Of a stretch of 64,000 bases of DNA, positions 1-64,000 are shown piece by piece. A model generated the notes under the pieces. It was not told the DNA's origin. It ran no database searches and was given only the letters and a program-made list of their open reading frames with translations. Source of the stretch: an uncultured Actinomycetota bacterium (GTDB lineage: Bacteria > Actinomycetota > UBA4738 > HRBIN12); contig CAWIUW010000004.1 of NCBI GenBank assembly GCA_963839395.1, positions 37,545 through 101,544 on the forward strand. The letters are read 5' to 3'. Position 1 is the stretch's first letter, and every line of letters starts with the position of its first letter. The position numbers and the translations under genes were made by a program.

Positions 1-394
1 CGACCCGATGACAGGGGACGAACAGCTCGATCGGGCAGCGCGCGAGCGCGCTGCCCGCCGCGCGGCCGCCGCGGGCCACGCCCGCGGCGGCCGCGACGTC
101 CCCGTAGGTCCACATCTGGCCGTAGGGGATCGTCCGCACGATCTCGAGCACGCGCCGAGGGAATCCCTGGCCCAGTTCCGCCAGGTCGGCGGGCGTCTCG
201 AACGCGCGGAGCGTTCCTTCGAAGTACGCCTCGACCTCGCGCCGGATCGGGGCCGACGCGCGCGGATCCTCGTCCGCGTCGATGTCGGCTGCGCCGGCGT
301 CATCCTCCTCGAAGGACGTCCGCACGACCCCGTCCTCGCCGGAGAAGACCGTGAAAGGACCGAGTGGTGTCTCGATCGTGGTCCGGACCGTCAT
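1..394 (-). CDS. ogt: Methylated-DNA--protein-cysteine methyltransferase (Ogt/MGMT). Partial: the C-terminus runs off the window edge.
   Basis: Minus-strand translation from ATG (revcomp of 392-394) reads MTVRTTIETPLGPF...VLEIVRTIPYGQMWTYGDVAAAAG...PCHRV. The PCHRV active-site motif and winged-helix region are present. Start overlaps the upstream gene stop in an ATGA arrangement. Confidence 0.7.
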   Translation of the reverse strand, partial: MTVRTTIETPLGPFTVFSGEDGVVRTSFEEDDAGAADIDADEDPRASAPIRREVEAYFEGTLRAFETPADLAELGQGFPRRVLEIVRTIPYGQMWTYGDVAAAAGVARGGRAAGSALARCPIELFVPCHRV

Positions 395-1179
395 CAGATG
401 GGAGGCCAGGGGAACGGACGATGATCCTCACCCGGCTCGGGGAACCGCTCGAGGGCGGCCACCTCGGATGCCCGCACCTCGAGGGATTCCAGCTCCGGCG
501 CGGTGAGCAGGTTGGCCAGCTCCTCGCGTACATCACCCTCGTGCACCTGACCCGCGAGTCGGTGGAGGTCCGCCCGCACCTCGTCCTCGAGCGGCTCCCC
601 GATGAAATCCCAGATCACCGTGCGGAGCTTCGGCTCCTCGCTGAAACACACCCCATGGTCGACGACGTAGATCCTGCCGTCCTCCCCGAGCAGGCAATGC
701 CCCGCCTTCCGGTCGGCGTTGTTCACGACGATGTCGAACGCGGCGACGCGGCGGAACTCGGCGGGGAAGCGCTCCGCGAGGGTGAAGTAGTGCTCCTCCG
801 GATCGGAGGGCACGAATCGCTGGACCGAGCCGACGCCGAACGGACCGTCGCGCAAGACGGTGGCGGGGACGTTCGGCCAACCAAGGGTCCGGGCGACGAC
901 GTAGGTCGCGACTTCCCTGGCGCACAGGGTCCCTTCCGGGAAATCCCAGAGGGGGGTCTCACCTCGTCGAGGCTTGTAGACCGCGAGGCCCCGTTCGTCC
1001 CCTCCCGCGCGGGCGAGGAAGGTGTGGTTGGACGCGTTCGGCAACAGCCCGAGGACCTCGAGCTCGCCGGTGGCGAGGACCCGGGGGATGGCGGGATCCG
1101 TCAGTCCCGCTTCGAGTGCCCGTTCATCGCGGGACACGCATGACCCTCCGCGTCGATCGGATTCCCGCAGAACTGGCAC
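394..1179 (-). CDS. SCO1664-family protein (PI3/4-kinase-like fold), the actinobacterial partner of DUF3090.
   Basis: 261-aa ORF with conserved stretches LGxLxNASNxTFLA..AVYKPxxGExPLWDFPxGTL..REVA..H. The start may be internal; the listed start overlaps the DUF3090 gene by about 78 nt. Confidence 0.65.
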   Translation of the reverse strand: MPVLRESDRRGGSCVSRDERALEAGLTDPAIPRVLATGELEVLGLLPNASNHTFLARAGGDERGLAVYKPRRGETPLWDFPEGTLCAREVATYVVARTLGWPNVPATVLRDGPFGVGSVQRFVPSDPEEHYFTLAERFPAEFRRVAAFDIVVNNADRKAGHCLLGEDGRIYVVDHGVCFSEEPKLRTVIWDFIGEPLEDEVRADLHRLAGQVHEGDVREELANLLTAPELESLEVRASEVAALERFPEPGEDHRPFPWPPI

Positions 1180-1631
1180 GTCGGCCGGCCGCGCGCGGCC
1201 ACGGCCGCCCCGTGGCGGGAGAGGGCAAGCATCTGCCCCGGTGATGCCCAGATCCGGATCGACTCGGGCTCCGTTTCGGGGACAGAGGCGAGCGGCTCCT
1301 CGACGTCGAGATCCTCCAGGTCGGGTTGGAACTCCTCGACCTCGAGCAGGAACAGGTCACGGTCCTGGTCGAAGCCGATCGAGAGGCGGCCCGCCCGCCA
1401 TCGCGGGTCCAGAGGTTCCTGGAGTCCCATGGCCGACTCGTCGATCGGCGGCTCGGTCGCCGGTGTGTCCTCGAGCAGCTCCATCACGGACGCCGCGAGC
1501 AACTGCACCTGCTGCTTCTCCACGATCACGGTCACGAGCTCGTTGCCGGCGCGCGCCTGGATGTAGAAGGTGCGCTCGCCCGGCTCGCCCACGGCATCGG
1601 CGGTGATGTGATCGACCGGTCCGAGGTCCAT
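1101..1631 (-). CDS. DUF3090 family protein
   Basis: Start MDLGPVDH...PGERTFYIQAR. C-terminal CxxC...H..C zinc-ribbon-like motif (CQFCGNPIDAEGHAC). Lies 4 nt downstream of the histidine phosphatase stop. Confidence 0.7.
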   Translation of the reverse strand: MDLGPVDHITADAVGEPGERTFYIQARAGNELVTVIVEKQQVQLLAASVMELLEDTPATEPPIDESAMGLQEPLDPRWRAGRLSIGFDQDRDLFLLEVEEFQPDLEDLDVEEPLASVPETEPESIRIWASPGQMLALSRHGAAVAARGRPTCQFCGNPIDAEGHACPAMNGHSKRD

Positions 1632-1635
1632 CGAG

Positions 1636-2337
1636 CTATCCTCGCAGCTTCCTCTCGGGGCCACCCCTTTTCGTGGCGCCACCCCTCTTCGTCGCGCCGT
1701 CCCTCCCGGCCGCGCGGGTCCTCGCCGGCGCCGCGAAGCGTCGGAGGCTCCCCGTGTCGTTCACGAGCAGGATCCGCGGCGCGCCCTCCCCGAGGTGGAC
1801 GACCGAGACCGATCCCGGGTCCGCCATCACCCGCTGGAACTGATCGAGGTGCGCGCCCGTGTAGTGGGCGATCAGCACGCTGACGAGGTCGCCATGCGTG
1901 CCGACGACGACCCGGCCGCGCGGGTGTCGGTGAACGATCCGCTCGACGTCGTCGAGGATCCGTGCCTCGGCGTCGACGAAGCTCTCGCCGCCCGGGAAGG
2001 AGAATCGAGAGGGATTGCGCTGCACCGTATCCCAGAGCTTCGTCCGACGGAGGGAGGGGAGGGTCCGCCCGGTCCAGTCCCCGGCGTCCATCTCGATGAG
2101 GCCGTCGGAGGAGCGGATCTCCAGCCCGCGGGCCTCCGCCAGCGGCTCCATCGTCTCGATGCAGCGTTCCAGCGGGCTGGAGTACAGGGCGGTGAGCCGA
2201 ACGCCATCGAAGCGTTCGACGAGCGCGGCCGCCTGCCGGCGGCCACGCTCGTCCAGATGGATCCCCGGCGTCCGGCCGTACAGCCGAGTGCCCGTCACGG
2301 CCGTCAGGCCGTGACGGATGAGGAAGACGGTCGTCAT
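1636..2337 (-). CDS. Histidine phosphatase family protein (phosphoglycerate-mutase-like)
   Basis: N-terminal RHG catalytic motif (MTTVFLIRHGLT) and downstream GTHGDL. The upstream part of the 473-aa ORF is an Arg/Ser-rich artefact. ATG at 2335-2337 (minus). Confidence 0.75.
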   Translation of the reverse strand: MTTVFLIRHGLTAVTGTRLYGRTPGIHLDERGRRQAAALVERFDGVRLTALYSSPLERCIETMEPLAEARGLEIRSSDGLIEMDAGDWTGRTLPSLRRTKLWDTVQRNPSRFSFPGGESFVDAEARILDDVERIVHRHPRGRVVVGTHGDLVSVLIAHYTGAHLDQFQRVMADPGSVSVVHLGEGAPRILLVNDTGSLRRFAAPARTRAAGRDGATKRGGATKRGGPERKLRG

Positions 2338-2419
2338 CGCGCAGGAGCATACGAGGGTCGACCCCGGCTCCCGGGCCCTCGCTCCCGTATGGGAGCATCG
2401 ACCCGTGGAAGTCAGTCGG

Positions 2420-3949
2420 TTGTCTCGCCACGACGACCGGCCGTTCGCGGTGGTGGACGTCGGCTCGAACTCGGCACGGATGATCGTGTTCCGCCTTCGC
2501 CCGGGCGAGCATCTGGACGTGCTCGAGGATGCGCGGGCGCCGCTCCGCCTCGGCCGAGAGCTGCGTGATGACGACGATCTCGGATCGGAGGCGATCGACC
2601 GAACCATCGAGACCCTCAGGGATTTCAAGGCGGTCGCTGACGGCGTAGGAGCCGACCGCATGATCGCCGTGGCGACGTCCGCCGTCCGCGAGGCTCGCGA
2701 CGGGAAGCGGCTCGTGCGGGAGGCGCTCGCCCTGGGGGTTCCGCTGGAGGTGATCGACGGCGACCTAGAAGCCAGGTTCGGGTTCCTCGGCGCCGTCCAC
2801 GACCTGCCGGTCGTGCACGGCGCCGCGATGGACGTCGGTGGGGGGAGCATGGAGCTCACGAGCTTCCACGACCGGCGGTTCGATCGATCCTGGACGTTCC
2901 CGTTCGGGTCCCTCCGCGTGAGCGATCGGTTCCTCGTATCGGATCCGCCTTCGGAGCGCGAGATGAAGGATCTGCGCAAGGCGGTGGCGGCGGCGCTCGA
3001 ACGATCGGAAGTGCCCTCGCTGGGCGTCTCCGGGCACCTCGTGGGCATCGGCGGCACGGTCCGGAACCTCGCGAAGATGGATCTTCGCCGGACCGATCAT
3101 CCGTTGCCGCTCCTGCATGGTTACGAACTCCGGGAGGAGAACCTCGAGTCGATCATCGAGGACCTCGCGGCTCGCACGATGAAGCGCCGTGCTCGGCTCC
3201 GGGGACTCAACCCCGACCGCGCCGACTCCATCGTGGGGGGTGCGCTCGTCGTGCTCGCCGCGATGCGACACCTCGAGGCGGATCGGGTGGTCGTGTCGAG
3301 TCGAGGACTCCGCGAGGGGCTCGCGCTGGGCGACCCGTCGGTCGTCCCCTCGCCTCGACAGGTGCGCACGATCTCCGCGGCCACGCTCGCTGCTCGGTTC
3401 GCGACGTGGAACGTCACCATCGCCGAGCGCCGGGCATCGCTCGGGGCACAGCTGATCGATGCCCTCGATCCCGATGCCACGACCTTCATCGTGGAGATGC
3501 TCGAGCATGCGGCGACGTTGCTCGACGTGGGGAAGGCGATCGATCACTACGAGCGGTTCGAGCACGCCGCAATGATCGTGACCACGGCGGACCTCGCCGG
3601 ATTCACCCACGAGGCACTGGGCGTCCTGTCCGCGATCCTCCGACACGCCGGCGGGGCGGCGAGTCTCGGGCCGTACGCCCGACTGATCCCGGCCGCCGAC
3701 CGACCAGCGGTCCGTCGGGCGGCCGTCGCGCTCGCCCTCGCGGAGGAGCTCCATCGGCGGATCCCTCCTGGGGAACAGGCGTCGATCACGTGCACATGGC
3801 GAGGTCGATTCGAGGTCGAGGCTCCGGTCCCGGCTCCGTGGCATCCCAGGAGCGTCGCGGATCGGTTCCGAGCGGTCTTCGGAGCCAAGCTCTCCATCGT
3901 CCCGGCGCCGGATCCTGGCCCGATCAACTCGGTGATGTCGCCCGATTAG
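2420..3949 (+). CDS. ppx: Ppx/GppA family exopolyphosphatase / guanosine pentaphosphate phosphohydrolase
   Basis: Motifs AVVDVGSNSARM and GGGSMEL (actin-like ATPase fold of Ppx/GppA). Alternative ATG start at 2318. Divergent from the histidine phosphatase gene. Confidence 0.8.
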   Translation: MSRHDDRPFAVVDVGSNSARMIVFRLRPGEHLDVLEDARAPLRLGRELRDDDDLGSEAIDRTIETLRDFKAVADGVGADRMIAVATSAVREARDGKRLVREALALGVPLEVIDGDLEARFGFLGAVHDLPVVHGAAMDVGGGSMELTSFHDRRFDRSWTFPFGSLRVSDRFLVSDPPSEREMKDLRKAVAAALERSEVPSLGVSGHLVGIGGTVRNLAKMDLRRTDHPLPLLHGYELREENLESIIEDLAARTMKRRARLRGLNPDRADSIVGGALVVLAAMRHLEADRVVVSSRGLREGLALGDPSVVPSPRQVRTISAATLAARFATWNVTIAERRASLGAQLIDALDPDATTFIVEMLEHAATLLDVGKAIDHYERFEHAAMIVTTADLAGFTHEALGVLSAILRHAGGAASLGPYARLIPAADRPAVRRAAVALALAEELHRRIPPGEQASITCTWRGRFEVEAPVPAPWHPRSVADRFRAVFGAKLSIVPAPDPGPINSVMSPD

Positions 3950-3967
3950 ACGGATCGGAACGGTCTC

Positions 3968-5119
3968 TCAGCGGCCGCGCGCGGTGGGCAGCCTCACCCG
4001 GAACGTCGTCCCGCGGCCGAGCTCGCTCTCGACCTCGACGCTGCCTCCATGGTTGTCGACCACATGCTTCACGATCGCGAGCCCGAGCCCCGTGCCACCC
4101 GTCTCGCGGGATCGCGCTCGGTCGACCCGATAGAAGCGCTCGAAGATCCGAGGGATGTCCCGCGACGGGATCCCGATCCCCGTGTCGGTCACTCGAAGCG
4201 TCACCTCTTCGCCGTCGGACTCGACCTCGACGTGCACCTTGTCGCCTTCGTGGCTGTAGCGGATCGCGTTGTCGATGAGGTTGCGAACCAGCAGGGTCAG
4301 ATCCCTCTGGGATCCGCGGACCGGCCGTTCGCGTCCGGCCAGGATCTCCAGGGTGACTCCCGACTGCTCCGCCGACTCTTTCAGCCGGTGTCCCTCCTCT
4401 CGGGCGGCTGCTCCGAGCGAAACGAGCTCGTCGAGCGCGCTCCCGGATTCCAGCCTCGACAGATCGAGGAGGTCGGCCACGATGCGCGAGAGACGGACGG
4501 CCTCGCGCTCGAGCTGCGACGCGAACCGAGGTACCGCAGCGGGATCGTCGGTCGCCGCCTGGCCGAGGGTCTCGGCGACGGCCTGGATGGTGGCGGCGGG
4601 CGTCTTCAGCTCGTGGGAGGCGTTGGCGACGAAGTCGCGTCTCACGTCCTCGAGCCGTCGCTGCTGGGTGACGTCGCGCACGACGACGAGGGTCGCGCCG
4701 TCCGCCGCGGGGGTGATCGTTGCGCGAAGCCAGCGAGGCGGGACCCCGATCTCGACCAGCACGGAGGTGGACTCGTCACGCTCGCGGCTCCGGTAGATCG
4801 CCGTTCGCAGCGCGAGCGGCAACACTTCATCGAGGGAGTCTGGCGTCGAGGGAAGGTGCCGGCCGATGGCGTCGTTCGCGAACGCCACGACGGCGTCTCG
4901 CCCGATGAGCAGTACCCCGTCCTGCATGGTCGACAGGACCAGGTCCCGGGTTCGGCGCCACTCCCGTGCCTCGAGCTGTCGTGCACTCCCCGCGGTTTCG
5001 GCCGCGACGGCCCGTTCCTCCCACGCCCGGGCCGACCGAACGGCTCGCGACATCGCCCAGGAGGCGGCCGCAACGACCGCGAGCGCCACCACGAGGACGA
5101 TCACCGTGACCGCGTCCAC
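3968..5119 (-). CDS. Two-component sensor histidine kinase, SenX3/PhoR-like (TM + PAS + HisKA + HATPase)
   Basis: H-box SHELKTP, then N/G1/G2 boxes (NLIDNAIRY, DTGIGI, GGTGLGLAIV). GTG start at 5117-5119. Divergent from the pst operon. Confidence 0.85.
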   Translation of the reverse strand: MDAVTVIVLVVALAVVAAASWAMSRAVRSARAWEERAVAAETAGSARQLEAREWRRTRDLVLSTMQDGVLLIGRDAVVAFANDAIGRHLPSTPDSLDEVLPLALRTAIYRSRERDESTSVLVEIGVPPRWLRATITPAADGATLVVVRDVTQQRRLEDVRRDFVANASHELKTPAATIQAVAETLGQAATDDPAAVPRFASQLEREAVRLSRIVADLLDLSRLESGSALDELVSLGAAAREEGHRLKESAEQSGVTLEILAGRERPVRGSQRDLTLLVRNLIDNAIRYSHEGDKVHVEVESDGEEVTLRVTDTGIGIPSRDIPRIFERFYRVDRARSRETGGTGLGLAIVKHVVDNHGGSVEVESELGRGTTFRVRLPTARGR

Positions 5120-5159
5120 GCGCGGGAGTGTAGGCGCACGTGCTCCTCGTTCATGAGCC

Positions 5160-5181
5160 GTTCCACCTCAGTTCTTGTTCC
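5160..5181. promoter_or_regulatory. Distal PHO-box-like pair: two 11-nt direct-repeat units (GTTCCACCTCA GTTCTTGTTCC)
   Basis: Units start with GTTC and are spaced 11 nt apart. They lie near the histidine-kinase side of the divergent intergenic region. Confidence 0.35.
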
Positions 5182-5233
5182 GTCCGCCCCGACGGAGAGG
5201 CGGACGCCAACCCCACGACCAGCGAGGACTCGG

Positions 5234-5255
5234 GTTCACCTCGCGTTCACCTTGC
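5234..5255. promoter_or_regulatory. PHO box: tandem 11-nt direct repeats GTTCACCTCGC GTTCACCTTGC (PhoP/RegX3-type operator)
   Basis: Two perfect GTTCACC cores at 5234-5240 and 5245-5251, about 85 nt upstream of the pstS ATG. This matches the actinobacterial PHO-box consensus GTTCACC in 11-nt units. Confidence 0.6.
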
Positions 5256-5337
5256 TGCCGCGGGCCAGCCATCAACCCCACTTAGCATCGCGCCGGGTGT
5301 CCGGAAACCGGTACCCGGAGAACAGGGGAGGGCAAGC

Positions 5338-6365
5338 ATGGTGAAGGGCAAGAAGTGGTTGTCGTGGGCGGCCTGCGCCACGGTGCTCATGATCGTGGCG
5401 ACGGCATGCGGAGGGGACGACGATCCCAACTCGCCGGCGAACACGCCTGAGGGGCTTACCGGATCGATCACGATCTCGGGCTCGTCCACGGTGGAGCCTG
5501 TCTCCTCGCTCGTGGCCCAGCTGTTCAACGAGACGAACCCGGATGTCGAGATCTCGGTCGACGGCCCGGGGACCGGGGACGGCTTCGAGCTGTTCTGCTC
5601 GGGGGAGATCGACATCGCCGATGCCTCGCGCGCGATCGAGGAGGAGGAGGTCACCGCCTGCGAGGACGGCGGGATCGAGTACACGGAGCTCGAGGTGGCC
5701 TTCGACGGGATCACCGTGATGGTGAACGCCGAGAGCGCGCTCGAGTGCCTCACGACGCAGGATCTCTACGCGATCTTCGGTCCGAACTCGGCAGACGTCG
5801 ATTCGACCGGCCAGGCCAACGCGATCTCGGAGCGGGTCGGCGGTGCCGGCACCATGCCAGACCAACCGCTGGAGATCACGGCTCCCGGCGAGGAGTCGGG
5901 GACCTACGATGCGTTCATCGAGCTCTCCGGGATCCCCGACTTCGCGGTCAGGACGGCGTCGCGGAGGACGACTCCGAGGCGCTGCGCGGCGACTACACGG
6001 CTTCGGGGAACGACAACGTGATCATCCAGGCGATGGAGGGCAGCCCGAACGCGATCGGCTTCGTCGGGTTCGCGTTCGCCGAAGAAGCGGGCGACGCGAT
6101 CAAGGAGGTCGGGATCGACGCCGGCGATGGGTGTGTCACGCCGTCGGCGGAGACGATCTCGGACGGCAGCTACCCACTCTCCCGGTCGCTGTACATCTAC
6201 CCCAACACGGCTACGGCCGGAGACGAAGAGGCCGTTCAGGCGTACGTCGACTTCTATCTGACCGATGATGGTCTGACCCTGGCGGTCGAGGAGGCGGGCT
6301 ACATCCCGCTTCCGGACGACCGCAAGCAGGCTACCCGCGATGCGTGGGAGTCTGCAGGCGCATAG
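5338..6365 (+). pseudogene. pstS: Phosphate ABC transporter substrate-binding protein PstS, interrupted by a 1-nt deletion
   Basis: ATG at 5338 with RBS GGGGAGG. Signal peptide plus lipobox (ATACGG). Frame 1 reads through ...GTYDAFIELSGIPDFA (about 5947). The protein then continues in frame 3 (QDGVAEDDSEALRGDYTASGNDNVIIQ...) to the stop at 6365. Shift lies at about 5947-5952. Confidence 0.75.
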
Positions 6366-6444
6366 AGCGAAAGCTGGTTCGGGCTCGGGCGTGACTGAGT
6401 GGCGCCCGAGCCGGATCGGCTCGGCGAAGGGGGTAGGGATCGGT

Positions 6445-7395
6445 ATGGCGTCGATCGCGGCGGAGGCACCCGACCGGATGCTCGCGACGCTCCGGGGAAG
6501 CTCCCGGCGTCGGCGGAGGGAACGCCTGGTCCGGACGCTGCTGGGTGCTGCCGCCGGGCTCTCGGTGGTGATCAGCATCAGCATCGTGCTCGCGTTGATC
6601 TTCCGGACGATCAACTTCGTGTCCAACGTGGAGCTCTCGTCGCTCTGGTCGGGCATCTGGCGACCGAGGCAGGGCGAGTTCGACCTGATCTCCTTGTTCT
6701 ACGGATCCCTTGTCGTCACCGGTATCGCGATGGCAGTCGCTACGCCGCTCGGCCTCGGCGCGGCCGCCTACCTCTCTGAGTACGCGAAGCCGGGCGCGCG
6801 CCGGAAGTTGAAGCCGATCCTCGAGACGCTCGCGGGCGTCCCCAGCGTCGTGATCGGGTTCTTCGCGCTCACGGTGATCAACCCGGTCATCGTGCAAGAC
6901 CTCTTCGGCGCGACGAACACGTTCACGATGATGGCCGCCGGGATCGGCGTCGGGGTCCTCACGATCCCCCTCGTGGCGTCGGTGGCCGAGGACGCGATGT
7001 TCGCCGTGCCGCGCGCGTTGCGCGAAGCGGCCTACGGGATCGGCGCGCGGCGACGGACCGTGACGCTCCGCGTCGTGTTCCCGGCTGCGATCTCGGGGAT
7101 CGTGGCCGCCTTGATCCTGGGGATCTCCCGAGCGGTCGGCGAGACGATGGTGGTGGCGATCGCAGCAGGTGGGTCCGGCAACGCGACGCGCACGTTGAAC
7201 CCCTTCGAGCCGAACCAGACGCTCACCGCGGCGATCGCTTCGCTCGCGATCGGGTCCGACCAGGTGCAGACGAGAGGATCGGGGCTCAACGCCTTCGAGG
7301 CCCTCTACCTCGTGGGCTTCGTCCTGTTCGTGTTCACGCTCCTGCTGAACATCGTGAGCGAGCGCTTCGTGCGGAAGTTCCGGAGGGCCTACTGA
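6445..7395 (+). CDS. pstC: Phosphate ABC transporter permease PstC
   Basis: Six TM segments and the EAA-like loop ...AEDAMFAVPRALREAAYGIGA. ATG at 6445. Stop overlaps the pstA start (ATGA). Confidence 0.85.
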   Translation: MASIAAEAPDRMLATLRGSSRRRRRERLVRTLLGAAAGLSVVISISIVLALIFRTINFVSNVELSSLWSGIWRPRQGEFDLISLFYGSLVVTGIAMAVATPLGLGAAAYLSEYAKPGARRKLKPILETLAGVPSVVIGFFALTVINPVIVQDLFGATNTFTMMAAGIGVGVLTIPLVASVAEDAMFAVPRALREAAYGIGARRRTVTLRVVFPAAISGIVAALILGISRAVGETMVVAIAAGGSGNATRTLNPFEPNQTLTAAIASLAIGSDQVQTRGSGLNAFEALYLVGFVLFVFTLLLNIVSERFVRKFRRAY

Positions 7396-8340
7396 TGGCG
7401 GTCGCCACGCCGACGGCCACCCGGAGCACCGTGGAGCTCGCACTCGCGGGGAGGAGGAGCGACGTCTCCGGCCGGATCTTCTCCGCGCTGTTGCTGCTGT
7501 GCCTGCTCGTCTCGCTCGGCGTGCTGATGGTCCTGCTGGGATCCGTGCTCATCGATGCGTGGCCGGTCCTCTCGGAGCGCGGTTTCGGATTCGTGACAGG
7601 GAACCTGTCGGATTTCGAGAGCCGAGCGGGTGTCTGGCAGGGCTTGATCGGCTCGTTGATCCTGATCGCGTTCGTCGGCGGTGATCGCGGTTCCTCTCGG
7701 GGTCGCCGCCGCGATCTACCTGCAGGAGTACGCCCGCGACACGAGGGCGACCCGGTCGTTGATCGCCAACATCCGGAACCTCGCCGGAGTGCCGTCGATC
7801 GTCTGGGGGATCCTCGGGGTTGTCGTCTTCGCGCAGCTCCTCCGGGGCATCACGGGACCGGACGTGAACGGTCTGAGCTACATCTCGGGAGGGCTGACGC
7901 TCGCCGTGCTCGTGATGCCGTTCCTGATCATCATCACGATGGAGGCGCTCCGGGCCGTTCCTCAGGGGATCCGCGAGGCCGCCTACGGCGTCGGCGCCAC
8001 CCGATGGGAGGTGGTCCGGAGCCACGTCCTGCCGTACGCGGCTCCGGGGGTGTTCACCGGGACGATCCTCGCGCTCGCCCGAGCCTTCGGAGAGGCCGCG
8101 CCGATCCTCCTCGTCGGGGCCGTGACCGGCTATCTCACCCCCGGCGGGGGCGACGGCCTGATCGACACGCTCCAGGGCAAGTACACAGCGCTCCCGACGA
8201 TCATCTACTCATGGTCCAGGAAGCCGGGGGATGAGTGGCCCGCCCTCACGGCGGCCGCGATCGTGGTGTTGCTGGTCGTGATCCTCGTGGTGAACCTCGC
8301 GGCGATCCTGCTGAGGAACCGATATGAGCGGAAGTGGTGA
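7395..8340 (+). pseudogene. pstA: Phosphate ABC transporter permease PstA, interrupted by a 1-nt insertion
   Basis: The N-terminal half is in frame 3 up to ...SLILIAFV (about 7675). The C-terminal half (VIAVPLGVAAAIYLQEYA...EALRAVPQGIREAAYGVGATRWE...) is in frame 1. One extra base lies near 7676-7682. Confidence 0.75.
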
Positions 8341-9217
8341 CGACGTGGATACTAGGACGATGCGAGAGCCGGACCCCACGACCGGCCGGGAGGCCATCGT
8401 GAGCGTCGACACCTCGATGGCGCCGACGCCGAGCACCGACGCTCCGCTGATCTTCGACATCAAGGACCTCTCGGTCTTCTACGGCGACTTCCGCGCTGTG
8501 CGAGATGTCACGATCACGATCCGCGAGCACGAGATCACCGCCCTGATCGGCCCGTCGGGGTGCGGCAAGACCACGTTCCTGCGGTGCCTGAACCGGATGA
8601 ACGACCTGATCGAGGGAGCGCGGGTGGAGGGCACACTCCTGTACCACGGGGTCGACCTGTACGACGAACGGGTCGACCCGGTCGAGGTGCGTCGACGGAT
8701 CGGGATGGTGTTCCAGAAGCCCAACCCGTTCCCGAAGTCGATCTACGACAACGTCGCCTTCGGTCCGAGGATCGCCGGCTTCAAGGGCAACATGGACGAT
8801 CTGGTCGAGGAGTCCCTGCACCGGGCGGCGCTGTGGGACGAGGTGAGGAAGAAGATCAAGGACTCGGCCATGGCGCTCTCGGGCGGCCAGCAGCAGCGCC
8901 TCTGCATCGCGCGCGCGATCGCCACGAAGCCGGACGTGATCCTCATGGACGAGCCGTGCTCCTCTCTCGACCCGATCGCCACGTCGAAGATCGAGGACCT
9001 GATGCGCGACCTCGTGTCCGAGTACACGATCGTGATCGTGACGCACAACATGCAGCAGGCGGCGCGGGTCTCCGACCGTACGGCCTTCTTCACCGTGGAC
9101 GTGGCCGAGGACGGTCATCGCACCGGGCACATCGTGGAGTTCGATCGCACGGAAGCCATCTTCACGAATCCCTCGGACCGGCGAACCGAGGACTACGTGA
9201 CGGGAAGGTTCGGATGA
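8324..9217 (+). CDS. pstB: Phosphate ABC transporter ATP-binding protein PstB
   Basis: Walker [10 protein letters not shown], signature LSGGQQQR and Walker B ILMDEP. Overlaps the pstA end and the phoU start. Confidence 0.9.
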
Positions 9218-9906
9218 CGCGGGAACACTTCCATGAGCAACTCGAACGCGTCGAGCTCGAATTGCTCTCGATGGGCGAGTTGGCGTCGACCGCGATCCAA
9301 CGCTCGGTCGAAGCACTGGTGCAACACGACACCGAGGCGGCGGAAGCCGTGATCCGGGGCGACGATGCGATCGACGAGATCTACCTCCGTATCGACAGCG
9401 GTGTGCTGGAGATGCTCGCCCTGCAGTCACCGGTCGCAACCGAGCTCCGCCTCGTCTCGGCGATCCTGCACAGTTGCCTCCACCTCGAGCGGATCGGGGA
9501 CCAGGCGGTCAACATCGCCAAGCACTACCTCGCGACGCAGGATCTGCCGCCGAGCCAGACCCTCTTGCTCCAGCTCGAGGAGATGGGGGTGCACGTCGTC
9601 ACGATGATCCGATCCGCGATGGAGGCGTTCCGGACGCGCGACCTCGAGCTGTGCCTGAAGTTGCCGAAGATGGACGATCCGGTCGATCGCCTCAACCGAG
9701 CGACGCACCTCGAAGCGCTCAAGTTGGCCGACGATCCGAGGTCGCTCGACTGGGGACTCCACATGAACCTCGCGGCGCGGGCGCTCGAGCGGGTCGGTGA
9801 CAACGCCGTGGACATCGGGGAGCAGGTCGGATTCCTCATCACCGGGGAGTTCCGTGAGTTCACGGATGCCTCGCACGACGTTCCGGATGTGGGTGGTGAC
9901 ATCTGA
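9214..9906 (+). CDS. phoU: Phosphate signalling complex protein PhoU
   Basis: Two PhoU repeats with metal-binding motifs ([22 protein letters not shown]). ATG at 9214 inside the longer spurious ORF. Confidence 0.85.
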
Positions 9907-9935
9907 GCGCCGACGAACCCCTGACGCAGATCCTG

Positions 9936-10604
9936 GTGGTTGAGGACGAGGAGTCGCTCGCGGACACCGTTCGCTACAACCTGGAACGGGAGGGGTACGC
10001 GGTCGCGGTGGCAACCGACGGTCGTCGCGCGCTCGACCGGTTCCGCTCGGAGGATCCGGCCCTCGTGATCCTGGATCTGATGCTTCCCGAGATGTCGGGG
10101 CTCGACGTCTGCCGTCAGATCCGCCAGATCTCCAACGTCCCCATCATCATGGTGACCGCGAAGGACTCGGAGGCCGACAAGGTCTCGGGGCTCGAGCTCG
10201 GCGCGGATGACTACGTCACGAAGCCGTTCTCCGTCCGGGAGCTCGTCTCTCGTGTGCGGGCGCACCTGCGCCGGGCGGGGATGCGCGCCGCCCAACCGGA
10301 GGAGGACGTGCTCAACGGAGGTCCCGTCTCACTCGACGTCGCGAAGCACGAGGTCTTCGTTCGGGGTGAAGCGGTGGGGTTCCCTCCCAAGGAATTCGAG
10401 CTGCTCGAGACGTTCCTGCGCCGGCCGGGCCGGCTGCTCACGCGTGACTTCCTCATCGAGGAGGTCTGGGGCGCAGGGTACTTCGGTGATACGAAAACGC
10501 TCGACGTCCACGTCAAGCGGATCCGCAAGAAGGTGGAGCAAGATCCCCATCAGCCGGAGCACCTCCTCACCGTCAGGGGTCTCGGGTACAAGTTCGTCGG
10601 CTGA
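9936..10604 (+). CDS. OmpR-family response regulator, RegX3/PhoP-like
   Basis: REC domain (VEDEESLADT...LDLMLPEMSG) plus winged-helix domain (LLTVRGLGYKFVG). There is no in-frame ATG. The earliest possible starts after the stop at 9897-9899 are CTG 9903 and GTG 9936. Confidence 0.8.
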   Translation: MVEDEESLADTVRYNLEREGYAVAVATDGRRALDRFRSEDPALVILDLMLPEMSGLDVCRQIRQISNVPIIMVTAKDSEADKVSGLELGADDYVTKPFSVRELVSRVRAHLRRAGMRAAQPEEDVLNGGPVSLDVAKHEVFVRGEAVGFPPKEFELLETFLRRPGRLLTRDFLIEEVWGAGYFGDTKTLDVHVKRIRKKVEQDPHQPEHLLTVRGLGYKFVG

Positions 10605-10697
10605 GCGGCCGTGCACTGGATGCCTTCCTCCGCAGTCTCGAGCCCCTATCGGCCGACTGGCGATCCGACACGGCGAGCAGCTAGCATCGACGCTCCG

Positions 10698-12746
10698 ATG
10701 GCGGATCCCTTCCCCCGCACCGAGCGTTTCCTCAACCGCGAGCTCTCCTGGCTGGAGTTCAACGCTCGCGTCCTCGCGCTCGCCGAGGACGACTCGAATC
10801 GGCTCCTCGAGCGGGTGAAGTTCCTCGCGATCTTCGGCTCCAACCTGGACGAGTTCTTCCAGGTGCGTGTCGCGGGCCTGCAGGAGCAGCGGGAAGCGGG
10901 CCTGGGCCCTGCGTCGCCCGAGGGATCGACACCCGAGGAGCAGCTCGCCGGCATCATGGAACACGTGGCCGAGCTCGGCCGCCGAACGGACGTGTTGTGG
11001 GTCGATGACCTCCAGCCGGCGCTCGAGAAGGAAGGGGTGAGGCTCGTCGATTGGGCCGAGCTCGACGTCCACGACCGTACGCACCTGGGAGAGCTGTTCC
11101 GGGAGCGGATCTTCCCCGTGCTGACCCCGCTCTCGGTCGACCCGGCGCACCCGTTCCCCTACATCTCGTCCCTGTCGCTCAACCTCGCCGCTCTCGTTCG
11201 CGACCCCTCGAGCGGAGAGCGGCGCTTCGCACGAGTGAAGGTGCCGCCTCTGCTCCCGCGGTTCATCGAGATGCCCGACGGCGAGCGGTTCGTCCCGATC
11301 GAGCAGGTGATCGCATCGCACCTCGAGGTCCTGTTCCCGGGCATGGAGATCGTCGGTCATTCGGCGTTCCGCCTGACCCGAGACGCGGATTTCGATCTGG
11401 AGGAGGAGGAGGGCGGGGATCTCCTCGAGGCGATCGAGTCCGTCCTGCGGCGCCGACTTCGAGGCGCCACCCCGGTTCGGCTCGAGCTCGACGCGTCCTC
11501 CAGCGACGAGGTACGGACGCTGTTGACGCGAGAGCTCGCGCTCCTGCCCGACGAGGTGTTCGTCGTGGAGGGGCTCCTCGATCCCTCCGCGCTGTGGTCC
11601 CTCTACGAGCTCGAGCGTCCGGAGCTCAAGGACGACCCGTGGACCCCCGTGACCCAGCCTCGGCTGGAAGGGGTGGAGGACTTCTTCGAGGTCATCTCGA
11701 ACGGTGATCTCCTCGTCCACCACCCCTACGATTCCTTCGAGACCTCGGTCGAGGCGTTCATCGAGCAAGCGGCGCAGGACCCAACCGTCCTCGCGATCAA
11801 GCTCGCCATCTACCGAACATCCGTGGAGAGCCCGATCGTGCGTGCCCTGGTGCGCGCCGCCGAAGCGGGCAAGCAGGTCGTCGCGCTCGTCGAGCTCCAA
11901 GCGCGCTTCGACGAGCGCGCCAACATCACGCAGGCTCGCACGCTGGAACAGGCGGGCGTCCACGTGGTCTACGGCATCGTGGGGCTGAAGACGCACGCCA
12001 AAGTGTGCCTGGTGGTTCGCCGCGAGGCGTCCGGTATCCGTCGCTACGCGCACGTCGGCACCGGCAACTACAACCCGAGCACCGCCCGCCTGTACGAGGA
12101 CGTCGGTCTGCTGACCGCGGATCCGGAACTCGGTGCCGATCTCAGCGATCTGTTCAACCTGCTCACCGGCTACGGCCGGCAGCAGACGTATCGCCGCCTG
12201 CTGGTCGCACCCACGGATCTCAAACAGAGGTTGATCGGATTGATCCGCGCGGAGGCGGCGGCTGGGGACGGATCCATCGTGCTGAAGATGAACAGCCTGG
12301 GGGATGCGGAGACCATCGACGCGCTCTACGAAGCCTCGCGCTCGGGAGTGGGTGTGGATCTGATCGTCCGAGGGATCTGCTGCCTCCGGCCGGGGGTCCC
12401 CGGTCTCTCCGATACCATCCGGGTCCGGTCGATCGTCGGCCGCTACCTGGAGCATTCGAGGATCTTCCGGTTCGGCAGCCTCGAGCGTGGCTACCAGCAC
12501 TTCATCGGCTCCGCGGATCTGATGCCTCGGAACCTCGAGCGACGCGTCGAAGTGACCGTTCCGGTGCTCGATCCCGCGCTGTGCGCGCGTCTCGACGAGA
12601 TCCTCCGAACGGCACTGGAGGACGATGTGCTCGCGTGGGATCTCGGATCCGACGGCGTGTGGAAGAAGGTGGAGACGGAGCGTGGTCTGAGCGCCCAAGA
12701 GCGGCTCATGCAGATCGCCGTCGAGCGAGGGGAGAGCCGTCGATGA
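10698..12746 (+). CDS. ppk: Polyphosphate kinase 1
   Basis: N-terminal RFLNRELSWLEFNARVL; PLD-like motifs HAKVCLV and GTGNYN. 683 aa. Stop overlaps the CHAD start (ATGA). Confidence 0.9.
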   Translation: MADPFPRTERFLNRELSWLEFNARVLALAEDDSNRLLERVKFLAIFGSNLDEFFQVRVAGLQEQREAGLGPASPEGSTPEEQLAGIMEHVAELGRRTDVLWVDDLQPALEKEGVRLVDWAELDVHDRTHLGELFRERIFPVLTPLSVDPAHPFPYISSLSLNLAALVRDPSSGERRFARVKVPPLLPRFIEMPDGERFVPIEQVIASHLEVLFPGMEIVGHSAFRLTRDADFDLEEEEGGDLLEAIESVLRRRLRGATPVRLELDASSSDEVRTLLTRELALLPDEVFVVEGLLDPSALWSLYELERPELKDDPWTPVTQPRLEGVEDFFEVISNGDLLVHHPYDSFETSVEAFIEQAAQDPTVLAIKLAIYRTSVESPIVRALVRAAEAGKQVVALVELQARFDERANITQARTLEQAGVHVVYGIVGLKTHAKVCLVVRREASGIRRYAHVGTGNYNPSTARLYEDVGLLTADPELGADLSDLFNLLTGYGRQQTYRRLLVAPTDLKQRLIGLIRAEAAAGDGSIVLKMNSLGDAETIDALYEASRSGVGVDLIVRGICCLRPGVPGLSDTIRVRSIVGRYLEHSRIFRFGSLERGYQHFIGSADLMPRNLERRVEVTVPVLDPALCARLDEILRTALEDDVLAWDLGSDGVWKKVETERGLSAQERLMQIAVERGESRR

Positions 12747-13684
12747 CGGATCGCGACGCGATGGCGTTGGCGCTCGCCGAGCAGGTGGAGCTGGAGCTGG
12801 ATCAGCTCACCCGGCTCGCCGAGGGGGCGACCGCGCTCGACGTCATCAGATCCGCGATCGCCGTTTCCACCGTGAGGCTCACGTCGAGCGACCCGGTCGT
12901 CAGGGCCGGCGAAGATCCAGAGGGTGTCCACAAGGCGCGGGTCGCAGCCCGGCGGCTGCGCTCGGATCTCCGGACCTTCCGGCCGTACCTCGACCGAGAC
13001 TGGGCCGATGCGCTGCGAGACGAGATCGGATGGCTCGGCCGACTCCTCGGACCGGTTCGCGACGCGGAGGTACTCGCTGCCAGACTCAGGCGCCGGGTCG
13101 CGGCGATGGTCGGGCTCGGCCCGCCCTCCGCGAAGATCCTCCTCGACGGTCTCGAGAGCGATCGCCTCGCCGGTCGACGCCTACTCCTCGAGGGCATGCG
13201 CTCCCGAAGGTACCAAGAGCTCGTCGTGAGGCTCGTGCGGGCCGCACGGGAACCGGCGTCGAGGGGTGAGGGGATCGATCGGCCGGCGGTGAGCACCGGC
13301 TCACTGATGAAGCGCCCCTGGGCGAAGCTCTCCGGGGATGCGACGGCGCTCGGTCCCGGCTCGAGCGACGGTGCACTCCACGCCACCCGGATCGAGACGA
13401 AGCGGGTGCGCTACGGGGCCGAGGCCCTGATCCCCGTGTTCGGCAAGCGGGCGGCTCGCTTCGCCTCCGCAGCGGAAACGCTGCAGGAGACCCTCGGCGA
13501 ACACCAAGATGCCGTCGTCGCGATGGCCTGGCTCACGGAGCGGGCGATGGAGGCCGACGATCGGGCGGTGGCGTTCACCGCGGGACGCCTCGCGGAGCTC
13601 GAGACCGTCTCACGCGATCGAGCGCGAGAGGCCTGGCCGAAGGCGTGGAAGCGCCTCGAACGACGGAAGCGCTTCTGGACGTGA
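12743..13684 (+). CDS. CHAD-domain protein (polyphosphate-granule-associated helical domain)
   Basis: Basic-rich helical domain with HKARVAARRLRSDLRTF...HATRIETKRVRY. Translationally coupled between ppk1 and the MutT1-like gene. Confidence 0.65.
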   Translation: MTDRDAMALALAEQVELELDQLTRLAEGATALDVIRSAIAVSTVRLTSSDPVVRAGEDPEGVHKARVAARRLRSDLRTFRPYLDRDWADALRDEIGWLGRLLGPVRDAEVLAARLRRRVAAMVGLGPPSAKILLDGLESDRLAGRRLLLEGMRSRRYQELVVRLVRAAREPASRGEGIDRPAVSTGSLMKRPWAKLSGDATALGPGSSDGALHATRIETKRVRYGAEALIPVFGKRAARFASAAETLQETLGEHQDAVVAMAWLTERAMEADDRAVAFTAGRLAELETVSRDRAREAWPKAWKRLERRKRFWT

Positions 13685-14592
13685 CGAGCGAGATCCGCGC
13701 GGCGGGGGCGGTGGTGCTTCGGCGTGAGGACGGACGAGTGCTGACGGTGCTCGTGCACCGGCCTCGATACGACGACTGGTCGCTCCCGAAAGGGAAGCTG
13801 CACGATGGCGAATCCTTCGAGGAGGCAGCCGTGCGCGAGGTCTCGGAGGAGACGGGACTCGAGGGCCGGTTGCGCGCCGAGCTGCCGCCGTCTCGCTACG
13901 TCGATCAGGAAGGGAGGCCCAAGGTCGTCCGCTACTGGACCATGGAGGTGCTCGACGGGCGCGACCTCCATCCGACCATGGAAGTGGATGACGCGAAGTG
14001 GTTCACCCTCGCCGAGGCTCGTGGCATCCTCAGCTACGACCGGGACCGAGAGGTCCTCGACGCCGCCGCGGGGCTTGACGTTCCCGCCTATCTCCTCCGT
14101 CACGCGAAGGCAGGTGATCGTGAGGCGTGGCCCGGAGACGATGATTCACGACCGCTCTCGAACACGGGTCGTCGGCAAGCCAAAGGTCTCGTCCGAGCAC
14201 TGGCGGACGTGGTCATCGAGCGGATCCTGAGCAGTCCGGCCGTCCGCTGCGTGGAGTCGGTGAGACCACTGTCCGAGCAGCGCGGGCTCCCGATCGAGCC
14301 ACGAGACGAGCTCCTCGAGGGTGCGCCGCTCTCCGGCCTGCTCGCGTTGCTCGACGAGCTCCGATCCCCGACGGTCTTCTGCGGACACGGAGACCTGATC
14401 CCGGCAGCCATCGAGCACTTCGAGGCACGAGGAGCAGTCGTCGGGCCGGATCGGGGCTGGAAGAAGGGCTCCGTCTGGGTGTTGGAACGGGAATCCGGGC
14501 TCGTCGTGCGTGCGACCTACGTCCCGCCTCCCGAGGGTGGACGCGAAGAAGCCACCGCGTCGCAACCGTCTGGTGAGCGCCGCGACCCCTGA
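13681..14592 (+). CDS. NUDIX hydrolase fused to a histidine-phosphatase (SixA-like) domain, MutT1-like
   Basis: Nudix box GKLHDGESFEEAAVREVSEETGL. C-terminal RHAKAG...CGHGDL histidine-phosphatase motifs. Same ppk1-adjacent synteny as mycobacterial mutT1. Confidence 0.75.
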   Translation: MTSEIRAAGAVVLRREDGRVLTVLVHRPRYDDWSLPKGKLHDGESFEEAAVREVSEETGLEGRLRAELPPSRYVDQEGRPKVVRYWTMEVLDGRDLHPTMEVDDAKWFTLAEARGILSYDRDREVLDAAAGLDVPAYLLRHAKAGDREAWPGDDDSRPLSNTGRRQAKGLVRALADVVIERILSSPAVRCVESVRPLSEQRGLPIEPRDELLEGAPLSGLLALLDELRSPTVFCGHGDLIPAAIEHFEARGAVVGPDRGWKKGSVWVLERESGLVVRATYVPPPEGGREEATASQPSGERRDP

Positions 14593-14668
14593 GCCTTGAC
14601 CCGGGCCGTTGCGACAGCCGTCACGCTCGTGATATCCACCTCCGGCCGAACACGAAGGGGTCACAAGG

Positions 14669-15295
14669 ATGCCGAAGCTCCGGTTCAGGCTCGTCCCCCG
14701 GGACGAGAGCTTCTACGAGATGTTCGTCAATCTGGCGGTGAAGGTCGAGGAGGGGGCAGCCGCGTACCAGGACCTCGTCGTGGACTATCAGGACGTGACG
14801 CGGAAGGCCGATCGATTGAAGGACCTGGAACACGAGGGCGATGAGGTTACCCACGAGATCATGAAGCGGCTGAATACGGTCTTCGTGACGCCACTCGACC
14901 ACGAGGACATCCACCGCCTCGCCTCCGGCCTGGATGACGTGCTCGACCACATCGAGGCTGCCGCGGATCTGTTCGTGCTCCACAAGATCGAGCAGCCGCT
15001 GCCAGAGATGAAGGCGCAAGCCGACATCCTCGTGCAGACTTGCAGGGTCACTCGAGAGGCGCTCGAGATGCTCCCGAAGTTCAAGGAGCTCGAACGGTTC
15101 TGGGTCGAGGTCGATCGACTCGAGAAAGAAGGGGATCGGGTCTACCGGCGGGCCATCGCCGGACTCTTCGGCGGTGAGTACAAAGCGATGGACGTCCTGA
15201 AGTGGCGAGATGTCATCGACGAAACGGAAGGAGCCATCGACCAACTCGAGGACGTTTCGAACATGCTCGAGGCGATCGCCTTGAAGAACGCCTGA
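14669..15295 (+). CDS. DUF47 (PhoU-like) Pit accessory protein
   Basis: TIGR00153-like helical protein. RBS GAAGGGG. Stop overlaps the pit start (ATGA). Confidence 0.75.
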   Translation: MPKLRFRLVPRDESFYEMFVNLAVKVEEGAAAYQDLVVDYQDVTRKADRLKDLEHEGDEVTHEIMKRLNTVFVTPLDHEDIHRLASGLDDVLDHIEAAADLFVLHKIEQPLPEMKAQADILVQTCRVTREALEMLPKFKELERFWVEVDRLEKEGDRVYRRAIAGLFGGEYKAMDVLKWRDVIDETEGAIDQLEDVSNMLEAIALKNA

Positions 15296-16284
15296 TGGTC
15301 TGGTTCGTCCTCTTCCTCGCATATCTGTTCGAGTTCGCCAACGGGTGGACCGATGCGCCGAACTCGATCGCGACCGTCGTGTCCACGAGGGTGATGCGGC
15401 CGCACCACGCGGTGCTGATGGCCGGCGTGTTGAACCTCGTGGGCGCGCTCACCGGAACCGCGGTCGCAAAGACGATCGCCGAGGGCATCGTGGATCCCGA
15501 TTACGTCGGTCTCGAAACGGTCGCATCTGCCCTCTTGGCCGCCACGATCTGGGCGCTGGCCGCGCAGTACTTCGGGTTGCCCTCGAGCGAGTCGCACGCC
15601 CTCGTCGCCGGACTGCTCGGCGCCGGGTTCGCCGCGGGTGGACTGGAGGCGCTCGAGAGCGAGGGGACGCGTGCATCACTCATCGGGCTTATCACCTCCC
15701 CGCTCGGTGGGTTCCTGCTCGGATTCGGCCTGATGGTGTTGATCTACCGGGTCTTCGCGCGCGTTGGAAGGGCCACGGTGCGGAGGGTCTTCGGCAAGGG
15801 GCAGGTCCTTTCCGCGGCGTTCATGGCCTTCAGTCACGGGACGAACGACGCACAGAAGACGATGGGGATCATCGCCCTCACCATCGCGCTCAACGAGGCC
15901 GGGACCGCGGGCAACGTCGGCGAGCTCACGATCGATCCCTGGATCATCGTCTCCGCCGGGCTCGTGATGGGCCTCGGCACCATGATCGGGGGCTGGCGGG
16001 TCGTCCGCACGTTGGGGATGCGGATGACCCACCTCGAACCCGTCCAGGGGTTCGCGGCAGAAACGGGTGCCGCGACGGTGATCACGGTCGCGGCTCGGCT
16101 CGGCATCCCGGTCTCGACGACCCACGCGATCGGTTCCGCGATCATGGGCGTCGGCGCGACCAAGCGCTTCTCCGCCGTCCGTTGGGGTGTGGCGGGACAG
16201 GTCGTCGCCGCCTGGGTCCTCACCTGGCCTACATGCGCCGTGCTCGGGTTCTTCCTGCAGAAAGTCTTCGCGTTCGTCATGTGA
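15295..16284 (+). CDS. pit: Inorganic phosphate transporter, PiT family
   Basis: PHO4 signature GWTDAPNSIATVVSTRV...FSHGTNDAQKTMGII. Multi-pass membrane protein. Confidence 0.85.
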   Translation: MVWFVLFLAYLFEFANGWTDAPNSIATVVSTRVMRPHHAVLMAGVLNLVGALTGTAVAKTIAEGIVDPDYVGLETVASALLAATIWALAAQYFGLPSSESHALVAGLLGAGFAAGGLEALESEGTRASLIGLITSPLGGFLLGFGLMVLIYRVFARVGRATVRRVFGKGQVLSAAFMAFSHGTNDAQKTMGIIALTIALNEAGTAGNVGELTIDPWIIVSAGLVMGLGTMIGGWRVVRTLGMRMTHLEPVQGFAAETGAATVITVAARLGIPVSTTHAIGSAIMGVGATKRFSAVRWGVAGQVVAAWVLTWPTCAVLGFFLQKVFAFVM

Positions 16285-16297
16285 TCGAGAGCTGAGA

Positions 16298-16717
16298 TCA
16301 CGTCGAGGCGGGTGGCCTCGACCGGCTCATCCGGTGGATCTCCTTCGTGAGATCGAGGATCTGAATGGACACCGCGAGGAGCTCCTCGTTCTGCTTCTCC
16401 TCGGCCTGCACGAGCTGCCACTGGTGCTCGGCAAGCTGCTCGCGCTTCAGATCGGCGCGGTTCTGGCTGATCATCACGAAGGTCGACAGGAAGATGGCCT
16501 CCAGGGACACGATCATCGTCAGAAGTCCGAACGGGTAGGACTCCACGCGGAAGCCGATCCATGCGGCGAACCAGACGATGTGCAGATACACGAACGGCAT
16601 CGAGCCGGCGAACTCGGTGATCGCATCGGCGATCCTGTTCTGCAGGCTCCGACTTCGCTCCTCCGCAGACTCCGTCAGGATCGGATTCGTCCACGTGGTC
16701 TTGCGTCGCCGCGCCAT
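16298..16717 (-). CDS. DUF1003 domain membrane protein
   Basis: MARRRKTTW...PFVYLHIVWFAAWIGF...ISQNRADLKREQLAEHQWQLVQ. ATG at 16715-16717 (minus). Confidence 0.6.
   Translation of the reverse strand: MARRRKTTWTNPILTESAEERSRSLQNRIADAITEFAGSMPFVYLHIVWFAAWIGFRVESYPFGLLTMIVSLEAIFLSTFVMISQNRADLKREQLAEHQWQLVQAEEKQNEELLAVSIQILDLTKEIHRMSRSRPPAST
16302..16322. terminator. Putative stem-loop (GTCGAGGC-GGGTG-GCCTCGAC) between convergent pit and DUF1003
   Basis: Perfect 8-bp GC-rich stem with a 5-nt loop and no U-tract. It overlaps the last codons of the DUF1003 gene. Confidence 0.25.
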
Positions 16718-16860
16718 CTGCTCCCCTCTCCCCTCCGGGCCTCTCGTCGCTGGTCGCGCGCTCAAGGCTAGCCCCGCGACGTCGCCGAACGGGGGAACGT
16801 CGCCTCGGTTCGAGGCCGCGCCGGTTACGCTCCCGGCGATGGAAGCACGCGTGATCCGCG

Positions 16861-17817
16861 ATGGGGTCATCCAGACCGACCCGGTTCCCACTGAGCGATC
16901 TCCGGCGCACGGTGGCGGGTCTCGACGGGGCGTCCTGGGTCTGGATCGACTCCGTCGATCCGGAGCAGGAGGAGGTTGGGGAGATCCAGCGGCAGCTGGA
17001 TCTCCACGACCTCGCCGTCGAAGACGTCGGCCAACGGGATCAGCGACCCAAGCTGGACCTCTACCCCGGACATGTCTTCGTGGTGTTCCGCCCCCTTACC
17101 CTCGGAGCGGACGGTGTCGCCGGGTCCGAGCTCTTCGCGTTCGCCTCGCCGCGCTTCCTGGTGACGCTTCGGTTCAGTCCCGCCTTCGACCTCGGGAAGG
17201 CGAAGAAGCGATGGCCGATCGTGTGTTCGCTCGCCCCCGGCACGGGGGCTGCGCTGTACGCGATCGCGGACGAGATCGTGGACGAGTACCTCGAGGTGAT
17301 CGAGGAGCTGGAGGACCGTGCGGACGAGCTCGAGAGCGTGGTCTTCCGGGCCGACCCGGAAGAGCCGTCGGCGGGACCCTCGCTGCAGATCGAGATCCTC
17401 CGTCTCCGCCGAGACGCGGTCCAGCTCCGTCGGCATGCGGTTCCGACGCGTCAGCTGATCGACCGGCTGTCCGACGACTCCGATCTCGTGACGGCGCCAC
17501 TCATCCCGTATCTCCGGGACATCACGGACCATCTGCTTCGCACGATCGAGCTCACCGACGGCGTACGCGAGATCCTCACCACGATCGTGGACATCCGGAT
17601 GGCGCAGTCGGCTCATCAGCTGAACGAGGTGATGAAGAAGCTCACGGCCTGGGCCGCGATCATCCTCGTCCCGACCTTGATCGCCGGCATCTACGGGATG
17701 AACTTCCGGCACATGCCCGAGGTGAGCTGGGTACTCGGATACCCCCTCGCCCTCGGGCTGATGGTCGTGTCCTCGATCTGGCTGTACGTCGGCTTCCGGA
17801 AGCGAGGCTGGCTCTAG
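16861..17817 (+). CDS. corA: Magnesium/cobalt transporter CorA
   Basis: GMN motif (YGMNF) followed by two C-terminal TM helices. 318 aa. Confidence 0.85.
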   Translation: MGSSRPTRFPLSDLRRTVAGLDGASWVWIDSVDPEQEEVGEIQRQLDLHDLAVEDVGQRDQRPKLDLYPGHVFVVFRPLTLGADGVAGSELFAFASPRFLVTLRFSPAFDLGKAKKRWPIVCSLAPGTGAALYAIADEIVDEYLEVIEELEDRADELESVVFRADPEEPSAGPSLQIEILRLRRDAVQLRRHAVPTRQLIDRLSDDSDLVTAPLIPYLRDITDHLLRTIELTDGVREILTTIVDIRMAQSAHQLNEVMKKLTAWAAIILVPTLIAGIYGMNFRHMPEVSWVLGYPLALGLMVVSSIWLYVGFRKRGWL

Positions 17818-17819
17818 CG

Positions 17820-18188
17820 GTGTGCCGGGCCGTCAAGGTGCTCTGTGTCGCGACGGACGACGAGGCGCTCCAGGCGCTTCGGCATGCCACGACGGCAGCC
17901 GAGTGGGAGCTCACGCCCGGCGCGACCGACGAGACGGGTGCACTCGGGGTGATCGACGCCGAGCGACCGCATGCCGTCGTGGCGTTCGGGGACTACGAGC
18001 GACTGGTGTCGCTCGTCCGCGAACGGTTCCCCGCGATGCGGATCGTGACGGATCGGGACGCGCCCGGGACGAACGCCGTGGCTCCCTCACGCGATGACGT
18101 TCGGGAGCTCCTGCGTTCGCTCGGCCGCCCGGGCGGTCCGATCGTGGATGGCTCCGGCGCTCAGCCTCCCCAGGGTTCCCAGCTGTAG
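17820..18188 (+). CDS. Hypothetical small protein with a CheY/REC-like pattern
   Basis: Has the DD pair (VATDD), a candidate acceptor Asp (VVAFGDY) and Thr (RIVTD), but no clear conserved Lys. GTG start. Its 3' end overlaps the convergent lytic transglycosylase (SLT) gene by 28 nt. Confidence 0.3.
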   Translation: MCRAVKVLCVATDDEALQALRHATTAAEWELTPGATDETGALGVIDAERPHAVVAFGDYERLVSLVRERFPAMRIVTDRDAPGTNAVAPSRDDVRELLRSLGRPGGPIVDGSGAQPPQGSQL

Positions 18189-18610
18189 CGCTTCACCATC
18201 CGCATCGTCACGAAGATGTTGGCTCGAGCGTTGAACGCGGACCAGTCTCGGAAGCCGAAGTCCTCCGCTCGGGTCGGCCAGTACTTCAGGAGATGCTGAT
18301 AGATCCCGGCGGCGTTTCCGCCGGCGTTGTAGGCGCTCGGCCGGTAGCGGGACTCACGCCATGCGATATAGAGAGCCTTGCGTTCACTCACGCCGTGATA
18401 CGAAGCGGCGCAGCGGATGAGCTGTTTGACATGCCACGCGCTCTGTCGCCAGTCGATGGGACAGATCCTCGACGAGACGGCTCGGGTGGCGTCTCGTTGG
18501 ACCATCGCCTCGGATGTCGTGGCGGGGAAGCTCATGATGACGGCGGTCAGGATCGATGCCGCGATGATGGCGCGGCTTTTCCGGATCATCGTTGTCATGG
18601 GCTGGATCAC
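18161..18610 (-). CDS. Secreted lytic transglycosylase (SLT domain) protein
   Basis: Signal peptide, then catalytic ES...AGIYQ (WRESRYRPSAYNAGGNAAGIYQHL). Confidence 0.6.
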   Translation of the reverse strand: MIQPMTTMIRKSRAIIAASILTAVIMSFPATTSEAMVQRDATRAVSSRICPIDWRQSAWHVKQLIRCAASYHGVSERKALYIAWRESRYRPSAYNAGGNAAGIYQHLLKYWPTRAEDFGFRDWSAFNARANIFVTMRMVKRYSWEPWGG

Positions 18611-18959
18611 CCACGCGGCGGACGCGGCTGGTTGCCTCGTCCCGTCTCGAGCCCGACGGATCCACTCCGCCTGCCCTGCTCACCGCGCTAGGTCGTGGGT
18701 GTACGCATCACCTCCTGGTCTCGTCCTCTCCTGTGTGACCTTCCGTCGACGTCGATCCGAGCTCCCCTTCTCCCACGCGTGAACGCACGCCAAACCACAC
18801 CCTGGGAAGGTGGGAAGCGCGCGTCGTGCGCAGGAGGACCGGGCCACTCGGTCCGAAGCCGACAGCGACCACCCTAGCCCGACCGACCGACATACGGCAA
18901 CCGAGCGCTCACGGGGCTCGGAAAACCGGCCAGAGGCGCGGCGTAGGTACGATGGGGGC

Positions 18960-19898
18960 ATGGGAACGGTCCTGCTCGCGGCGCCACGCGGCTACTGCGC
19001 CGGTGTCGAACGAGCCGTGGATGCGGTCGAGCGAGCACTCGAGCTCCACGGGGGGCCGGTGTACGTTCGCAAGCAGATCGTCCACAACCTGCATGTGGTG
19101 CGCGACCTGGAGCGGAAGGGCGCCGTCTTCGTGGACGAGCTCGACGAGGTCCCCGGAGCGGCGGTCGTGGTGCTCTCCGCCCACGGCTCGTCGCCGACGG
19201 TCCACGCCGACGCGGCCTCGCGGCGTTTGGAGCTGATCGACGCCACGTGCCCGCTGGTCACCAAGGTCCACCTCGAGGCGCGCCGGTTCGCCGAGGACGA
19301 CCGGACCATCCTGCTGATCGGTCACGCGGGGCATGAGGAGGTCGAAGGCACGAGCGGGCAGGCCCCGGATCGCACGATCCTGGTGCAATCGATCGAGGAG
19401 GCGGAGCGCGTGGAGGTTCCCGACCCGCTCCGCCTCTCCTACCTCACCCAGACCACCTTGTCGGTCGACGAGACCGATCAGATCCTGGACGTCCTTCGAT
19501 CCCGCTTCCCGGAGATCCAGGGCCCGCCTCGCGAAGACATCTGCTACGCAACGCAGAACCGCCAGGATGCCGTCAAGGAGGTCGCGCGTCGGGCGGATGT
19601 GGTGCTCGTGATCGGGTCCCGGAACTCCTCCAACTCGAACCGACTCGCCGAGGTCAGCCGCGAGAGGGGCACGCCCGCCTACCTGGTGGACGACGAGACC
19701 GAGGTCGACCCCTCGTGGGTGGAGGGCGCCGAGGTCGTCGGGCTGACCTCCGGCGCGTCGGCGCCCGAGCGGCTGGTGGCGCGGATGCTCGAGTGGCTCG
19801 CGGAACGCGGCTTCGACCGCGTGGAGCAGGCGCTGATCACCGAAGAGAGCGTCCGGTTCGCGCTGCCTCCCGGCGTTCGGGCGAGGACCGTTCGCTGA
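18960..19898 (+). CDS. ispH: 4-hydroxy-3-methylbut-2-enyl diphosphate reductase
   Basis: [17 protein letters not shown]...VHNLHVV...[11 protein letters not shown]...ICYATQNRQ. The three Cys cluster ligands are present. Confidence 0.9.
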
Positions 19899-19930
19899 GG
19901 TCTACGACCATCCGCAGCGGTCTACGACCA
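19897..19930. repeat. Two copies of the palindromic motif GGTCTACGACC(A), 20 bp apart, between convergent ispH and the Lrp-like gene
   Basis: GAGGTCTACGACCA at 19897-19910 and GCGGTCTACGACCA at 19917-19930. Each core has inverted arms GGTC/GACC. Confidence 0.4.
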
Positions 19931-20473
19931 GGAACTGAACTGGTCCCGGTCCTCCTCGGGTTCCTCGTAGTCGACGGACACCAGCGTGCTCGTCGAACGG
20001 ACGCCCGGCAGGGAGTGGATCTTGTCCAAGACGATGGCCGAGGCGACCTCCCACGGTTCCGGGATACAGGCCAGCAGATCCCAGCGGCCGCCCAGGACGG
20101 CGGCCCCGGACACCCCACCGATCTCGGAGAGCCGCTCGTAGAGACCCGCGGCCGCCCCCGAGTCTGCCTCGATGTGGACGTAGCACGCGCCCCGGATGAT
20201 CTGCGGGATCGGAAGCCCTCCGAAGCCCACCACGCCGAGCCGATCGGGTGGCACGACGGGCGCGGTGAACGTGCGGGCGACGCCCTCGATCGTCTGCAGC
20301 TCCGAGAGCACGCCGGTCGCCACCGTCGCGAGGTCGGGTCCGTCGATCAAGCAGAGGATGTCCCATTCCCCGATCACCACGACCGATCTCCGCGCAGCTG
20401 CGGTGGACGTGAGCCGATCCCTCACGGGCCCGATGGATCCGGGACGAACCCGCAGGTAGACGAAGGCCTCCAT
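19922..20473 (-). CDS. Lrp/AsnC-type ligand-binding (RAM) domain protein, tandem
   Basis: Two AsnC_trans_reg-like beta-alpha-beta-beta-alpha-beta repeats with no obvious N-terminal HTH. Confidence 0.5.
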   Translation of the reverse strand: MEAFVYLRVRPGSIGPVRDRLTSTAAARRSVVVIGEWDILCLIDGPDLATVATGVLSELQTIEGVARTFTAPVVPPDRLGVVGFGGLPIPQIIRGACYVHIEADSGAAAGLYERLSEIGGVSGAAVLGGRWDLLACIPEPWEVASAIVLDKIHSLPGVRSTSTLVSVDYEEPEEDRDQFSSWS

Positions 20474-20548
20474 GGGAGGAGGCTAGGCCAGCCCCCCAGA
20501 CCGAACAAGCACCGGGGAAGCAGTGGGACTCGTGGAAGGACCGAAGTA

Positions 20549-21739
20549 CTACCCCGCCGCGGGGACGGGCGCCCGTGTCAATGCCGCGAGCTCTTCTTCG
20601 CCTTCCTCCGGTCCGACGGAGATCACCCGGTCCCCTTCCTGGAGGGTGAACCCCGAGCGGGGTCGGTAGATCCACCGGGAACCACGTTGGACGGCGAGCA
20701 CGAACATGCCGGTCTCGGTCTCGACGCGGAGCTCTTTGAGCGACCGCCCCGCGGCCTCCGACCCCCGTTCGACCACCACCTCCGAGCTCGTCTCCTCGGT
20801 CTCCTCCAGGGCGAGCTGGACGACCGGATGCAATGGCTCTCCCTGCTCCACGTACCAGGTCATGTCGCGGGCTGCGTCGCAGACGTACTCCGACGCGGCG
20901 CCGAGTCGCAGGAGGCCGCGGAGCGCATCTGGATCGCGAGCCTCCGGCGCCGCCCGAAGGACCCAGGATTCGAGCTCGTCGTGCAGGATGTCCGATCGAG
21001 CCTCGAGGGTCCCGACCTCGGCCGCCAGGGAACGGTTGTTGAACAACAAGGCGGAATACGCGAGTCCGACCGCCGCCTCGGCGAGGTCTTTCAGCTCGAC
21101 GAGGATGTCCACCGCTCGATCAAGCTCCGAGAGCGGGGGCGCCTCGTCGCCGGGTGCCTCCGGCAGCGGCGGGGCACCGGCCAGCTCACGTACGTGGTTC
21201 ACCCCTTCCTCGGGGCCGCGGATCAGGAGCACGTCGCCGACGGCGACCACGTCTTCGGCGCCGGGATCGAAGCGCCAGTCCATCCCGCTCCGGATCGCGA
21301 CCACCCACATGCCCGATTCCGTCGGGAGCGAGAGATCGCGGAGCGTGCGGCCGGCTGCAGGGGCGTCGTCGCGGATCTTGATCCTCGCCGTCATCTCGTC
21401 GGCGTGACGGAGATCCTGTCGGAGCGCGTCTGGGATCCCGAGCCGGGCGGCGACGACGCGCGCGATGTCGGAGGCGGCATCGCCCACGCGCTCGATCGCA
21501 TGCGCGATCCACAGGACCCCGGCCATCCCTTCGGCGTCCTCGGGGCTACGGGCGGCGAGCATGGCGGTGATGCGAAGGCGGCGGAGGTGTTCGCTCATCC
21601 GCTGCTCGAGCCGTTCGACCTCCTGCGCCAGCTTCTCCTCGTTGAAGAAGACGGCCGCGTAGGCCAGGTCGACCATGAGCTCGGACGCGTCTTTCAGCTC
21701 GACCAGGAGGTCCTTGACGTTCCGAGGTTGTTCGTCCAT
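20549..21739 (-). CDS. Regulatory protein with two PhoU-like + TrkA-C (RCK_C) repeats
   Basis: Each repeat has a PhoU-like helical segment followed by a TrkA-C beta-rich segment. ATG overlaps the MgtE stop (ATGA). Confidence 0.6.
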   Translation of the reverse strand: MDEQPRNVKDLLVELKDASELMVDLAYAAVFFNEEKLAQEVERLEQRMSEHLRRLRITAMLAARSPEDAEGMAGVLWIAHAIERVGDAASDIARVVAARLGIPDALRQDLRHADEMTARIKIRDDAPAAGRTLRDLSLPTESGMWVVAIRSGMDWRFDPGAEDVVAVGDVLLIRGPEEGVNHVRELAGAPPLPEAPGDEAPPLSELDRAVDILVELKDLAEAAVGLAYSALLFNNRSLAAEVGTLEARSDILHDELESWVLRAAPEARDPDALRGLLRLGAASEYVCDAARDMTWYVEQGEPLHPVVQLALEETEETSSEVVVERGSEAAGRSLKELRVETETGMFVLAVQRGSRWIYRPRSGFTLQEGDRVISVGPEEGEEELAALTRAPVPAAG

Positions 21740-22995
21740 CACGGGAGTACTCCGGATAATCTCATGACCAGGAGGATGGCCGCCACGCCCGCGAGGTCGA
21801 GGAGCGAGGTGATGAACGGAACACCTTGGTTGTCCGGGTCGATCCCGAAGCGCGCGGTGAGCACGGCGATGGCGTAGCCGACCACCAGCGTGATCGGCAG
21901 CACGATCGCCCCCGCGAGCAGCGTGGCGCCGATCAAGAGGGCCGGCGCGGGATCCGGACCCTCCATCAGCGTAGACAGAGCCCAGGCGACCGCGCCGATC
22001 GCGGTGAACACGAGCACGCCCAGCGTGATGACGATGCCGCCGTCCACGATCGCCGGGATCTCGGGGCGCCCGCGTGGGGTGATGACACCGAGCTGGAGCT
22101 TGGAGGAAAGCCGAGACGACAGGATCCCTCCGAGCGCTCCTGCCTGTGAGACGAACGGGGGGATCAGGATCAAGACGGCGGTGACCGTCTCGAGGTCCCC
22201 GCGATGCGCCTCGAGCAGAGCCCCCGCGAAGATGTCGAGCAGCGGGGCGAGTGCCACGACGACCGCCATCTCCAGCAGGATCCGCCGGACGCCGACGTCC
22301 ACGAAGAACGCGGCGACGAGCGCCGCGACGGTCGCCGCCGTGCAGAGCACGGCGGCGACCGTGCTCACCGTGTCGTTCCCGACGAGCAACGTGGCGAGGA
22401 AGAGGCACGGGAGCGTCACCATGTCCCCGATGGCGGTGACCATCGGCGTGGACACAGCGTCCAGGTCCCAGCCCCTCCGGAACGACATCACCGCGATGCC
22501 GACGGTGAACACGAGCGCGATCAACGACGCGAGGACCCCGCCGACGACGGAGATCGTCACCAGGTCCCAGAAGGAGATCACCGATTCCCTCGCGAAGGCC
22601 GACGCCACGAGCGTCGCGATGGCGGCCAGGTAGAACGACGTCAACAACGCCGAGAGGACGCCGACGATGACGTTGCGGGAGAGCAGGCTGCCGCGGCGGA
22701 GCGTGGGCTCGAAGATGCCGGCGGCGATCCCGGTGCCGAAGCGGGCGCCCATCGCGCCGAAGATCGTGCCTCGCATGCCGACCGCGGCGGGGATCAGGAC
22801 GAGGAGTCCCGGGAGCTTCTCCAGCGTGCCGGTGATCGAGCCGAGGACGAGCCCGGCGACGAACCCGGCGCAGGTGCTCAGCACGAGCGCGACCGCTCCC
22901 TGTCGAAGGGTGCGGCGTTCCGAGCGCCAGTATCCGAACAGATGGCGGGCGCGGCGCGCGAGGCGGGCGGGCGCGGCCCCGAGGCGCTCAGCCAT
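21739..22995 (-). CDS. MgtE-family divalent cation transporter (tandem MgtE membrane domains, no N-terminal CBS domain)
   Basis: 10-12 TM helices and duplicated MgtE-domain signature (GxIxxALxxxL...PxxxxTxxxDxxG). Confidence 0.65.
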   Translation of the reverse strand: MAERLGAAPARLARRARHLFGYWRSERRTLRQGAVALVLSTCAGFVAGLVLGSITGTLEKLPGLLVLIPAAVGMRGTIFGAMGARFGTGIAAGIFEPTLRRGSLLSRNVIVGVLSALLTSFYLAAIATLVASAFARESVISFWDLVTISVVGGVLASLIALVFTVGIAVMSFRRGWDLDAVSTPMVTAIGDMVTLPCLFLATLLVGNDTVSTVAAVLCTAATVAALVAAFFVDVGVRRILLEMAVVVALAPLLDIFAGALLEAHRGDLETVTAVLILIPPFVSQAGALGGILSSRLSSKLQLGVITPRGRPEIPAIVDGGIVITLGVLVFTAIGAVAWALSTLMEGPDPAPALLIGATLLAGAIVLPITLVVGYAIAVLTARFGIDPDNQGVPFITSLLDLAGVAAILLVMRLSGVLP

Positions 22996-23192
22996 CGTGG
23001 CTCACCCCCGAAGGGTTCGTCAGGCGCTCGTCAGGCTCGCGCGTGCGCGAGTACCCCCCGGCGTGCCGGGTCGGGAGGAGCTCGGGCGTGCGGCTCCGCG
23101 AGGACATAAGGGCACCGTCATCGATCGTGATCCTTCGTGAGAACGTCGCGCCGTCGGGACGCCTCGGCGGCCCGCGCAGTATATGCCGAGGG

Positions 23193-24155
23193 TCAGGCCT
23201 GCCCGTCCTCGACCCAATCGCGGGTGACGTACAGCCAGAATGCGAGTCCCGCGTACTCGCCGTACGGGCGGAACCGACGCTCGATCTGCGCGTCCGAGAC
23301 CGGTCGCTTCCGCCCCACGAGCCGGGTGTACTTCGGCCTCGTCCAGGAGTCGAGGATCAGCCGGGAGTGACGCCCGAGCATCATCATGATGTGCGCGGCC
23401 GCGTACGGCCCCACGCCGGGAAGGGCCAGGAGCGCTGCCTCGAGCTCGGTGTCGGGAAGCGCCGCGGGCGTCGCCGTCGCGAACGCCTCCAGATCCAGCT
23501 CTCCATCGGCAACCGCCCTCGCCAGTCCGATCAGGTAGGCGCTCCGATAGCCGGCTCTGACCACATCCCGATAGAAGGCTTCGGGAGCGTCGGCCATCGC
23601 GACCGGCGTGGGGAAGGCGTTCGAGAGGGGCCCGTCTCCGCCGAGCGCCGGGTCGCCCAGGTGGGTCACGAGCGCGTCAACCATCCGGACCGTCGCGCTC
23701 CATGCGCAGTTGGTCGTGCAGACCGTCTTCACCACGTCCTCGAAGACCGTGGGGGAGCGGAGCATCCGGCCGGCGCCGCGCGTCGCCCACGCGAGGTCCG
23801 GGTCCTCCGCCGCTCGGAGATAGAACGGCGACAGATCTTGATCGAGCCGAAGGACGTGCGCCGCGCCCTCGAGCGCGGCGCGAATGACCCTCTGGCCCGG
23901 CTTCGGTCCGAGCACCTCGAGCCGCGCGCGCCCTCCGGGCGTGCGGTTCCCCCTCGCGCGCGTCTGGGGACCTTGCGACACCCGCACCCTGCGCGGTCGA
24001 CCTCCGGGAACGCGAACCGTGAATGCGAGGGATCGAGCTTCCTCGTCGAGGACCGTGGGCGAGAGCTCCGCGAACCCGTGCGAGATCAAGGTTCGCCACA
24101 GATCGACCGGCTCGCCACCGGGAGCGGCCAGCTCGAGCTCGAGGGTGGTGGTCAC
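23193..24155 (-). CDS. DNA-3-methyladenine glycosylase II / HhH-GPD family glycosylase (AlkA-like)
   Basis: HhH-GPD region LPGVGPYAAAHIMMMLG with catalytic Asp (LDSWT). GTG start overlaps the stop of the upstream CGNR gene (GTGA). Confidence 0.65.
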   Translation of the reverse strand: MTTTLELELAAPGGEPVDLWRTLISHGFAELSPTVLDEEARSLAFTVRVPGGRPRRVRVSQGPQTRARGNRTPGGRARLEVLGPKPGQRVIRAALEGAAHVLRLDQDLSPFYLRAAEDPDLAWATRGAGRMLRSPTVFEDVVKTVCTTNCAWSATVRMVDALVTHLGDPALGGDGPLSNAFPTPVAMADAPEAFYRDVVRAGYRSAYLIGLARAVADGELDLEAFATATPAALPDTELEAALLALPGVGPYAAAHIMMMLGRHSRLILDSWTRPKYTRLVGRKRPVSDAQIERRFRPYGEYAGLAFWLYVTRDWVEDGQA

Positions 24156-24745
24156 TCCGCGGCCTGCCGCTCCCGGAACGCGCGGACCTTCGCTCTGTTC
24201 CCACAGGAAGCCATGGAGCACCACTTGCCGCTCTTGTTCTTCGAGTGATCGAAGAAGACCGAGGAGCATCCGGGGTCGTGGCAGACGCGGAATCGTTCCC
24301 AACGCCCGTCGAGCTCGGCGAGGAACGCGGATCCCAGGATCCTCCCGATCGCGCCGCGAACCCCCGTGGCCTCGACGTGGATCGGGCTTTCCTCGTCGCA
24401 GCCGAAGCAAACCCGGAGCCCGGTCTGCTCGGCGGCGCGGTTGAGGAACTCGGTCGCCGTCGTGTCCGCGGGGGCTCCCATGTTCTCTCGCACCTTGGTG
24501 GTGAGGGCGTCTCGCACCCGGAGGGCCCACGCCAGATCCTGGTCCTTGATGTGGTCCTCTTCCTCGACCAACGCCCTCGAGGTGAGCCACCACCGCAGGC
24601 TCTCGAGGCTCGGAGGGAAACCGTCCGGGTTCCCCTGCTCGTGGTCGTGCAAGGACAGGAATGCGCGCACGAGCTCGAGATCACCCGGTGCGGGCGGTGT
24701 CTCCCCCCGCTCGTGGACGGGCTGCGGGAGCCGCTTCGTCTCCAA
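24152..24745 (-). CDS. CGNR zinc-finger (ABATE domain) putative stress-responsive regulator
   Basis: C-terminal CxxxxC...C.CGNR motif (RVCHDPGCSSVFFDHSKNKSGKWCSMASCGNRAKV). Confidence 0.75.
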   Translation of the reverse strand: METKRLPQPVHERGETPPAPGDLELVRAFLSLHDHEQGNPDGFPPSLESLRWWLTSRALVEEEDHIKDQDLAWALRVRDALTTKVRENMGAPADTTATEFLNRAAEQTGLRVCFGCDEESPIHVEATGVRGAIGRILGSAFLAELDGRWERFRVCHDPGCSSVFFDHSKNKSGKWCSMASCGNRAKVRAFRERQAAE

Positions 24746-24904
24746 TACGACCTACCCTCCGAAACCATCCATCAGGGTTGACAGGTTACACCGAAACCAA
24801 CCATCTTGTCTTGCTGGTTACGCTGCCGGGGAGAGATCGATGTGGCCGGTGTGGTCGAGCCCGACGCCCCGTACCTCGGTCGCCGGGCCGCCTAGACTCG
24901 GCGC

Positions 24905-25195
24905 GTGCTCGCGTTCACCGACTGGGCGGTCGAGATCTTGTCGCGCGCCGACGCGGCGGCCCGGCGCTTCAACCCCGATGTGCGTGTGCGGATCGTCCGC
25001 GCGGACGACGACGGCGTCCGGTTCGAGCTCACGGACGAGGCGGATCCCACCGACCGGATCGTGGAGCACCCCTCGGGGTTCACGTTGCTCGTCCCGGAGG
25101 GGCTGGAGGGGACGGTGGACGTGGTGGAGCCTCACGACCAGCTGGTCCTCCGACCGCCGGGGGACCCCGTGAGAAGCGCGCGCACACCGCACTGA
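24905..25195 (+). CDS. Small HesB/IscA-fold-like protein lacking the cluster-binding cysteines
   Basis: 96 aa. Pattern MLAFTDWAVEIL...VRVRIV...GVRFELTDE...GFTLLV resembles the Fe-S biogenesis fold but has no Cys. Confidence 0.35.
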   Translation: MLAFTDWAVEILSRADAAARRFNPDVRVRIVRADDDGVRFELTDEADPTDRIVEHPSGFTLLVPEGLEGTVDVVEPHDQLVLRPPGDPVRSARTPH

Positions 25196-25235
25196 CCTGC
25201 CAGAGCGTCAACGTGCGGCGGATACACTTGCGTCC

Positions 25236-26093
25236 ATGACGGACGCGGGTGCCCTTCGGGCCGTGGGCGGAGCGGGCACCGTGATGATGATCGGCGGCGC
25301 GGAGGACCGTTTCCGCGACAAGGTCATCCTCGGTACCTTCGCGGAGCTCGCGGGACGCGAAGCCGGCCACGTGGTCGTGATCTCCACGGCTTCCTCGTTG
25401 GGTGAGGCGGCCACCGAGGCGTACCGCGAGCTGTTCCTCGGTCTCGGGATCGGACGGGTGAGTGGCATCCACCCCGAGGAGCGGGAGGAGGCGGACGACC
25501 CGGCCGCGGTCGCACTCCTCGCTGAGGCGACAGGGGTGTTCCTCACGGGAGGGAACCAGTCCCGGTTGACGCAGGTCGTGGCGGGCACGCGCCTCGGCGA
25601 TGCGATCTCCAACGCGCACGACCGAGGGGTCGTGCTCGCCGGGACGAGCGCGGGCGCGTCCGCGCTCGCCTCGCACATGGTCGCGTTCGGTCGCGAAGGA
25701 CCGACGCCAAAGCACCGCATGGTGCACCTGGCGGCCGGGCTGGGGATCGTCCAGGGCGTCGTCGTCGACCAGCACTTCGAGCAGCGAGGGCGGATCGGCC
25801 GGCTGCTCGCCCTCGTCGCGCAGTCGCCGTCGCTCCTCGGCATCGGGATCGACGAGGACACGTGCGCCGTGGTGAGCGGCGCGCGAGACCTCTACGTGAT
25901 CGGCCGCGGAGCGGTCACCCTCGTCGACGGCTCGCACGTCAAGACCGATGCCTATCGCGGGAAGGGCTATCGTCCCGTCATGGTGAGCGGCGCCATCCTG
26001 CACTCCCTGCCCTCGGGGTACCGGTTCGACCTGCGCGGTCGCGCGCTGCTCACAGGTCCGGACGCCCTCGAGGACGGGGAGGCGTCGACGTGA
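25236..26093 (+). CDS. cphB: Cyanophycinase (peptidase S51)
   Basis: MMIGGAEDR...FLTGGNQSRL...AGTSAGAS (Ser nucleophile)...DQHFEQRGR. Stop overlaps the cphA GTG (GTGA). Confidence 0.85.
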   Translation: MTDAGALRAVGGAGTVMMIGGAEDRFRDKVILGTFAELAGREAGHVVVISTASSLGEAATEAYRELFLGLGIGRVSGIHPEEREEADDPAAVALLAEATGVFLTGGNQSRLTQVVAGTRLGDAISNAHDRGVVLAGTSAGASALASHMVAFGREGPTPKHRMVHLAAGLGIVQGVVVDQHFEQRGRIGRLLALVAQSPSLLGIGIDEDTCAVVSGARDLYVIGRGAVTLVDGSHVKTDAYRGKGYRPVMVSGAILHSLPSGYRFDLRGRALLTGPDALEDGEAST

Positions 26094-28975
26094 CCAAGGC
26101 GGCTCCCAAGCAGCGACGCGAGTCGACGGCGGGGCCGCGCGCCAACCGCCGGGCGATCAAGCGTCAGCCGGCCTCGGCGAAGTCCGGCAAGCCGAAGCCC
26201 GATCTGAAGATCGTCCAGACGCAGGTCTTCCGAGGCCCGAACTATTGGTCCTACGAGCCGTGCATCCGGATGCTCGTGGACCTCGGGTCGCTCGAGGAAT
26301 GGCCGTCCCACCAGATCCCGGGCTTCAACGAAGGCCTCCTCGCGCTCCTCCCCGGCGTCGCCGAGCATTCCTGTTCCCTCGGCCGCCGCGGCGGCTTCGG
26401 CGAGCGATTGGTCGACGGTACCTGGCTGGGTCACGTCGCCGAGCACGTTGCCCTCGAGCTCCAACGGGAGACCGGCGCGCACATCTCGAGGGGCAAGACG
26501 AGGAGCGCCAGCGAGACCGGCCAGTACAACGTGATCTACGGCTACTGGGAGGAGACCGTCGGCGTGGAGGCGGGGAAGCTCGCCGTCCGGCTGGTCAACC
26601 ACCTCGTCAAGCCCGAGAAGGAGTTCGACTTCCTCGAGGAGCTCGAACGCCTGATCAAGCTCGCGGAGCGCCGGGCGTTCGGCCCCTCGACGCAGGCGAT
26701 CATCGACGAGGCGGCGTCGCGCGACATCCCGTGGATGCGTCTGAACGAAGCCTCGTTGATCCAACTCGGCCAGGGCAAGTACCAGGAGCGGATCCGCGCG
26801 ACGATGACGTCGATGACGTCGGCGCTCGCCGTCGACATCGCCTCGGACAAGAAGATGACGAACCGGTTGCTCGCCGCCGCCGGGCTGCCGGTCCCGCGCA
26901 GCGAGGTCGTGCGCACCGCCGACGAGGCGGTCGCGGCGGCCGGACGGATCGGCTTCCCCGTCGTGACCAAGCCCCTCGACGGCAACCATGGACGAGGGGT
27001 CGGGCTGAATCTCACGAAGGACAGGGCCGTCCGTACCGGGTTCGAGCGGGCGCTGAAGGAGTCCAGGGACGGCCGGGTCGTCGTCGAGACGTTCGTCAAC
27101 GGCAACGACTACCGGGTGCTCGTGATCGGCGGGCGGATGGCGGCGATCGCCGAGCGCCAGCCGGCGCACGTGATCGGCGACGGCGAGCACACCGTGCGAG
27201 AGCTCGTCGAGATCACGAACCAGGACCCCCGTCGGGGGATCGGACACGAGAAGGTGTTGACGAGGATCACGATCGACGCGAACGCCGGGCAGCTCGTCCG
27301 TGCGCAGGGGTACGGCTTCGACGACGTCCCGCCGGAGGGTGATCGGATCCTGTTGGTCGCGACGGGCAACATGTCGACCGGAGGCATCTCGATCGACCGC
27401 ACTTGGGAGGCCCACGAGGACAACGTCGAGATCGCCGAGGAAGCCGCGAGGGTCGTCGGGCTCGACGTGGCGGGCATCGATTTCCTGGCGCCGGACATCT
27501 CCCTCCCCGTTCGTGAGACGGGCGGCGCCATCGTGGAAGTGAACGCCGCGCCCGGATTCCGGATGCACACGCATCCCACCGAAGGAGAGCCTCAGTACGT
27601 CGCGAAACCCGTGATCGATTCGTTGTTCCCGCAAGGGACGCCGTCGCGGATCCCGATCGTCGCCGTGACCGGCTCGAACGGGAAGACCACCACGACCCGG
27701 ATGATCGCGCACATCTTCCGGGGCCTCGGCAGGAAGATCGGCATGACGTCGACGGACGGCGTGTACATCGACGAGCGACTGGTGAAGCGCGTCGACGCGT
27801 CGGGACCGAAGTCGGCGCAGATGGTGTTGCAGAACCCGCGCGTCGACATGGCCATCTTCGAGGTCGCCCGCGGCGGCATCCTTCGCGAGGGACTCGGCTA
27901 CGGGCGCAACGACGTGGGCGTCGTGCTGAACGTGACCGGCGATCACCTGGGACTCCGCGACGTGGAGACGCTCGAGCAGCTCGCCGCCGTGAAGCAGGTC
28001 GTCGTCGAGGCGGTGCCGAAGACGGGCTGGGCGGTGCTGAACGCCGACGACCCGCTCGTGATCGAGATGCGTCGGCACACCGGCGGTCAGGTGATCCTGT
28101 TCTCGATGAAGGAGAAGCACGAGTTCGTGGACCGATGGATCCGTCGAGGGCGGAAAGCCATCGTGCTGGAGCACGGTCCCCTCGGCGAGCTGATGGTGCT
28201 CAAGGAGGGGAGGCGCTCCTCGCCGATCGCCTACGTCCACATGCTGCCGGCCACCTTCGACGGCCGAGCCCGCATGATGGTGCAGAACGCGATGGCCGCC
28301 GCCGCCGCCGCGCACGCAGCGGGCGCGCACCTGCACGACATCCGCCAGGGCCTGCGTTCGTTCACGACCTCGATCTACCAGGCGCCCGGGCGACTCAACG
28401 TCTTCGAGATGGACGGTGTGAAGGTGATCCTCGACTACGCCCATAACGCGGCCGGGCTCGAGACGCTCGGGGAATTCGTGGATCGGCTGGCATCCGACGC
28501 CGCCCGCTCCGAGCGGCCCGGGGAGGCGTCGCGCGATGCCAACCTCGTCGTCGGCGTCGTGGCCACCGCCGGTGACCGGCGCGACGAGGACATGCGGCAG
28601 CTGGGCCGGGTCGCCGCTCGCTACTTCAACATCGTGATCGTCCGCGAGGATCGCCACCCGCGCGGACGGAAGCCGGGGGAGACGGCGGAGCTCGTGGTGG
28701 AAGGTGTTCGCGAGGCGATCAACGAGGGTCACGCCCGCGCGGGCACGGTGGAGATCGTCCTCGACGAGATGGAGGCCTCGCGGAAAGCCCTCGATCGTGC
28801 GCGGCCCGGAGACGTGGTCGTCCTGTGTGTCGACTACGCCACCGAGGTCTACAAGGAGCTCGAGAAGCGACGCGGGAGCGCGACGCCGTCGGCGTTGGGA
28901 GCCTCGGAGCACGGCCTGATCGAAGCCCAGGGCGGCGACACGGACCTGATCGACCTCTCAGGCATCACGCGATAG
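26090..28975 (+). CDS. cphA: Cyanophycin synthetase
   Basis: N domain (LKIVQTQVFRGPNYWSYEPCIRMLVDL), ATP-grasp G domain, and Mur-ligase M domain with P-loop VTGSNGKTTTTRM. About 961 aa from GTG 26090. Confidence 0.9.
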   Translation: MTKAAPKQRRESTAGPRANRRAIKRQPASAKSGKPKPDLKIVQTQVFRGPNYWSYEPCIRMLVDLGSLEEWPSHQIPGFNEGLLALLPGVAEHSCSLGRRGGFGERLVDGTWLGHVAEHVALELQRETGAHISRGKTRSASETGQYNVIYGYWEETVGVEAGKLAVRLVNHLVKPEKEFDFLEELERLIKLAERRAFGPSTQAIIDEAASRDIPWMRLNEASLIQLGQGKYQERIRATMTSMTSALAVDIASDKKMTNRLLAAAGLPVPRSEVVRTADEAVAAAGRIGFPVVTKPLDGNHGRGVGLNLTKDRAVRTGFERALKESRDGRVVVETFVNGNDYRVLVIGGRMAAIAERQPAHVIGDGEHTVRELVEITNQDPRRGIGHEKVLTRITIDANAGQLVRAQGYGFDDVPPEGDRILLVATGNMSTGGISIDRTWEAHEDNVEIAEEAARVVGLDVAGIDFLAPDISLPVRETGGAIVEVNAAPGFRMHTHPTEGEPQYVAKPVIDSLFPQGTPSRIPIVAVTGSNGKTTTTRMIAHIFRGLGRKIGMTSTDGVYIDERLVKRVDASGPKSAQMVLQNPRVDMAIFEVARGGILREGLGYGRNDVGVVLNVTGDHLGLRDVETLEQLAAVKQVVVEAVPKTGWAVLNADDPLVIEMRRHTGGQVILFSMKEKHEFVDRWIRRGRKAIVLEHGPLGELMVLKEGRRSSPIAYVHMLPATFDGRARMMVQNAMAAAAAAHAAGAHLHDIRQGLRSFTTSIYQAPGRLNVFEMDGVKVILDYAHNAAGLETLGEFVDRLASDAARSERPGEASRDANLVVGVVATAGDRRDEDMRQLGRVAARYFNIVIVREDRHPRGRKPGETAELVVEGVREAINEGHARAGTVEIVLDEMEASRKALDRARPGDVVVLCVDYATEVYKELEKRRGSATPSALGASEHGLIEAQGGDTDLIDLSGITR

Positions 28976-28978
28976 CTC

Positions 28979-29317
28979 GTGGACACCCGCGCCGTCGCCG
29001 AGGAGCTTCGCGTTCGCCGTGACCAGCTGAGGGCGGAGTTGGATGTCGTCACGGTCGTGGAGCGTGACCCCGATGCGTCGGTCTCATTCGGGAAGCGGGT
29101 CGGCGACGGCACGACCGCCGCCGTCGAACGGCTGAACCTCGTCGGGACCGCGCGGGAGCTCGAGGCGATGCTCCACGACGTCGATCGTGCGCTCCAGAAG
29201 ATCGAGGACGGGACGTACGGCATCTGCGACCGCTGCGGGAAGCTCATCTCGGAGGCTCGCCTGGAGGCTCGGCCGTGGGCGGTCCTGTGCATCGAGTGCG
29301 CTGCGCTCCGGTCCTGA
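28979..29317 (+). CDS. DksA/TraR-family C4-type zinc-finger protein
   Basis: C-terminal CDRCGKLISEARLEARPWAVLCIEC. 112 aa. Lies 3 nt after the cphA stop. Confidence 0.7.
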   Translation: MDTRAVAEELRVRRDQLRAELDVVTVVERDPDASVSFGKRVGDGTTAAVERLNLVGTARELEAMLHDVDRALQKIEDGTYGICDRCGKLISEARLEARPWAVLCIECAALRS

Positions 29318-29329
29318 AGCGTTCGTAGG

Positions 29330-30103
29330 ATGACCGCTGTGACCGTCGAGCGCGTCGTGAAGGAGCTCGCGGCGCTCGCGCCGCGAGCCGGGGTGTTCCT
29401 CGACCTCGACGGGACGCTCGCGCCGATCGTGGCTCGACCGGAGCTGACGCGGATCCCTCCGGAGCTCAAACCGACGCTCAGCAGGATCGCGAGTCGCCTT
29501 GAGATCGTGGCCGCGATCTCGGGGCGCCCCTCCCACCAGGTTCGCGAGCTCGTGGGTCTCGACGACGTCGTCGTCGTCGGCACGCACGGGCTCGAGGACG
29601 AACCCCCGATGCCGGCTGGGATCCTCGGAGAGATCGAGGCCGCGGCCGCGGCCGTCGGTGCCTGGGTCGAGCCGAAGGGCGCCGCCGCCGCCGTCCATTT
29701 CCGCGCGCTGGAGGATCCGGAGGCGGCCGAGGCGGCGTCGGTGGGATCGCTCACCGCGATCGCGGCGACGCACGGTCTGGAGATCCTTCCCGGGAAGCGC
29801 ATCCTCGAGCTGATGCCGTCCGGGCGCCCGCGGAAGGGCGGCGCGGTCGAGCGGATCGCACGCGAACGAGATCTCCGAGGGGTCCTCTTCGCCGGGGACG
29901 ACGTCGGCGACCTCGACGCCTTCGCGGCGCTCGAGCGGCTCCGAGCCGGCGGCCTGTGGACCTGCGGTGTCGTCGCGCGTGTCGCGGAGACGCCGGCGGA
30001 GGTGGAGGCCGCTGCAGATCTCGTCGTCGAGGGGACGCGCGGCGTCGCGGGCATGCTCGGAGCCCTCGCCACCGAGCTCGAGCGCGCCGCCTCGTCTCCC
30101 TAG
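29330..30103 (+). CDS. otsB: Trehalose-6-phosphate phosphatase (HAD superfamily)
   Basis: HAD motif I FLDLDGTL, motif III K (ILPGKRI), motif IV GDDVGD. Confidence 0.8.
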   Translation: MTAVTVERVVKELAALAPRAGVFLDLDGTLAPIVARPELTRIPPELKPTLSRIASRLEIVAAISGRPSHQVRELVGLDDVVVVGTHGLEDEPPMPAGILGEIEAAAAAVGAWVEPKGAAAAVHFRALEDPEAAEAASVGSLTAIAATHGLEILPGKRILELMPSGRPRKGGAVERIARERDLRGVLFAGDDVGDLDAFAALERLRAGGLWTCGVVARVAETPAEVEAAADLVVEGTRGVAGMLGALATELERAASSP

Positions 30104-31560
30104 AGCGTCGAGCCCCGGACCTCGTCGATGGCTCGGAGCTGCCCGGCCAGCCACGTGGCCGGGGTGTGGGCGAGCGCCGATCGCTGGAGGCCCCGGGCGC
30201 GGCGGGTCCGCTCCTCGTCGGGCATCTCGAGCGCCTCGCGGATCGCCTCGGCGGTCTCGGAGAGATCGAAGGGGTTGATCGCGAGTGCGTGACGCCCGAG
30301 ACGACCGAACGCGCCGGCGTTCCGCGAAAGGATCAGCACGCCACCCCGCGAGTTCAACACGGATCCCTCCATCGCCACCAGGTTCATGCCGTCGTGCACG
30401 GGATTCACCAACATCGCGTCGTACTGATCGTAGGCGGCGACGGCATAGTTGAAGTTCTCCTGCACCTTCAACACGATCGGGACCCACTCCTCCTTCCCGA
30501 ACGCAGCGTTGATCCGGTCGGCGGTCGCGCGGCAATCCGCTCCGTAGTCGCGATACGCCGGGACCTCCTCCCGCGAAGGACTCAGCAACGCCAGGAACAC
30601 GACCCGACCACGCCACTCGGGGTGCTTCTGCAGGAGCAGCTCGAACGCGAGGAACCCCCTCAGGATGTTCTTGGAAGGTTCCATCCGGTCGACGCGCAGC
30701 AGCAGCTTCCGGTCGCCGCGGATCTTCTCGACCTGCGCCCGGAGCCGTTTCGCGCGATCGCCCGTCGCGGCTTCGCGGATCTCCTGCGCCCCGACGGCGA
30801 CCGGGAACGACCGGACCTGTACCTCGCGACCGTCCACCTCGGCGCGATGCGCCCGGATGTCGACGTGGACGTCCTCGAGCTCCCGGACCGAGAGGAGGAA
30901 GTTCTCACCCCATTGGCGGCCTTGGAACCCGACGACGTCGGCACCGAGCATGCCCAGAAGTATCGACCGCCGCATGTCGTCGGGCAGGGTCCGCAGGTAG
31001 GTCCGCCCGGCGAACGGCGTGTGGGAGAAGTGGAGGATCCGCGCATCCGGGACCAACTCCCGCAGCATCCGGGGGACGAGCGTGAGGTGATAGTCCTGGA
31101 TCAGGAAGACGGGATCGTGCTTCGCCTCGACCGCGAGCGAGCGGGCGAACGCGCGGTTCGCCTCGACGTAGTCGGCCCATTCGTGCTCGGTCCGCTCACC
31201 GAAGCTCGGGGTACGCGCGATGTCCCACAGGTAGTGGTGCACGAACCACAGGACCCCGTTGGCGATGCCGTTGTAGTAGCCGTCGTACACCTGCTCCGGG
31301 ATGTCCACGTAGCGAACACGCTGCGCCGCCCCTTCGAGCTTCCGACCCCGCGGCGCGATCTCGCGATCACCCTCCGTGACGGCAGCGGCCACCCACGTCG
31401 CGTCGTCCCGCTCGAGCACACCGCCGAGCACCGTGACGAGCCCACCGGATCCTCGATGGGCGACGAGCTTCCCGTCCTGGTCTCGCTCGAAGCTCACCGG
31501 GCCTCTGTTCGAGGCCACGACCAGCGAGGATTCCATCGCCGAGTGCGGTGTGGAGGCCAT
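30100..31560 (-). CDS. otsA: Alpha,alpha-trehalose-phosphate synthase (GT20)
   Basis: VVASNRGPVS...FLIQDYHLTLVP...NPVHDGMNLVAMEG. Start at ATG 31560 or 31536. Convergent with otsB. Confidence 0.85.
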   Translation of the reverse strand: MASTPHSAMESSLVVASNRGPVSFERDQDGKLVAHRGSGGLVTVLGGVLERDDATWVAAAVTEGDREIAPRGRKLEGAAQRVRYVDIPEQVYDGYYNGIANGVLWFVHHYLWDIARTPSFGERTEHEWADYVEANRAFARSLAVEAKHDPVFLIQDYHLTLVPRMLRELVPDARILHFSHTPFAGRTYLRTLPDDMRRSILLGMLGADVVGFQGRQWGENFLLSVRELEDVHVDIRAHRAEVDGREVQVRSFPVAVGAQEIREAATGDRAKRLRAQVEKIRGDRKLLLRVDRMEPSKNILRGFLAFELLLQKHPEWRGRVVFLALLSPSREEVPAYRDYGADCRATADRINAAFGKEEWVPIVLKVQENFNYAVAAYDQYDAMLVNPVHDGMNLVAMEGSVLNSRGGVLILSRNAGAFGRLGRHALAINPFDLSETAEAIREALEMPDEERTRRARGLQRSALAHTPATWLAGQLRAIDEVRGSTL

Positions 31561-31848
31561 CCCGCAGGGATTCTCCCAGGCCGGCGGTTGGTCGCGCCGA
31601 AGGGCAACGTCAGGCCCACGAGCGCGTTCGCCGCGGGTCGCGTGTGTGCATCGAAGACGACCCGGTGAGAGAGGTCTGGGCGGAGGGTGCGACCCGCCCA
31701 GACCTCTCGGGCTTCTCGGCATGTCAGGCACGCGCGCTGGCGCGCGGCGCCTGTTCCTCGGCGGATCGGGGGACCTCCGTCTCGGGTGTCGGGATCCCGA
31801 CGCCTCTCGGAAGGCCACTGCCAACCCTCCGAGCCCAGTTCTACGAGG

Positions 31849-33567
31849 TCAGGGTGACGGCGCCGGGGCCACGGGATGAACGTTTCTCGCCGCCTTGACC
31901 AGCCGGCGGACGTCCGAGGGCCCCAGGAGACGGGCCCCTTTCGTGCGCAACCATCGGAACGCCTGGCTCCGCTGCGCGAGCGCGGTGATCCCCACGACGT
32001 CGCCGGGCGCGGATGCCTTGAGCATCCCTCTCAGGGCCCGGAGCTCGTCGGGATAGACCTCGATGTCGTGCTTGCCCGCCCGAGCTGCTCCCCGGCGGAG
32101 CTGCGCGATGACGTCCTCCCTCGGACGACCGCGCAGATACTTCACCAGCTCTGCGATCACGAGATGGTCGGCGCCGAGGGCCGCGCGCACCGCGAACCCC
32201 TGGAGGATGTCGTCGGTCCGGTCCCCGGCCGTCCCGATCGCCAGCCAGATCTCCCGCCCGGGTGGACGAAGCCCCTGGAGGATCTCCACGAGCCCGTCCA
32301 TCCCTGCCTCGTTGTGGGCGTAGTCGAGGACCAGGAGGCGGCGGTCGAGGGCGAAGAGGTTGGTCCGTCCCGGGTTCTTCTTGGGATCCAGGACGAAGCT
32401 CCGGAGACCCTTGGCCACGGTCCTCGAGGGGAGTCCGACCGCGAGTGCGGCGGCGGCCGCGGCGAGGGCGTTCTGCGTGTACATGCGGGAAAGACCCGCG
32501 AGCGTCACCGGCACCTGGTCGAGATCGACCAGTGGGTGCACTGCGGGTCCGTCCATCCACACGATCGTTCCGTCCAGGACGGTGATCGCGCGCCCGCCGT
32601 CGGCGAGCGCCTCGCGGAGCGCCGGGTGACGAGGATCCAGTGAGAAGAGCCAGGAAGGAGCCGAGGCCGATCGACGCATCGCCAGCACTCGGGGATCGTC
32701 CGCGTTCAACACGACCCAACCGTCCGGCCGCGTGATGCGGGTCACCGTCGCCTTCACCTCGGCCAGCTGATCGACCGTGGAGATCCCCTGGAGGTGGAGG
32801 TGATCGGCCGACACGTTCGTGACGACCGCCACGTCGTTGTGCATCACGCCGATCCCGCGCAGGAGGATCCCGCCTCGAGCGGTCTCCAGCACGGCGACGT
32901 CCGGATGCTGATCGAGCGCGATCCCCGCACCCGCGAAGCCCGAGTAGTCACCCTTCCGGACGAGACGTTCGTTCCGATACACCCCGTCGGTGGAGGAGAA
33001 CGCGACGCGCTTGCCGGCCGTCATCACGATATGAGCGAGGAGGCGCGTCGTGGTCGTCTTCCCGTTGGTGCCGCTCACCTGGATGACGGGGATGTCCGGA
33101 TCCGGCACGGAGGGCTCGGGTCCCGGCTCGGCTGACGCCACCTCGCGAGCGGTCTCCGCGATCACGCGTTCGGGTGAGCGGCGAAGGACCGATGCCATCG
33201 CGCGGGCGACGCCTTCGGCCAAGGCCTCGGCCGATCCTCGCCGCCGCCACGGGAACACGACGATCACGTGTCCGAACTCGGGACCGGTGCGCCCCCGCAC
33301 CCCCAGCCACCCGGTGCCGGCGGCGGCGGCGATGCGTCTCGTCAGCTGAACCGCCACGCGCGCCGCGGCCCGAGCGCGTTGCTCGCTCCCGCGCGCACCG
33401 GGATCGATCGATCGGATCCCCGTCGCGTCGGCGATCGAGGCCACCTTCTCGTCGCCGACGCGGAGCCACCCCGCGACCTCGAGCGTGAGCTTCACGGCCG
33501 GGCGGGGGAAGTAGAGGTTCGGGCCTTCGAGCACCCGCAGCTCGACGGTCCGGACCGGCTCGGACAC
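31849..33567 (-). CDS. CphA-like protein: cyanophycin-synthetase N-domain fused directly to a Mur-ligase (M) domain, with no ATP-grasp domain
   Basis: N-terminal RTVELRVLEGPNLYFPRPAVKLTLEV parallels the CphA N-domain. P-loop VSGTNGKTTTTRLLAHI and motifs STDGVY, ETARGGIL, DVAVVTNVSADHL, LDYAHNEAG, GTAGDRTDD align with the M domain of the cphA at 26090. Confidence 0.7.
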   Translation of the reverse strand: MSEPVRTVELRVLEGPNLYFPRPAVKLTLEVAGWLRVGDEKVASIADATGIRSIDPGARGSEQRARAAARVAVQLTRRIAAAAGTGWLGVRGRTGPEFGHVIVVFPWRRRGSAEALAEGVARAMASVLRRSPERVIAETAREVASAEPGPEPSVPDPDIPVIQVSGTNGKTTTTRLLAHIVMTAGKRVAFSSTDGVYRNERLVRKGDYSGFAGAGIALDQHPDVAVLETARGGILLRGIGVMHNDVAVVTNVSADHLHLQGISTVDQLAEVKATVTRITRPDGWVVLNADDPRVLAMRRSASAPSWLFSLDPRHPALREALADGGRAITVLDGTIVWMDGPAVHPLVDLDQVPVTLAGLSRMYTQNALAAAAAALAVGLPSRTVAKGLRSFVLDPKKNPGRTNLFALDRRLLVLDYAHNEAGMDGLVEILQGLRPPGREIWLAIGTAGDRTDDILQGFAVRAALGADHLVIAELVKYLRGRPREDVIAQLRRGAARAGKHDIEVYPDELRALRGMLKASAPGDVVGITALAQRSQAFRWLRTKGARLLGPSDVRRLVKAARNVHPVAPAPSP

Positions 33568-33624
33568 GTGCTACTTGCCGCCGGGTTCGGCCGCGTCTCG
33601 CTTCGTCACGCGTCGGAGCGTACG

Positions 33625-34926
33625 TCAGGAGGAGTCGGCGGCGCGAGCCCGCCTGAGCTCGGGGTAGGCGAGCGCAACGAGCCCGGCGCCGACGACACAA
33701 GCGATCCCGCCGGAGACCACGCTGAACGTCGGGGAGACGAAGCGAGCGACCACCCCAGCCTCGAGGTCGCCGAGTCGCGGCCCGCCCGTCACCACGAGGA
33801 TGTGGATCCCGAAGAGCCTCCCCCGGAGCCGATCGGGCGCCGCGAGCTGCAGGATCGTCACGCGGAAGATCGCGCTGATGACGTCGGCCCAGCCCGCGAC
33901 GGCGAGCATCACCAGGCCGAACCACAGTGTTCCCGACCAACCGAAGGCGGCGATCGCGAGTCCCCAGGCCGCCACGGACACGATGACGGCGAGCCCCTGC
34001 CTGCGCACGCGACCCGTCCAGCCGCTGGTGAGGGCTCCCAGGAGCGCCCCCACCGCAGGTGCGGCGAACAGGAGACCGATCGCCTCCGGCGCGCGGTGGA
34101 ACTGCTCGACGATCAGGAACGGGAAGAGCGCTCGAGGGAGACCGAAGATCATCGCGATCAGGTCGATGACGAACGTCGACATGATCAGGCGATTCCGTCG
34201 CGCGAACGAGAAGCCCTCGCGGATCGCCGAGAGTCCGGTGTCGTTGTGATCGGTCGCGATCGGCGGCATCGGGTGCACCAGAGCGGCCGCCACGAACATG
34301 CACGCGATCGACGTGAGATCGACGGCGTACGCGACCGTCACACCCCACCGGGCGACCACGAGTCCCGCCATCGCCGGCCCCAGCAACGCCGCGGTGTTCC
34401 ACACGACCTGATTCAGTGCCTGCGCGGCCGGCATCAGGGGCGCTCCGAGGAGCCGCGTCGTCATCGCGGTCCGGGTCGGTCCGTCGATCGCGCTGCCGGC
34501 GGCGATGACGGCGAGGCCCATGTAGACCGACCAGAGCGGTGGCTCGCCGGCGAGCGCGCCGCCGAGCAGGATCGCCGCGCCGGCGGCGAGGCCGACCTGG
34601 GCGATCATCAAGAGCCGTCGGCGATCCCAGGCGTCGAGGACGGCGCCGCCGGCGAGCGTGCCGGCCAGCAAGCCCACGACGTAGGCGAGCCCGGTGGCTC
34701 CCACGGCGGCGGCCGAGCCCGTGAGCTCCTTGACCTGCACGAACACGGCGACCAGGGTGAACTGGCTGCCCGCAGACGTGATCAGGAGCCCGAGCCAGAC
34801 GAGACGGAAGTCCCGGGAAACCCGCAGGGGCGTGAGGTCGATCGTCAGGCGCCGGAGTCGTGCCTTCGTCTTCCGCTCTTGCTCCCCCGGCGCGTTGCTC
34901 ACGGCCTCGAAAGGTAGCAACCGCAT
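33625..34926 (-). CDS. MFS transporter
   Basis: 12 predicted TM segments with MFS loop motifs (GxxLDxWDRRR). Confidence 0.7.
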   Translation of the reverse strand: MRLLPFEAVSNAPGEQERKTKARLRRLTIDLTPLRVSRDFRLVWLGLLITSAGSQFTLVAVFVQVKELTGSAAAVGATGLAYVVGLLAGTLAGGAVLDAWDRRRLLMIAQVGLAAGAAILLGGALAGEPPLWSVYMGLAVIAAGSAIDGPTRTAMTTRLLGAPLMPAAQALNQVVWNTAALLGPAMAGLVVARWGVTVAYAVDLTSIACMFVAAALVHPMPPIATDHNDTGLSAIREGFSFARRNRLIMSTFVIDLIAMIFGLPRALFPFLIVEQFHRAPEAIGLLFAAPAVGALLGALTSGWTGRVRRQGLAVIVSVAAWGLAIAAFGWSGTLWFGLVMLAVAGWADVISAIFRVTILQLAAPDRLRGRLFGIHILVVTGGPRLGDLEAGVVARFVSPTFSVVSGGIACVVGAGLVALAYPELRRARAADSS

Positions 34927-34995
34927 GCCCCGTCGGACGTGTCGACCCTGGCATCAACGGTGGCGCAGGGTATCCTCTCGCGGGGGGTGATCACG

Positions 34996-35280
34996 ATGCC
35001 GAAGTACCTGATCGACCGGAATTTCTCCAAGATCACGGAAGACGAGCTCGGGGAGTTCGCGAAGAACTCGAAGCGGATGGCGATCGAGAAGTTCCACGAC
35101 GTCGTCTGGCACCACAGCCACGTCGTGATCGACCCCGACGGCGTCGTGCACACGTTCTGTATCTACAGCGCTCCGGACGAGGCCAGGCTTCGTGCGCACG
35201 CGGAGGCGTTCGGCGGGCACCAGATCGACAGCATCGCCATCATCGCCGGCGACGTGGATCCCGACGAGATCGCCGTCTAG
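34996..35280 (+). CDS. DUF4242 domain protein (SCO4226-like)
   Basis: MPKYLIDRNF...EKFHDVVWHHSHVV...HTFCIYSAPD. Confidence 0.55.
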   Translation: MPKYLIDRNFSKITEDELGEFAKNSKRMAIEKFHDVVWHHSHVVIDPDGVVHTFCIYSAPDEARLRAHAEAFGGHQIDSIAIIAGDVDPDEIAV

Positions 35281-37367
35281 GGCTGCTCGGCGTCCCGCTC
35301 CCAGCGCAGGCGTCCCGCATCGACGACCGCGTGCGACAGCCGTGTGTACGAGATCAGCCGTCGCACGGTGACGTCCTTCTTCCGCGGGTCGTCGTCGGCC
35401 AAGAGCCCGAGTGCGGTGCTGTAGAGCTCGACCGCGTGGTGGAACGCGAGCTGCTCGTCGGCCACCTCTGCGGCGGTGATCAGGTAGGGGAGTGATCGCT
35501 CGGGTTCCCCGGCCTCCTTCCAGTGATGGGCAAGGACCCAGGCGAGGTTCCGGGATCGATCGCCGGCGACGTCCTCGATGTACCTGGCGACGGCGGCGTG
35601 GCGCCGCTTGCGATCCGCACGCGCGAGCGTCGCGTACGCCACCTCCCGGATCAAGATGTGCTTGAAGGAGAACTCCGCCTCGCCTCGCACCTGGCTCGAC
35701 GGTTCCCGCCTGATGAGGTCCCTCGATTCGAGCGCACCCAACGCCTCGTCGACACCCTCGAGGTCCTCGAACGAGCGAAGCACGCCGGGCCAGAAGTGCT
35801 TGCCGACGACGGATGCCGCCAGGACGGTGGCGCGCGGCTCCGCGGGCAGTGCGTCGATCCGTGAGGCGATCGCCGCTCGAACGGTCGTCGGCAGCTCGTC
35901 CGACGGGCCGCGATCCACGAGTGACGCTGCGAGCTCCTCGATGAACAGCGGGTTCCCCTCGGCGATCTCCACCAGCCGCTCGACCGATGACAGATCCCCT
36001 TGTCCCGAGAGGAGGTAGCTGGCGATCGACGCCGAGTCCACGGGTGACAGCGCCTCCAGGGGGATCGTCGTATGTCCGAGGACACCGCTTCCCCAGCCGG
36101 GCCTCACCTCGAACAGCTCCGAGCGCGCCAGCGCGAGGAACGCCGCGGGCGCATCGCGGACGTGAGAGGCCAGATATTCGAGGAGATCGAGCTGGGCGGG
36201 ATCTGCCCAGTGGATGTCTTCGAAGACGAACACCGTGGGCTGCTCGAGCGCGACCTGTTCGGCGAACCGGCGAGCCGCGAAGTGGAGCTGGACGGGTTCC
36301 TCGGCCGCCTCGTCCGCCGAACCCAGTCCGATCATCGCGCCGAGCAGCCGTGTCGTCTCATCCGCTTCCTCCGACCCCATCAGCTCGTGGACCCTCGCCT
36401 TCAACTTGTCCACCGCCTCCGACGCGGCGTCCGTCTCGAAGATCCCCGCCACCTGGCGGACCTGCTCCGAGAACGCCCGATAGCTCGTCTGGCCGTACGG
36501 AAGGCAGCGTCCCTTGACGGCACGCGCCCCGGTGGCCTCGACCCGAGACAGGATCTCGGACGCGAACCGCGACTTCCCGATCCCGGTCGGCCCCACCACC
36601 GTGATGAGGTGGGGCCGGAGCTCGGCGGCCGCGCGCTCCCAGACGGAATCGACCATGCTCAGCTCTCGAGACCGGCCGACCAGCGGGGCGGTCGTGGCGG
36701 GCCGCTCGGCGGGCGCTCCGATCGGTGCCAGCGCGAGCCATGCCTCGACCGGATCGCTCTTGCCTTTCGCGTCGATCGGCTCGAGCTCCTGGTAGCGGAT
36801 CATGTTCCGCGTGGCGCGATAGGTCTCCTCACCGACCACGAGACCTCCGACGGGGGCCGAGGTCTGGAGTCGTGAGGCGGTGTTCACCACGTCGCCCAAC
36901 GCGAGCGCTTCGCCCGACTCAGGGCGAGATCCCATCGCGACGACCGCCTCGCCCGTGTTCACCGCCGCCCTGACCTGGAGGGGCCGATCGAGCCGGCCTC
37001 TGTTCAGGTCCTCCATCGCGTGCACGACCCGCAACCCGGCCCGGACCGCGCGCTCGGCGTCGTCGCCGTGGGCGACCGGCGCGCCGAAGACGGCCATGAC
37101 CGCGTCGCCGATGAATTTCTCGACCGTTCCGCCGAACCGCTCGATCTCCTGTTTCGTGCGGGCGTGGAAGCCCTGCAAGGTATCCCGAACGTCCTCAGGA
37201 TCCGCTTTGTCCGATCGCGACGTGAAGCCCACCAGGTCGACGAAGAGCACCGAGATGAGCTTGCGCTCCTCCCGAGGACGGTCGGCCGCGAGCAATTCGG
37301 CGCCGCACGTCGGGCAGAACGCGGCGTCGGGCGGCGGCTCTCGCCCGCAATTCGGGCACGCTGGCAT
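35277..37367 (-). CDS. Class III adenylate/guanylate cyclase fused to an AAA/NB-ARC-like ATPase, with an N-terminal double zinc ribbon
   Basis: CPNCG..CPTCG; cyclase FVDLVGFTS...EKFIGDAVMAVFG...GDVVNTASRL; Walker A GPTGIGKS. No C-terminal LuxR HTH. Confidence 0.75.
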   Translation of the reverse strand: MPACPNCGREPPPDAAFCPTCGAELLAADRPREERKLISVLFVDLVGFTSRSDKADPEDVRDTLQGFHARTKQEIERFGGTVEKFIGDAVMAVFGAPVAHGDDAERAVRAGLRVVHAMEDLNRGRLDRPLQVRAAVNTGEAVVAMGSRPESGEALALGDVVNTASRLQTSAPVGGLVVGEETYRATRNMIRYQELEPIDAKGKSDPVEAWLALAPIGAPAERPATTAPLVGRSRELSMVDSVWERAAAELRPHLITVVGPTGIGKSRFASEILSRVEATGARAVKGRCLPYGQTSYRAFSEQVRQVAGIFETDAASEAVDKLKARVHELMGSEEADETTRLLGAMIGLGSADEAAEEPVQLHFAARRFAEQVALEQPTVFVFEDIHWADPAQLDLLEYLASHVRDAPAAFLALARSELFEVRPGWGSGVLGHTTIPLEALSPVDSASIASYLLSGQGDLSSVERLVEIAEGNPLFIEELAASLVDRGPSDELPTTVRAAIASRIDALPAEPRATVLAASVVGKHFWPGVLRSFEDLEGVDEALGALESRDLIRREPSSQVRGEAEFSFKHILIREVAYATLARADRKRRHAAVARYIEDVAGDRSRNLAWVLAHHWKEAGEPERSLPYLITAAEVADEQLAFHHAVELYSTALGLLADDDPRKKDVTVRRLISYTRLSHAVVDAGRLRWERDAEQP

Positions 37368-37422
37368 GCGCGAATCTTAGGTCGGACGGAGCCCGGCGCG
37401 GCGTGGGTGGCCCGGGTCGGAC

Positions 37423-38769
37423 TCAGCCGGCCGTCGCCGCGAAGGCTTCCTCGAGCAGGTCGAGGCCCTCGTCGAGCAGACCGTCGTCGATCGTGATCGG
37501 TGGGAGCAGGCGGACGACGTTCCCGTAGGTCCCGGCGGTCAAGACGATGAGGCCCCGCTCCAGCGCGGATCGGGCGAGCGCGTTCATGGTCCCCGCGTCG
37601 AGCGGCTCCTTCGTGGCGCGGTCGGCGACGAGCTCCATCGCCCGCATCGCCCCGCGACCCCGCACGTCGCCGACCGCGCCGAACCGCTTCTCGAAGGAGG
37701 CCAGTCGCGCTCCGATCGTCTCGCCGACGGCGCGCGAGCGTTCGAGGAGTCCCTCCGTCTCGATCTTGTCGAGCACGGCGAGCGCCGCAGCTGCCGCGAC
37801 CGGGTTCCCGCCGTAGGTGCCGCCGAGCCCGCCGACATGGACGCTGTCCATGAGCTCGGCGCGCCCGGTGACCGCGGAGATCGGCAAGCCGCCCCCCAAC
37901 GACTTCGCACTGAGGACGATGTCCGGGACGACGCCCTCGTCCTCGATCGCGAACCACCGGCCGGCGCGGCCCATCCCCGACTGGATCTCGTCGGCGATGA
38001 ACACGATGCCGTTCGCCGCGGCGAACTCCGCCAGTCCGGCGATGAAGCCAGGCGCCGGCACGATGAACCCGCCCTCGCCCTGGATCGGCTCGATCAGGAT
38101 CGCTGCGATGTTCTCCTCGCCGATGTGCTTGTGCATCTCATCGATCGCGTAGGCGAGGCAGGACTCTGCGCACGTCTCCGCGGTCCCACCGGTGGGACAC
38201 CGGTAGGGATAGGCGAGCGGCAGCCGGTAGATCTCCGGTGCGAACGGCCCCATGCCCTGCTTGTACGGCATCACCTTGGCCGTCAACGACATCGCCATCA
38301 GCGTGCGGCCGTGGAACGCGTGATCGAACACGACGATCCCGGATCGGCCCGTGTGCTTGCGCGCGATCTTCACGGCGTTCTCGACCGCCTCCGCTCCGGA
38401 GTTCGCGAACATCGTCTTCTTCGCGTGGTCGCCGGGCACGAGCGTGTTGAGGCGCTCCGCGAGCTCGATGTAGGGCTCGTTCGCGGTCACGTGGAAGCAG
38501 GTGTGGGTGTCGAGCTCGAGCTGTCGCTGGGCTGCCGCCACGACCTCCGGCGCCGCGTGCCCGACGTTCAGCACCGAGATGCCCGTCGCGAAGTCGATCA
38601 AGCGGTTCCCGTCGACGTCTTCCACGATCGCGCCCGCCGCGCGAGCCGTCACGATCGGGTGGAGGTTCGCGACTCCCTGGGGGACGGCGGCGTCGCGCCG
38701 TGCGAACCACTCGCGCGACCGTGGGCCCGGGATCTCGGTGACGAGCTTCCGCTCCTGCGGGATGTCCAT
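37423..38769 (-). CDS. gabT: 4-aminobutyrate aminotransferase (class III PLP aminotransferase)
   Basis: DEIQSGMGRAG...SAKSLGGGLPI (PLP-binding Lys region). 448 aa. Confidence 0.8.
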   Translation of the reverse strand: MDIPQERKLVTEIPGPRSREWFARRDAAVPQGVANLHPIVTARAAGAIVEDVDGNRLIDFATGISVLNVGHAAPEVVAAAQRQLELDTHTCFHVTANEPYIELAERLNTLVPGDHAKKTMFANSGAEAVENAVKIARKHTGRSGIVVFDHAFHGRTLMAMSLTAKVMPYKQGMGPFAPEIYRLPLAYPYRCPTGGTAETCAESCLAYAIDEMHKHIGEENIAAILIEPIQGEGGFIVPAPGFIAGLAEFAAANGIVFIADEIQSGMGRAGRWFAIEDEGVVPDIVLSAKSLGGGLPISAVTGRAELMDSVHVGGLGGTYGGNPVAAAAALAVLDKIETEGLLERSRAVGETIGARLASFEKRFGAVGDVRGRGAMRAMELVADRATKEPLDAGTMNALARSALERGLIVLTAGTYGNVVRLLPPITIDDGLLDEGLDLLEEAFAATAG

Positions 38770-38927
38770 GACAGGTCCTCCCTCCGCCGGCCTCATCGGG
38801 TTCGTAGCTGCCGCGTTCGCCCCGGAGTATCGTGCGGAACCCTCCGGCTTGTCAGCCGGCAGGCACTCCCGAACGCGGCAAGGACCCGGAAGCGCGCTCG
38901 TGGGCGCTGCACGACACTCCGAGGATG

Positions 38928-39359
38928 CGGCATGACAGCTCGTCCCCGACGGACCTCGACTTCTGGCTCGGCGACTGGTCCTGCACGTGGGAAGCCGGTC
39001 GGGGCCGGAACGGGATCACGAAGGAGATGGACGGCCACGTGGTCGTCGAGCGCTTCGAGTCCCTCGAGCCCGAACGCTGGTCGGGGATGAGCGTCAGCGC
39101 GTTCGACGGACAGCAGGGATGGCGTCAAACGTGGGTCGACTCGACGGGCAACTACTGGGCCCTCCACGGTGCGCCCCATCCCGAGGGATTCTCCTTCTCC
39201 GTGGTCGAGATCGAGGACGGCCGTGAGATCGAGAAGCGGATGGTCTTCTCCGGGATCGAGGCGGACAGGTTCGACTGGCGATGGGAACGGTCGACGGATA
39301 CCGGCGCCACATGGGAACTCCTGTGGACCATCGACTACCGCCGCGCCGACGAAGCGTGA
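38928..39359 (+). CDS. Hypothetical protein (DUF1579-like)
   Basis: LDFWLGDWSCTWEAG...WVDSTGNYWALHG. No catalytic motif recognised. Confidence 0.35.
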   Translation, partial: RHDSSSPTDLDFWLGDWSCTWEAGRGRNGITKEMDGHVVVERFESLEPERWSGMSVSAFDGQQGWRQTWVDSTGNYWALHGAPHPEGFSFSVVEIEDGREIEKRMVFSGIEADRFDWRWERSTDTGATWELLWTIDYRRADEA

Positions 39360-39397
39360 AAAGAACCATGGCGATACAGGAAAGCAAGGAACCAGTA

Positions 39398-39422
39398 GGA
39401 ACGGCAGGGAACCGGCACCGTT
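39398..39422 (+). promoter_or_regulatory. Candidate ECF-sigma-type promoter (GGAAC-N17-GTT) in an AT-richer leader upstream of the orphan ABC permease
   Basis: Three GGAAC copies at 39388-39415. The second (39398-39402) is followed after 17 nt by GTT (39420-39422). Local GC is well below the genome average. Confidence 0.25.
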
Positions 39423-39472
39423 CGGCAAGAACTCGCTAGCTCCGCACACTCGCGGGTCCTAGCGTCGGTTCG

Positions 39473-40441
39473 GTGCTCCGGTACCTTGCTCGCCGGCTGC
39501 TCTATTCCGTCCTCGTCCTCATCGTCATCTCGCTCCTCACGTTCCTGATCTTCGTGAAGCTGCCGGCGGGCGACCCGGCCAGGCGTGCGGTCGGCCGGAG
39601 GACCGATCCGGAGCAGATCGCGAACGCGCGCCGCGCCTTCGGACTCGACCAGCCGTTGCTCGTCCAGTACGGGCGGTTCGCGAAGGGGCTGATCCCGCTG
39701 CCGAACACGTTCCTCGCGGAGGACGTCTACTACTCGTTCTCCAACTACCAGCCGGTACGTGAGGAGATCCTGCGACGGCTCCCCGTCTCCGCGATCCTCG
39801 GTATCGGCGCGGCCCTCCTCTGGCTCCTGGTCGGCATCCCGCTGGGGATCGCGTCAGGGGTTCGGCCGCGCTCGCTCGCCGCTCGGTGGACGATGATCGG
39901 CGCGATCATCGGCGTGTCGTTGCCCGTGTTCTGGCTCGGCCAGCTGCTGCTCTATGTCGTGTGGTTCAAGCTCGGGCTCGCGCCCGCGAGCGGGCTGCAG
40001 GTCGGCGCGAGCGTGTGGGAAAGCGCCCTCCAGGGGAAATTCATCCTTCCGTGGATCACGGTCGCGGTCGGTTACGCGGCGATCTACGCGAGGATGCTGC
40101 GGAGCAACATGATCGAGACCACGCAGGAGGACTACATCCGGACGGCTCGCGCGAAGGGACTCTCGGAGAATCGGGTCGTCTACAAGCACGCGCTCCGCGG
40201 TGCTCTCACGCCGATCGTCACGATGCTGGGGATCGATTTCGCCACGATCCTGGCGGGCCTGGTCATCACCGAGACGCTCTTCGGTCTCCCCGGACTCGGG
40301 CAGCTCGCCGTCAACTCGATCTACAGCAACGACTTCCCCATGGTGATGGGCGTGACCGTCGTCGGTTCGATCTTCATCCTCACCGCCAACATCGTGGTGG
40401 ATGTCGCGTACGCGTTCCTCGATCCGCGCGTCCGGTACTGA
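39473..40441 (+). CDS. ABC transporter permease (DppB/OppB-type). Orphan: no adjacent substrate-binding or ATPase genes.
   Basis: Six TM segments. EAA loop IRTARAKGLSENRVVYKHALRGAL. Confidence 0.75.
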   Translation: MLRYLARRLLYSVLVLIVISLLTFLIFVKLPAGDPARRAVGRRTDPEQIANARRAFGLDQPLLVQYGRFAKGLIPLPNTFLAEDVYYSFSNYQPVREEILRRLPVSAILGIGAALLWLLVGIPLGIASGVRPRSLAARWTMIGAIIGVSLPVFWLGQLLLYVVWFKLGLAPASGLQVGASVWESALQGKFILPWITVAVGYAAIYARMLRSNMIETTQEDYIRTARAKGLSENRVVYKHALRGALTPIVTMLGIDFATILAGLVITETLFGLPGLGQLAVNSIYSNDFPMVMGVTVVGSIFILTANIVVDVAYAFLDPRVRY

Positions 40442-40587
40442 GGCACGCCCCCGAGGAGGCCTTCCACCGGAGGCGTTCCCGTCGGCCCATAGCCGGGTCG
40501 CCCCTATCCGGTGGATGTCGCATACTGGCGAACTGAACGTTGGTGCAGGAGCCGTCGCGCACGCGGGCGGCCGAGCGAGGAGGGGAC

Positions 40588-42024
40588 ATGGCGGACGCCT
40601 ATCAGATGTTCATCGACGGCGAGTGGGTGAACTCGTCGGACGGACAGACCCGCGACGTGATCAACCCGGCGACCGGCGAGGTCGTGGCCAGCGTCCAGGA
40701 AGGTACGAAGGAGGACGCGAACCGCGCGGTCGCTGCCGCCAAGAAGGCGTTCGAGGGTGATTGGTACGACTCGACGCCGAAGGACCGTCAGCTCGCCCTG
40801 CTCAAGATGGCGGATCGGATCGAAGAGCACGCCGACGAGATCGTGAAGCTCGAGGCACAGAACGTCGGCAAGCCGGCGGCTGTGACGCTGTCGGAGGAGA
40901 TCCCGCCGATCGCCGACAACCTCCGGTTCTTCGGCGGGGCAGCCAGGACGATGGAGGGCCGCAGCGCCGGAGAGTACATGGCCGGGTTCACGAGCTACGT
41001 CCGCCGTGAGCCGATCGGCGTCGCCGGGTTGATCGCGCCATGGAACTACCCGCTGATGATGGCGATCTGGAAGATCGGGCCCGCACTGGCGACCGGGAAC
41101 TCGATCGTGCTGAAGCCCTCGGAGATGACGCCCCTCACCGCCCTGAAGCTCGCCGAGCTCACGGCCGACCTTTTCCCGCCCGGCGTCTTCAACGTCGTGA
41201 CGGGCGACGGCGTCCCGGTGGGGGATACCCTCGTCCGACACGAGGACGTGGGCATCGTCTCGCTGACCGGCGACACGGCGACGGGCAAGCTGATCGCGGC
41301 GAACTCCGCGGAAACGCTGAAGCGGGTCCACCTGGAGCTCGGAGGCAAGGCGCCGTTCATCGTGTTCGACGACGCCGACCTGGAGCAGGTCGTCGAGTGG
41401 ATCAAGATCGGCGGCTACTTCAACTCGGGACAAGACTGCACCGCATCGGCGCGGATCCTGGTCGGCTCGGGCGCGTACGAGAACGTCCTCGCCGAGCTCG
41501 TGCCGGCCGTGGAGTCGATCAAGGTCGGCGACCCGTTCGCGGACGACACCGAGATGGGCTCGATGGTCTCGAAGGAGCAGCTCGAGCGCGTCGTCGGGTT
41601 CGTCCAGCGGGCCGAGGAGGCCGGCGCGAAGGTCCTGACGGGTGGCAAGGCGATCGACCAGGAGGGCTTCTGGTACACCCCCACGGTCGTGAGCGAGGTC
41701 GGCCAGGACTCCGAGATCATCCAGAAGGAGGTCTTCGGTCCGGTCGTCACTGTGCAACGCTTCGACGACGAGGCGCAGGCGCTCGAATGGGCCAACGGCG
41801 TGCCGTACGGCCTGTCGAGCTCCGTGTGGACCCGCGACGTGGGTCGGGCGCATCGGATGGCGCGCAAGCTCCAGTTCGGTTGCGTGTGGATCAACACCCA
41901 CATCCCGCTCACGCCGGAGATGCCGCACGGTGGGTACAAGCAGTCCGGCCACGGCAAGGACATGTCGGTCTACTCACTCGAGGACTACACGAACATCAAG
42001 CACGTGATGGTGTCGCTCGACTAG
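40588..42024 (+). CDS. NAD(P)-dependent aldehyde dehydrogenase (gamma-aminobutyraldehyde / PatD-like)
   Basis: ELGGKAP (catalytic Glu), Cys motif GQDCTASARIL, NAD-binding GSxxTG. RBS GAGGAGGGG. Confidence 0.8.
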   Translation: MADAYQMFIDGEWVNSSDGQTRDVINPATGEVVASVQEGTKEDANRAVAAAKKAFEGDWYDSTPKDRQLALLKMADRIEEHADEIVKLEAQNVGKPAAVTLSEEIPPIADNLRFFGGAARTMEGRSAGEYMAGFTSYVRREPIGVAGLIAPWNYPLMMAIWKIGPALATGNSIVLKPSEMTPLTALKLAELTADLFPPGVFNVVTGDGVPVGDTLVRHEDVGIVSLTGDTATGKLIAANSAETLKRVHLELGGKAPFIVFDDADLEQVVEWIKIGGYFNSGQDCTASARILVGSGAYENVLAELVPAVESIKVGDPFADDTEMGSMVSKEQLERVVGFVQRAEEAGAKVLTGGKAIDQEGFWYTPTVVSEVGQDSEIIQKEVFGPVVTVQRFDDEAQALEWANGVPYGLSSSVWTRDVGRAHRMARKLQFGCVWINTHIPLTPEMPHGGYKQSGHGKDMSVYSLEDYTNIKHVMVSLD

Positions 42025-42059
42025 AGCGAAACACCTCCACAACTGAAGGCGGTGATGAG

Positions 42060-43487
42060 GTGGCTGTCAGGCCATATCTGGTGAACGGCGAGTGGCGCAC
42101 GGGCGAGGGCTCGTTCGAGGTCCACAGCCCCTACGACGACAGCGTCGTCGCGGAGATCGGCGTGCCGACCGAGGCCGACGTCGAGGAAGCGGCGGCGACG
42201 GCGCACGAGACGTTCAAGGAGTCATCGAAGCTCCCCGTCCACGCGCGCGCGGACGCACTCGATCACGTCTCCAAGCGCCTCGGCGAGACGATCGAGGAGA
42301 ACGCGAAGCTGATCGCGCAGGAGGGCGGCAAGCCCCTCAAGTGGGCGACCGTCGAGGCGACGCGCGCGGTCTCCACGTACCGGTGGGCGTCCGAGGTGAT
42401 CCGCCGCGGGGACGACGAGTTGATCCGCCTGGACACCGAGGCGTCCCTCGGGTCACGGGTGGGGCTGATCCGCCGGTTCCCGATCGGGCCGGTCCTCGGG
42501 ATCACGCCGTTCAACTTCCCGCTGAACCTCGTGGCCCACAAGGTCGCGCCGTCCCTCGGCGTCGGGGCGCCGATCGTCGTGAAGCCGGCGAGCGCGACCC
42601 CGATCGGCTCGCTGCGCCTGGCGGAGTTCTTCGCCGAGACCGACCTCCCGAAAGGCATGTACCAGGTCCTGCCGGTGTCCTCGAAGGTGGCCGACGGGAT
42701 GGCCCGCGACGAGCGCTACCGCAAGATCTCGTTCACGGGCTCGGCGGAGATCGGCTGGTACCTGAAGGGCCTCGACCCGAAGAAACGCGTAACGCTCGAG
42801 CTCGGCGGGAACGCCGGTGTGATCGTCCACGCGGACGCCGATCTCGACTTCGCCGCGCAACGGATCGCGTTCGGCGGCTACTACCAGGCCGGGCAGAGCT
42901 GCATCAGCGTGCAGCGGGTCCTCGTCTCCTCCGAGGTCTACGACGACTTCACGGCTCGGCTCGTCAAGCAGGTCGAGAGCCTGAAGGTCGGCGACCCGAT
43001 GGATCCGACCGTCGACGTGGGCCCCGTGATCCAGCGCTCCGAGGTCGACCGGATCGGCGGATGGGTCAAGGAAGCGGTCGCCGAGGGCGCCGAGGTGCTC
43101 ACCGGTGGCGAGGGTGACGGGCCGTTCTTCCAGCCCACGCTGATCTCGAAGGTCACGCCCGAGATGAAGGTGTGCCGCGAAGAGGTCTTCGGACCCGTCG
43201 TGACGGTCAGTCCGTACGAGACGTTCGAGGACGCGCTCCGTGTCGTGAACGACTCGAAGTACGGCCTGCAGGCCGGCGTGTTCACGAACGACATCAACCG
43301 CGCGTTCGAGGCCCACCGGACGATCGAGGTCGGCGGCGTCATCGTGAACGACGTCTCGGCGTTCCGCGCGGATCAGATGCCGTACGGCGGCTCGAAGGAC
43401 TCGGGCTTCGGTCGCGAGGGTCTGCGCTACGCGATGGAGGAGATGACCGAGCCCCGGATCATGGTCCTGTCGCACGTTCCCCTGTAG
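42060..43487 (+). CDS. NAD(P)-dependent aldehyde dehydrogenase (succinate-semialdehyde dehydrogenase-like)
   Basis: LELGGNAG and QAGQSCISVQR motifs. GTG start 36 nt after the first ALDH stop. Confidence 0.75.
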   Translation: MAVRPYLVNGEWRTGEGSFEVHSPYDDSVVAEIGVPTEADVEEAAATAHETFKESSKLPVHARADALDHVSKRLGETIEENAKLIAQEGGKPLKWATVEATRAVSTYRWASEVIRRGDDELIRLDTEASLGSRVGLIRRFPIGPVLGITPFNFPLNLVAHKVAPSLGVGAPIVVKPASATPIGSLRLAEFFAETDLPKGMYQVLPVSSKVADGMARDERYRKISFTGSAEIGWYLKGLDPKKRVTLELGGNAGVIVHADADLDFAAQRIAFGGYYQAGQSCISVQRVLVSSEVYDDFTARLVKQVESLKVGDPMDPTVDVGPVIQRSEVDRIGGWVKEAVAEGAEVLTGGEGDGPFFQPTLISKVTPEMKVCREEVFGPVVTVSPYETFEDALRVVNDSKYGLQAGVFTNDINRAFEAHRTIEVGGVIVNDVSAFRADQMPYGGSKDSGFGREGLRYAMEEMTEPRIMVLSHVPL

Positions 43488-43495
43488 GCGGGGCA

Positions 43496-43879
43496 GTGGA
43501 TCTCAACGAGGTCGTCCTCATCGCGTTGCCGTTCATCGTGGCCATCACGCTCGGCCTGGGTTTCCTGCTGGTCTTCCGGGAGCGCGCCGCGGCGAACGAT
43601 GTCCTGCGCCGCCGCGCCCAGCTCGCGGAACCTGATCTCGCAACCCCGCTCCGCGACCCGAGGCCGCCGGAGCGTCCCTGGTGGGGGAACCCATGGTTGT
43701 GGGTCGCCGTGTGCCTCGTATCCGTGGTGCTCGGGATCTACGTGTGGCCGGGCCTGTTCGGCGTGACGTTCCTGTTCCTGCCATTCATCTGGGTGTGGCG
43801 CCCCCGACGAGGCCACGACGTCGATCCCCGGACCAACGGCCACGAGAAGCGCGAGGACCCGAGCTCGCTGGGCGGCTGA
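43496..43879 (+). CDS. Small two-TM membrane protein (hypothetical)
   Basis: Two hydrophobic helices. GTG start 9 nt after the ALDH stop. Confidence 0.4.
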   Translation: MDLNEVVLIALPFIVAITLGLGFLLVFRERAAANDVLRRRAQLAEPDLATPLRDPRPPERPWWGNPWLWVAVCLVSVVLGIYVWPGLFGVTFLFLPFIWVWRPRRGHDVDPRTNGHEKREDPSSLGG

Positions 43880-43902
43880 CCCCGATCGTAGTCCGGGGTC
43901 AG
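43876..43902 (+). terminator. Stem-loop CTGACCCCG-(AUCGUAGUC)-CGGGGTCAG overlapping the stop codon of the small membrane protein
   Basis: Perfect 9-bp inverted repeat with a 9-nt loop and no U-tract (common in high-GC actinobacteria). Sits at the end of the gabT-divergent + strand transcription unit. Confidence 0.45.
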
Positions 43903-44060
43903 CACGAGGCTTGCTGTACCGCGTGTGGAATGGCCCGTCGCCGATGCCCGGCTCCGACGGCCGGGGTGGCGGTCAGACGCAACCAGCCAACGGAACGCCC
44001 CCGTGCGGCGACCGGGATCGTCCGGATCATGGAACGGGCTTGTGGTGCGGTCGGTCGCCC

Positions 44061-44735
44061 TCATGATCTTCCCTTCGCGAGGACTCGGTCGGCGAAGTCG
44101 CCGACGATGGCGGCGGCCTCGCGCTCCCGCCGCCAGAGGTAGTGGTCGGTGCCGTCCAGGATCACGACCTCGGCGACGCCTTCGCCGTAGGCGCGGAGTT
44201 CCTCTGCTGGGCAGTATTCGTCGTTCGCCCCGGCGAGGAACAACAGGGGACGTTTCAGGAGCCGGAGCTCCGCCGGCGCCGGGAGCGACGGGAGCGTGAG
44301 GTCGTTCGGCCGGAGCGGGAGTCCGAACAACGCGAGCGCGCCGACGCGTTCGTCCTCGAACGCTTCCCGCAGGGCAACGCTCGCTCCGAACGACCACCCG
44401 AAGGCGAGCGTGGGCCCCTCGACTCGCTCGCGGATCGCGTCGATCGCCGCTCGTACGTCGCGCAGCTCGTCCCGGCCTCCGCCGAAGGTGCCACTCGAGC
44501 CCATCGTGCCGCGGAAGTTGAACACGAGGGTCCCGAGGCCGCGCTTGCCGGCCAGCTCGTTCCTGACGGACCACAGGACCGGGTGGTCCTTGCTGCCACC
44601 GTGCCGGGGATGAGCGTGGCAGATCACGGCCGATCCCCGAGGGGGATCGTCGGGCAGGCGGAGCTCGCCCTCGAGGCGAACGCCGTCTTCGGTGAGGAAC
44701 GCCACGGTCTCCACGTCTGCGACGATGCCAGCCAT
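44061..44735 (-). CDS. Alpha/beta hydrolase
   Basis: Nucleophile elbow GWSFGAS. HGG oxyanion motif (CHAHPRHGG). Start at internal ATG 44733-44735. Confidence 0.65.
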   Translation of the reverse strand: MAGIVADVETVAFLTEDGVRLEGELRLPDDPPRGSAVICHAHPRHGGSKDHPVLWSVRNELAGKRGLGTLVFNFRGTMGSSGTFGGGRDELRDVRAAIDAIRERVEGPTLAFGWSFGASVALREAFEDERVGALALFGLPLRPNDLTLPSLPAPAELRLLKRPLLFLAGANDEYCPAEELRAYGEGVAEVVILDGTDHYLWRREREAAAIVGDFADRVLAKGRS

Positions 44736-45608
44736 GGGGGAGCTGCGCCAACCGAGGGGGACCGCATTCACGATCCGCGACCCGTTGCCGTGGGCGGACG
44801 TCGCCGGGATCGCGCGGGAGGGTGAGGGGCTCGGATACGCGGCGGTGTTCCTCCCGGAGACCGGTGCGCGCGACACACTCGCCACGCTGGCCGGGCTGGC
44901 GGGGGAGACGGAGCGGCTGGTCCTCGGGACCGGCGTCATCCCGATGGGCGCTAGGACATCCAAGCTCGCGGCGATGGCGGCCGCGACCGTTCAGGAACGG
45001 TCCGGCGGACGGCACATCCTGGGCGTCGGTACGGGCGGGGCGGTGCCGGGGGCGCTCGGGCGACTCGAGGACTACGTGAAGGAGATCCGCGACCTGGTGG
45101 CGGGAGCGCCCTCGGCGCCGCGCTCCGACTTGCGTTGCCCGTCCCCGTGCCGATCTGGGTCGCGGCGCTCGGGCCGAAGGCCGTTCGCCTCGCCGGGGAG
45201 ATCGCCGACGGTGTGATCCTCAACTGGTGCACGCCGGAGCGCGTCGCGGAAGCCCGCGACGCGATCCGGGTCGCGGCCGGCGAAGCCGGCCGCGACCCCG
45301 ACGCCGTCACGATCGCCGTGTACGTCCGCGCGTCCTTCTCGGACCGCGCGGACGAAGCCCTCCTGGGCGCCGCCGCCGAGTACGCCTCCTACCCCGCCTA
45401 CGCTCGCCAGTTCGAGGCGATGGGCGTGGAGCCTTCTCCGGAAGCGGTCGTGGAGGCCGTGTGCCTGCGCGGCGACCCCGACCGGGCGAGAGAGCGTCTG
45501 GAGGCCTACCGGGAGGCGGGCGCGGACCTGCCAGTCGTGTACCCGGTCCTGGCTCCGGGCGAGGGCCGCGAGGCGGCCCTCGCCGTGCTCCGAACCTTCT
45601 CGTCCTGA
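44734..45608 (+). pseudogene. LLM-class F420-dependent oxidoreductase (luciferase-like), frame broken near 45110-45130
   Basis: The N-terminal two-thirds are in frame 1 (...YVKEIRDLVAGAPSAPRS). The C-terminal third (PVPVPIWVAALGPKAVRLAGEIADGVILNW...) is in frame 0. Confidence 0.6.
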
Positions 45609-45682
45609 CCGTCGCCGAAAGCGGGGCGTGGGCGCTAGACTTCCGTTCGCAAGGTCGACACCGTGGAAAAGGGGTAAATGGC

Positions 45683-46009
45683 ATGACCTACACGATCGCG
45701 GAGCCGTGCATCGACGTGAAGGACCGAGGATGCGTCGACGAATGCCCGGTCGACTGCATCTACGAGGGACCTCGCATGCTCTACATCCACCCCGACGAGT
45801 GCGTCGACTGCGGCGCCTGCGAGCCCGTGTGCCCGGTGACGGCGATCTTCTACGAGGACGACGTCCCCGCCGAGTGGAAGCAGTTCAACGCGATCAACGC
45901 CGAATGGTTCAGCGACGAGATCAGCGGCGTCGGTTCTCCCGGTGGAGCCGCGCAGGTGGGACCCGCTGCCAAGGATCACCCGGTCGTCGAAGCCTGGAGC
46001 TCGCCCTAG
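45683..46009 (+). CDS. fdxA: 7Fe ferredoxin (3Fe-4S + 4Fe-4S)
   Basis: MTYTIAEPCIDVKDRGCVDECPVDCIY...CVDCGACEPVCPV. RBS AAAAGGGG. Confidence 0.9.
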   Translation: MTYTIAEPCIDVKDRGCVDECPVDCIYEGPRMLYIHPDECVDCGACEPVCPVTAIFYEDDVPAEWKQFNAINAEWFSDEISGVGSPGGAAQVGPAAKDHPVVEAWSSP

Positions 46010-48858
46010 CGCACCGCGCCGGCATGCGAGTCCGCTGCCGGGTGGATCTTCGGGAGGAACACGCGGAAGGATGCGCCTCCGCCCTCTCGCTCCTCGACCC
46101 ATGCGCGACCGTGATGCATCTCCGCGAAGCGGCGAACGAGCGTGAGCCCGATCCCCACGCCCGGTGAGGGGTGGGCCGGGCCAGTCCCCTGACTGAACTC
46201 CTCGAAGATCGTCTCCTGCAACTCACGGGGCACGCCGCCTCCCTCGTCCTCCACGGCGATCAGCGCGCCCTGCTCCGTCTCGGTGACCGAGACGTGGACG
46301 AAGGTCCCCCGCGGCGTGTGCTTCACCGCGTTCACGAGGAGGTTCTCCACGATCCGCTCCACCTTCGGCGGATCGATCGGGACGACGATGGACTCGGTCG
46401 AGATCGTGACCTGATCGCGCATCGAGGGATCCGCTTCCCCCACCATCCGGCGCACGAGGTCGCCGACATCGGTCGGCTCGAACGTGGGTGTCAGCACGCC
46501 GCGTGCGAGCCGATCGAGATCCAGGAGGTTGGTGACCAATCGCTCGAGCCGGCGAGCGTTGTGCTCGATGCGGCCAGCGAGCTCACGGGTCTCCTCGGGG
46601 TCCAGCCCCACGTCCCCACGTTCGAGCGTGATCGCCATCCCGAGGATCGCGGCCAGGGGCGTCCGCAGGTCGTGGGAGACCGCCTGGAGGAACGTGTCCT
46701 TCATCTCGTCGAGCGCCCGCAGCCGCACCGCCGCCTGCCGCTCGACCTCGAGGGCACGCTCCAGATCCTCCTGGGCGCGCTTGCGCTCGCTGATGTCCCG
46801 GATGAACCCGGAGAACACGGTCTCCTCGCCCACCGCCACGGGGATGATGGCCAGCTCGACGGGGATCATGCGCCCGTCGCGACGTAGCGCCTGGATCTCG
46901 ATCCGGGAGTTCAGGACCGCGCCCTCGCCGGTCTCGTGCCAGCGACTGAGTCCTTCGCTGTGGGCGGAGCGGTGTGCGTGGGGGACGATCGTGTTCACGA
47001 GTGAGCGTCCGAGCACCTCGTCGGCGCTCCATCCGAAGGTCGTCTCCGCCTGTGGGTTCCATCCGATGATCTCGCCTTCCATGTTCATGCTCACCACGGC
47101 ATCGAGGGAGGCGTCCACCATCAGGCGCAGGTGCTCGTGGGCATCCTTGAGCCGCTGCTCGGCCTCCTTGCGCGCCGTGATGTTCAGCTGGAACCCCTGC
47201 CAGTAGGGAGCCCGACCCTCCGGTCGTACGAGGCGCGCCTGATCGAGGACCCAGACGATCCGGCCGTCCTTCCGGACGATCCGGTACTCCTCGGAGAAGA
47301 CGCCCGAGTCGTCGGCGTTGCTCGCGGCAACGGCCGCGAAGACACGCTCCCGGTCATCCGGATGGACCTGTCGCTTCCACAGCGCCGGGTCGGCCGCGAC
47401 CGCCTGTCGCGGATACCCGGTGAGCTCCTCGTCGCCCGGACCGACGTAGGTGGTGATCGCGTGCCCGGGGTCCTCCGGATCGATCTCCTGCATGTAGAAG
47501 ACCGCCGGATTCTGCTCCACCATCGTCCGGAAGGTGAGCTCCGCTTCCCGGAGACGCTCCTCGGCATCATGACGGGAGCTCACGTCGGTGAGGAAGCCGA
47601 GGAAGTAGTCGAGTTCACCTTCCTCGTCGAACACGGCGGTGGAGTTGTCGTGTACCCACACCCAGTGGCCGTCGGCGTGGCGCATCCGGTACTCGTGGTC
47701 GAACGGTTCGAGGTCGGAGTTGTTGAACGCGTCGATCGATCGGAGACGCGCGAGGTCGTCGGGATGCATCAGCTCGAACCAGTACCCACCGTCGTCCAGG
47801 AATCGTTGCGGCGGGTACCCGAGGATGTCCTCCATCTGTGGGCTGACGAAGCCCATCGACGTGATGCCGTCGTCTCCCACGAAGTCCGTGTACGTGACGG
47901 CCGGGATCAGCTCCACCATCGCTCGGGATCGAGCCTCGGCCTGACGGAGGCGGCCTTCCGCCTCCACCTGCTCGCTCACGTCGACCAGGAACCCCTGCCA
48001 ATAGAGGATCTCGCCGTCCTCGCCCCCGACGGGGCGCGCCTTGTCGCGAACCCACAACCAACGGCCGTCGGCCGTCCGCATGCGGTAGACCTGATCGAAT
48101 TCCACGCCGGCCGCGAACGCGCGGGCGTTCGCACCCTGGACCCGCTCCACGTCGTCGGGGTGCACCGTGGCCCACCACCATGTCCGGTCCTCCACCGGCC
48201 GCTCGGGCGGAACGCCGAGGAGGTCCTGGATCTGCGGGCTGACGAAGGTGATCGTGCCGCCCTCGTCGTGATGAGACTCCGTGTACGTCACGGCCGGGTT
48301 CTGCGCGACGAGTTCCTCGTACCGCGCCTCCGCTTCGATCCGACGGCCCTCCGAGCGCTGTCGTTGGACGGCTGCTCCGAGCATGCCCGCGACGGCGCGA
48401 AGCGAATCGAGCTCGTGTCGCGACCATCGACGCTCCACGAAGCAATCGTCGAACCCGATGAATGCCCACCAGGCGCCGTCCACGAAGACCGGGAACGAGG
48501 CGATCGACACGATCTGTTCGCGGATGAGCTCCGCTCGCTCCTCCTCCGGGAAGTCGCGGACGAGGCCGTGCACCGTCTCCTGGTTCTCCATGAGGTGGAT
48601 CCAGCGTTCGAAGCCGTTGCTGCGCATGCCGGCTCCGTTCAGGGCGGGATTCCCGAACTGGGACGTGACGTCGGGGGCACACCACTCCGAATGCTGGGTC
48701 ACCAGATACTCGCCCGCACCGTCCGGATCCACGCGGATCAGGTAGGACCGGGAGACCTCCGCAGCGAGACCGAGCTGGCGGAGCACGTCATCGATCGCCG
48801 CGCCCCAATCGGGTGCCAGGAGCAGCCGCTCCGCGGAGAAGGCGACGGCTGCGAGCAT
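46006..48858 (-). CDS. Orphan sensor histidine kinase with GAF + four PAS domains + HisKA + HATPase
   Basis: Repeated PAS cores (YRMRTADGRWLWV, YRMRHADGHWVWV, YRIVRKDGRIVWV, ALRRDGRMIPVEL). H-box SHDLRTPL. G-box GVGIGL. Confidence 0.85.
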   Translation of the reverse strand: MLAAVAFSAERLLLAPDWGAAIDDVLRQLGLAAEVSRSYLIRVDPDGAGEYLVTQHSEWCAPDVTSQFGNPALNGAGMRSNGFERWIHLMENQETVHGLVRDFPEEERAELIREQIVSIASFPVFVDGAWWAFIGFDDCFVERRWSRHELDSLRAVAGMLGAAVQRQRSEGRRIEAEARYEELVAQNPAVTYTESHHDEGGTITFVSPQIQDLLGVPPERPVEDRTWWWATVHPDDVERVQGANARAFAAGVEFDQVYRMRTADGRWLWVRDKARPVGGEDGEILYWQGFLVDVSEQVEAEGRLRQAEARSRAMVELIPAVTYTDFVGDDGITSMGFVSPQMEDILGYPPQRFLDDGGYWFELMHPDDLARLRSIDAFNNSDLEPFDHEYRMRHADGHWVWVHDNSTAVFDEEGELDYFLGFLTDVSSRHDAEERLREAELTFRTMVEQNPAVFYMQEIDPEDPGHAITTYVGPGDEELTGYPRQAVAADPALWKRQVHPDDRERVFAAVAASNADDSGVFSEEYRIVRKDGRIVWVLDQARLVRPEGRAPYWQGFQLNITARKEAEQRLKDAHEHLRLMVDASLDAVVSMNMEGEIIGWNPQAETTFGWSADEVLGRSLVNTIVPHAHRSAHSEGLSRWHETGEGAVLNSRIEIQALRRDGRMIPVELAIIPVAVGEETVFSGFIRDISERKRAQEDLERALEVERQAAVRLRALDEMKDTFLQAVSHDLRTPLAAILGMAITLERGDVGLDPEETRELAGRIEHNARRLERLVTNLLDLDRLARGVLTPTFEPTDVGDLVRRMVGEADPSMRDQVTISTESIVVPIDPPKVERIVENLLVNAVKHTPRGTFVHVSVTETEQGALIAVEDEGGGVPRELQETIFEEFSQGTGPAHPSPGVGIGLTLVRRFAEMHHGRAWVEEREGGGASFRVFLPKIHPAADSHAGAVR

Positions 48859-49025
48859 CGCGTCGCCACCCAGCTGGTGCTCTTGCTCTCGGATCGATCG
48901 AGCCACGCGTGTCCTTCCGTCCAGGCATGGTGGAACCCGCTCACCGCGGTCCCTCCGGATTATCGGCGTGGCCACGACCACATGGAGTCCCCTCGTTGGG
49001 GGCGACCTGGGCCCCCGTCCGGGGG

Positions 49026-50159
49026 TCAGGCCTGGTCAGGAAGGACTGGGAGCACTCCCGGTGTGGAGCCGGCGACCGGCATCTCGTCGGGGGAGGGCCA
49101 CCGAGCGCGGGACTTCGCCGCGAGCTTGAACATCAGCTCGACCGCCTTCGGGTCCTCGGCTCCCGGGCGGTGCTCGATCACGCCGTCGGCCGTCGCTCGA
49201 TCCCAGATGTCCTGCCCTCGCTCGGTCCGGACGATCGAGAGGGTCCAGCCCTCCGACTGCCCGAGACCGCCGAAGGAGATGTCGGCGTGCTCGGCGGCGA
49301 AGTCGGGGCAGCGAAGGCAGCCGGGCCTCGTGTACTGCTGGGCATCCTTGAGCGAGTAGATGACCTCGTCACCGGTGTCCGTGTAGAAGAGCAGCTTCCC
49401 TTTCACGTTGACGCGGACGAGATGGTCGAGATCCAGGCCGAGCTCCTTCTGGGCGATCTCGCCCATCAGCCCGTCGTACGTGAACGACTTCGAGCAGAGG
49501 AGCCCGAAGGTCCACGCGATCTTCCGCCGCCATTTGTTCACGCGCCGAGCCTCCAGCGCCCCCGTCGCGCTGGACTGGCAGCCCATCCCCACGAGGGCGA
49601 GCTTCGAGAGCCCCAATTCCGCCGCCTTCAGGAGTGCGAGCGGGTTCGCGGAGTAGGTGTACCGAGACCCCGCGGTGGCGAGCACGCCCTCCGCATCGGT
49701 GACGACGGTCGGTTCGGCGTCCCATTTCCGTTCGTCGGAGAGCTTCGAGGTCAAGGCCCCGTCGATCTCGCCGTTCCGCAAGCCCCAGAGAAGCAGCGCC
49801 GAAACGGCGCCTCCGTCCTGGCCGTGCATGAGCGCTTCCTGCCCGGTGGCTCTCGCGAGGTAGATGTCGCGGTAGTGCCCGATGACCTCCTCGGGCTTGC
49901 GGACCTGGCCGAAGAACAGCTCGTCGATCTCGGATTCCCACTCACGGAACCTCGGACATGCCCGAGTGCAGATGTCGCACCCCTTGTCGCCGTGGCTGCA
50001 GCCGTCCGGCCCCTCCGGCTGGAGCTGCACGGGAACGTCGTTCTCGTACCCCAGGACGTGGAACGGACAGGCGACGATGCAGGAGGTGCAGCCCGTGCAC
50101 AGGCCCGTGAGCACCACCTCGTTGTAGAGGTCCCGCCACTGGGTCTTCTCGACGGCCAC
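49026..50159 (-). CDS. FrhB/FdhB/FpoF-family F420-binding iron-sulfur flavoprotein
   Basis: N-terminal 2x[4Fe-4S] motifs ([12 protein letters not shown]; [16 protein letters not shown]) followed by FrhB_FdhB N- and C-domain-like sequence. Confidence 0.65.
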
Positions 50160-50302
50160 GTCGGCAGTGTAGTTCTCCCCATCGCCGCGGCGTGCAAGCT
50201 TCCGGTGCCGTCCGCCCGTAGTACGTTCGGCACTTCGGCTGGGTCGAAACCTGGCACACGAACCCGGGCTCGCGAGGAGCCCGTCGAGACGAGGAGGGAT
50301 GG

Positions 50303-50683
50303 ATGCACCGACGGTGGATGCGACTGCTGGGCGCCGTGTTCGCGCTCACCTTGCTGGCCGCGGCCTGCGGAGGGGACGAGACCCCGCCAGATCAGAACGG
50401 CGGCAGCCCCGCCGAGAGTCCCGCCGGCGACGATGGCGGCGGCGCGGATCTCACGATCGTGGACTTCGCGTTCTCACCGACGGACCTCTCCGTGACCGAG
50501 GGGCAGACGATCACGGTCACCAACATCGGCGAGACCTCGCACACGTTCACGACGGACGACGATGTGATCGACCAGACGATCGGGGCGGGCGAGACGGTGG
50601 AGGTCACGCTCGCGGGTGTGAGCAGCGGCGGGTTCCATTGCCGGTTCCACTCACAGATGACGGGAACGCTCACCGTCGGCTGA
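50303..50683 (+). CDS. Cupredoxin (type-1 blue copper) lipoprotein
   Basis: Lipobox LAAC. Cu ligands H (SHTF) and C-x2-H-x4-M (FHCRFHSQM). Confidence 0.7.
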
Positions 50684-50717
50684 TCCGGGGCTGCGCGCCG
50701 CGGGCTGCGTGTCGCGG

Positions 50718-51074
50718 CTAGATGCTGAAGGAGTCCCCGCAGGCGCACTCGTGCGTCGCTTGCGGGTTGATCATCTTGAGGCCGCCGCCGAGGAGCGCGT
50801 CGTTGTACTCCAAGGTGGAGCCACGGACGATCGGGCTGCTCTTCGGATCGACGAGGACGCGGACGCCGTCCGCGGCCTCGATCACTGCATCGTCGTCGGC
50901 GGGGCCGTCGGCGAACGACAGCTCGTAGGTGAAGCCGGAGCATCCGCCGGCGGTCACGCGGACCCGGAGGACCGGCAACGCGCGGCCCTCCTTGAGGGCG
51001 AGCGCGGCGATCCTTCGAGCGGCCTTGTCGGTGACCGCGATGACCTCGGTGACGGAAGCGTCCATGTCCCTCAA
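50718..51074 (-). CDS. Fe-S cluster insertion protein ErpA/IscA (HesB family)
   Basis: GGCSGF...CACGDSF Cys triad. Confidence 0.85.
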   Translation of the reverse strand: MRDMDASVTEVIAVTDKAARRIAALALKEGRALPVLRVRVTAGGCSGFTYELSFADGPADDDAVIEAADGVRVLVDPKSSPIVRGSTLEYNDALLGGGLKMINPQATHECACGDSFSI

Positions 51075-51076
51075 GG

Positions 51077-52447
51077 CTACCCGACCTGCTCGCTGATGCC
51101 GAGCAGGGCTCCCTTCACGGACTCGGAGAACGTCGGATATGCGTAGACCGCACGGGCGGCCGTCGGAGCCGTCGTCCGCGCCTCCATCAGGAGCACCACC
51201 TGATGGATCAGGACCCCCGCCTCCTCGCCGACGATGTGTCCCCCGAGGAGCTCGCCCGTCCGGCTCTCTGCCACCAGCTTCACGAGGCCGTGGGTGGCGC
51301 CCTCGATGTGCGCGCGCTCGTTGTTCTCGAACCGGACGACGGACGTGATCACGTCATCGCGTTGGTCGCGAGCCTGTCGCTCGGTGAGGCCCACGCTCGC
51401 GACCTCCGGATCGCAGAAAGTCACCCGCGGGACGACCCGATAGTTCTTGCGCTCGGGGTGTCCGAGGATGTCCTTCACCACCAGTTCGGCCTCGTAGTTG
51501 CCGACGTGGGTGAAGAGGAGGTCGCCGGTCGCGTCGCCCGCCACCCAGACGCCGGGATGCGAGGTGCGGAGCGTGTCGGTCAGGACCGGCTTCCCCTCGT
51601 CGTCCAGCTCCACGCCGGCGGCGTCCAGGTCGTGGGGCGCGAACATCGGCCGCCGTCCCGTCGCGACGAGGAGCTCATCGGCGATCACGGGATCCCCGCC
51701 CTCGAGGGCAACCGTCCACGCGGATCCATCGTGATCCGCCCTCTCGATCTTCACGTCCGAGCGCACCGTGATCCCCTCGGCCTCGAGGGCGGGCACCAGC
51801 GAGGCGGCTGCCTCTTCGTCTTCCTGCGGGAGGAGATGAGGAAGGGCCTCCAGCGCCGTGACGCGTGACCCGAACCGCGCGTACAGCTGCGCGAACTCGG
51901 TCCCGATCGCCCCGGTTCCGATGACGACCAACGAGGCGGGAGCGGCCTTCGGCTCCCAGATCGCTTCCCGGTTCGTCCAATAGGGCCCGTCCGTCAGTCC
52001 GGGGATCTGGGGGAGGGTGGCCTCCGTCCCGGTTGCGAGCACGACCTTGTCGGCCTCGATCTCCGTGCCGTCCGCGAGCACCACCCGGCGTTCCCCGAGG
52101 AGGCGGGCCTCCTGCAGGAACACCCGGACCCCCACGCGTTCGAAGGGCGCGGCTCCCTCTCCGGACTGTGCATCGATCACGTCACGAGCGCGCTGCTGGA
52201 CCGCCTTGAGGTCGACCTCGACCTCCGGGATCCGCAGGCCGAAGCGCGCGCCGTCTCGCGCGAGCGCCGCGATCTTCGCCGATCGAAGCATCACCTTCGT
52301 GGGGAGGCAGCCGTAGTGGTTGCACTCGCCGCCCAGCTTGTCCCGCTCAGCGAGGGCCACCTTCATCCTCGACGACCTCGCGAGGGAGAACGCGACCTCG
52401 GAACCGGTGCCGCCTCCGCCGATCACGACGACGTCGAACCGCTCCAC
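51077..52447 (-). CDS. Pyridine nucleotide-disulfide oxidoreductase, dihydrolipoyl-dehydrogenase / mycothione-reductase-like
   Basis: FAD motif VVIGGGGTGSE. Redox CxxxxC GGECNHYGCLPTK. NAD motif VVIGTGAIGTE. C-terminal dimerisation HPT-like domain. Confidence 0.75.
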   Translation of the reverse strand: MERFDVVVIGGGGTGSEVAFSLARSSRMKVALAERDKLGGECNHYGCLPTKVMLRSAKIAALARDGARFGLRIPEVEVDLKAVQQRARDVIDAQSGEGAAPFERVGVRVFLQEARLLGERRVVLADGTEIEADKVVLATGTEATLPQIPGLTDGPYWTNREAIWEPKAAPASLVVIGTGAIGTEFAQLYARFGSRVTALEALPHLLPQEDEEAAASLVPALEAEGITVRSDVKIERADHDGSAWTVALEGGDPVIADELLVATGRRPMFAPHDLDAAGVELDDEGKPVLTDTLRTSHPGVWVAGDATGDLLFTHVGNYEAELVVKDILGHPERKNYRVVPRVTFCDPEVASVGLTERQARDQRDDVITSVVRFENNERAHIEGATHGLVKLVAESRTGELLGGHIVGEEAGVLIHQVVLLMEARTTAPTAARAVYAYPTFSESVKGALLGISEQVG

Positions 52448-52452
52448 GGGAG

Positions 52453-53676
52453 CTAGTTGGTGCCCAGGTAGCCGACGAACATCCGGGCGTACGTCCGTGC
52501 CGCGACGACCATCTCCGAGACCGCGATGGACTCGTTCGCGGTGTGCGCGAGCGAGAGCGAACCGGGTCCCACGATCACGGTCGGGATGTGCGCGTCGTTG
52601 ATGTAGAAGCGAGCGTCCGTGATGCCGGTGAATCCGACGAAGGACGGTGGGGCCCCCGTCTCGGCGGCGATCGAGTCCCGAGCGATCGCCGCGATCGCCG
52701 AGTCGCCGGTCGTCTCGGCCGCCTCGGTCCAGTCCCTCAGCGAGACCTCGATGGCGGTCGCAGGGTGTTCCGCCACGAGTTCGTCGACCAGCGTACGGAA
52801 CGGCGCGAGGACCTCCTCCGGATCGTCCTCACCCGGGACGATCCGGCGATCGATCTCCACCTCGCAGCGATCGGGGACGACGTTCGGGGCGCTGCCTCCG
52901 CTGACGAGCGCCACGTTGACCGTCGGGGCGCCGACGAGCGGATGGACCCGATCCGGCAGCGCCTCCGGCAGGCGCAGCAGGAACCGCGACATCGTGAGGA
53001 TCGCGTTGACGCCGCGATCCGGCTGCGACCCGTGCGCGGCCTTCCCGTGCGCGACGGCCCTGACCCAGGCACCGCCGCGTTCGGCGAGGGCGATCTCCAT
53101 CTCGGACGGTTCGCCCACGATCGCGGCGTCCTGGTCGAGCAAGCCCTGTTCGCGAAGGACCTTGGTGCCGTGGATCCCGGCGTGCTCCTCGTCGGCGACC
53201 AGGTGAAGGTCGAGCGTTCCGGCGAGCGAGAGGCCGGCGCGGCGGACCGCCGCGACGGCCGCGAGCGCGGACGCGATCGGTCCCTTCATGTCGCACGCCC
53301 CGCGGCCCACCAGTCTCCCGTCGACCACGGCGCCCTCGAACGGGGCGCTCGACCAGGTGGACGGTTCCCCAGCGGGAACGGTGTCGAGGTGTCCGTTCCA
53401 GGCGAGGCGTGGGCGCTCCCCGGAGCCGATCCTCGCCACCACGCTCGGACGTCCGTCCTCGGACCGGACGACCTGGATGTCGGCACCGAGGCCGGTGAGG
53501 ATGCCGATCGCCACGTCGGCGGCCTCGTCCTCGGTTCCCCCGGGGTTCTCGGATGGCGCCGCGATCAGCGCCCGTGCATAGCGGAGCACCTCGTCCGGAT
53601 CCGCCGCATCGGCCGCCGCATCGGCGGCCGCGCGGGCGGCCGACGACGCGGGCTCCGCGACGTCCTCGCCTACCAT
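52453..53676 (-). CDS. M20-family metallohydrolase (ArgE/DapE-like)
   Basis: NGHLDTVP, GACDMKG, HGSQP motifs. Confidence 0.75.
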   Translation of the reverse strand: MVGEDVAEPASSAARAAADAAADAADPDEVLRYARALIAAPSENPGGTEDEAADVAIGILTGLGADIQVVRSEDGRPSVVARIGSGERPRLAWNGHLDTVPAGEPSTWSSAPFEGAVVDGRLVGRGACDMKGPIASALAAVAAVRRAGLSLAGTLDLHLVADEEHAGIHGTKVLREQGLLDQDAAIVGEPSEMEIALAERGGAWVRAVAHGKAAHGSQPDRGVNAILTMSRFLLRLPEALPDRVHPLVGAPTVNVALVSGGSAPNVVPDRCEVEIDRRIVPGEDDPEEVLAPFRTLVDELVAEHPATAIEVSLRDWTEAAETTGDSAIAAIARDSIAAETGAPPSFVGFTGITDARFYINDAHIPTVIVGPGSLSLAHTANESIAVSEMVVAARTYARMFVGYLGTN

Positions 53677-53684
53677 GGCTGCGG

Positions 53685-54269
53685 ATGCTACACGCGGCCT
53701 CTCTGCAGGAAGTACTTTCGTCCGCGCTGGATCAGGCGCCGGCGCACGCGCCGGCGCCGGGCGACCGCCTGGCCGCAGTCCTCGCGCCGCTCGTCGAGTC
53801 GCCGGACCTCTCCTTGATCTTCACGGTCCGCTCCGACGCGCTGTCGCGTCACCCCGGAGAGATCTCGTTCCCGGGAGGACTCGTCGACGAGGGGGAGACA
53901 CCGGCCGACGCCGCGCGCCGGGAGGCGTTCGAGGAGATCGGCCTCGAGCCCACGCTCCCGCGACTGGTCGGCGCCCTCCCGCCCGTGCACACGTACGTCT
54001 CCGCGATCCTCGTGATCCCGTTCGTCGGGCTGCTGAAGGCACCGCCGGATCTGTTCGCGGCGGAAGCCGAGATCAAGGAGATCATCCGCGTGCCGCTCTC
54101 CGTCCTCGCCGCCGTGGAGGAGCCGATGGAGCTGCCTCGTGTCGACGGGACCGCCTGGCAGGGATGGGCATATCCGGTGGAGGACCACAGGATCTGGGGC
54201 GCGACCGGGCTGATGGTCCGTTCCTTCCTGGACGTCCTCAGGGAGGAGGCGCCGTGGACCCTGACGTGA
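53685..54269 (+). CDS. NUDIX hydrolase (CoA pyrophosphatase-like)
   Basis: Nudix box GGLVDEGETPADAARREAFEEIGL. Stop overlaps the downstream GTG (GTGA). Confidence 0.7.
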   Translation: MLHAASLQEVLSSALDQAPAHAPAPGDRLAAVLAPLVESPDLSLIFTVRSDALSRHPGEISFPGGLVDEGETPADAARREAFEEIGLEPTLPRLVGALPPVHTYVSAILVIPFVGLLKAPPDLFAAEAEIKEIIRVPLSVLAAVEEPMELPRVDGTAWQGWAYPVEDHRIWGATGLMVRSFLDVLREEAPWTLT

Positions 54270-54691
54270 GCGCACGGAAGGAGGAGCTCCGGTCGTTGCT
54301 CGGCGAGGTGGACGTGATCGCGGTCGTCGGGATCTCCTCGAAGCCGTCGCGTCCCTCCCACGGCGTCGCCGCCTACCTGCAGGACCACGGCTACCGCATC
54401 GTGCCGGTGAACCCGAACGAGACGGAGGTCCTGGGGGAGCGGGTCTATGCCTCTCTCCTCGACATCCCGCCGGACATCCATGTCGACGTCGTGGACGTGT
54501 TCCGGCGCCCCGAGCACACACCGGAAGTGGCGCGCCAGGCCGTCACGATCGGCGCGCGCGTGCTCTGGCTCCAGGAGGGGATCGTGAACGAGGAGGCGGC
54601 TCGGATCGCCGCGGACGGAGGCCTCGAGGTGATCATGGGCGTCTGCATCCGGAACGTACGTGAGCAACTGATGGCCGAAGGAGGAAGTTGA
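54266..54691 (+). CDS. CoA-binding domain protein (YccU-like)
   Basis: VIAVVGISSKPSRPSHGVAAYLQDHGYRIVPVNP. Confidence 0.7.
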   Translation: MSARKEELRSLLGEVDVIAVVGISSKPSRPSHGVAAYLQDHGYRIVPVNPNETEVLGERVYASLLDIPPDIHVDVVDVFRRPEHTPEVARQAVTIGARVLWLQEGIVNEEAARIAADGGLEVIMGVCIRNVREQLMAEGGS

Positions 54692-54692
54692 G

Positions 54693-54854
54693 ATGAAGTG
54701 GGAGTACTTCGTGGCACCGCTCCTCGAGCACAACCCGGGCGAGATCTTGAACAACTTCGGAGAGGACGGGTGGGAGCTCGTGACGATCCTGCAGCAGCAG
54801 ACGCCGGCCGGCGGTGTCTCGATGGTCGCCTACATGAAGCGGCAGCTCTCCTAA
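54693..54854 (+). CDS. DUF4177 small protein (53 aa), absent from the ORF track
   Basis: MKWEYFVAPLLEHNPGEILNNFGEDGWELVTILQQQ... Strong RBS GAAGGAGG 8 nt upstream. Lies 1 nt after the previous stop. Confidence 0.6.
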   Translation: MKWEYFVAPLLEHNPGEILNNFGEDGWELVTILQQQTPAGGVSMVAYMKRQLS

Positions 54855-54868
54855 CGAGGTTCCGGCTG

Positions 54869-55495
54869 ATGCTCCGGATCGATCACGTGGTGCTGGCCGT
54901 CCGCGATCTCGACGCGTCCGCCGCGCGCCTGTGGGAGGAGCACGGGCTCCGGTTCGCACCGGGCGGGCGTCACCCCAAATGGGGCACCGCGAACATGATC
55001 GCGCCCCTCGGGCAGGACTACCTCGAGCTCCTCGGGGTCGTCGACGAGGAGGTCGGATCGCGCACCGTGCTCGGGGGAACGCTCATGGAACTGTCGGCGG
55101 AGGGTGACCGCTGGTTCTCGGTGTGCCTCGCCGACGACGACATCGAGGCGACCGCGGCGAGGCTCGGGCTCCAGGTCCGGCCGGGCGCCCGGACGCGGGA
55201 GGACGGCACCGAGGTGCGGTGGCGCGGCGCCGGGATCGAGGAGCGCGGCGAGGACCTCTGGCTGCCCTTCTTCATCTCGTGGGACGTGCCGGCTGCGGAC
55301 CATCCCGGCGCCGCGTCCGCCGAGCACGGTGTCCCGGCGGAGGGGATCGCCTGGGCCGAGGTCGGGGGGGACGAGGCTCGGCTCCGCGAGTGGCTCGGCG
55401 GGGCGGACGTGCCGATCCGCGTGGAACGCGGCGATCCGCGGGTGCATGCGGTGGGCGTCGCGCTCCGCGACGGCGGCGAGATCGTGCTGCGCTAG
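54869..55495 (+). CDS. VOC/glyoxalase-family protein
   Basis: MLRIDHVVLAVRDLDASAARL.. typical VOC N-terminus. Confidence 0.6.
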   Translation: MLRIDHVVLAVRDLDASAARLWEEHGLRFAPGGRHPKWGTANMIAPLGQDYLELLGVVDEEVGSRTVLGGTLMELSAEGDRWFSVCLADDDIEATAARLGLQVRPGARTREDGTEVRWRGAGIEERGEDLWLPFFISWDVPAADHPGAASAEHGVPAEGIAWAEVGGDEARLREWLGGADVPIRVERGDPRVHAVGVALRDGGEIVLR

Positions 55496-56616
55496 CCGAG
55501 CGCCTGTTCCAGATCGGCGATCAGGTCGTCGACATGCTCGATCCCCACGGACAGGCGGACGAGCTCCGTCGGCACCTCGCACGGCGATCCCGCGACGCTC
55601 GCGTGCGTCATCGGGCCGGGAACCTCGATCAGTGACTCCACGCCGCCGAGCGACTCGGCGAGGAAGAACAGCTCGGTCCGCTCCGCGATCGCGATCGCTT
55701 CCTCGGCGGAAGGGGCGTCGAATGACACGATCCCCCCGAACGACGACATCTGTCGGCTCGCGACCTCGTGACCCGGATGGGACTCGAGCCCCGGGTAGTA
55801 GACACGCCCGACCTTCGGGTGAGACGCGAGCCATGCGGCGATCACCGCGGCGTTCTCCGAGTGCTTCGCCATCCGGAGCGCGAGCGTCTTCAGCCCGCGG
55901 AGGGCCAGGAAGGAGTCCATCGGACCCGGGACCGCGCCGACCGCGTTCGCCAGGAACCCGAGCCGTTCGATCCACTCGGGGTCGCTCGTGACGACGGCGC
56001 CTCCGATCAGGTCGGAGTGACCACCGATGTACTTCGTGACGCTGTGGACGACGGCGTCGGCACCGAGCTCGAGTGGCCGCTGCAGCGCGGGGGTCGCGAA
56101 CGTGTTGTCGACGACGACACGTGCGCCGGACTCGTGCGCGGCCGCCGCGACCGCCGCGACGTCGACGATCCGGAGCATCGGGTTCGACGGCGTCTCGAGC
56201 CAGACGACGCGGGTCTCTTCGCGGATGGCGTCGTGCAGATCCTCGAGATCGGTGACGTCGACGACCGAGTACGACAGCCCCCAGGGCTCGAGCACCGTGG
56301 ACAGGAGTCGGTACGTGCCGCCGTAGACGTCGTCCGGCAGCACGACGTGGTCGCCCGGACGCAACGAAAGCAGGAGTGTGGTCTCCGCCGCCATGCCGCT
56401 CCCGAACGCGAACGCGCGCTCGCCACCCTCCAGGGCGGCGAGCGCGGTCTGGAACGCCTCTCGCGTGGGGTTACCCCCACGCGCGTAGTCGAAGACCTTG
56501 GGTTTGCCGACGGACGGCTGCGCGTACGTGGACGTCTGGTAGATCGGGACGTTCACCGCACCGTATGGTGGGTCGGGATCCTGTCCGGCGTGGATCGCCG
56601 CGGTCTCGAACCTCAT
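55492..56616 (-). CDS. metB: Cystathionine gamma-synthase / gamma-lyase (PLP, Cys/Met metabolism family)
   Basis: MRFETAAIHAG start. PLP lysine in SVTKYIGGHSD. ATG overlaps the stop of the upstream DUF429 gene (ATGA). Confidence 0.8.
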   Translation of the reverse strand: MRFETAAIHAGQDPDPPYGAVNVPIYQTSTYAQPSVGKPKVFDYARGGNPTREAFQTALAALEGGERAFAFGSGMAAETTLLLSLRPGDHVVLPDDVYGGTYRLLSTVLEPWGLSYSVVDVTDLEDLHDAIREETRVVWLETPSNPMLRIVDVAAVAAAAHESGARVVVDNTFATPALQRPLELGADAVVHSVTKYIGGHSDLIGGAVVTSDPEWIERLGFLANAVGAVPGPMDSFLALRGLKTLALRMAKHSENAAVIAAWLASHPKVGRVYYPGLESHPGHEVASRQMSSFGGIVSFDAPSAEEAIAIAERTELFFLAESLGGVESLIEVPGPMTHASVAGSPCEVPTELVRLSVGIEHVDDLIADLEQALG

Positions 56617-57467
56617 CCGATCTCCGGAGGTACCTTCCATCCTCGTCCCCTCAATTCGTCGGTGGCGTCTCGCCCCTCACGGGCGAGTCGCCACAGCATG
56701 GACTTGCGCTTGGCGTCGTGACCGGGCGCGAACTCCCGGCGCGTGAGTTCCTGGCATCCCGGTGTGCCACATCCGCAGTAGCGGAACAGCACGGAGGTCT
56801 CCGGGCTCACCGCCAACGAGGCGTCCCGCCGGAGCGGGGCGAACCGCGCGGCTGGGAGCGTGACCACGGGGAGGACGATCACGCCCTCCCGTGGATCGCC
56901 GGGCGCGAAGCGCTTGCCCTGCAGGGCCAGGAGCCCCGTCAGCGCACAGAGGCCCGCGTCGATCAGGTCGATCGACGTCAGCCGGTCTGTCCGCACGCCT
57001 TGCGCCACCAAGACCCCCTCACGCCAAGCCTTCTTCCCGATCCATTTCGGGCGGAGGAACCCGCGCAACACCGTGGCGCTCGCGTGCGGGAAGACCTCCA
57101 TCGCCGTTCCCTGAGGGTCACCCGCCGCGTATCGGGGGAAGCCTGCTCGGGCGGCGGCCCGGAACACCCGGAAGCCGACCTCCATCCAGTCGTAGAACGG
57201 ATTGCCCTTGCCACGCGCGCGGGCGGGCGTAGCGAACGTGCGGATGTTCCGCTCCGCGAGGACGCGCTCGGTAAGCCGGGATCGACCGTCCGCGGCCCAC
57301 GCCGGCGGTGCGTCGATCGCGATCACATCGGGCCCCATCTCCTCGATCGTGCGGGGGACCTGCTCCACGCCGACCTTCGGCTGCACGTGGATCGGCACGC
57401 GTTGGTCGTCGAGCAGCACGAGGTCGAGGCCCTTGCCGACGCCCACATCGATCCCGAGTGCGCGCAC
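56613..57467 (-). CDS. DUF429 domain protein
   Basis: MRALGIDVGVGKGLDLVLLDD... RNase-H-like N-terminus typical of DUF429. Confidence 0.5.
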   Translation of the reverse strand: MRALGIDVGVGKGLDLVLLDDQRVPIHVQPKVGVEQVPRTIEEMGPDVIAIDAPPAWAADGRSRLTERVLAERNIRTFATPARARGKGNPFYDWMEVGFRVFRAAARAGFPRYAAGDPQGTAMEVFPHASATVLRGFLRPKWIGKKAWREGVLVAQGVRTDRLTSIDLIDAGLCALTGLLALQGKRFAPGDPREGVIVLPVVTLPAARFAPLRRDASLAVSPETSVLFRYCGCGTPGCQELTRREFAPGHDAKRKSMLWRLAREGRDATDELRGRGWKVPPEIG

Positions 57468-57476
57468 GGGCGGTGA

Positions 57477-58850
57477 TCAACCTCGACGCTGGCGAGCGAG
57501 GAACTCGAGGAGGTCGCTCCGGGTGAGCACGCCGAGCGCCTGCCCCGACTTGGTCACGACGAGGGCGGGGGTCCGTTCGAGCTCCGCGAAGGCCATCTCC
57601 ACCGGTGCGTCCCATTCGACCATCGGGATGGGAGGCGCCATCGCCTCGGCCACGTCCAGCTGGAGCGCGTCGGGATCGCGGAAGACCCGTTCCAACAGCT
57701 CGCGGTCTCGGATCGATCCGACGAACTGCGACACGTCGATCGACTCCTCGCGGACCACGGGGGCCTGCGAGATCCCGTGTTCCTGCAGGGTCTCCACCGC
57801 CTGGCGGACCTTGTCGTGGGCGTTCACGGTCACCAGCGAGGGGATCTCGCCGGACTTGGCCGACAGGACCTCTTCGACGCGGATCATCTCGGGCCGCTCG
57901 AGCATGCCGTGCTGCAGCATCCAGGTCTCGGAATAGAGCTTCGACATGTATTGGCGCCCGGTATCCGGGAGCAGGACGACGATCGTCGCATCCGGATCGT
58001 CGAGATCGCGAGCGACCGCCAGCGCCGCGAAGACGGCGGTGCCGCTCGAGCCGCCGACCAGGATCCCTTCCCGGCGGGTGATCGCGCGCGCCGTCAGGAA
58101 CGAATCCCGATCCGAGACCCGCACGTAGCGATCCACGACCGACGGGTCGAACGTGGAGGGCAGGAAGTCCTCGCCGATGCCTTCGACGAGGTAGGGCCTT
58201 GGCGTGTCGCCCGAATACAGCGATCCCTCAGGGTCCGCCCCCACCACGAGGACGTCCGGGTTCTGCTCCTTCAGGTAGCGGCCCGCGCCCGAGATCGTGC
58301 CACCGGTGCCCACTCCGCACACGAACGCCGTGAGCCGTCCATCGGTCTGTCGCCAGATCTCCGGGCCGGTCGTCTCGTAGTGGGTCAGGGGGTTCACGGG
58401 GTTGTGGTACTGGTTCGGCTGGAAGGCGCCGGGGATCTCCGCGGCCAGCCGGTCGGCGACCCGGTAATAGCTCTCCGGGGAATCGGGCGACACGGCGGTC
58501 GGGCAGATCACGACCTCGGCCCCGTAGGCGCGCAGGAGCGAGATCTTCTCCTGGCTCATCTTGTCCGGCATCACGAAGATGCAGCGGTAGCCGCGGACCG
58601 CCGCGGCGATCGCGAGCCCGTGACCCGTGTTGCCGGACGTGGGCTCGACGATCGTCCCTCCGGGCTTGAGGAGCCCGTCCCGCTCGGCCGCCTCGATCAT
58701 CCGGATCCCGATCCGGTCCTTGACGGACCCACCGGGGTTCAGCATCTCGAGCTTGGCCAGGATCGCCGGCTTCACCCCGCGGGTCACGGCACGCAGGCGC
58801 ACCAACGGTGTGTTGCCCATCGCGTCGAGGAACGAGTCGAGCACCGGCAT
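57477..58850 (-). CDS. cbs: Cystathionine beta-synthase (PLP domain + tandem CBS domains)
   Basis: PLP Lys in GGSVKDR. GTGGTISG loop. C-terminal Bateman domain. Confidence 0.85.
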   Translation of the reverse strand: MPVLDSFLDAMGNTPLVRLRAVTRGVKPAILAKLEMLNPGGSVKDRIGIRMIEAAERDGLLKPGGTIVEPTSGNTGHGLAIAAAVRGYRCIFVMPDKMSQEKISLLRAYGAEVVICPTAVSPDSPESYYRVADRLAAEIPGAFQPNQYHNPVNPLTHYETTGPEIWRQTDGRLTAFVCGVGTGGTISGAGRYLKEQNPDVLVVGADPEGSLYSGDTPRPYLVEGIGEDFLPSTFDPSVVDRYVRVSDRDSFLTARAITRREGILVGGSSGTAVFAALAVARDLDDPDATIVVLLPDTGRQYMSKLYSETWMLQHGMLERPEMIRVEEVLSAKSGEIPSLVTVNAHDKVRQAVETLQEHGISQAPVVREESIDVSQFVGSIRDRELLERVFRDPDALQLDVAEAMAPPIPMVEWDAPVEMAFAELERTPALVVTKSGQALGVLTRSDLLEFLARQRRG

Positions 58851-58982
58851 GGTGTCCCCTTCTTCTCTGCGCTTTTGGCCAACGGAGGCCCGCCCCATCG
58901 TGCCACGCGGCGCCACGGAACGTCCCGAAGTGACCTACCCGGTCGGCTCCACCTCTGGCGGTAGAGTGCCGATGTCCAGGAG

Positions 58983-60047
58983 ATGACGCATCCCGGGACG
59001 ACAGGAGAGACGGTGACGGACGAAGAGACGCCGCAGGAGACCGCGCCGGAGATGGATCCGGAGACGGGCAGCGGAGCCACTCCCGAAGCGATGCCGCAGA
59101 CCGAGGACCCGGGTGGCGGCGGCGAGAGTCTCCTCGTGGTCGACGACGACCCGTTCATCGCGCGTCTCCTCGAGATCGAGCTCAAGGCCGCGGGCTACGA
59201 CGTCCGGGTCGCGAGCGACGGCGAGCAGGCGTTGACCGCCGCGCAGGAGCGTCCTCCGCAGCTCGTCCTGGCCGACGTGATGATGCCGAACATGGACGGG
59301 TTCGAGCTGACGCGCCGGCTCCGACAGGATCCGCGGACGGCCACGGTCTCCGTGATCATGTTGACCGCTCGCGGGCTCTCGGCCGACAAGCTCGAGGGGT
59401 TCGCGATCGGCGCGGATGACTACATCGTGAAGCCGTTCGACACGCCGGAGCTGCTCGCGAGGATCCGTGGGGTCCTGAACCGCGCGAGCGACACGCGATC
59501 GCTGTCACCGATGACCGGACTTGCGGGCAACATCGCGATCGAGGACGAGATCGAGCGGCGCGTCGCCGCGGCCGATCCGTTCGCGGTCCTCTACGTCGAT
59601 CTCGACCGGTTCAAGTCCTACAACGACCGCTACGGCTTCCTCCGTGGGGACGAGGCCATCCGGGAGACCGCACGGGTGATCGGCGAGGCCGCCGCGCAGG
59701 TCGTCGGAGCGGAGACGTTCGTCGGGCACGCCGGCGGAGACGACTTCGTCGTCGTCGTGCCTCCCGAGCAGGCCACGGCCACTGCACAGCAGATCGTCCA
59801 GATGTTCGACGAGATGGTGCCGGCGCTCTACGACGTGGACGACCGCACCAACGGCTACGTCGAGGTCACGAACCGACGTGGCGATCTCCAGCGGTCCCCG
59901 TTGCTGACGCTTTCGATCGGGATCGCCTCGACGGAGAAGCGGGCGTTCCGTCACTACGCGGAGGCCGTCACCGTCGCCATGGAGATGAAGCAGTTCACGA
60001 AGGACACGGGTGCCTCGTCGTGGTCGATCGATCGCCGCTCGAGCTGA
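58983..60047 (+). CDS. Response regulator: REC + GGDEF-type domain with a GGDDF variant motif; acidic Pro/Thr/Glu-rich N-terminal extension
   Basis: REC LLVVDDDPF...LADVMMPNMDG...KPF. GGDEF-domain RFKSYNDRYG...AGGDDFVVVVP. Confidence 0.75.
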   Translation: MTHPGTTGETVTDEETPQETAPEMDPETGSGATPEAMPQTEDPGGGGESLLVVDDDPFIARLLEIELKAAGYDVRVASDGEQALTAAQERPPQLVLADVMMPNMDGFELTRRLRQDPRTATVSVIMLTARGLSADKLEGFAIGADDYIVKPFDTPELLARIRGVLNRASDTRSLSPMTGLAGNIAIEDEIERRVAAADPFAVLYVDLDRFKSYNDRYGFLRGDEAIRETARVIGEAAAQVVGAETFVGHAGGDDFVVVVPPEQATATAQQIVQMFDEMVPALYDVDDRTNGYVEVTNRRGDLQRSPLLTLSIGIASTEKRAFRHYAEAVTVAMEMKQFTKDTGASSWSIDRRSS

Positions 60048-60546
60048 TCCACTGAACGCCGAGCCATCATCCGAGCGACGCCGGCGTCCGGTCGTCATCG
60101 AGGTCTCCGACACGATGCCGGGCCCACCCGATGTGGTGTGGGCGCTTCTCACGGATTGGGAGCACCAGGACGACTGGATGCTCGAAGCCTCCGGCTTCGA
60201 GGTGGTCGGCGAGCAGCGGGAGGGCGTCGGCGTGGAGGCACGCGCGACGGTTCGCATCGCGGGCATCAAGACCAGGGACACGATCCGGGTGAGCATGTGG
60301 GAGCCTCCGCGGATCCTGGTGATCGATCACCTGGGATGGGTGAAAGGCGCGGGTGAGATCCAGCTCCAGCCGGTCAGCGAGGGCACGAGGATGCGCTGGC
60401 GCGAGACCCTCTATGCGCCGAAGGCGCTGGGTCCCGTTGGCCGTCTCGGCCTCCGGCTAGCAGCACCGCTGATGCGCCGCATCTTCCGTCGTGACCTGCG
60501 GGTGCTTCGGAGCCTGGTCCGCACCCGGTCCACGGGCGGCTCGTGA
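60010..60546 (+). CDS. SRPBCC (START/polyketide-cyclase-like) family protein
   Basis: VIEVSDTMPGPPDVVWALLTDWEHQDDW... Start uncertain; it overlaps the previous gene by 38 nt. Confidence 0.55.
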   Translation: MPRRGRSIAARADPLNAEPSSERRRRPVVIEVSDTMPGPPDVVWALLTDWEHQDDWMLEASGFEVVGEQREGVGVEARATVRIAGIKTRDTIRVSMWEPPRILVIDHLGWVKGAGEIQLQPVSEGTRMRWRETLYAPKALGPVGRLGLRLAAPLMRRIFRRDLRVLRSLVRTRSTGGS

Positions 60547-60550
60547 CGCC

Positions 60551-61750
60551 TCAGTCGAGCGGGGTCGGCCGGGAGAGGTAGAAGCCCTGGCCGTAGCGGA
60601 CGCCGAGCTCACGGAGCGCGTGGAGCTCGCCCGCCGTCTCGATCCCTTCCGCCACGATCGTCATGTTCGTCTCGCCGGCGAAGGAGATCAGCGCTGCGGC
60701 GAGCGCCCGACGCCCCGCATCGCGGTCGATGCCTCTGGTGAGCGAGATGTCCATCTTCACCATGTCGGGCGCGAGCTGCAGCGCGTGCCGGAGGCTCGCG
60801 TAGCCCGCGCCGACGTCGTCGACCGCGACCCGCAGACCGCGCTCGCGCAGCGGCGCGAGCGCCTCCGCGAGCGCGCTGTAGTCCTCGATCGCTTCGTGTT
60901 CGGTGATCTCCAGCACGACGTGCCCCTCGACGCCGTCCAGCCGTTCCGCGAGCTCCGGGGACGCCGCGGCGTGATGCGAACAGTTGATGGCGAGGAAAGC
61001 CCCGTCCGGGATCTTCGGGAGCGCCTCGATCGCCTGCTTCACCGTGCGGAGCTGAAGCTGCAGCCCCAGCTCGAGGGCCGTCGCGTCGGCGAACCACTGG
61101 TCGGGCGGCTTCGCGGGGATCGAACCGAAGCGCGCGAGCGCCTCCACCCCGATCACGTCACGGGTCTCGAGGTCGACGATCGAGTGGAACACCATCCACA
61201 CCCCGTGACCCGAGACGAATCGTTCGATGTTGCCTCGGAGGGCTTGGTCCGCCTCCTGTTCGATCTCCTCACGGCGGAGCTGGGTCGCGAGCTCGGCGAC
61301 GACGCCGCCCAGCACCTCGGCCGAGAGGCTGGTGCCCCCCCGGGCCACCAGCTCGATCCCATCGACGAGCTCATCGGCCGCCGTGCCCTTGACGAGGTAG
61401 CCCACAGCACCCGCTCGGAGCATCTCCATCACGTTCTTCCGATCCTCGTACGCGGAGAGCGCGATCACGCGCGTCCCGGGGGAGACGCGCGAGATGCCGC
61501 GCGCTGCGTGCGGCCCGCCGCCCTCCGGCATTCGGACGTCGACGAGCGCCACGTCCGGCCGGTCAGACTCGGCGATCCGGATCGCCTCCTCGGCGTCGGC
61601 GGCCGTCCCGATGAGCTCGACCCGTTCCTCGTGGCTGAGGAGCTCCGTGAGGGCGACCCGCAGCGCCGGTTCGTCATCGGCGAGGAGCACCCGGATGGGA
61701 TCGACGGCGCCTCCGGCCTCGAACTCGATGAGGGTTCCGTCGGAGGCCAT
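60551..61750 (-). CDS. Response regulator: REC + EAL phosphodiesterase domain
   Basis: REC ([11 protein letters not shown]...DVRMP). EAL motif [17 protein letters not shown], and catalytic loop EGIETAGE. Confidence 0.8.
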
Positions 61751-61850
61751 CGCGCGGACGGTACCTGTGAACCCGGGGTCACTCAAGCACCCGGGTAGCA
61801 TCTCTGCCGTAGCCCAGATGGAGGTTACCCATCCAGGGGTATCGCCCAAG

Positions 61851-63571
61851 ATGGAGGCAGCCAAGATGGAGCCGATGGACGCTCACGAGGTGCGTGCGCC
61901 GAGGGGATCCGAGCTGAGCTGCCGTTCGTGGCCGCAGGAGGCCGCGATGCGGATGTTGATGAACAACCTCGATCCCGAGGTCGCCGAACGGCCCGAGGAC
62001 CTCGTCGTCTACGGCGGCACGGGCCGCGCCGCCCGGTCCTGGGAGGCGTACGACGCGATCGTCCGCACGCTGAAGGGCCTCGGTGACGACGAGACGCTCC
62101 TTGTCCAGTCCGGGAAGCCGGTCGGCGTGTTCCGAACCCACGAGATGGCCCCTCGGGTCCTGATCTCGAACGCGATGCTCGTGCCGAAGTGGGCCGACTG
62201 GGAGACCTTCCGAGAGCTCGAGCACGCGGGGCTCACGATGTACGGCCAGATGACCGCCGGCTCTTGGATCTACATCGGGACGCAGGGGATCCTGCAGGGG
62301 ACCTACGAGACCCTGGCCGAGTGCGCCACGCAGCGGTTCGGTGGCACGCTCGCGGGCACGGTCACGCTGACCGGTGGGCTCGGGGGCATGGGGGGAGCGC
62401 AGCCGCTCGCCGTCACGATGAACGGGGGTGTGGCGATCTGCGTCGAGATCGATCCCGACAGGATCGAGCGGCGCATCAAGGGCCAGTACCTCGATCGGGA
62501 GACGGATTCCGTCGACGAAGCGCTCGCGTGGGCCGAGGAGGCGAAGAACGGCGCGAGAGCCGCTATCGATCGGCCTGCTCGGGAATTGCGCCGATGTGCT
62601 GCCGGCACTGCTCGCACAGGGCTTCCGGCCCGAGATCGTGACCGACCAGACGAGCGCGCACGATCCGCTCGGTGGCTACGTTCCGGCCGGGCTCACCCTC
62701 GAGGAAGCCTCGGCGCTCCGGGAACGGGACCCCGAGAACTACCAGCGGCGGTCCCACGAGTCGATGGCCCGCCACGTCGAGGCGATGGTCGGGTTCCTCG
62801 ACGCGGGCTCGGTCGTCTTCGACTACGGGAACAACCTGCGAGCGGGTGCGGAAACGGGCGGCTTCGAGCGGGCGTACGCCTACCCGGGCTTCGTCCCGGC
62901 GTTCGTCCGCCCGATGTTCTGCGAGGGGAAGGGGCCGTTCCGGTGGGCGGCGCTCTCCGGCGACCCGGAGGACATCGAGAAGACGGACAAGGCGGTCGCG
63001 GAGCTGTTCCCGGAGGACGAACGGCTGCTCGCGGTGGCTGCACATGGCGGGGGAGCGCGTCGCGCACCAGGGGTTGCCCGCGCGGATCTGCTGGCTCGGG
63101 TACGGGCAGCGCGCGAAAGCGGGGCTGCGTTTCAACGAGATGGTGGCGAGCGGCGAGCTCTCCGCGCCGATCGTGATCGGCCGGGATCATCTCGACAGCG
63201 GTTCCGTGGCCTCGCCGTACCGAGAGACCGAGGGCATGAAGGACGGCTCGGACGCGATCGCCGACTGGCCGATCCTGAACGCGCTGATCAACACCGCGGC
63301 CGGCGCCCACTGGGTGAGCGTGCACCACGGCGGTGGCGTGGGGATCGGCTACTCGATCCACGCGGGGATGGTCGTCGTCGCGGACGGCTCGGAGAACGCG
63401 GCGGCGCGCCTGGAGCGGGTCCTCACGACCGACCCCGGGACCGGCGTGATCCGGCACGCGGACGCCGGCTACGAGCGGGCGCTCGAGGTCGCAGCCGCGC
63501 GCGGGGTCCGCCTTGCCTTGGCGAGAGGAGTGATCCGGCCCCTTCGGGGATCGGATCCGATCTGCCGGTAG
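61851..63571 (+). pseudogene. hutU: Urocanate hydratase, interrupted by two indels (+4 nt near 62553-62560; +1 nt near 63031)
   Basis: Frame 0 matches HutU to ...AWAEEAKNG. Frame 1 continues [45 protein letters not shown]...[10 protein letters not shown]. Frame 2 finishes [21 protein letters not shown]...[20 protein letters not shown]... to the stop at 63571. Confidence 0.75.
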
Positions 63572-63580
63572 GCTCGAGCC

Positions 63581-64000
63581 GTGAAGGTCATCGAGCATCT
63601 GGCGAACGCGACGAACCCCTTCGTGAGCGTCGAGATCATCCCGCCACGCCGCGGGGCCAACGTGCAACGCATCTACGAAGCCGTGTCGTCCCTGATGCCG
63701 TACGAGCCACCGTTCATCGACATCACGAGCCACGCGGCGGAGACAGTGTGGGACGAGGTGCCCGGCGGTACCTACCGGCGTCGCGTGACGCGCAAGGCGC
63801 CGGGCACGTTCGGCCTGTGCGCCGCGATCAAGTACCGCTTCGACGTCGACCCGGTTCCGCACGTCCTCTGCAACGGGTTCACCCGCGAAGAGACGGAGGA
63901 CTCGCTGATCGAGCTGAACTACCTCGGGATCGAGAACGTCCTCGCGATCCGCGGGGACGGCGAGCGTCGGGCGCCGCCGGAAGGACGCAGCGCGAACGAG
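63581..64000 (+). CDS. metF: Methylenetetrahydrofolate reductase; N-terminal part, runs off the window edge
   Basis: [25 protein letters not shown]...[11 protein letters not shown]...[10 protein letters not shown]. Confidence 0.7.

Follow-up and report, generated by a model that had tools for sequence, protein, structure and literature searches.

The 64-kb window (the whole stretch of DNA analysed here) carries a phosphate-acquisition locus with a divergently oriented sensor histidine kinase gene, pstS, pstC, pstA, pstB and phoU, a response regulator gene and ppk. This is the gene order of the PhoP-regulated pstSCAB locus of Streptomyces, the model for actinobacterial pstSCAB operons, in which the PHO box consists of 11-nt GTTCACC direct repeats. 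In the window, pstS and pstA are each divided between two reading frames, and a second set of phosphate transport genes lies further downstream. The features of the locus are as follows.

3968-5119, minus strand: intact sensor histidine kinase gene (PhoR-like), divergent from pstS; HisKA and HATPase_c domains at full coverage
5234-5251, plus strand: direct repeat resembling a PHO box, with GTTCACC occurring twice at an 11-nt period; exact match to GTTCACCNNNNGTTCACC, with the start codon of pstS about 87 nt downstream
5338-5949, plus strand: 5' part of pstS, encoding the lipoprotein signal and N-terminal lobe as far as ...IPDFAV; TIGR02136 positions 2-181, PF12849 positions 8-148
5950-6365, plus strand: 3' part of pstS, in the -1 frame relative to the 5' part; TIGR02136 positions 186-295
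6445-7395, plus strand: intact pstC; TIGR02138 positions 1-295 of 296, 224 bits, over the cutoff
7395-7680, plus strand: 5' part of pstA, encoding the first transmembrane segment as far as ...LILIAFVG, with the extra G at 7680/7681 included; TIGR00974 positions 2-64 (7395-7679)
7681-8340, plus strand: 3' part of pstA, in the +1 frame, from VIAVPLGV... to the stop; TIGR00974 positions 68-271, 200 bits, and PF00528
8324-9217, plus strand: intact pstB; TIGR00972 positions 2-248 of 248, 385 bits
9214-9906, plus strand: intact phoU, two PhoU domains (PF01895); single-frame tblastn match in relatives
9936-10604, plus strand: intact OmpR-family response regulator gene (PhoP-like); Response_reg and Trans_reg_C domains
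14669-15295, plus strand: intact DUF47 (PhoU_div) gene; PF01865 positions 30-213 of 214
15292-16284, plus strand: intact pit/PHO4; PF01384 positions 1-350 of 350

Profile coverage bears out the reading of pstC, pstB, phoU and pit as intact in an earlier note on this DNA, and ppk is likewise complete. The same note described the PHO boxes as intact, and an exact two-unit repeat, which reads GTTCACCTCGCGTTCACC, is indeed kept at 5234-5251. The PHO-box-like pattern recurs in six related loci, including a copy about 87 nt upstream of pstS in locus L003. As in the Streptomyces PHO box, the arrangement GTTCACC-N4-GTTCACC is exact and lies upstream of pstS; by analogy with Streptomyces we presume that it is a PhoP-binding site, and PhoP binding is a prediction here. 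Unlike the Streptomyces model, the host belongs to an uncultured soil lineage of Actinomycetota known from MAGs alone. The DUF47-Pit pair, about 6 kb downstream of pst, is missing at that position in relatives L002, L025 and L026.

Reading frames in the window were called by segmentation of codon-usage log-odds (a sliding-window plot of GC3 was discarded as too noisy). The 5' frame of pstS starts with ATG at 5338, keeps a high coding score as far as 5949 and then continues as an out-of-frame tail to a stop at 6019-6021, giving an N-terminal open reading frame of 227 aa as sequenced. The frame holding the 3' part opens at 5949 and ends at a stop at 6363-6365. The two unrepaired pieces score 138.6 and 84.2 bits, both under the TIGR02136 cutoff of 206.6 bits, and no single open reading frame matches the PstS family (TIGR02136/PF12849) from end to end. 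DNA alignment to four relatives (L002, L003, L004 and L006) places the break at a single G missing between 5949 and 5950: the window reads GTC-AGG where the relatives read GTCGAGG, or, in wider context, GCGGTC-AGGACGG against GCGGTCGAGGACGG in 4/4 relatives, and the sequence expected without the indel is GTCGAGGAC. With the G restored, PstS is 342 aa long and aligns without gaps to 10 homologues, reading IPDFA-V-E/Q-DGVAEDD at the junction; a gapless alignment to the intact PstS P0001 gives 90% identity.

The break in pstA is of the opposite kind. Aligned to the same four relatives, the window has a surplus G at 7680/7681 (GGCGGTG against GGC-GTG; in wider context GTCGGCGGTGATC against GTCGGC-GTGATC or GTCGGG-GTGATC), where GGCGTGATC would be expected. 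As sequenced, the C-terminal open reading frame encodes 219 aa, and no one frame joins the N-terminal transmembrane segment to the BPD_transp_1 core of a PstA permease (TIGR00974/PF00528). Removal of one G yields a PstA of 314 aa that aligns without gaps to intact homologues and is 94-98% identical, in a single frame, to the PstA of L002, L003, L004, L006, L025 and L026. We also considered a split PstA that still works, made of the N-terminal transmembrane piece and a core starting from GTG at 7681; this idea found no support, and no relative is so organised.

These alignments agree with the earlier note, which had put a lost base near 5947-5952 in pstS and an added base near 7676-7682 in pstA. 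Its frame assignments and indel directions (-1 in pstS, +1 in pstA) are correct by profile matches and by alignment to relatives, and its observation that both halves of each protein are conserved extends to repaired products that align end to end. The comparison with orthologous pst loci that it had proposed finds the relatives in frame at both sites.

Two further genes of the window are divided in the same manner.

44692-45608, plus strand: LLM-class F420-dependent oxidoreductase gene, split over two frames; LLM profile positions ~15-97 (N-terminal piece) and ~141-260 (C-terminal piece)
61848-63571, plus strand: hutU (urocanate hydratase), split over three frames; TIGR01228 positions 2-222, 229-381 and 385-543

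Together these genes hold three one-base breaks that the earlier note had overlooked. In hutU, DNA alignment to JGI contigs L028 and L029 locates two +1 indels about 480 nt apart, at ~62546-62549 (GCGAAGA[A]CGG) and ~63027-63035 (CTGCT[C/G]GCGG), and after repair the product matches intact HutU proteins of 550-564 aa at 94% identity, with 100% of its length aligned. The oxidoreductase gene has a single -1 shift, which the frame switch confines to ~45095-45125. At least five isolated single-nucleotide indels in four genes (pstS, pstA, hutU with two, and the LLM-class oxidoreductase gene) therefore occur within 64 kb, a scatter over unrelated conserved genes of one contig that is expected of long-read error. 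Profile coverage is complete in about 40 other genes of the window, and no nonsense mutations, larger deletions or insertion sequences were seen among its ~60 predicted genes. Four indel sites could be placed to the exact base; no homopolymer there exceeds 2-3 bases, and the four have no error motif in common (GGTC[-G]AGG, GGC[+G]GTG, AAGA[+A]CGG and CTGCT[+C/G]GCGG). A methylation-motif artefact was considered as a source of the indels and dropped as unsupported, the sites being without a common motif. Clustering of the indels is above that of a uniform error model (P ~0.04 for two hits in one operon and P ~0.008 for two hits in one gene).

The broken genes show the same constraint as their neighbours. 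Measured against L003, Ka/Ks is 0.13 and 0.14 in the halves of pstS and 0.13 and 0.065 in those of pstA, while the intact neighbours pstC, pstB and phoU have values of 0.077, 0.138 and 0.088, respectively; the three hutU pieces, at 0.07-0.11, are similar to neighbouring genes. Relaxed selection is seen in neither half of pstS or pstA nor in the hutU pieces by this measure, which is blind to a very recent genuine mutation. The restored pstS and pstA frames contain no stops. The marks of a biological pseudogene (raised Ka/Ks, nonsense codons, deletions, loss of the regulatory site) did not appear, and the PHO box is kept.

Among related loci, frameshifts track the type of assembly. Frame changes in tblastn matches reveal frameshifts in pstS, pstC, pstA or pstB in 7 of 11 loci on Flye-style 'contig_N' sequences and in 0 of 34 on contigs of MEGAHIT, SPAdes or JGI style (Fisher's exact p = 7e-6), the type being judged from contig names, record titles and PMC12313526. 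Counts of gaps of non-3n length in nucleotide alignments were discarded, since they were noisy in divergent stretches. Breaks present in long-read relatives and absent from short-read ones are the pattern that long-read error predicts, and in the 'contig_N' loci they sit at positions that differ from those of the window and from one locus to another. These loci come from Microflora Danica (MFD) MAGs and matching ENA metagenome assemblies, and almost all of the nearest relatives at the DNA level are from the MFD project. The MFD long-read catalogue is Nanopore-only, assembled with Flye --meta and passed once through Medaka, without short-read polishing (PMC12313526). Indels in Nanopore consensus sequences lead to frameshifted gene calls, and bins below ~40-fold coverage need polishing with short reads (Sereika et al. 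2022, PMC9262707). As in Nanopore-only assemblies (PMC9262707, PMC12313526), isolated single-nucleotide indels in the window split conserved genes scattered over unrelated functions; as in relatives from the MFD pipeline, the same kind of break affects the same operon at other positions. We infer that the window itself comes from a Flye-style long-read assembly.

The pstSCA block also has an unusual pattern of identity. Between species, nucleotide identity is 92-96% in pstSCA and 73-87% in the flanking genes, with Ks of 0.16-0.2 in the block against 0.5-1.2 in neighbouring genes; the closest relatives of the window share ~95% identity in pstSCA and ~85% in the flanks. In L022, L023 and L027, dense frameshifts are confined to this block. 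Searches of genome and metagenome contig collections with the repaired PstS and a chimeric query spanning both junctions returned no pst relative closer than ~95%, and the single same-species sequence found, L001, at 98% identity, is a Logan contig of 3.3 kb from run ERR11563255 that came from a look-up with DUF47 and spans window positions 12063-15351, outside pst. One further contig with an exact match to a protein of the window belongs to the 50-200 kb size class. Look-ups for exact copies of the 227-aa PstS and 219-aa PstA reading frames and of PstC gave no hit. Errors may gather in pstSCA because the block appears near-identical between co-occurring species, whose reads or assembly-graph paths would be merged during consensus making; the contrast in identity between pstSCA and its flanks could thus explain a locally poor consensus.

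On these data, the most likely cause of the breaks in pstS and pstA is single-base error in the consensus of a long-read metagenome assembly, probably one made without short-read polishing, a reading in which we have fairly high confidence. Long homopolymers are the main context of Nanopore errors (PMC9262707, PMC12313526), and unlike typical Nanopore errors the located sites of the window lie outside them; the absence of this classic failure mode at every located site counts against assembly error. So does the clustering of hits in the pst operon and in hutU, which is equally expected of a genuine pseudogene as neutral hits build up. Of the two options raised by the earlier note, the artefact is now better supported, if unproven, and a coherent loss of function specific to Pst is weakened because unrelated genes (hutU and the LLM-class oxidoreductase gene) carry like lesions, selection is unrelaxed, frameshifts follow assembly type and neither a repeat nor a long homopolymer marks the pst sites.

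It is nonetheless worth asking what the sequence would mean if taken as correct. The frameshifts could be genuine and very recent, leaving PstS and PstA lost and the Pst transporter dead, with hutU and the LLM-class oxidoreductase gene as further recent pseudogenes. Pit would then be the route of phosphate entry, with probable derepression of the PhoR/PhoP regulon, by analogy with pst mutants of model bacteria; in E. coli, loss of PstSCAB or PhoU reportedly derepresses the Pho regulon, according to Wanner and colleagues. The lesions are truly present in the sequence, they lie outside homopolymers, their pairing within one operon and one gene fits neutral decay after a first hit, and the intact DUF47-Pit pair, where some relatives have none, offers another route for phosphate. 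The loss of PstS and PstA with PhoR/PhoP, PhoU and Pit intact would, if real, be the classic genotype of pst mutants in model organisms, though here derepression of the regulon is a prediction and, unlike in those mutants, unrelated genes have the same lesions. The lesions touch four unrelated functions and so do not add up to a coherent phosphate-related state. Purifying selection on the broken pieces, the restriction of lesions to single-nucleotide indels among ~60 genes, the retention of the PHO box and all regulatory genes, and the absence of operon frameshifts from every short-read-style relative also argue against genuine loss, which we consider unlikely. Quite unlikely as well is its fuller form, in which a soil population has really lost pstS and pstA while keeping PhoU, PhoR/PhoP, a recently gained DUF47-Pit pair and the genes for polyphosphate, with pstSCA exchanged between species.

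Correct sequence could also be reconciled with full-length PstS and PstA if programmed frameshifting (-1 in pstS, +1 in pstA) or transcriptional slippage joined the halves, which are conserved in both genes and adjoin exactly at the break. Conserved halves in adjacent frames are likewise found in the +1 frameshifting of prfB and the -1 frameshifting of dnaX and IS3-family elements; unlike those systems, the window sites have no slippery motif or stimulatory element, and no orthologue is frameshifted there. GAC TTC GCG GTC AGG contains no X XXY YYZ heptamer, GTC GGC GGT GAT combines no slippery codon with an in-frame stop or a pause at a rare codon, and no homopolymer run would permit polymerase slippage, in accord with the earlier note's finding of no obvious frameshift-prone motif. 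Two genes would moreover need shifts in opposite directions, and since every relative examined, long-read or short-read, is in a single frame at both sites, the frameshift is not a conserved feature. Phase variation is not indicated, as neither pst site lies in a repeat or long homopolymer. We therefore rejected programmed frameshifting, transcriptional slippage and phase variation for want of motifs or repeats and because all orthologues are in frame, and regard recoding as extremely improbable. A special case of artefact, in which the consensus blends two co-existing strains or species through chimeric collapse of a shared pstSCA cassette, draws on the high identity and low Ks of pstSCA relative to its flanks and on the many frameshifts confined to it in three relatives. 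Yet pstS and pstA of the window have one indel each in an otherwise clean pstSCA, and a blend would have to account for hutU (which is highly conserved) and the LLM-class gene as well; we hold it to be very improbable.

Read literally, the lesions would have this organism annotated as Pst-deficient and Pho-constitutive, which is probably an over-reading of assembly noise; were they real, it would be a wild case of a 'pst-null, Pho-constitutive, Pit-dependent' state. The contig needs frameshift-aware annotation or polishing before loss of function is inferred for pstS, pstA, hutU or the LLM-class oxidoreductase gene. For long-read assemblies of this clade more widely, the pstSCA block, a near-identical cassette common to several species, is especially error-prone. 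The apparent sharing of this cassette between species, to which mosaic identity and low Ks point, is the sole biologically interesting by-product of the analysis. Phosphate-acquisition genes are mobile in environmental bacteria, and cassette sharing is consistent with that mobility. In the organism itself, the most likely state of pstSCAB-phoU is that of an intact and ordinary operon for high-affinity phosphate uptake under PhoP control.

The window (68.8% G+C) carries at 3.9-16.3 kb a typical actinobacterial phosphate cluster, in which pstS and pstA, starting at 5338 and 7395, are accompanied by the following features.

3968-5119, minus strand: sensor kinase (histidine kinase), divergent from pstS
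6445-7395: pstC
8324-9217: pstB
9214-9906: phoU
9936-10604: OmpR-type response regulator
10698-12746: ppk
between ppk and the DUF47-Pit pair: CHAD protein and NUDIX/histidine-phosphatase protein
14669-16284: DUF47-Pit pair

The stretch 5234-5251, which precedes the pstS start codon by about 87 nt, is an exact direct repeat, GTTCACC-N4-GTTCACC, and the pattern is also present in six related loci. In Streptomyces, pstSCAB-phoU is under PhoP/PHO-box control, and apart from its frame breaks the operon in the window resembles that arrangement. Polyphosphate genes flank the operon and are all intact: ppk and the CHAD protein (10698-13684) and ppx (2318-3949). The DUF47-Pit region (14537-16325) is missing at the same position in three related loci (L002, L025 and L026), where synteny picks up at DUF1003 and CorA genes, and L001, a Logan contig with 98% identity, contains DUF47; the pair is a lineage-specific insertion of a low-affinity phosphate transporter beside the pst/ppk cluster.

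An earlier note, made from the sequence alone, held that pstS is frame-broken by one missing base and pstA by one extra base, and profile searches split both matches between frames exactly as it described. In pstS, the reading frame from 5338 covers TIGR02136 positions 2-181 and the -1 frame from 5949 covers positions 186-295; in pstA, the reading frame from 7395 covers TIGR00974 positions 2-64 and the +1 frame from 7681 covers positions 68-271. Alignment with the four closest pst loci fetched (L002, L003, L004 and L006; 92-96% nucleotide identity to the window in pstSCA) located both lesions: one G is absent from pstS between 5949 and 5950, where the window has GCGGTC-AGGACGG and all four relatives GCGGTCGAGGACGG, and pstA has one surplus G at 7680/7681, where the window has GTCGGCGGTGATC and the relatives GTCGGC-GTGATC or GTCGGG-GTGATC. 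Neither gene is a single full-length ORF as sequenced, and both are after a one-base repair, which yields a PstS of 342 aa that aligns without gaps to ten homologues (junction IPDFA-V-E-DGVAEDD) and a PstA of 314 aa in a single frame with 94-98% identity to intact relatives.

Segmentation of the six frames by codon-usage log-odds, flagging coding signal that left an ORF well before its stop codon, revealed two further broken genes. The urocanate hydratase gene hutU (61848-63571) occupies three frames (61848-62555, 62569-63036 and 63038-63571), matching TIGR01228 positions 2-222, 229-381 and 385-543; alignment with two JGI contigs (L028 and L029) placed +1 lesions at ~62546-62549 (GCGAAGA[A]CGG) and ~63027-63035 (CTGCT[C/G]GCGG), and after repair HutU shares 94% full-length identity with intact proteins of 550-564 aa. 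An LLM-class F420-dependent oxidoreductase gene (44692-45608) is split between two frames (44692-45102 and 45099-45608) by a -1 break within ~45095-45125. Pfam scans gave full profile coverage for ~40 further genes, and no nonsense codon, larger deletion or insertion sequence was seen in the window. Together, the segmentation, alignments and Pfam scans therefore show four unrelated genes hit by isolated single-base indels, at least five in all, with no other kind of damage.

Among other genes of the window, a second PhoU-domain protein (20552-23001, minus strand), fused to two TrkA_C domains, adjoins an MgtE-domain transporter, and the two may form a regulated divalent-cation or phosphate-linked transporter pair. 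At 25230-28975, a peptidase S51 (cyanophycinase-like) gene directly 5' of a cyanophycin synthetase gene (964 aa) constitutes a nitrogen-storage module; in this region a DksA/TraR zinc-finger gene lies in the same frame right after the stop codon.

Ka/Ks values (Nei-Gojobori, against L003) were 0.13 and 0.14 for the 5' and 3' pieces of pstS and 0.13 and 0.065 for those of pstA, alongside 0.077 for pstC, 0.138 for pstB, 0.088 for phoU, 0.085 for the response regulator and 0.092 for ppk. The three hutU pieces gave 0.07-0.11 against L028 and L029, similar to adjacent genes. Since these ratios are low in all pieces, purifying selection acted on either side of every break, and the indels are either very recent in evolution or non-biological.

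Uncultured soil Actinomycetota MAGs make up the closest genomes; nearly all either bear an "MFD...bin" label and Flye-style "contig_N" names or belong to matching ENA metagenome assemblies. The long-read catalogue of Microflora Danica (MFD) was built from Nanopore data alone, using Flye --meta --nano-hq and then one Medaka round (PMC12313526); the same group reported that Nanopore consensus indels give rise to frameshifted gene calls and that bins below ~40-fold coverage still need short-read polishing (PMC9262707). In a frameshift-aware tblastn comparison with the window's repaired proteins, many long-read loci were themselves frameshifted, at other places in the operon than the window.

Frameshifts in related long-read loci
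L002: pstA, phoU, response regulator, ppk; pstB-phoU called as a fusion
L006: histidine kinase, ppk
L019: pstB
L022: histidine kinase, pstS, pstC, pstA (many times)
L023: pstC (five), pstA, phoU
L025, L026: pstS
L027: pstS, pstA, pstB

In none of the 34 contigs named in MEGAHIT, SPAdes or JGI style did a pst gene change frame; with assembly type taken from names and record titles, pstSCAB frameshifts thus occurred in 7 of 11 Flye-style loci vs 0 of 34 short-read-style contigs (Fisher p = 7e-6). L025 and L026 (both 9894-10915), from different samples, have PstS broken identically at about residue 37-39: the signal peptide lies in a different frame, and the two loci have the same 307-aa gene call. 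Either this variant is real or one sequence context gives rise to a systematic consensus error. The single 513-aa PstB-PhoU protein called in L002 (12989-14530) is probably an artefact, because a +1 indel near the pstB stop codon was found in that locus only.

Relatedness across the operon is mosaic. Nucleotide identity to L002, L003, L004 and L006 is 92-96% in pstSCA vs 73-87% in the genes on either side (ppx, histidine kinase and ppk), and Ks against L003 is 0.16-0.2 in pstSCA vs 0.5-1.2 in pstB and the genes beyond it. For pstB-phoU, the window is nearest to L027 and L022 (phoU 96% nucleotide identity in both; pstB 96.5% and 92.6%, respectively). On these comparisons the pstSCA cassette has evidently been exchanged between these species, and the pattern over 5338-9906 suggests that related soil Actinomycetota have exchanged pst cassettes by recombination, a breakpoint lying close to where pstA meets pstB. 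Where several such species occur together in one soil metagenome, reads and graph paths of different species would converge on the pstSCA block, a plausible cause of poor local consensus; the dense frameshifts limited to pstSCA in L022, L023 and L027 are consistent with this idea.

The earlier note had left two outcomes, loss of Pst if the breaks are real and an indel-prone assembly if they are not; five indels in four unrelated genes with normal Ka/Ks favor the latter. We consider an assembly artefact the probable origin of the pstS and pstA breaks, which most likely represent no biological feature: the lesions would fit it in being all indels, in their scatter across unrelated genes, in the two hits to an otherwise pristine hutU, in Ka/Ks values that are normal throughout and in the way frame breaks among relatives appear to follow assembly technology. 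A version in which haplotypes were collapsed is very improbable. Counting against an artefact, the indel sites lie outside homopolymers, and a pair of hits in a single operon (P ~0.04) and another in a single gene (P ~0.008) are tighter than uniform errors predict. Such clustering is also expected from real decay after inactivation, a point in favor of a genuine recent loss of Pst, which we nevertheless regard as unlikely. Recoding that yields full-length PstS and PstA has the slightest chance of all; inspection of both pst sites found no slippery heptamer, stop-codon context, homopolymer run or tandem repeat, upholding the earlier view that no ribosomal-frameshift motif is obvious.

As a practical outcome, the contig calls for polishing or frameshift-aware annotation. 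If genuine, the lesions would give a genotype like that of the classic pst-null, Pho-constitutive mutants, an already known state of modest interest in a wild population. Independently of the breaks, pstSCA appears to act as an exchanged cassette within the clade.
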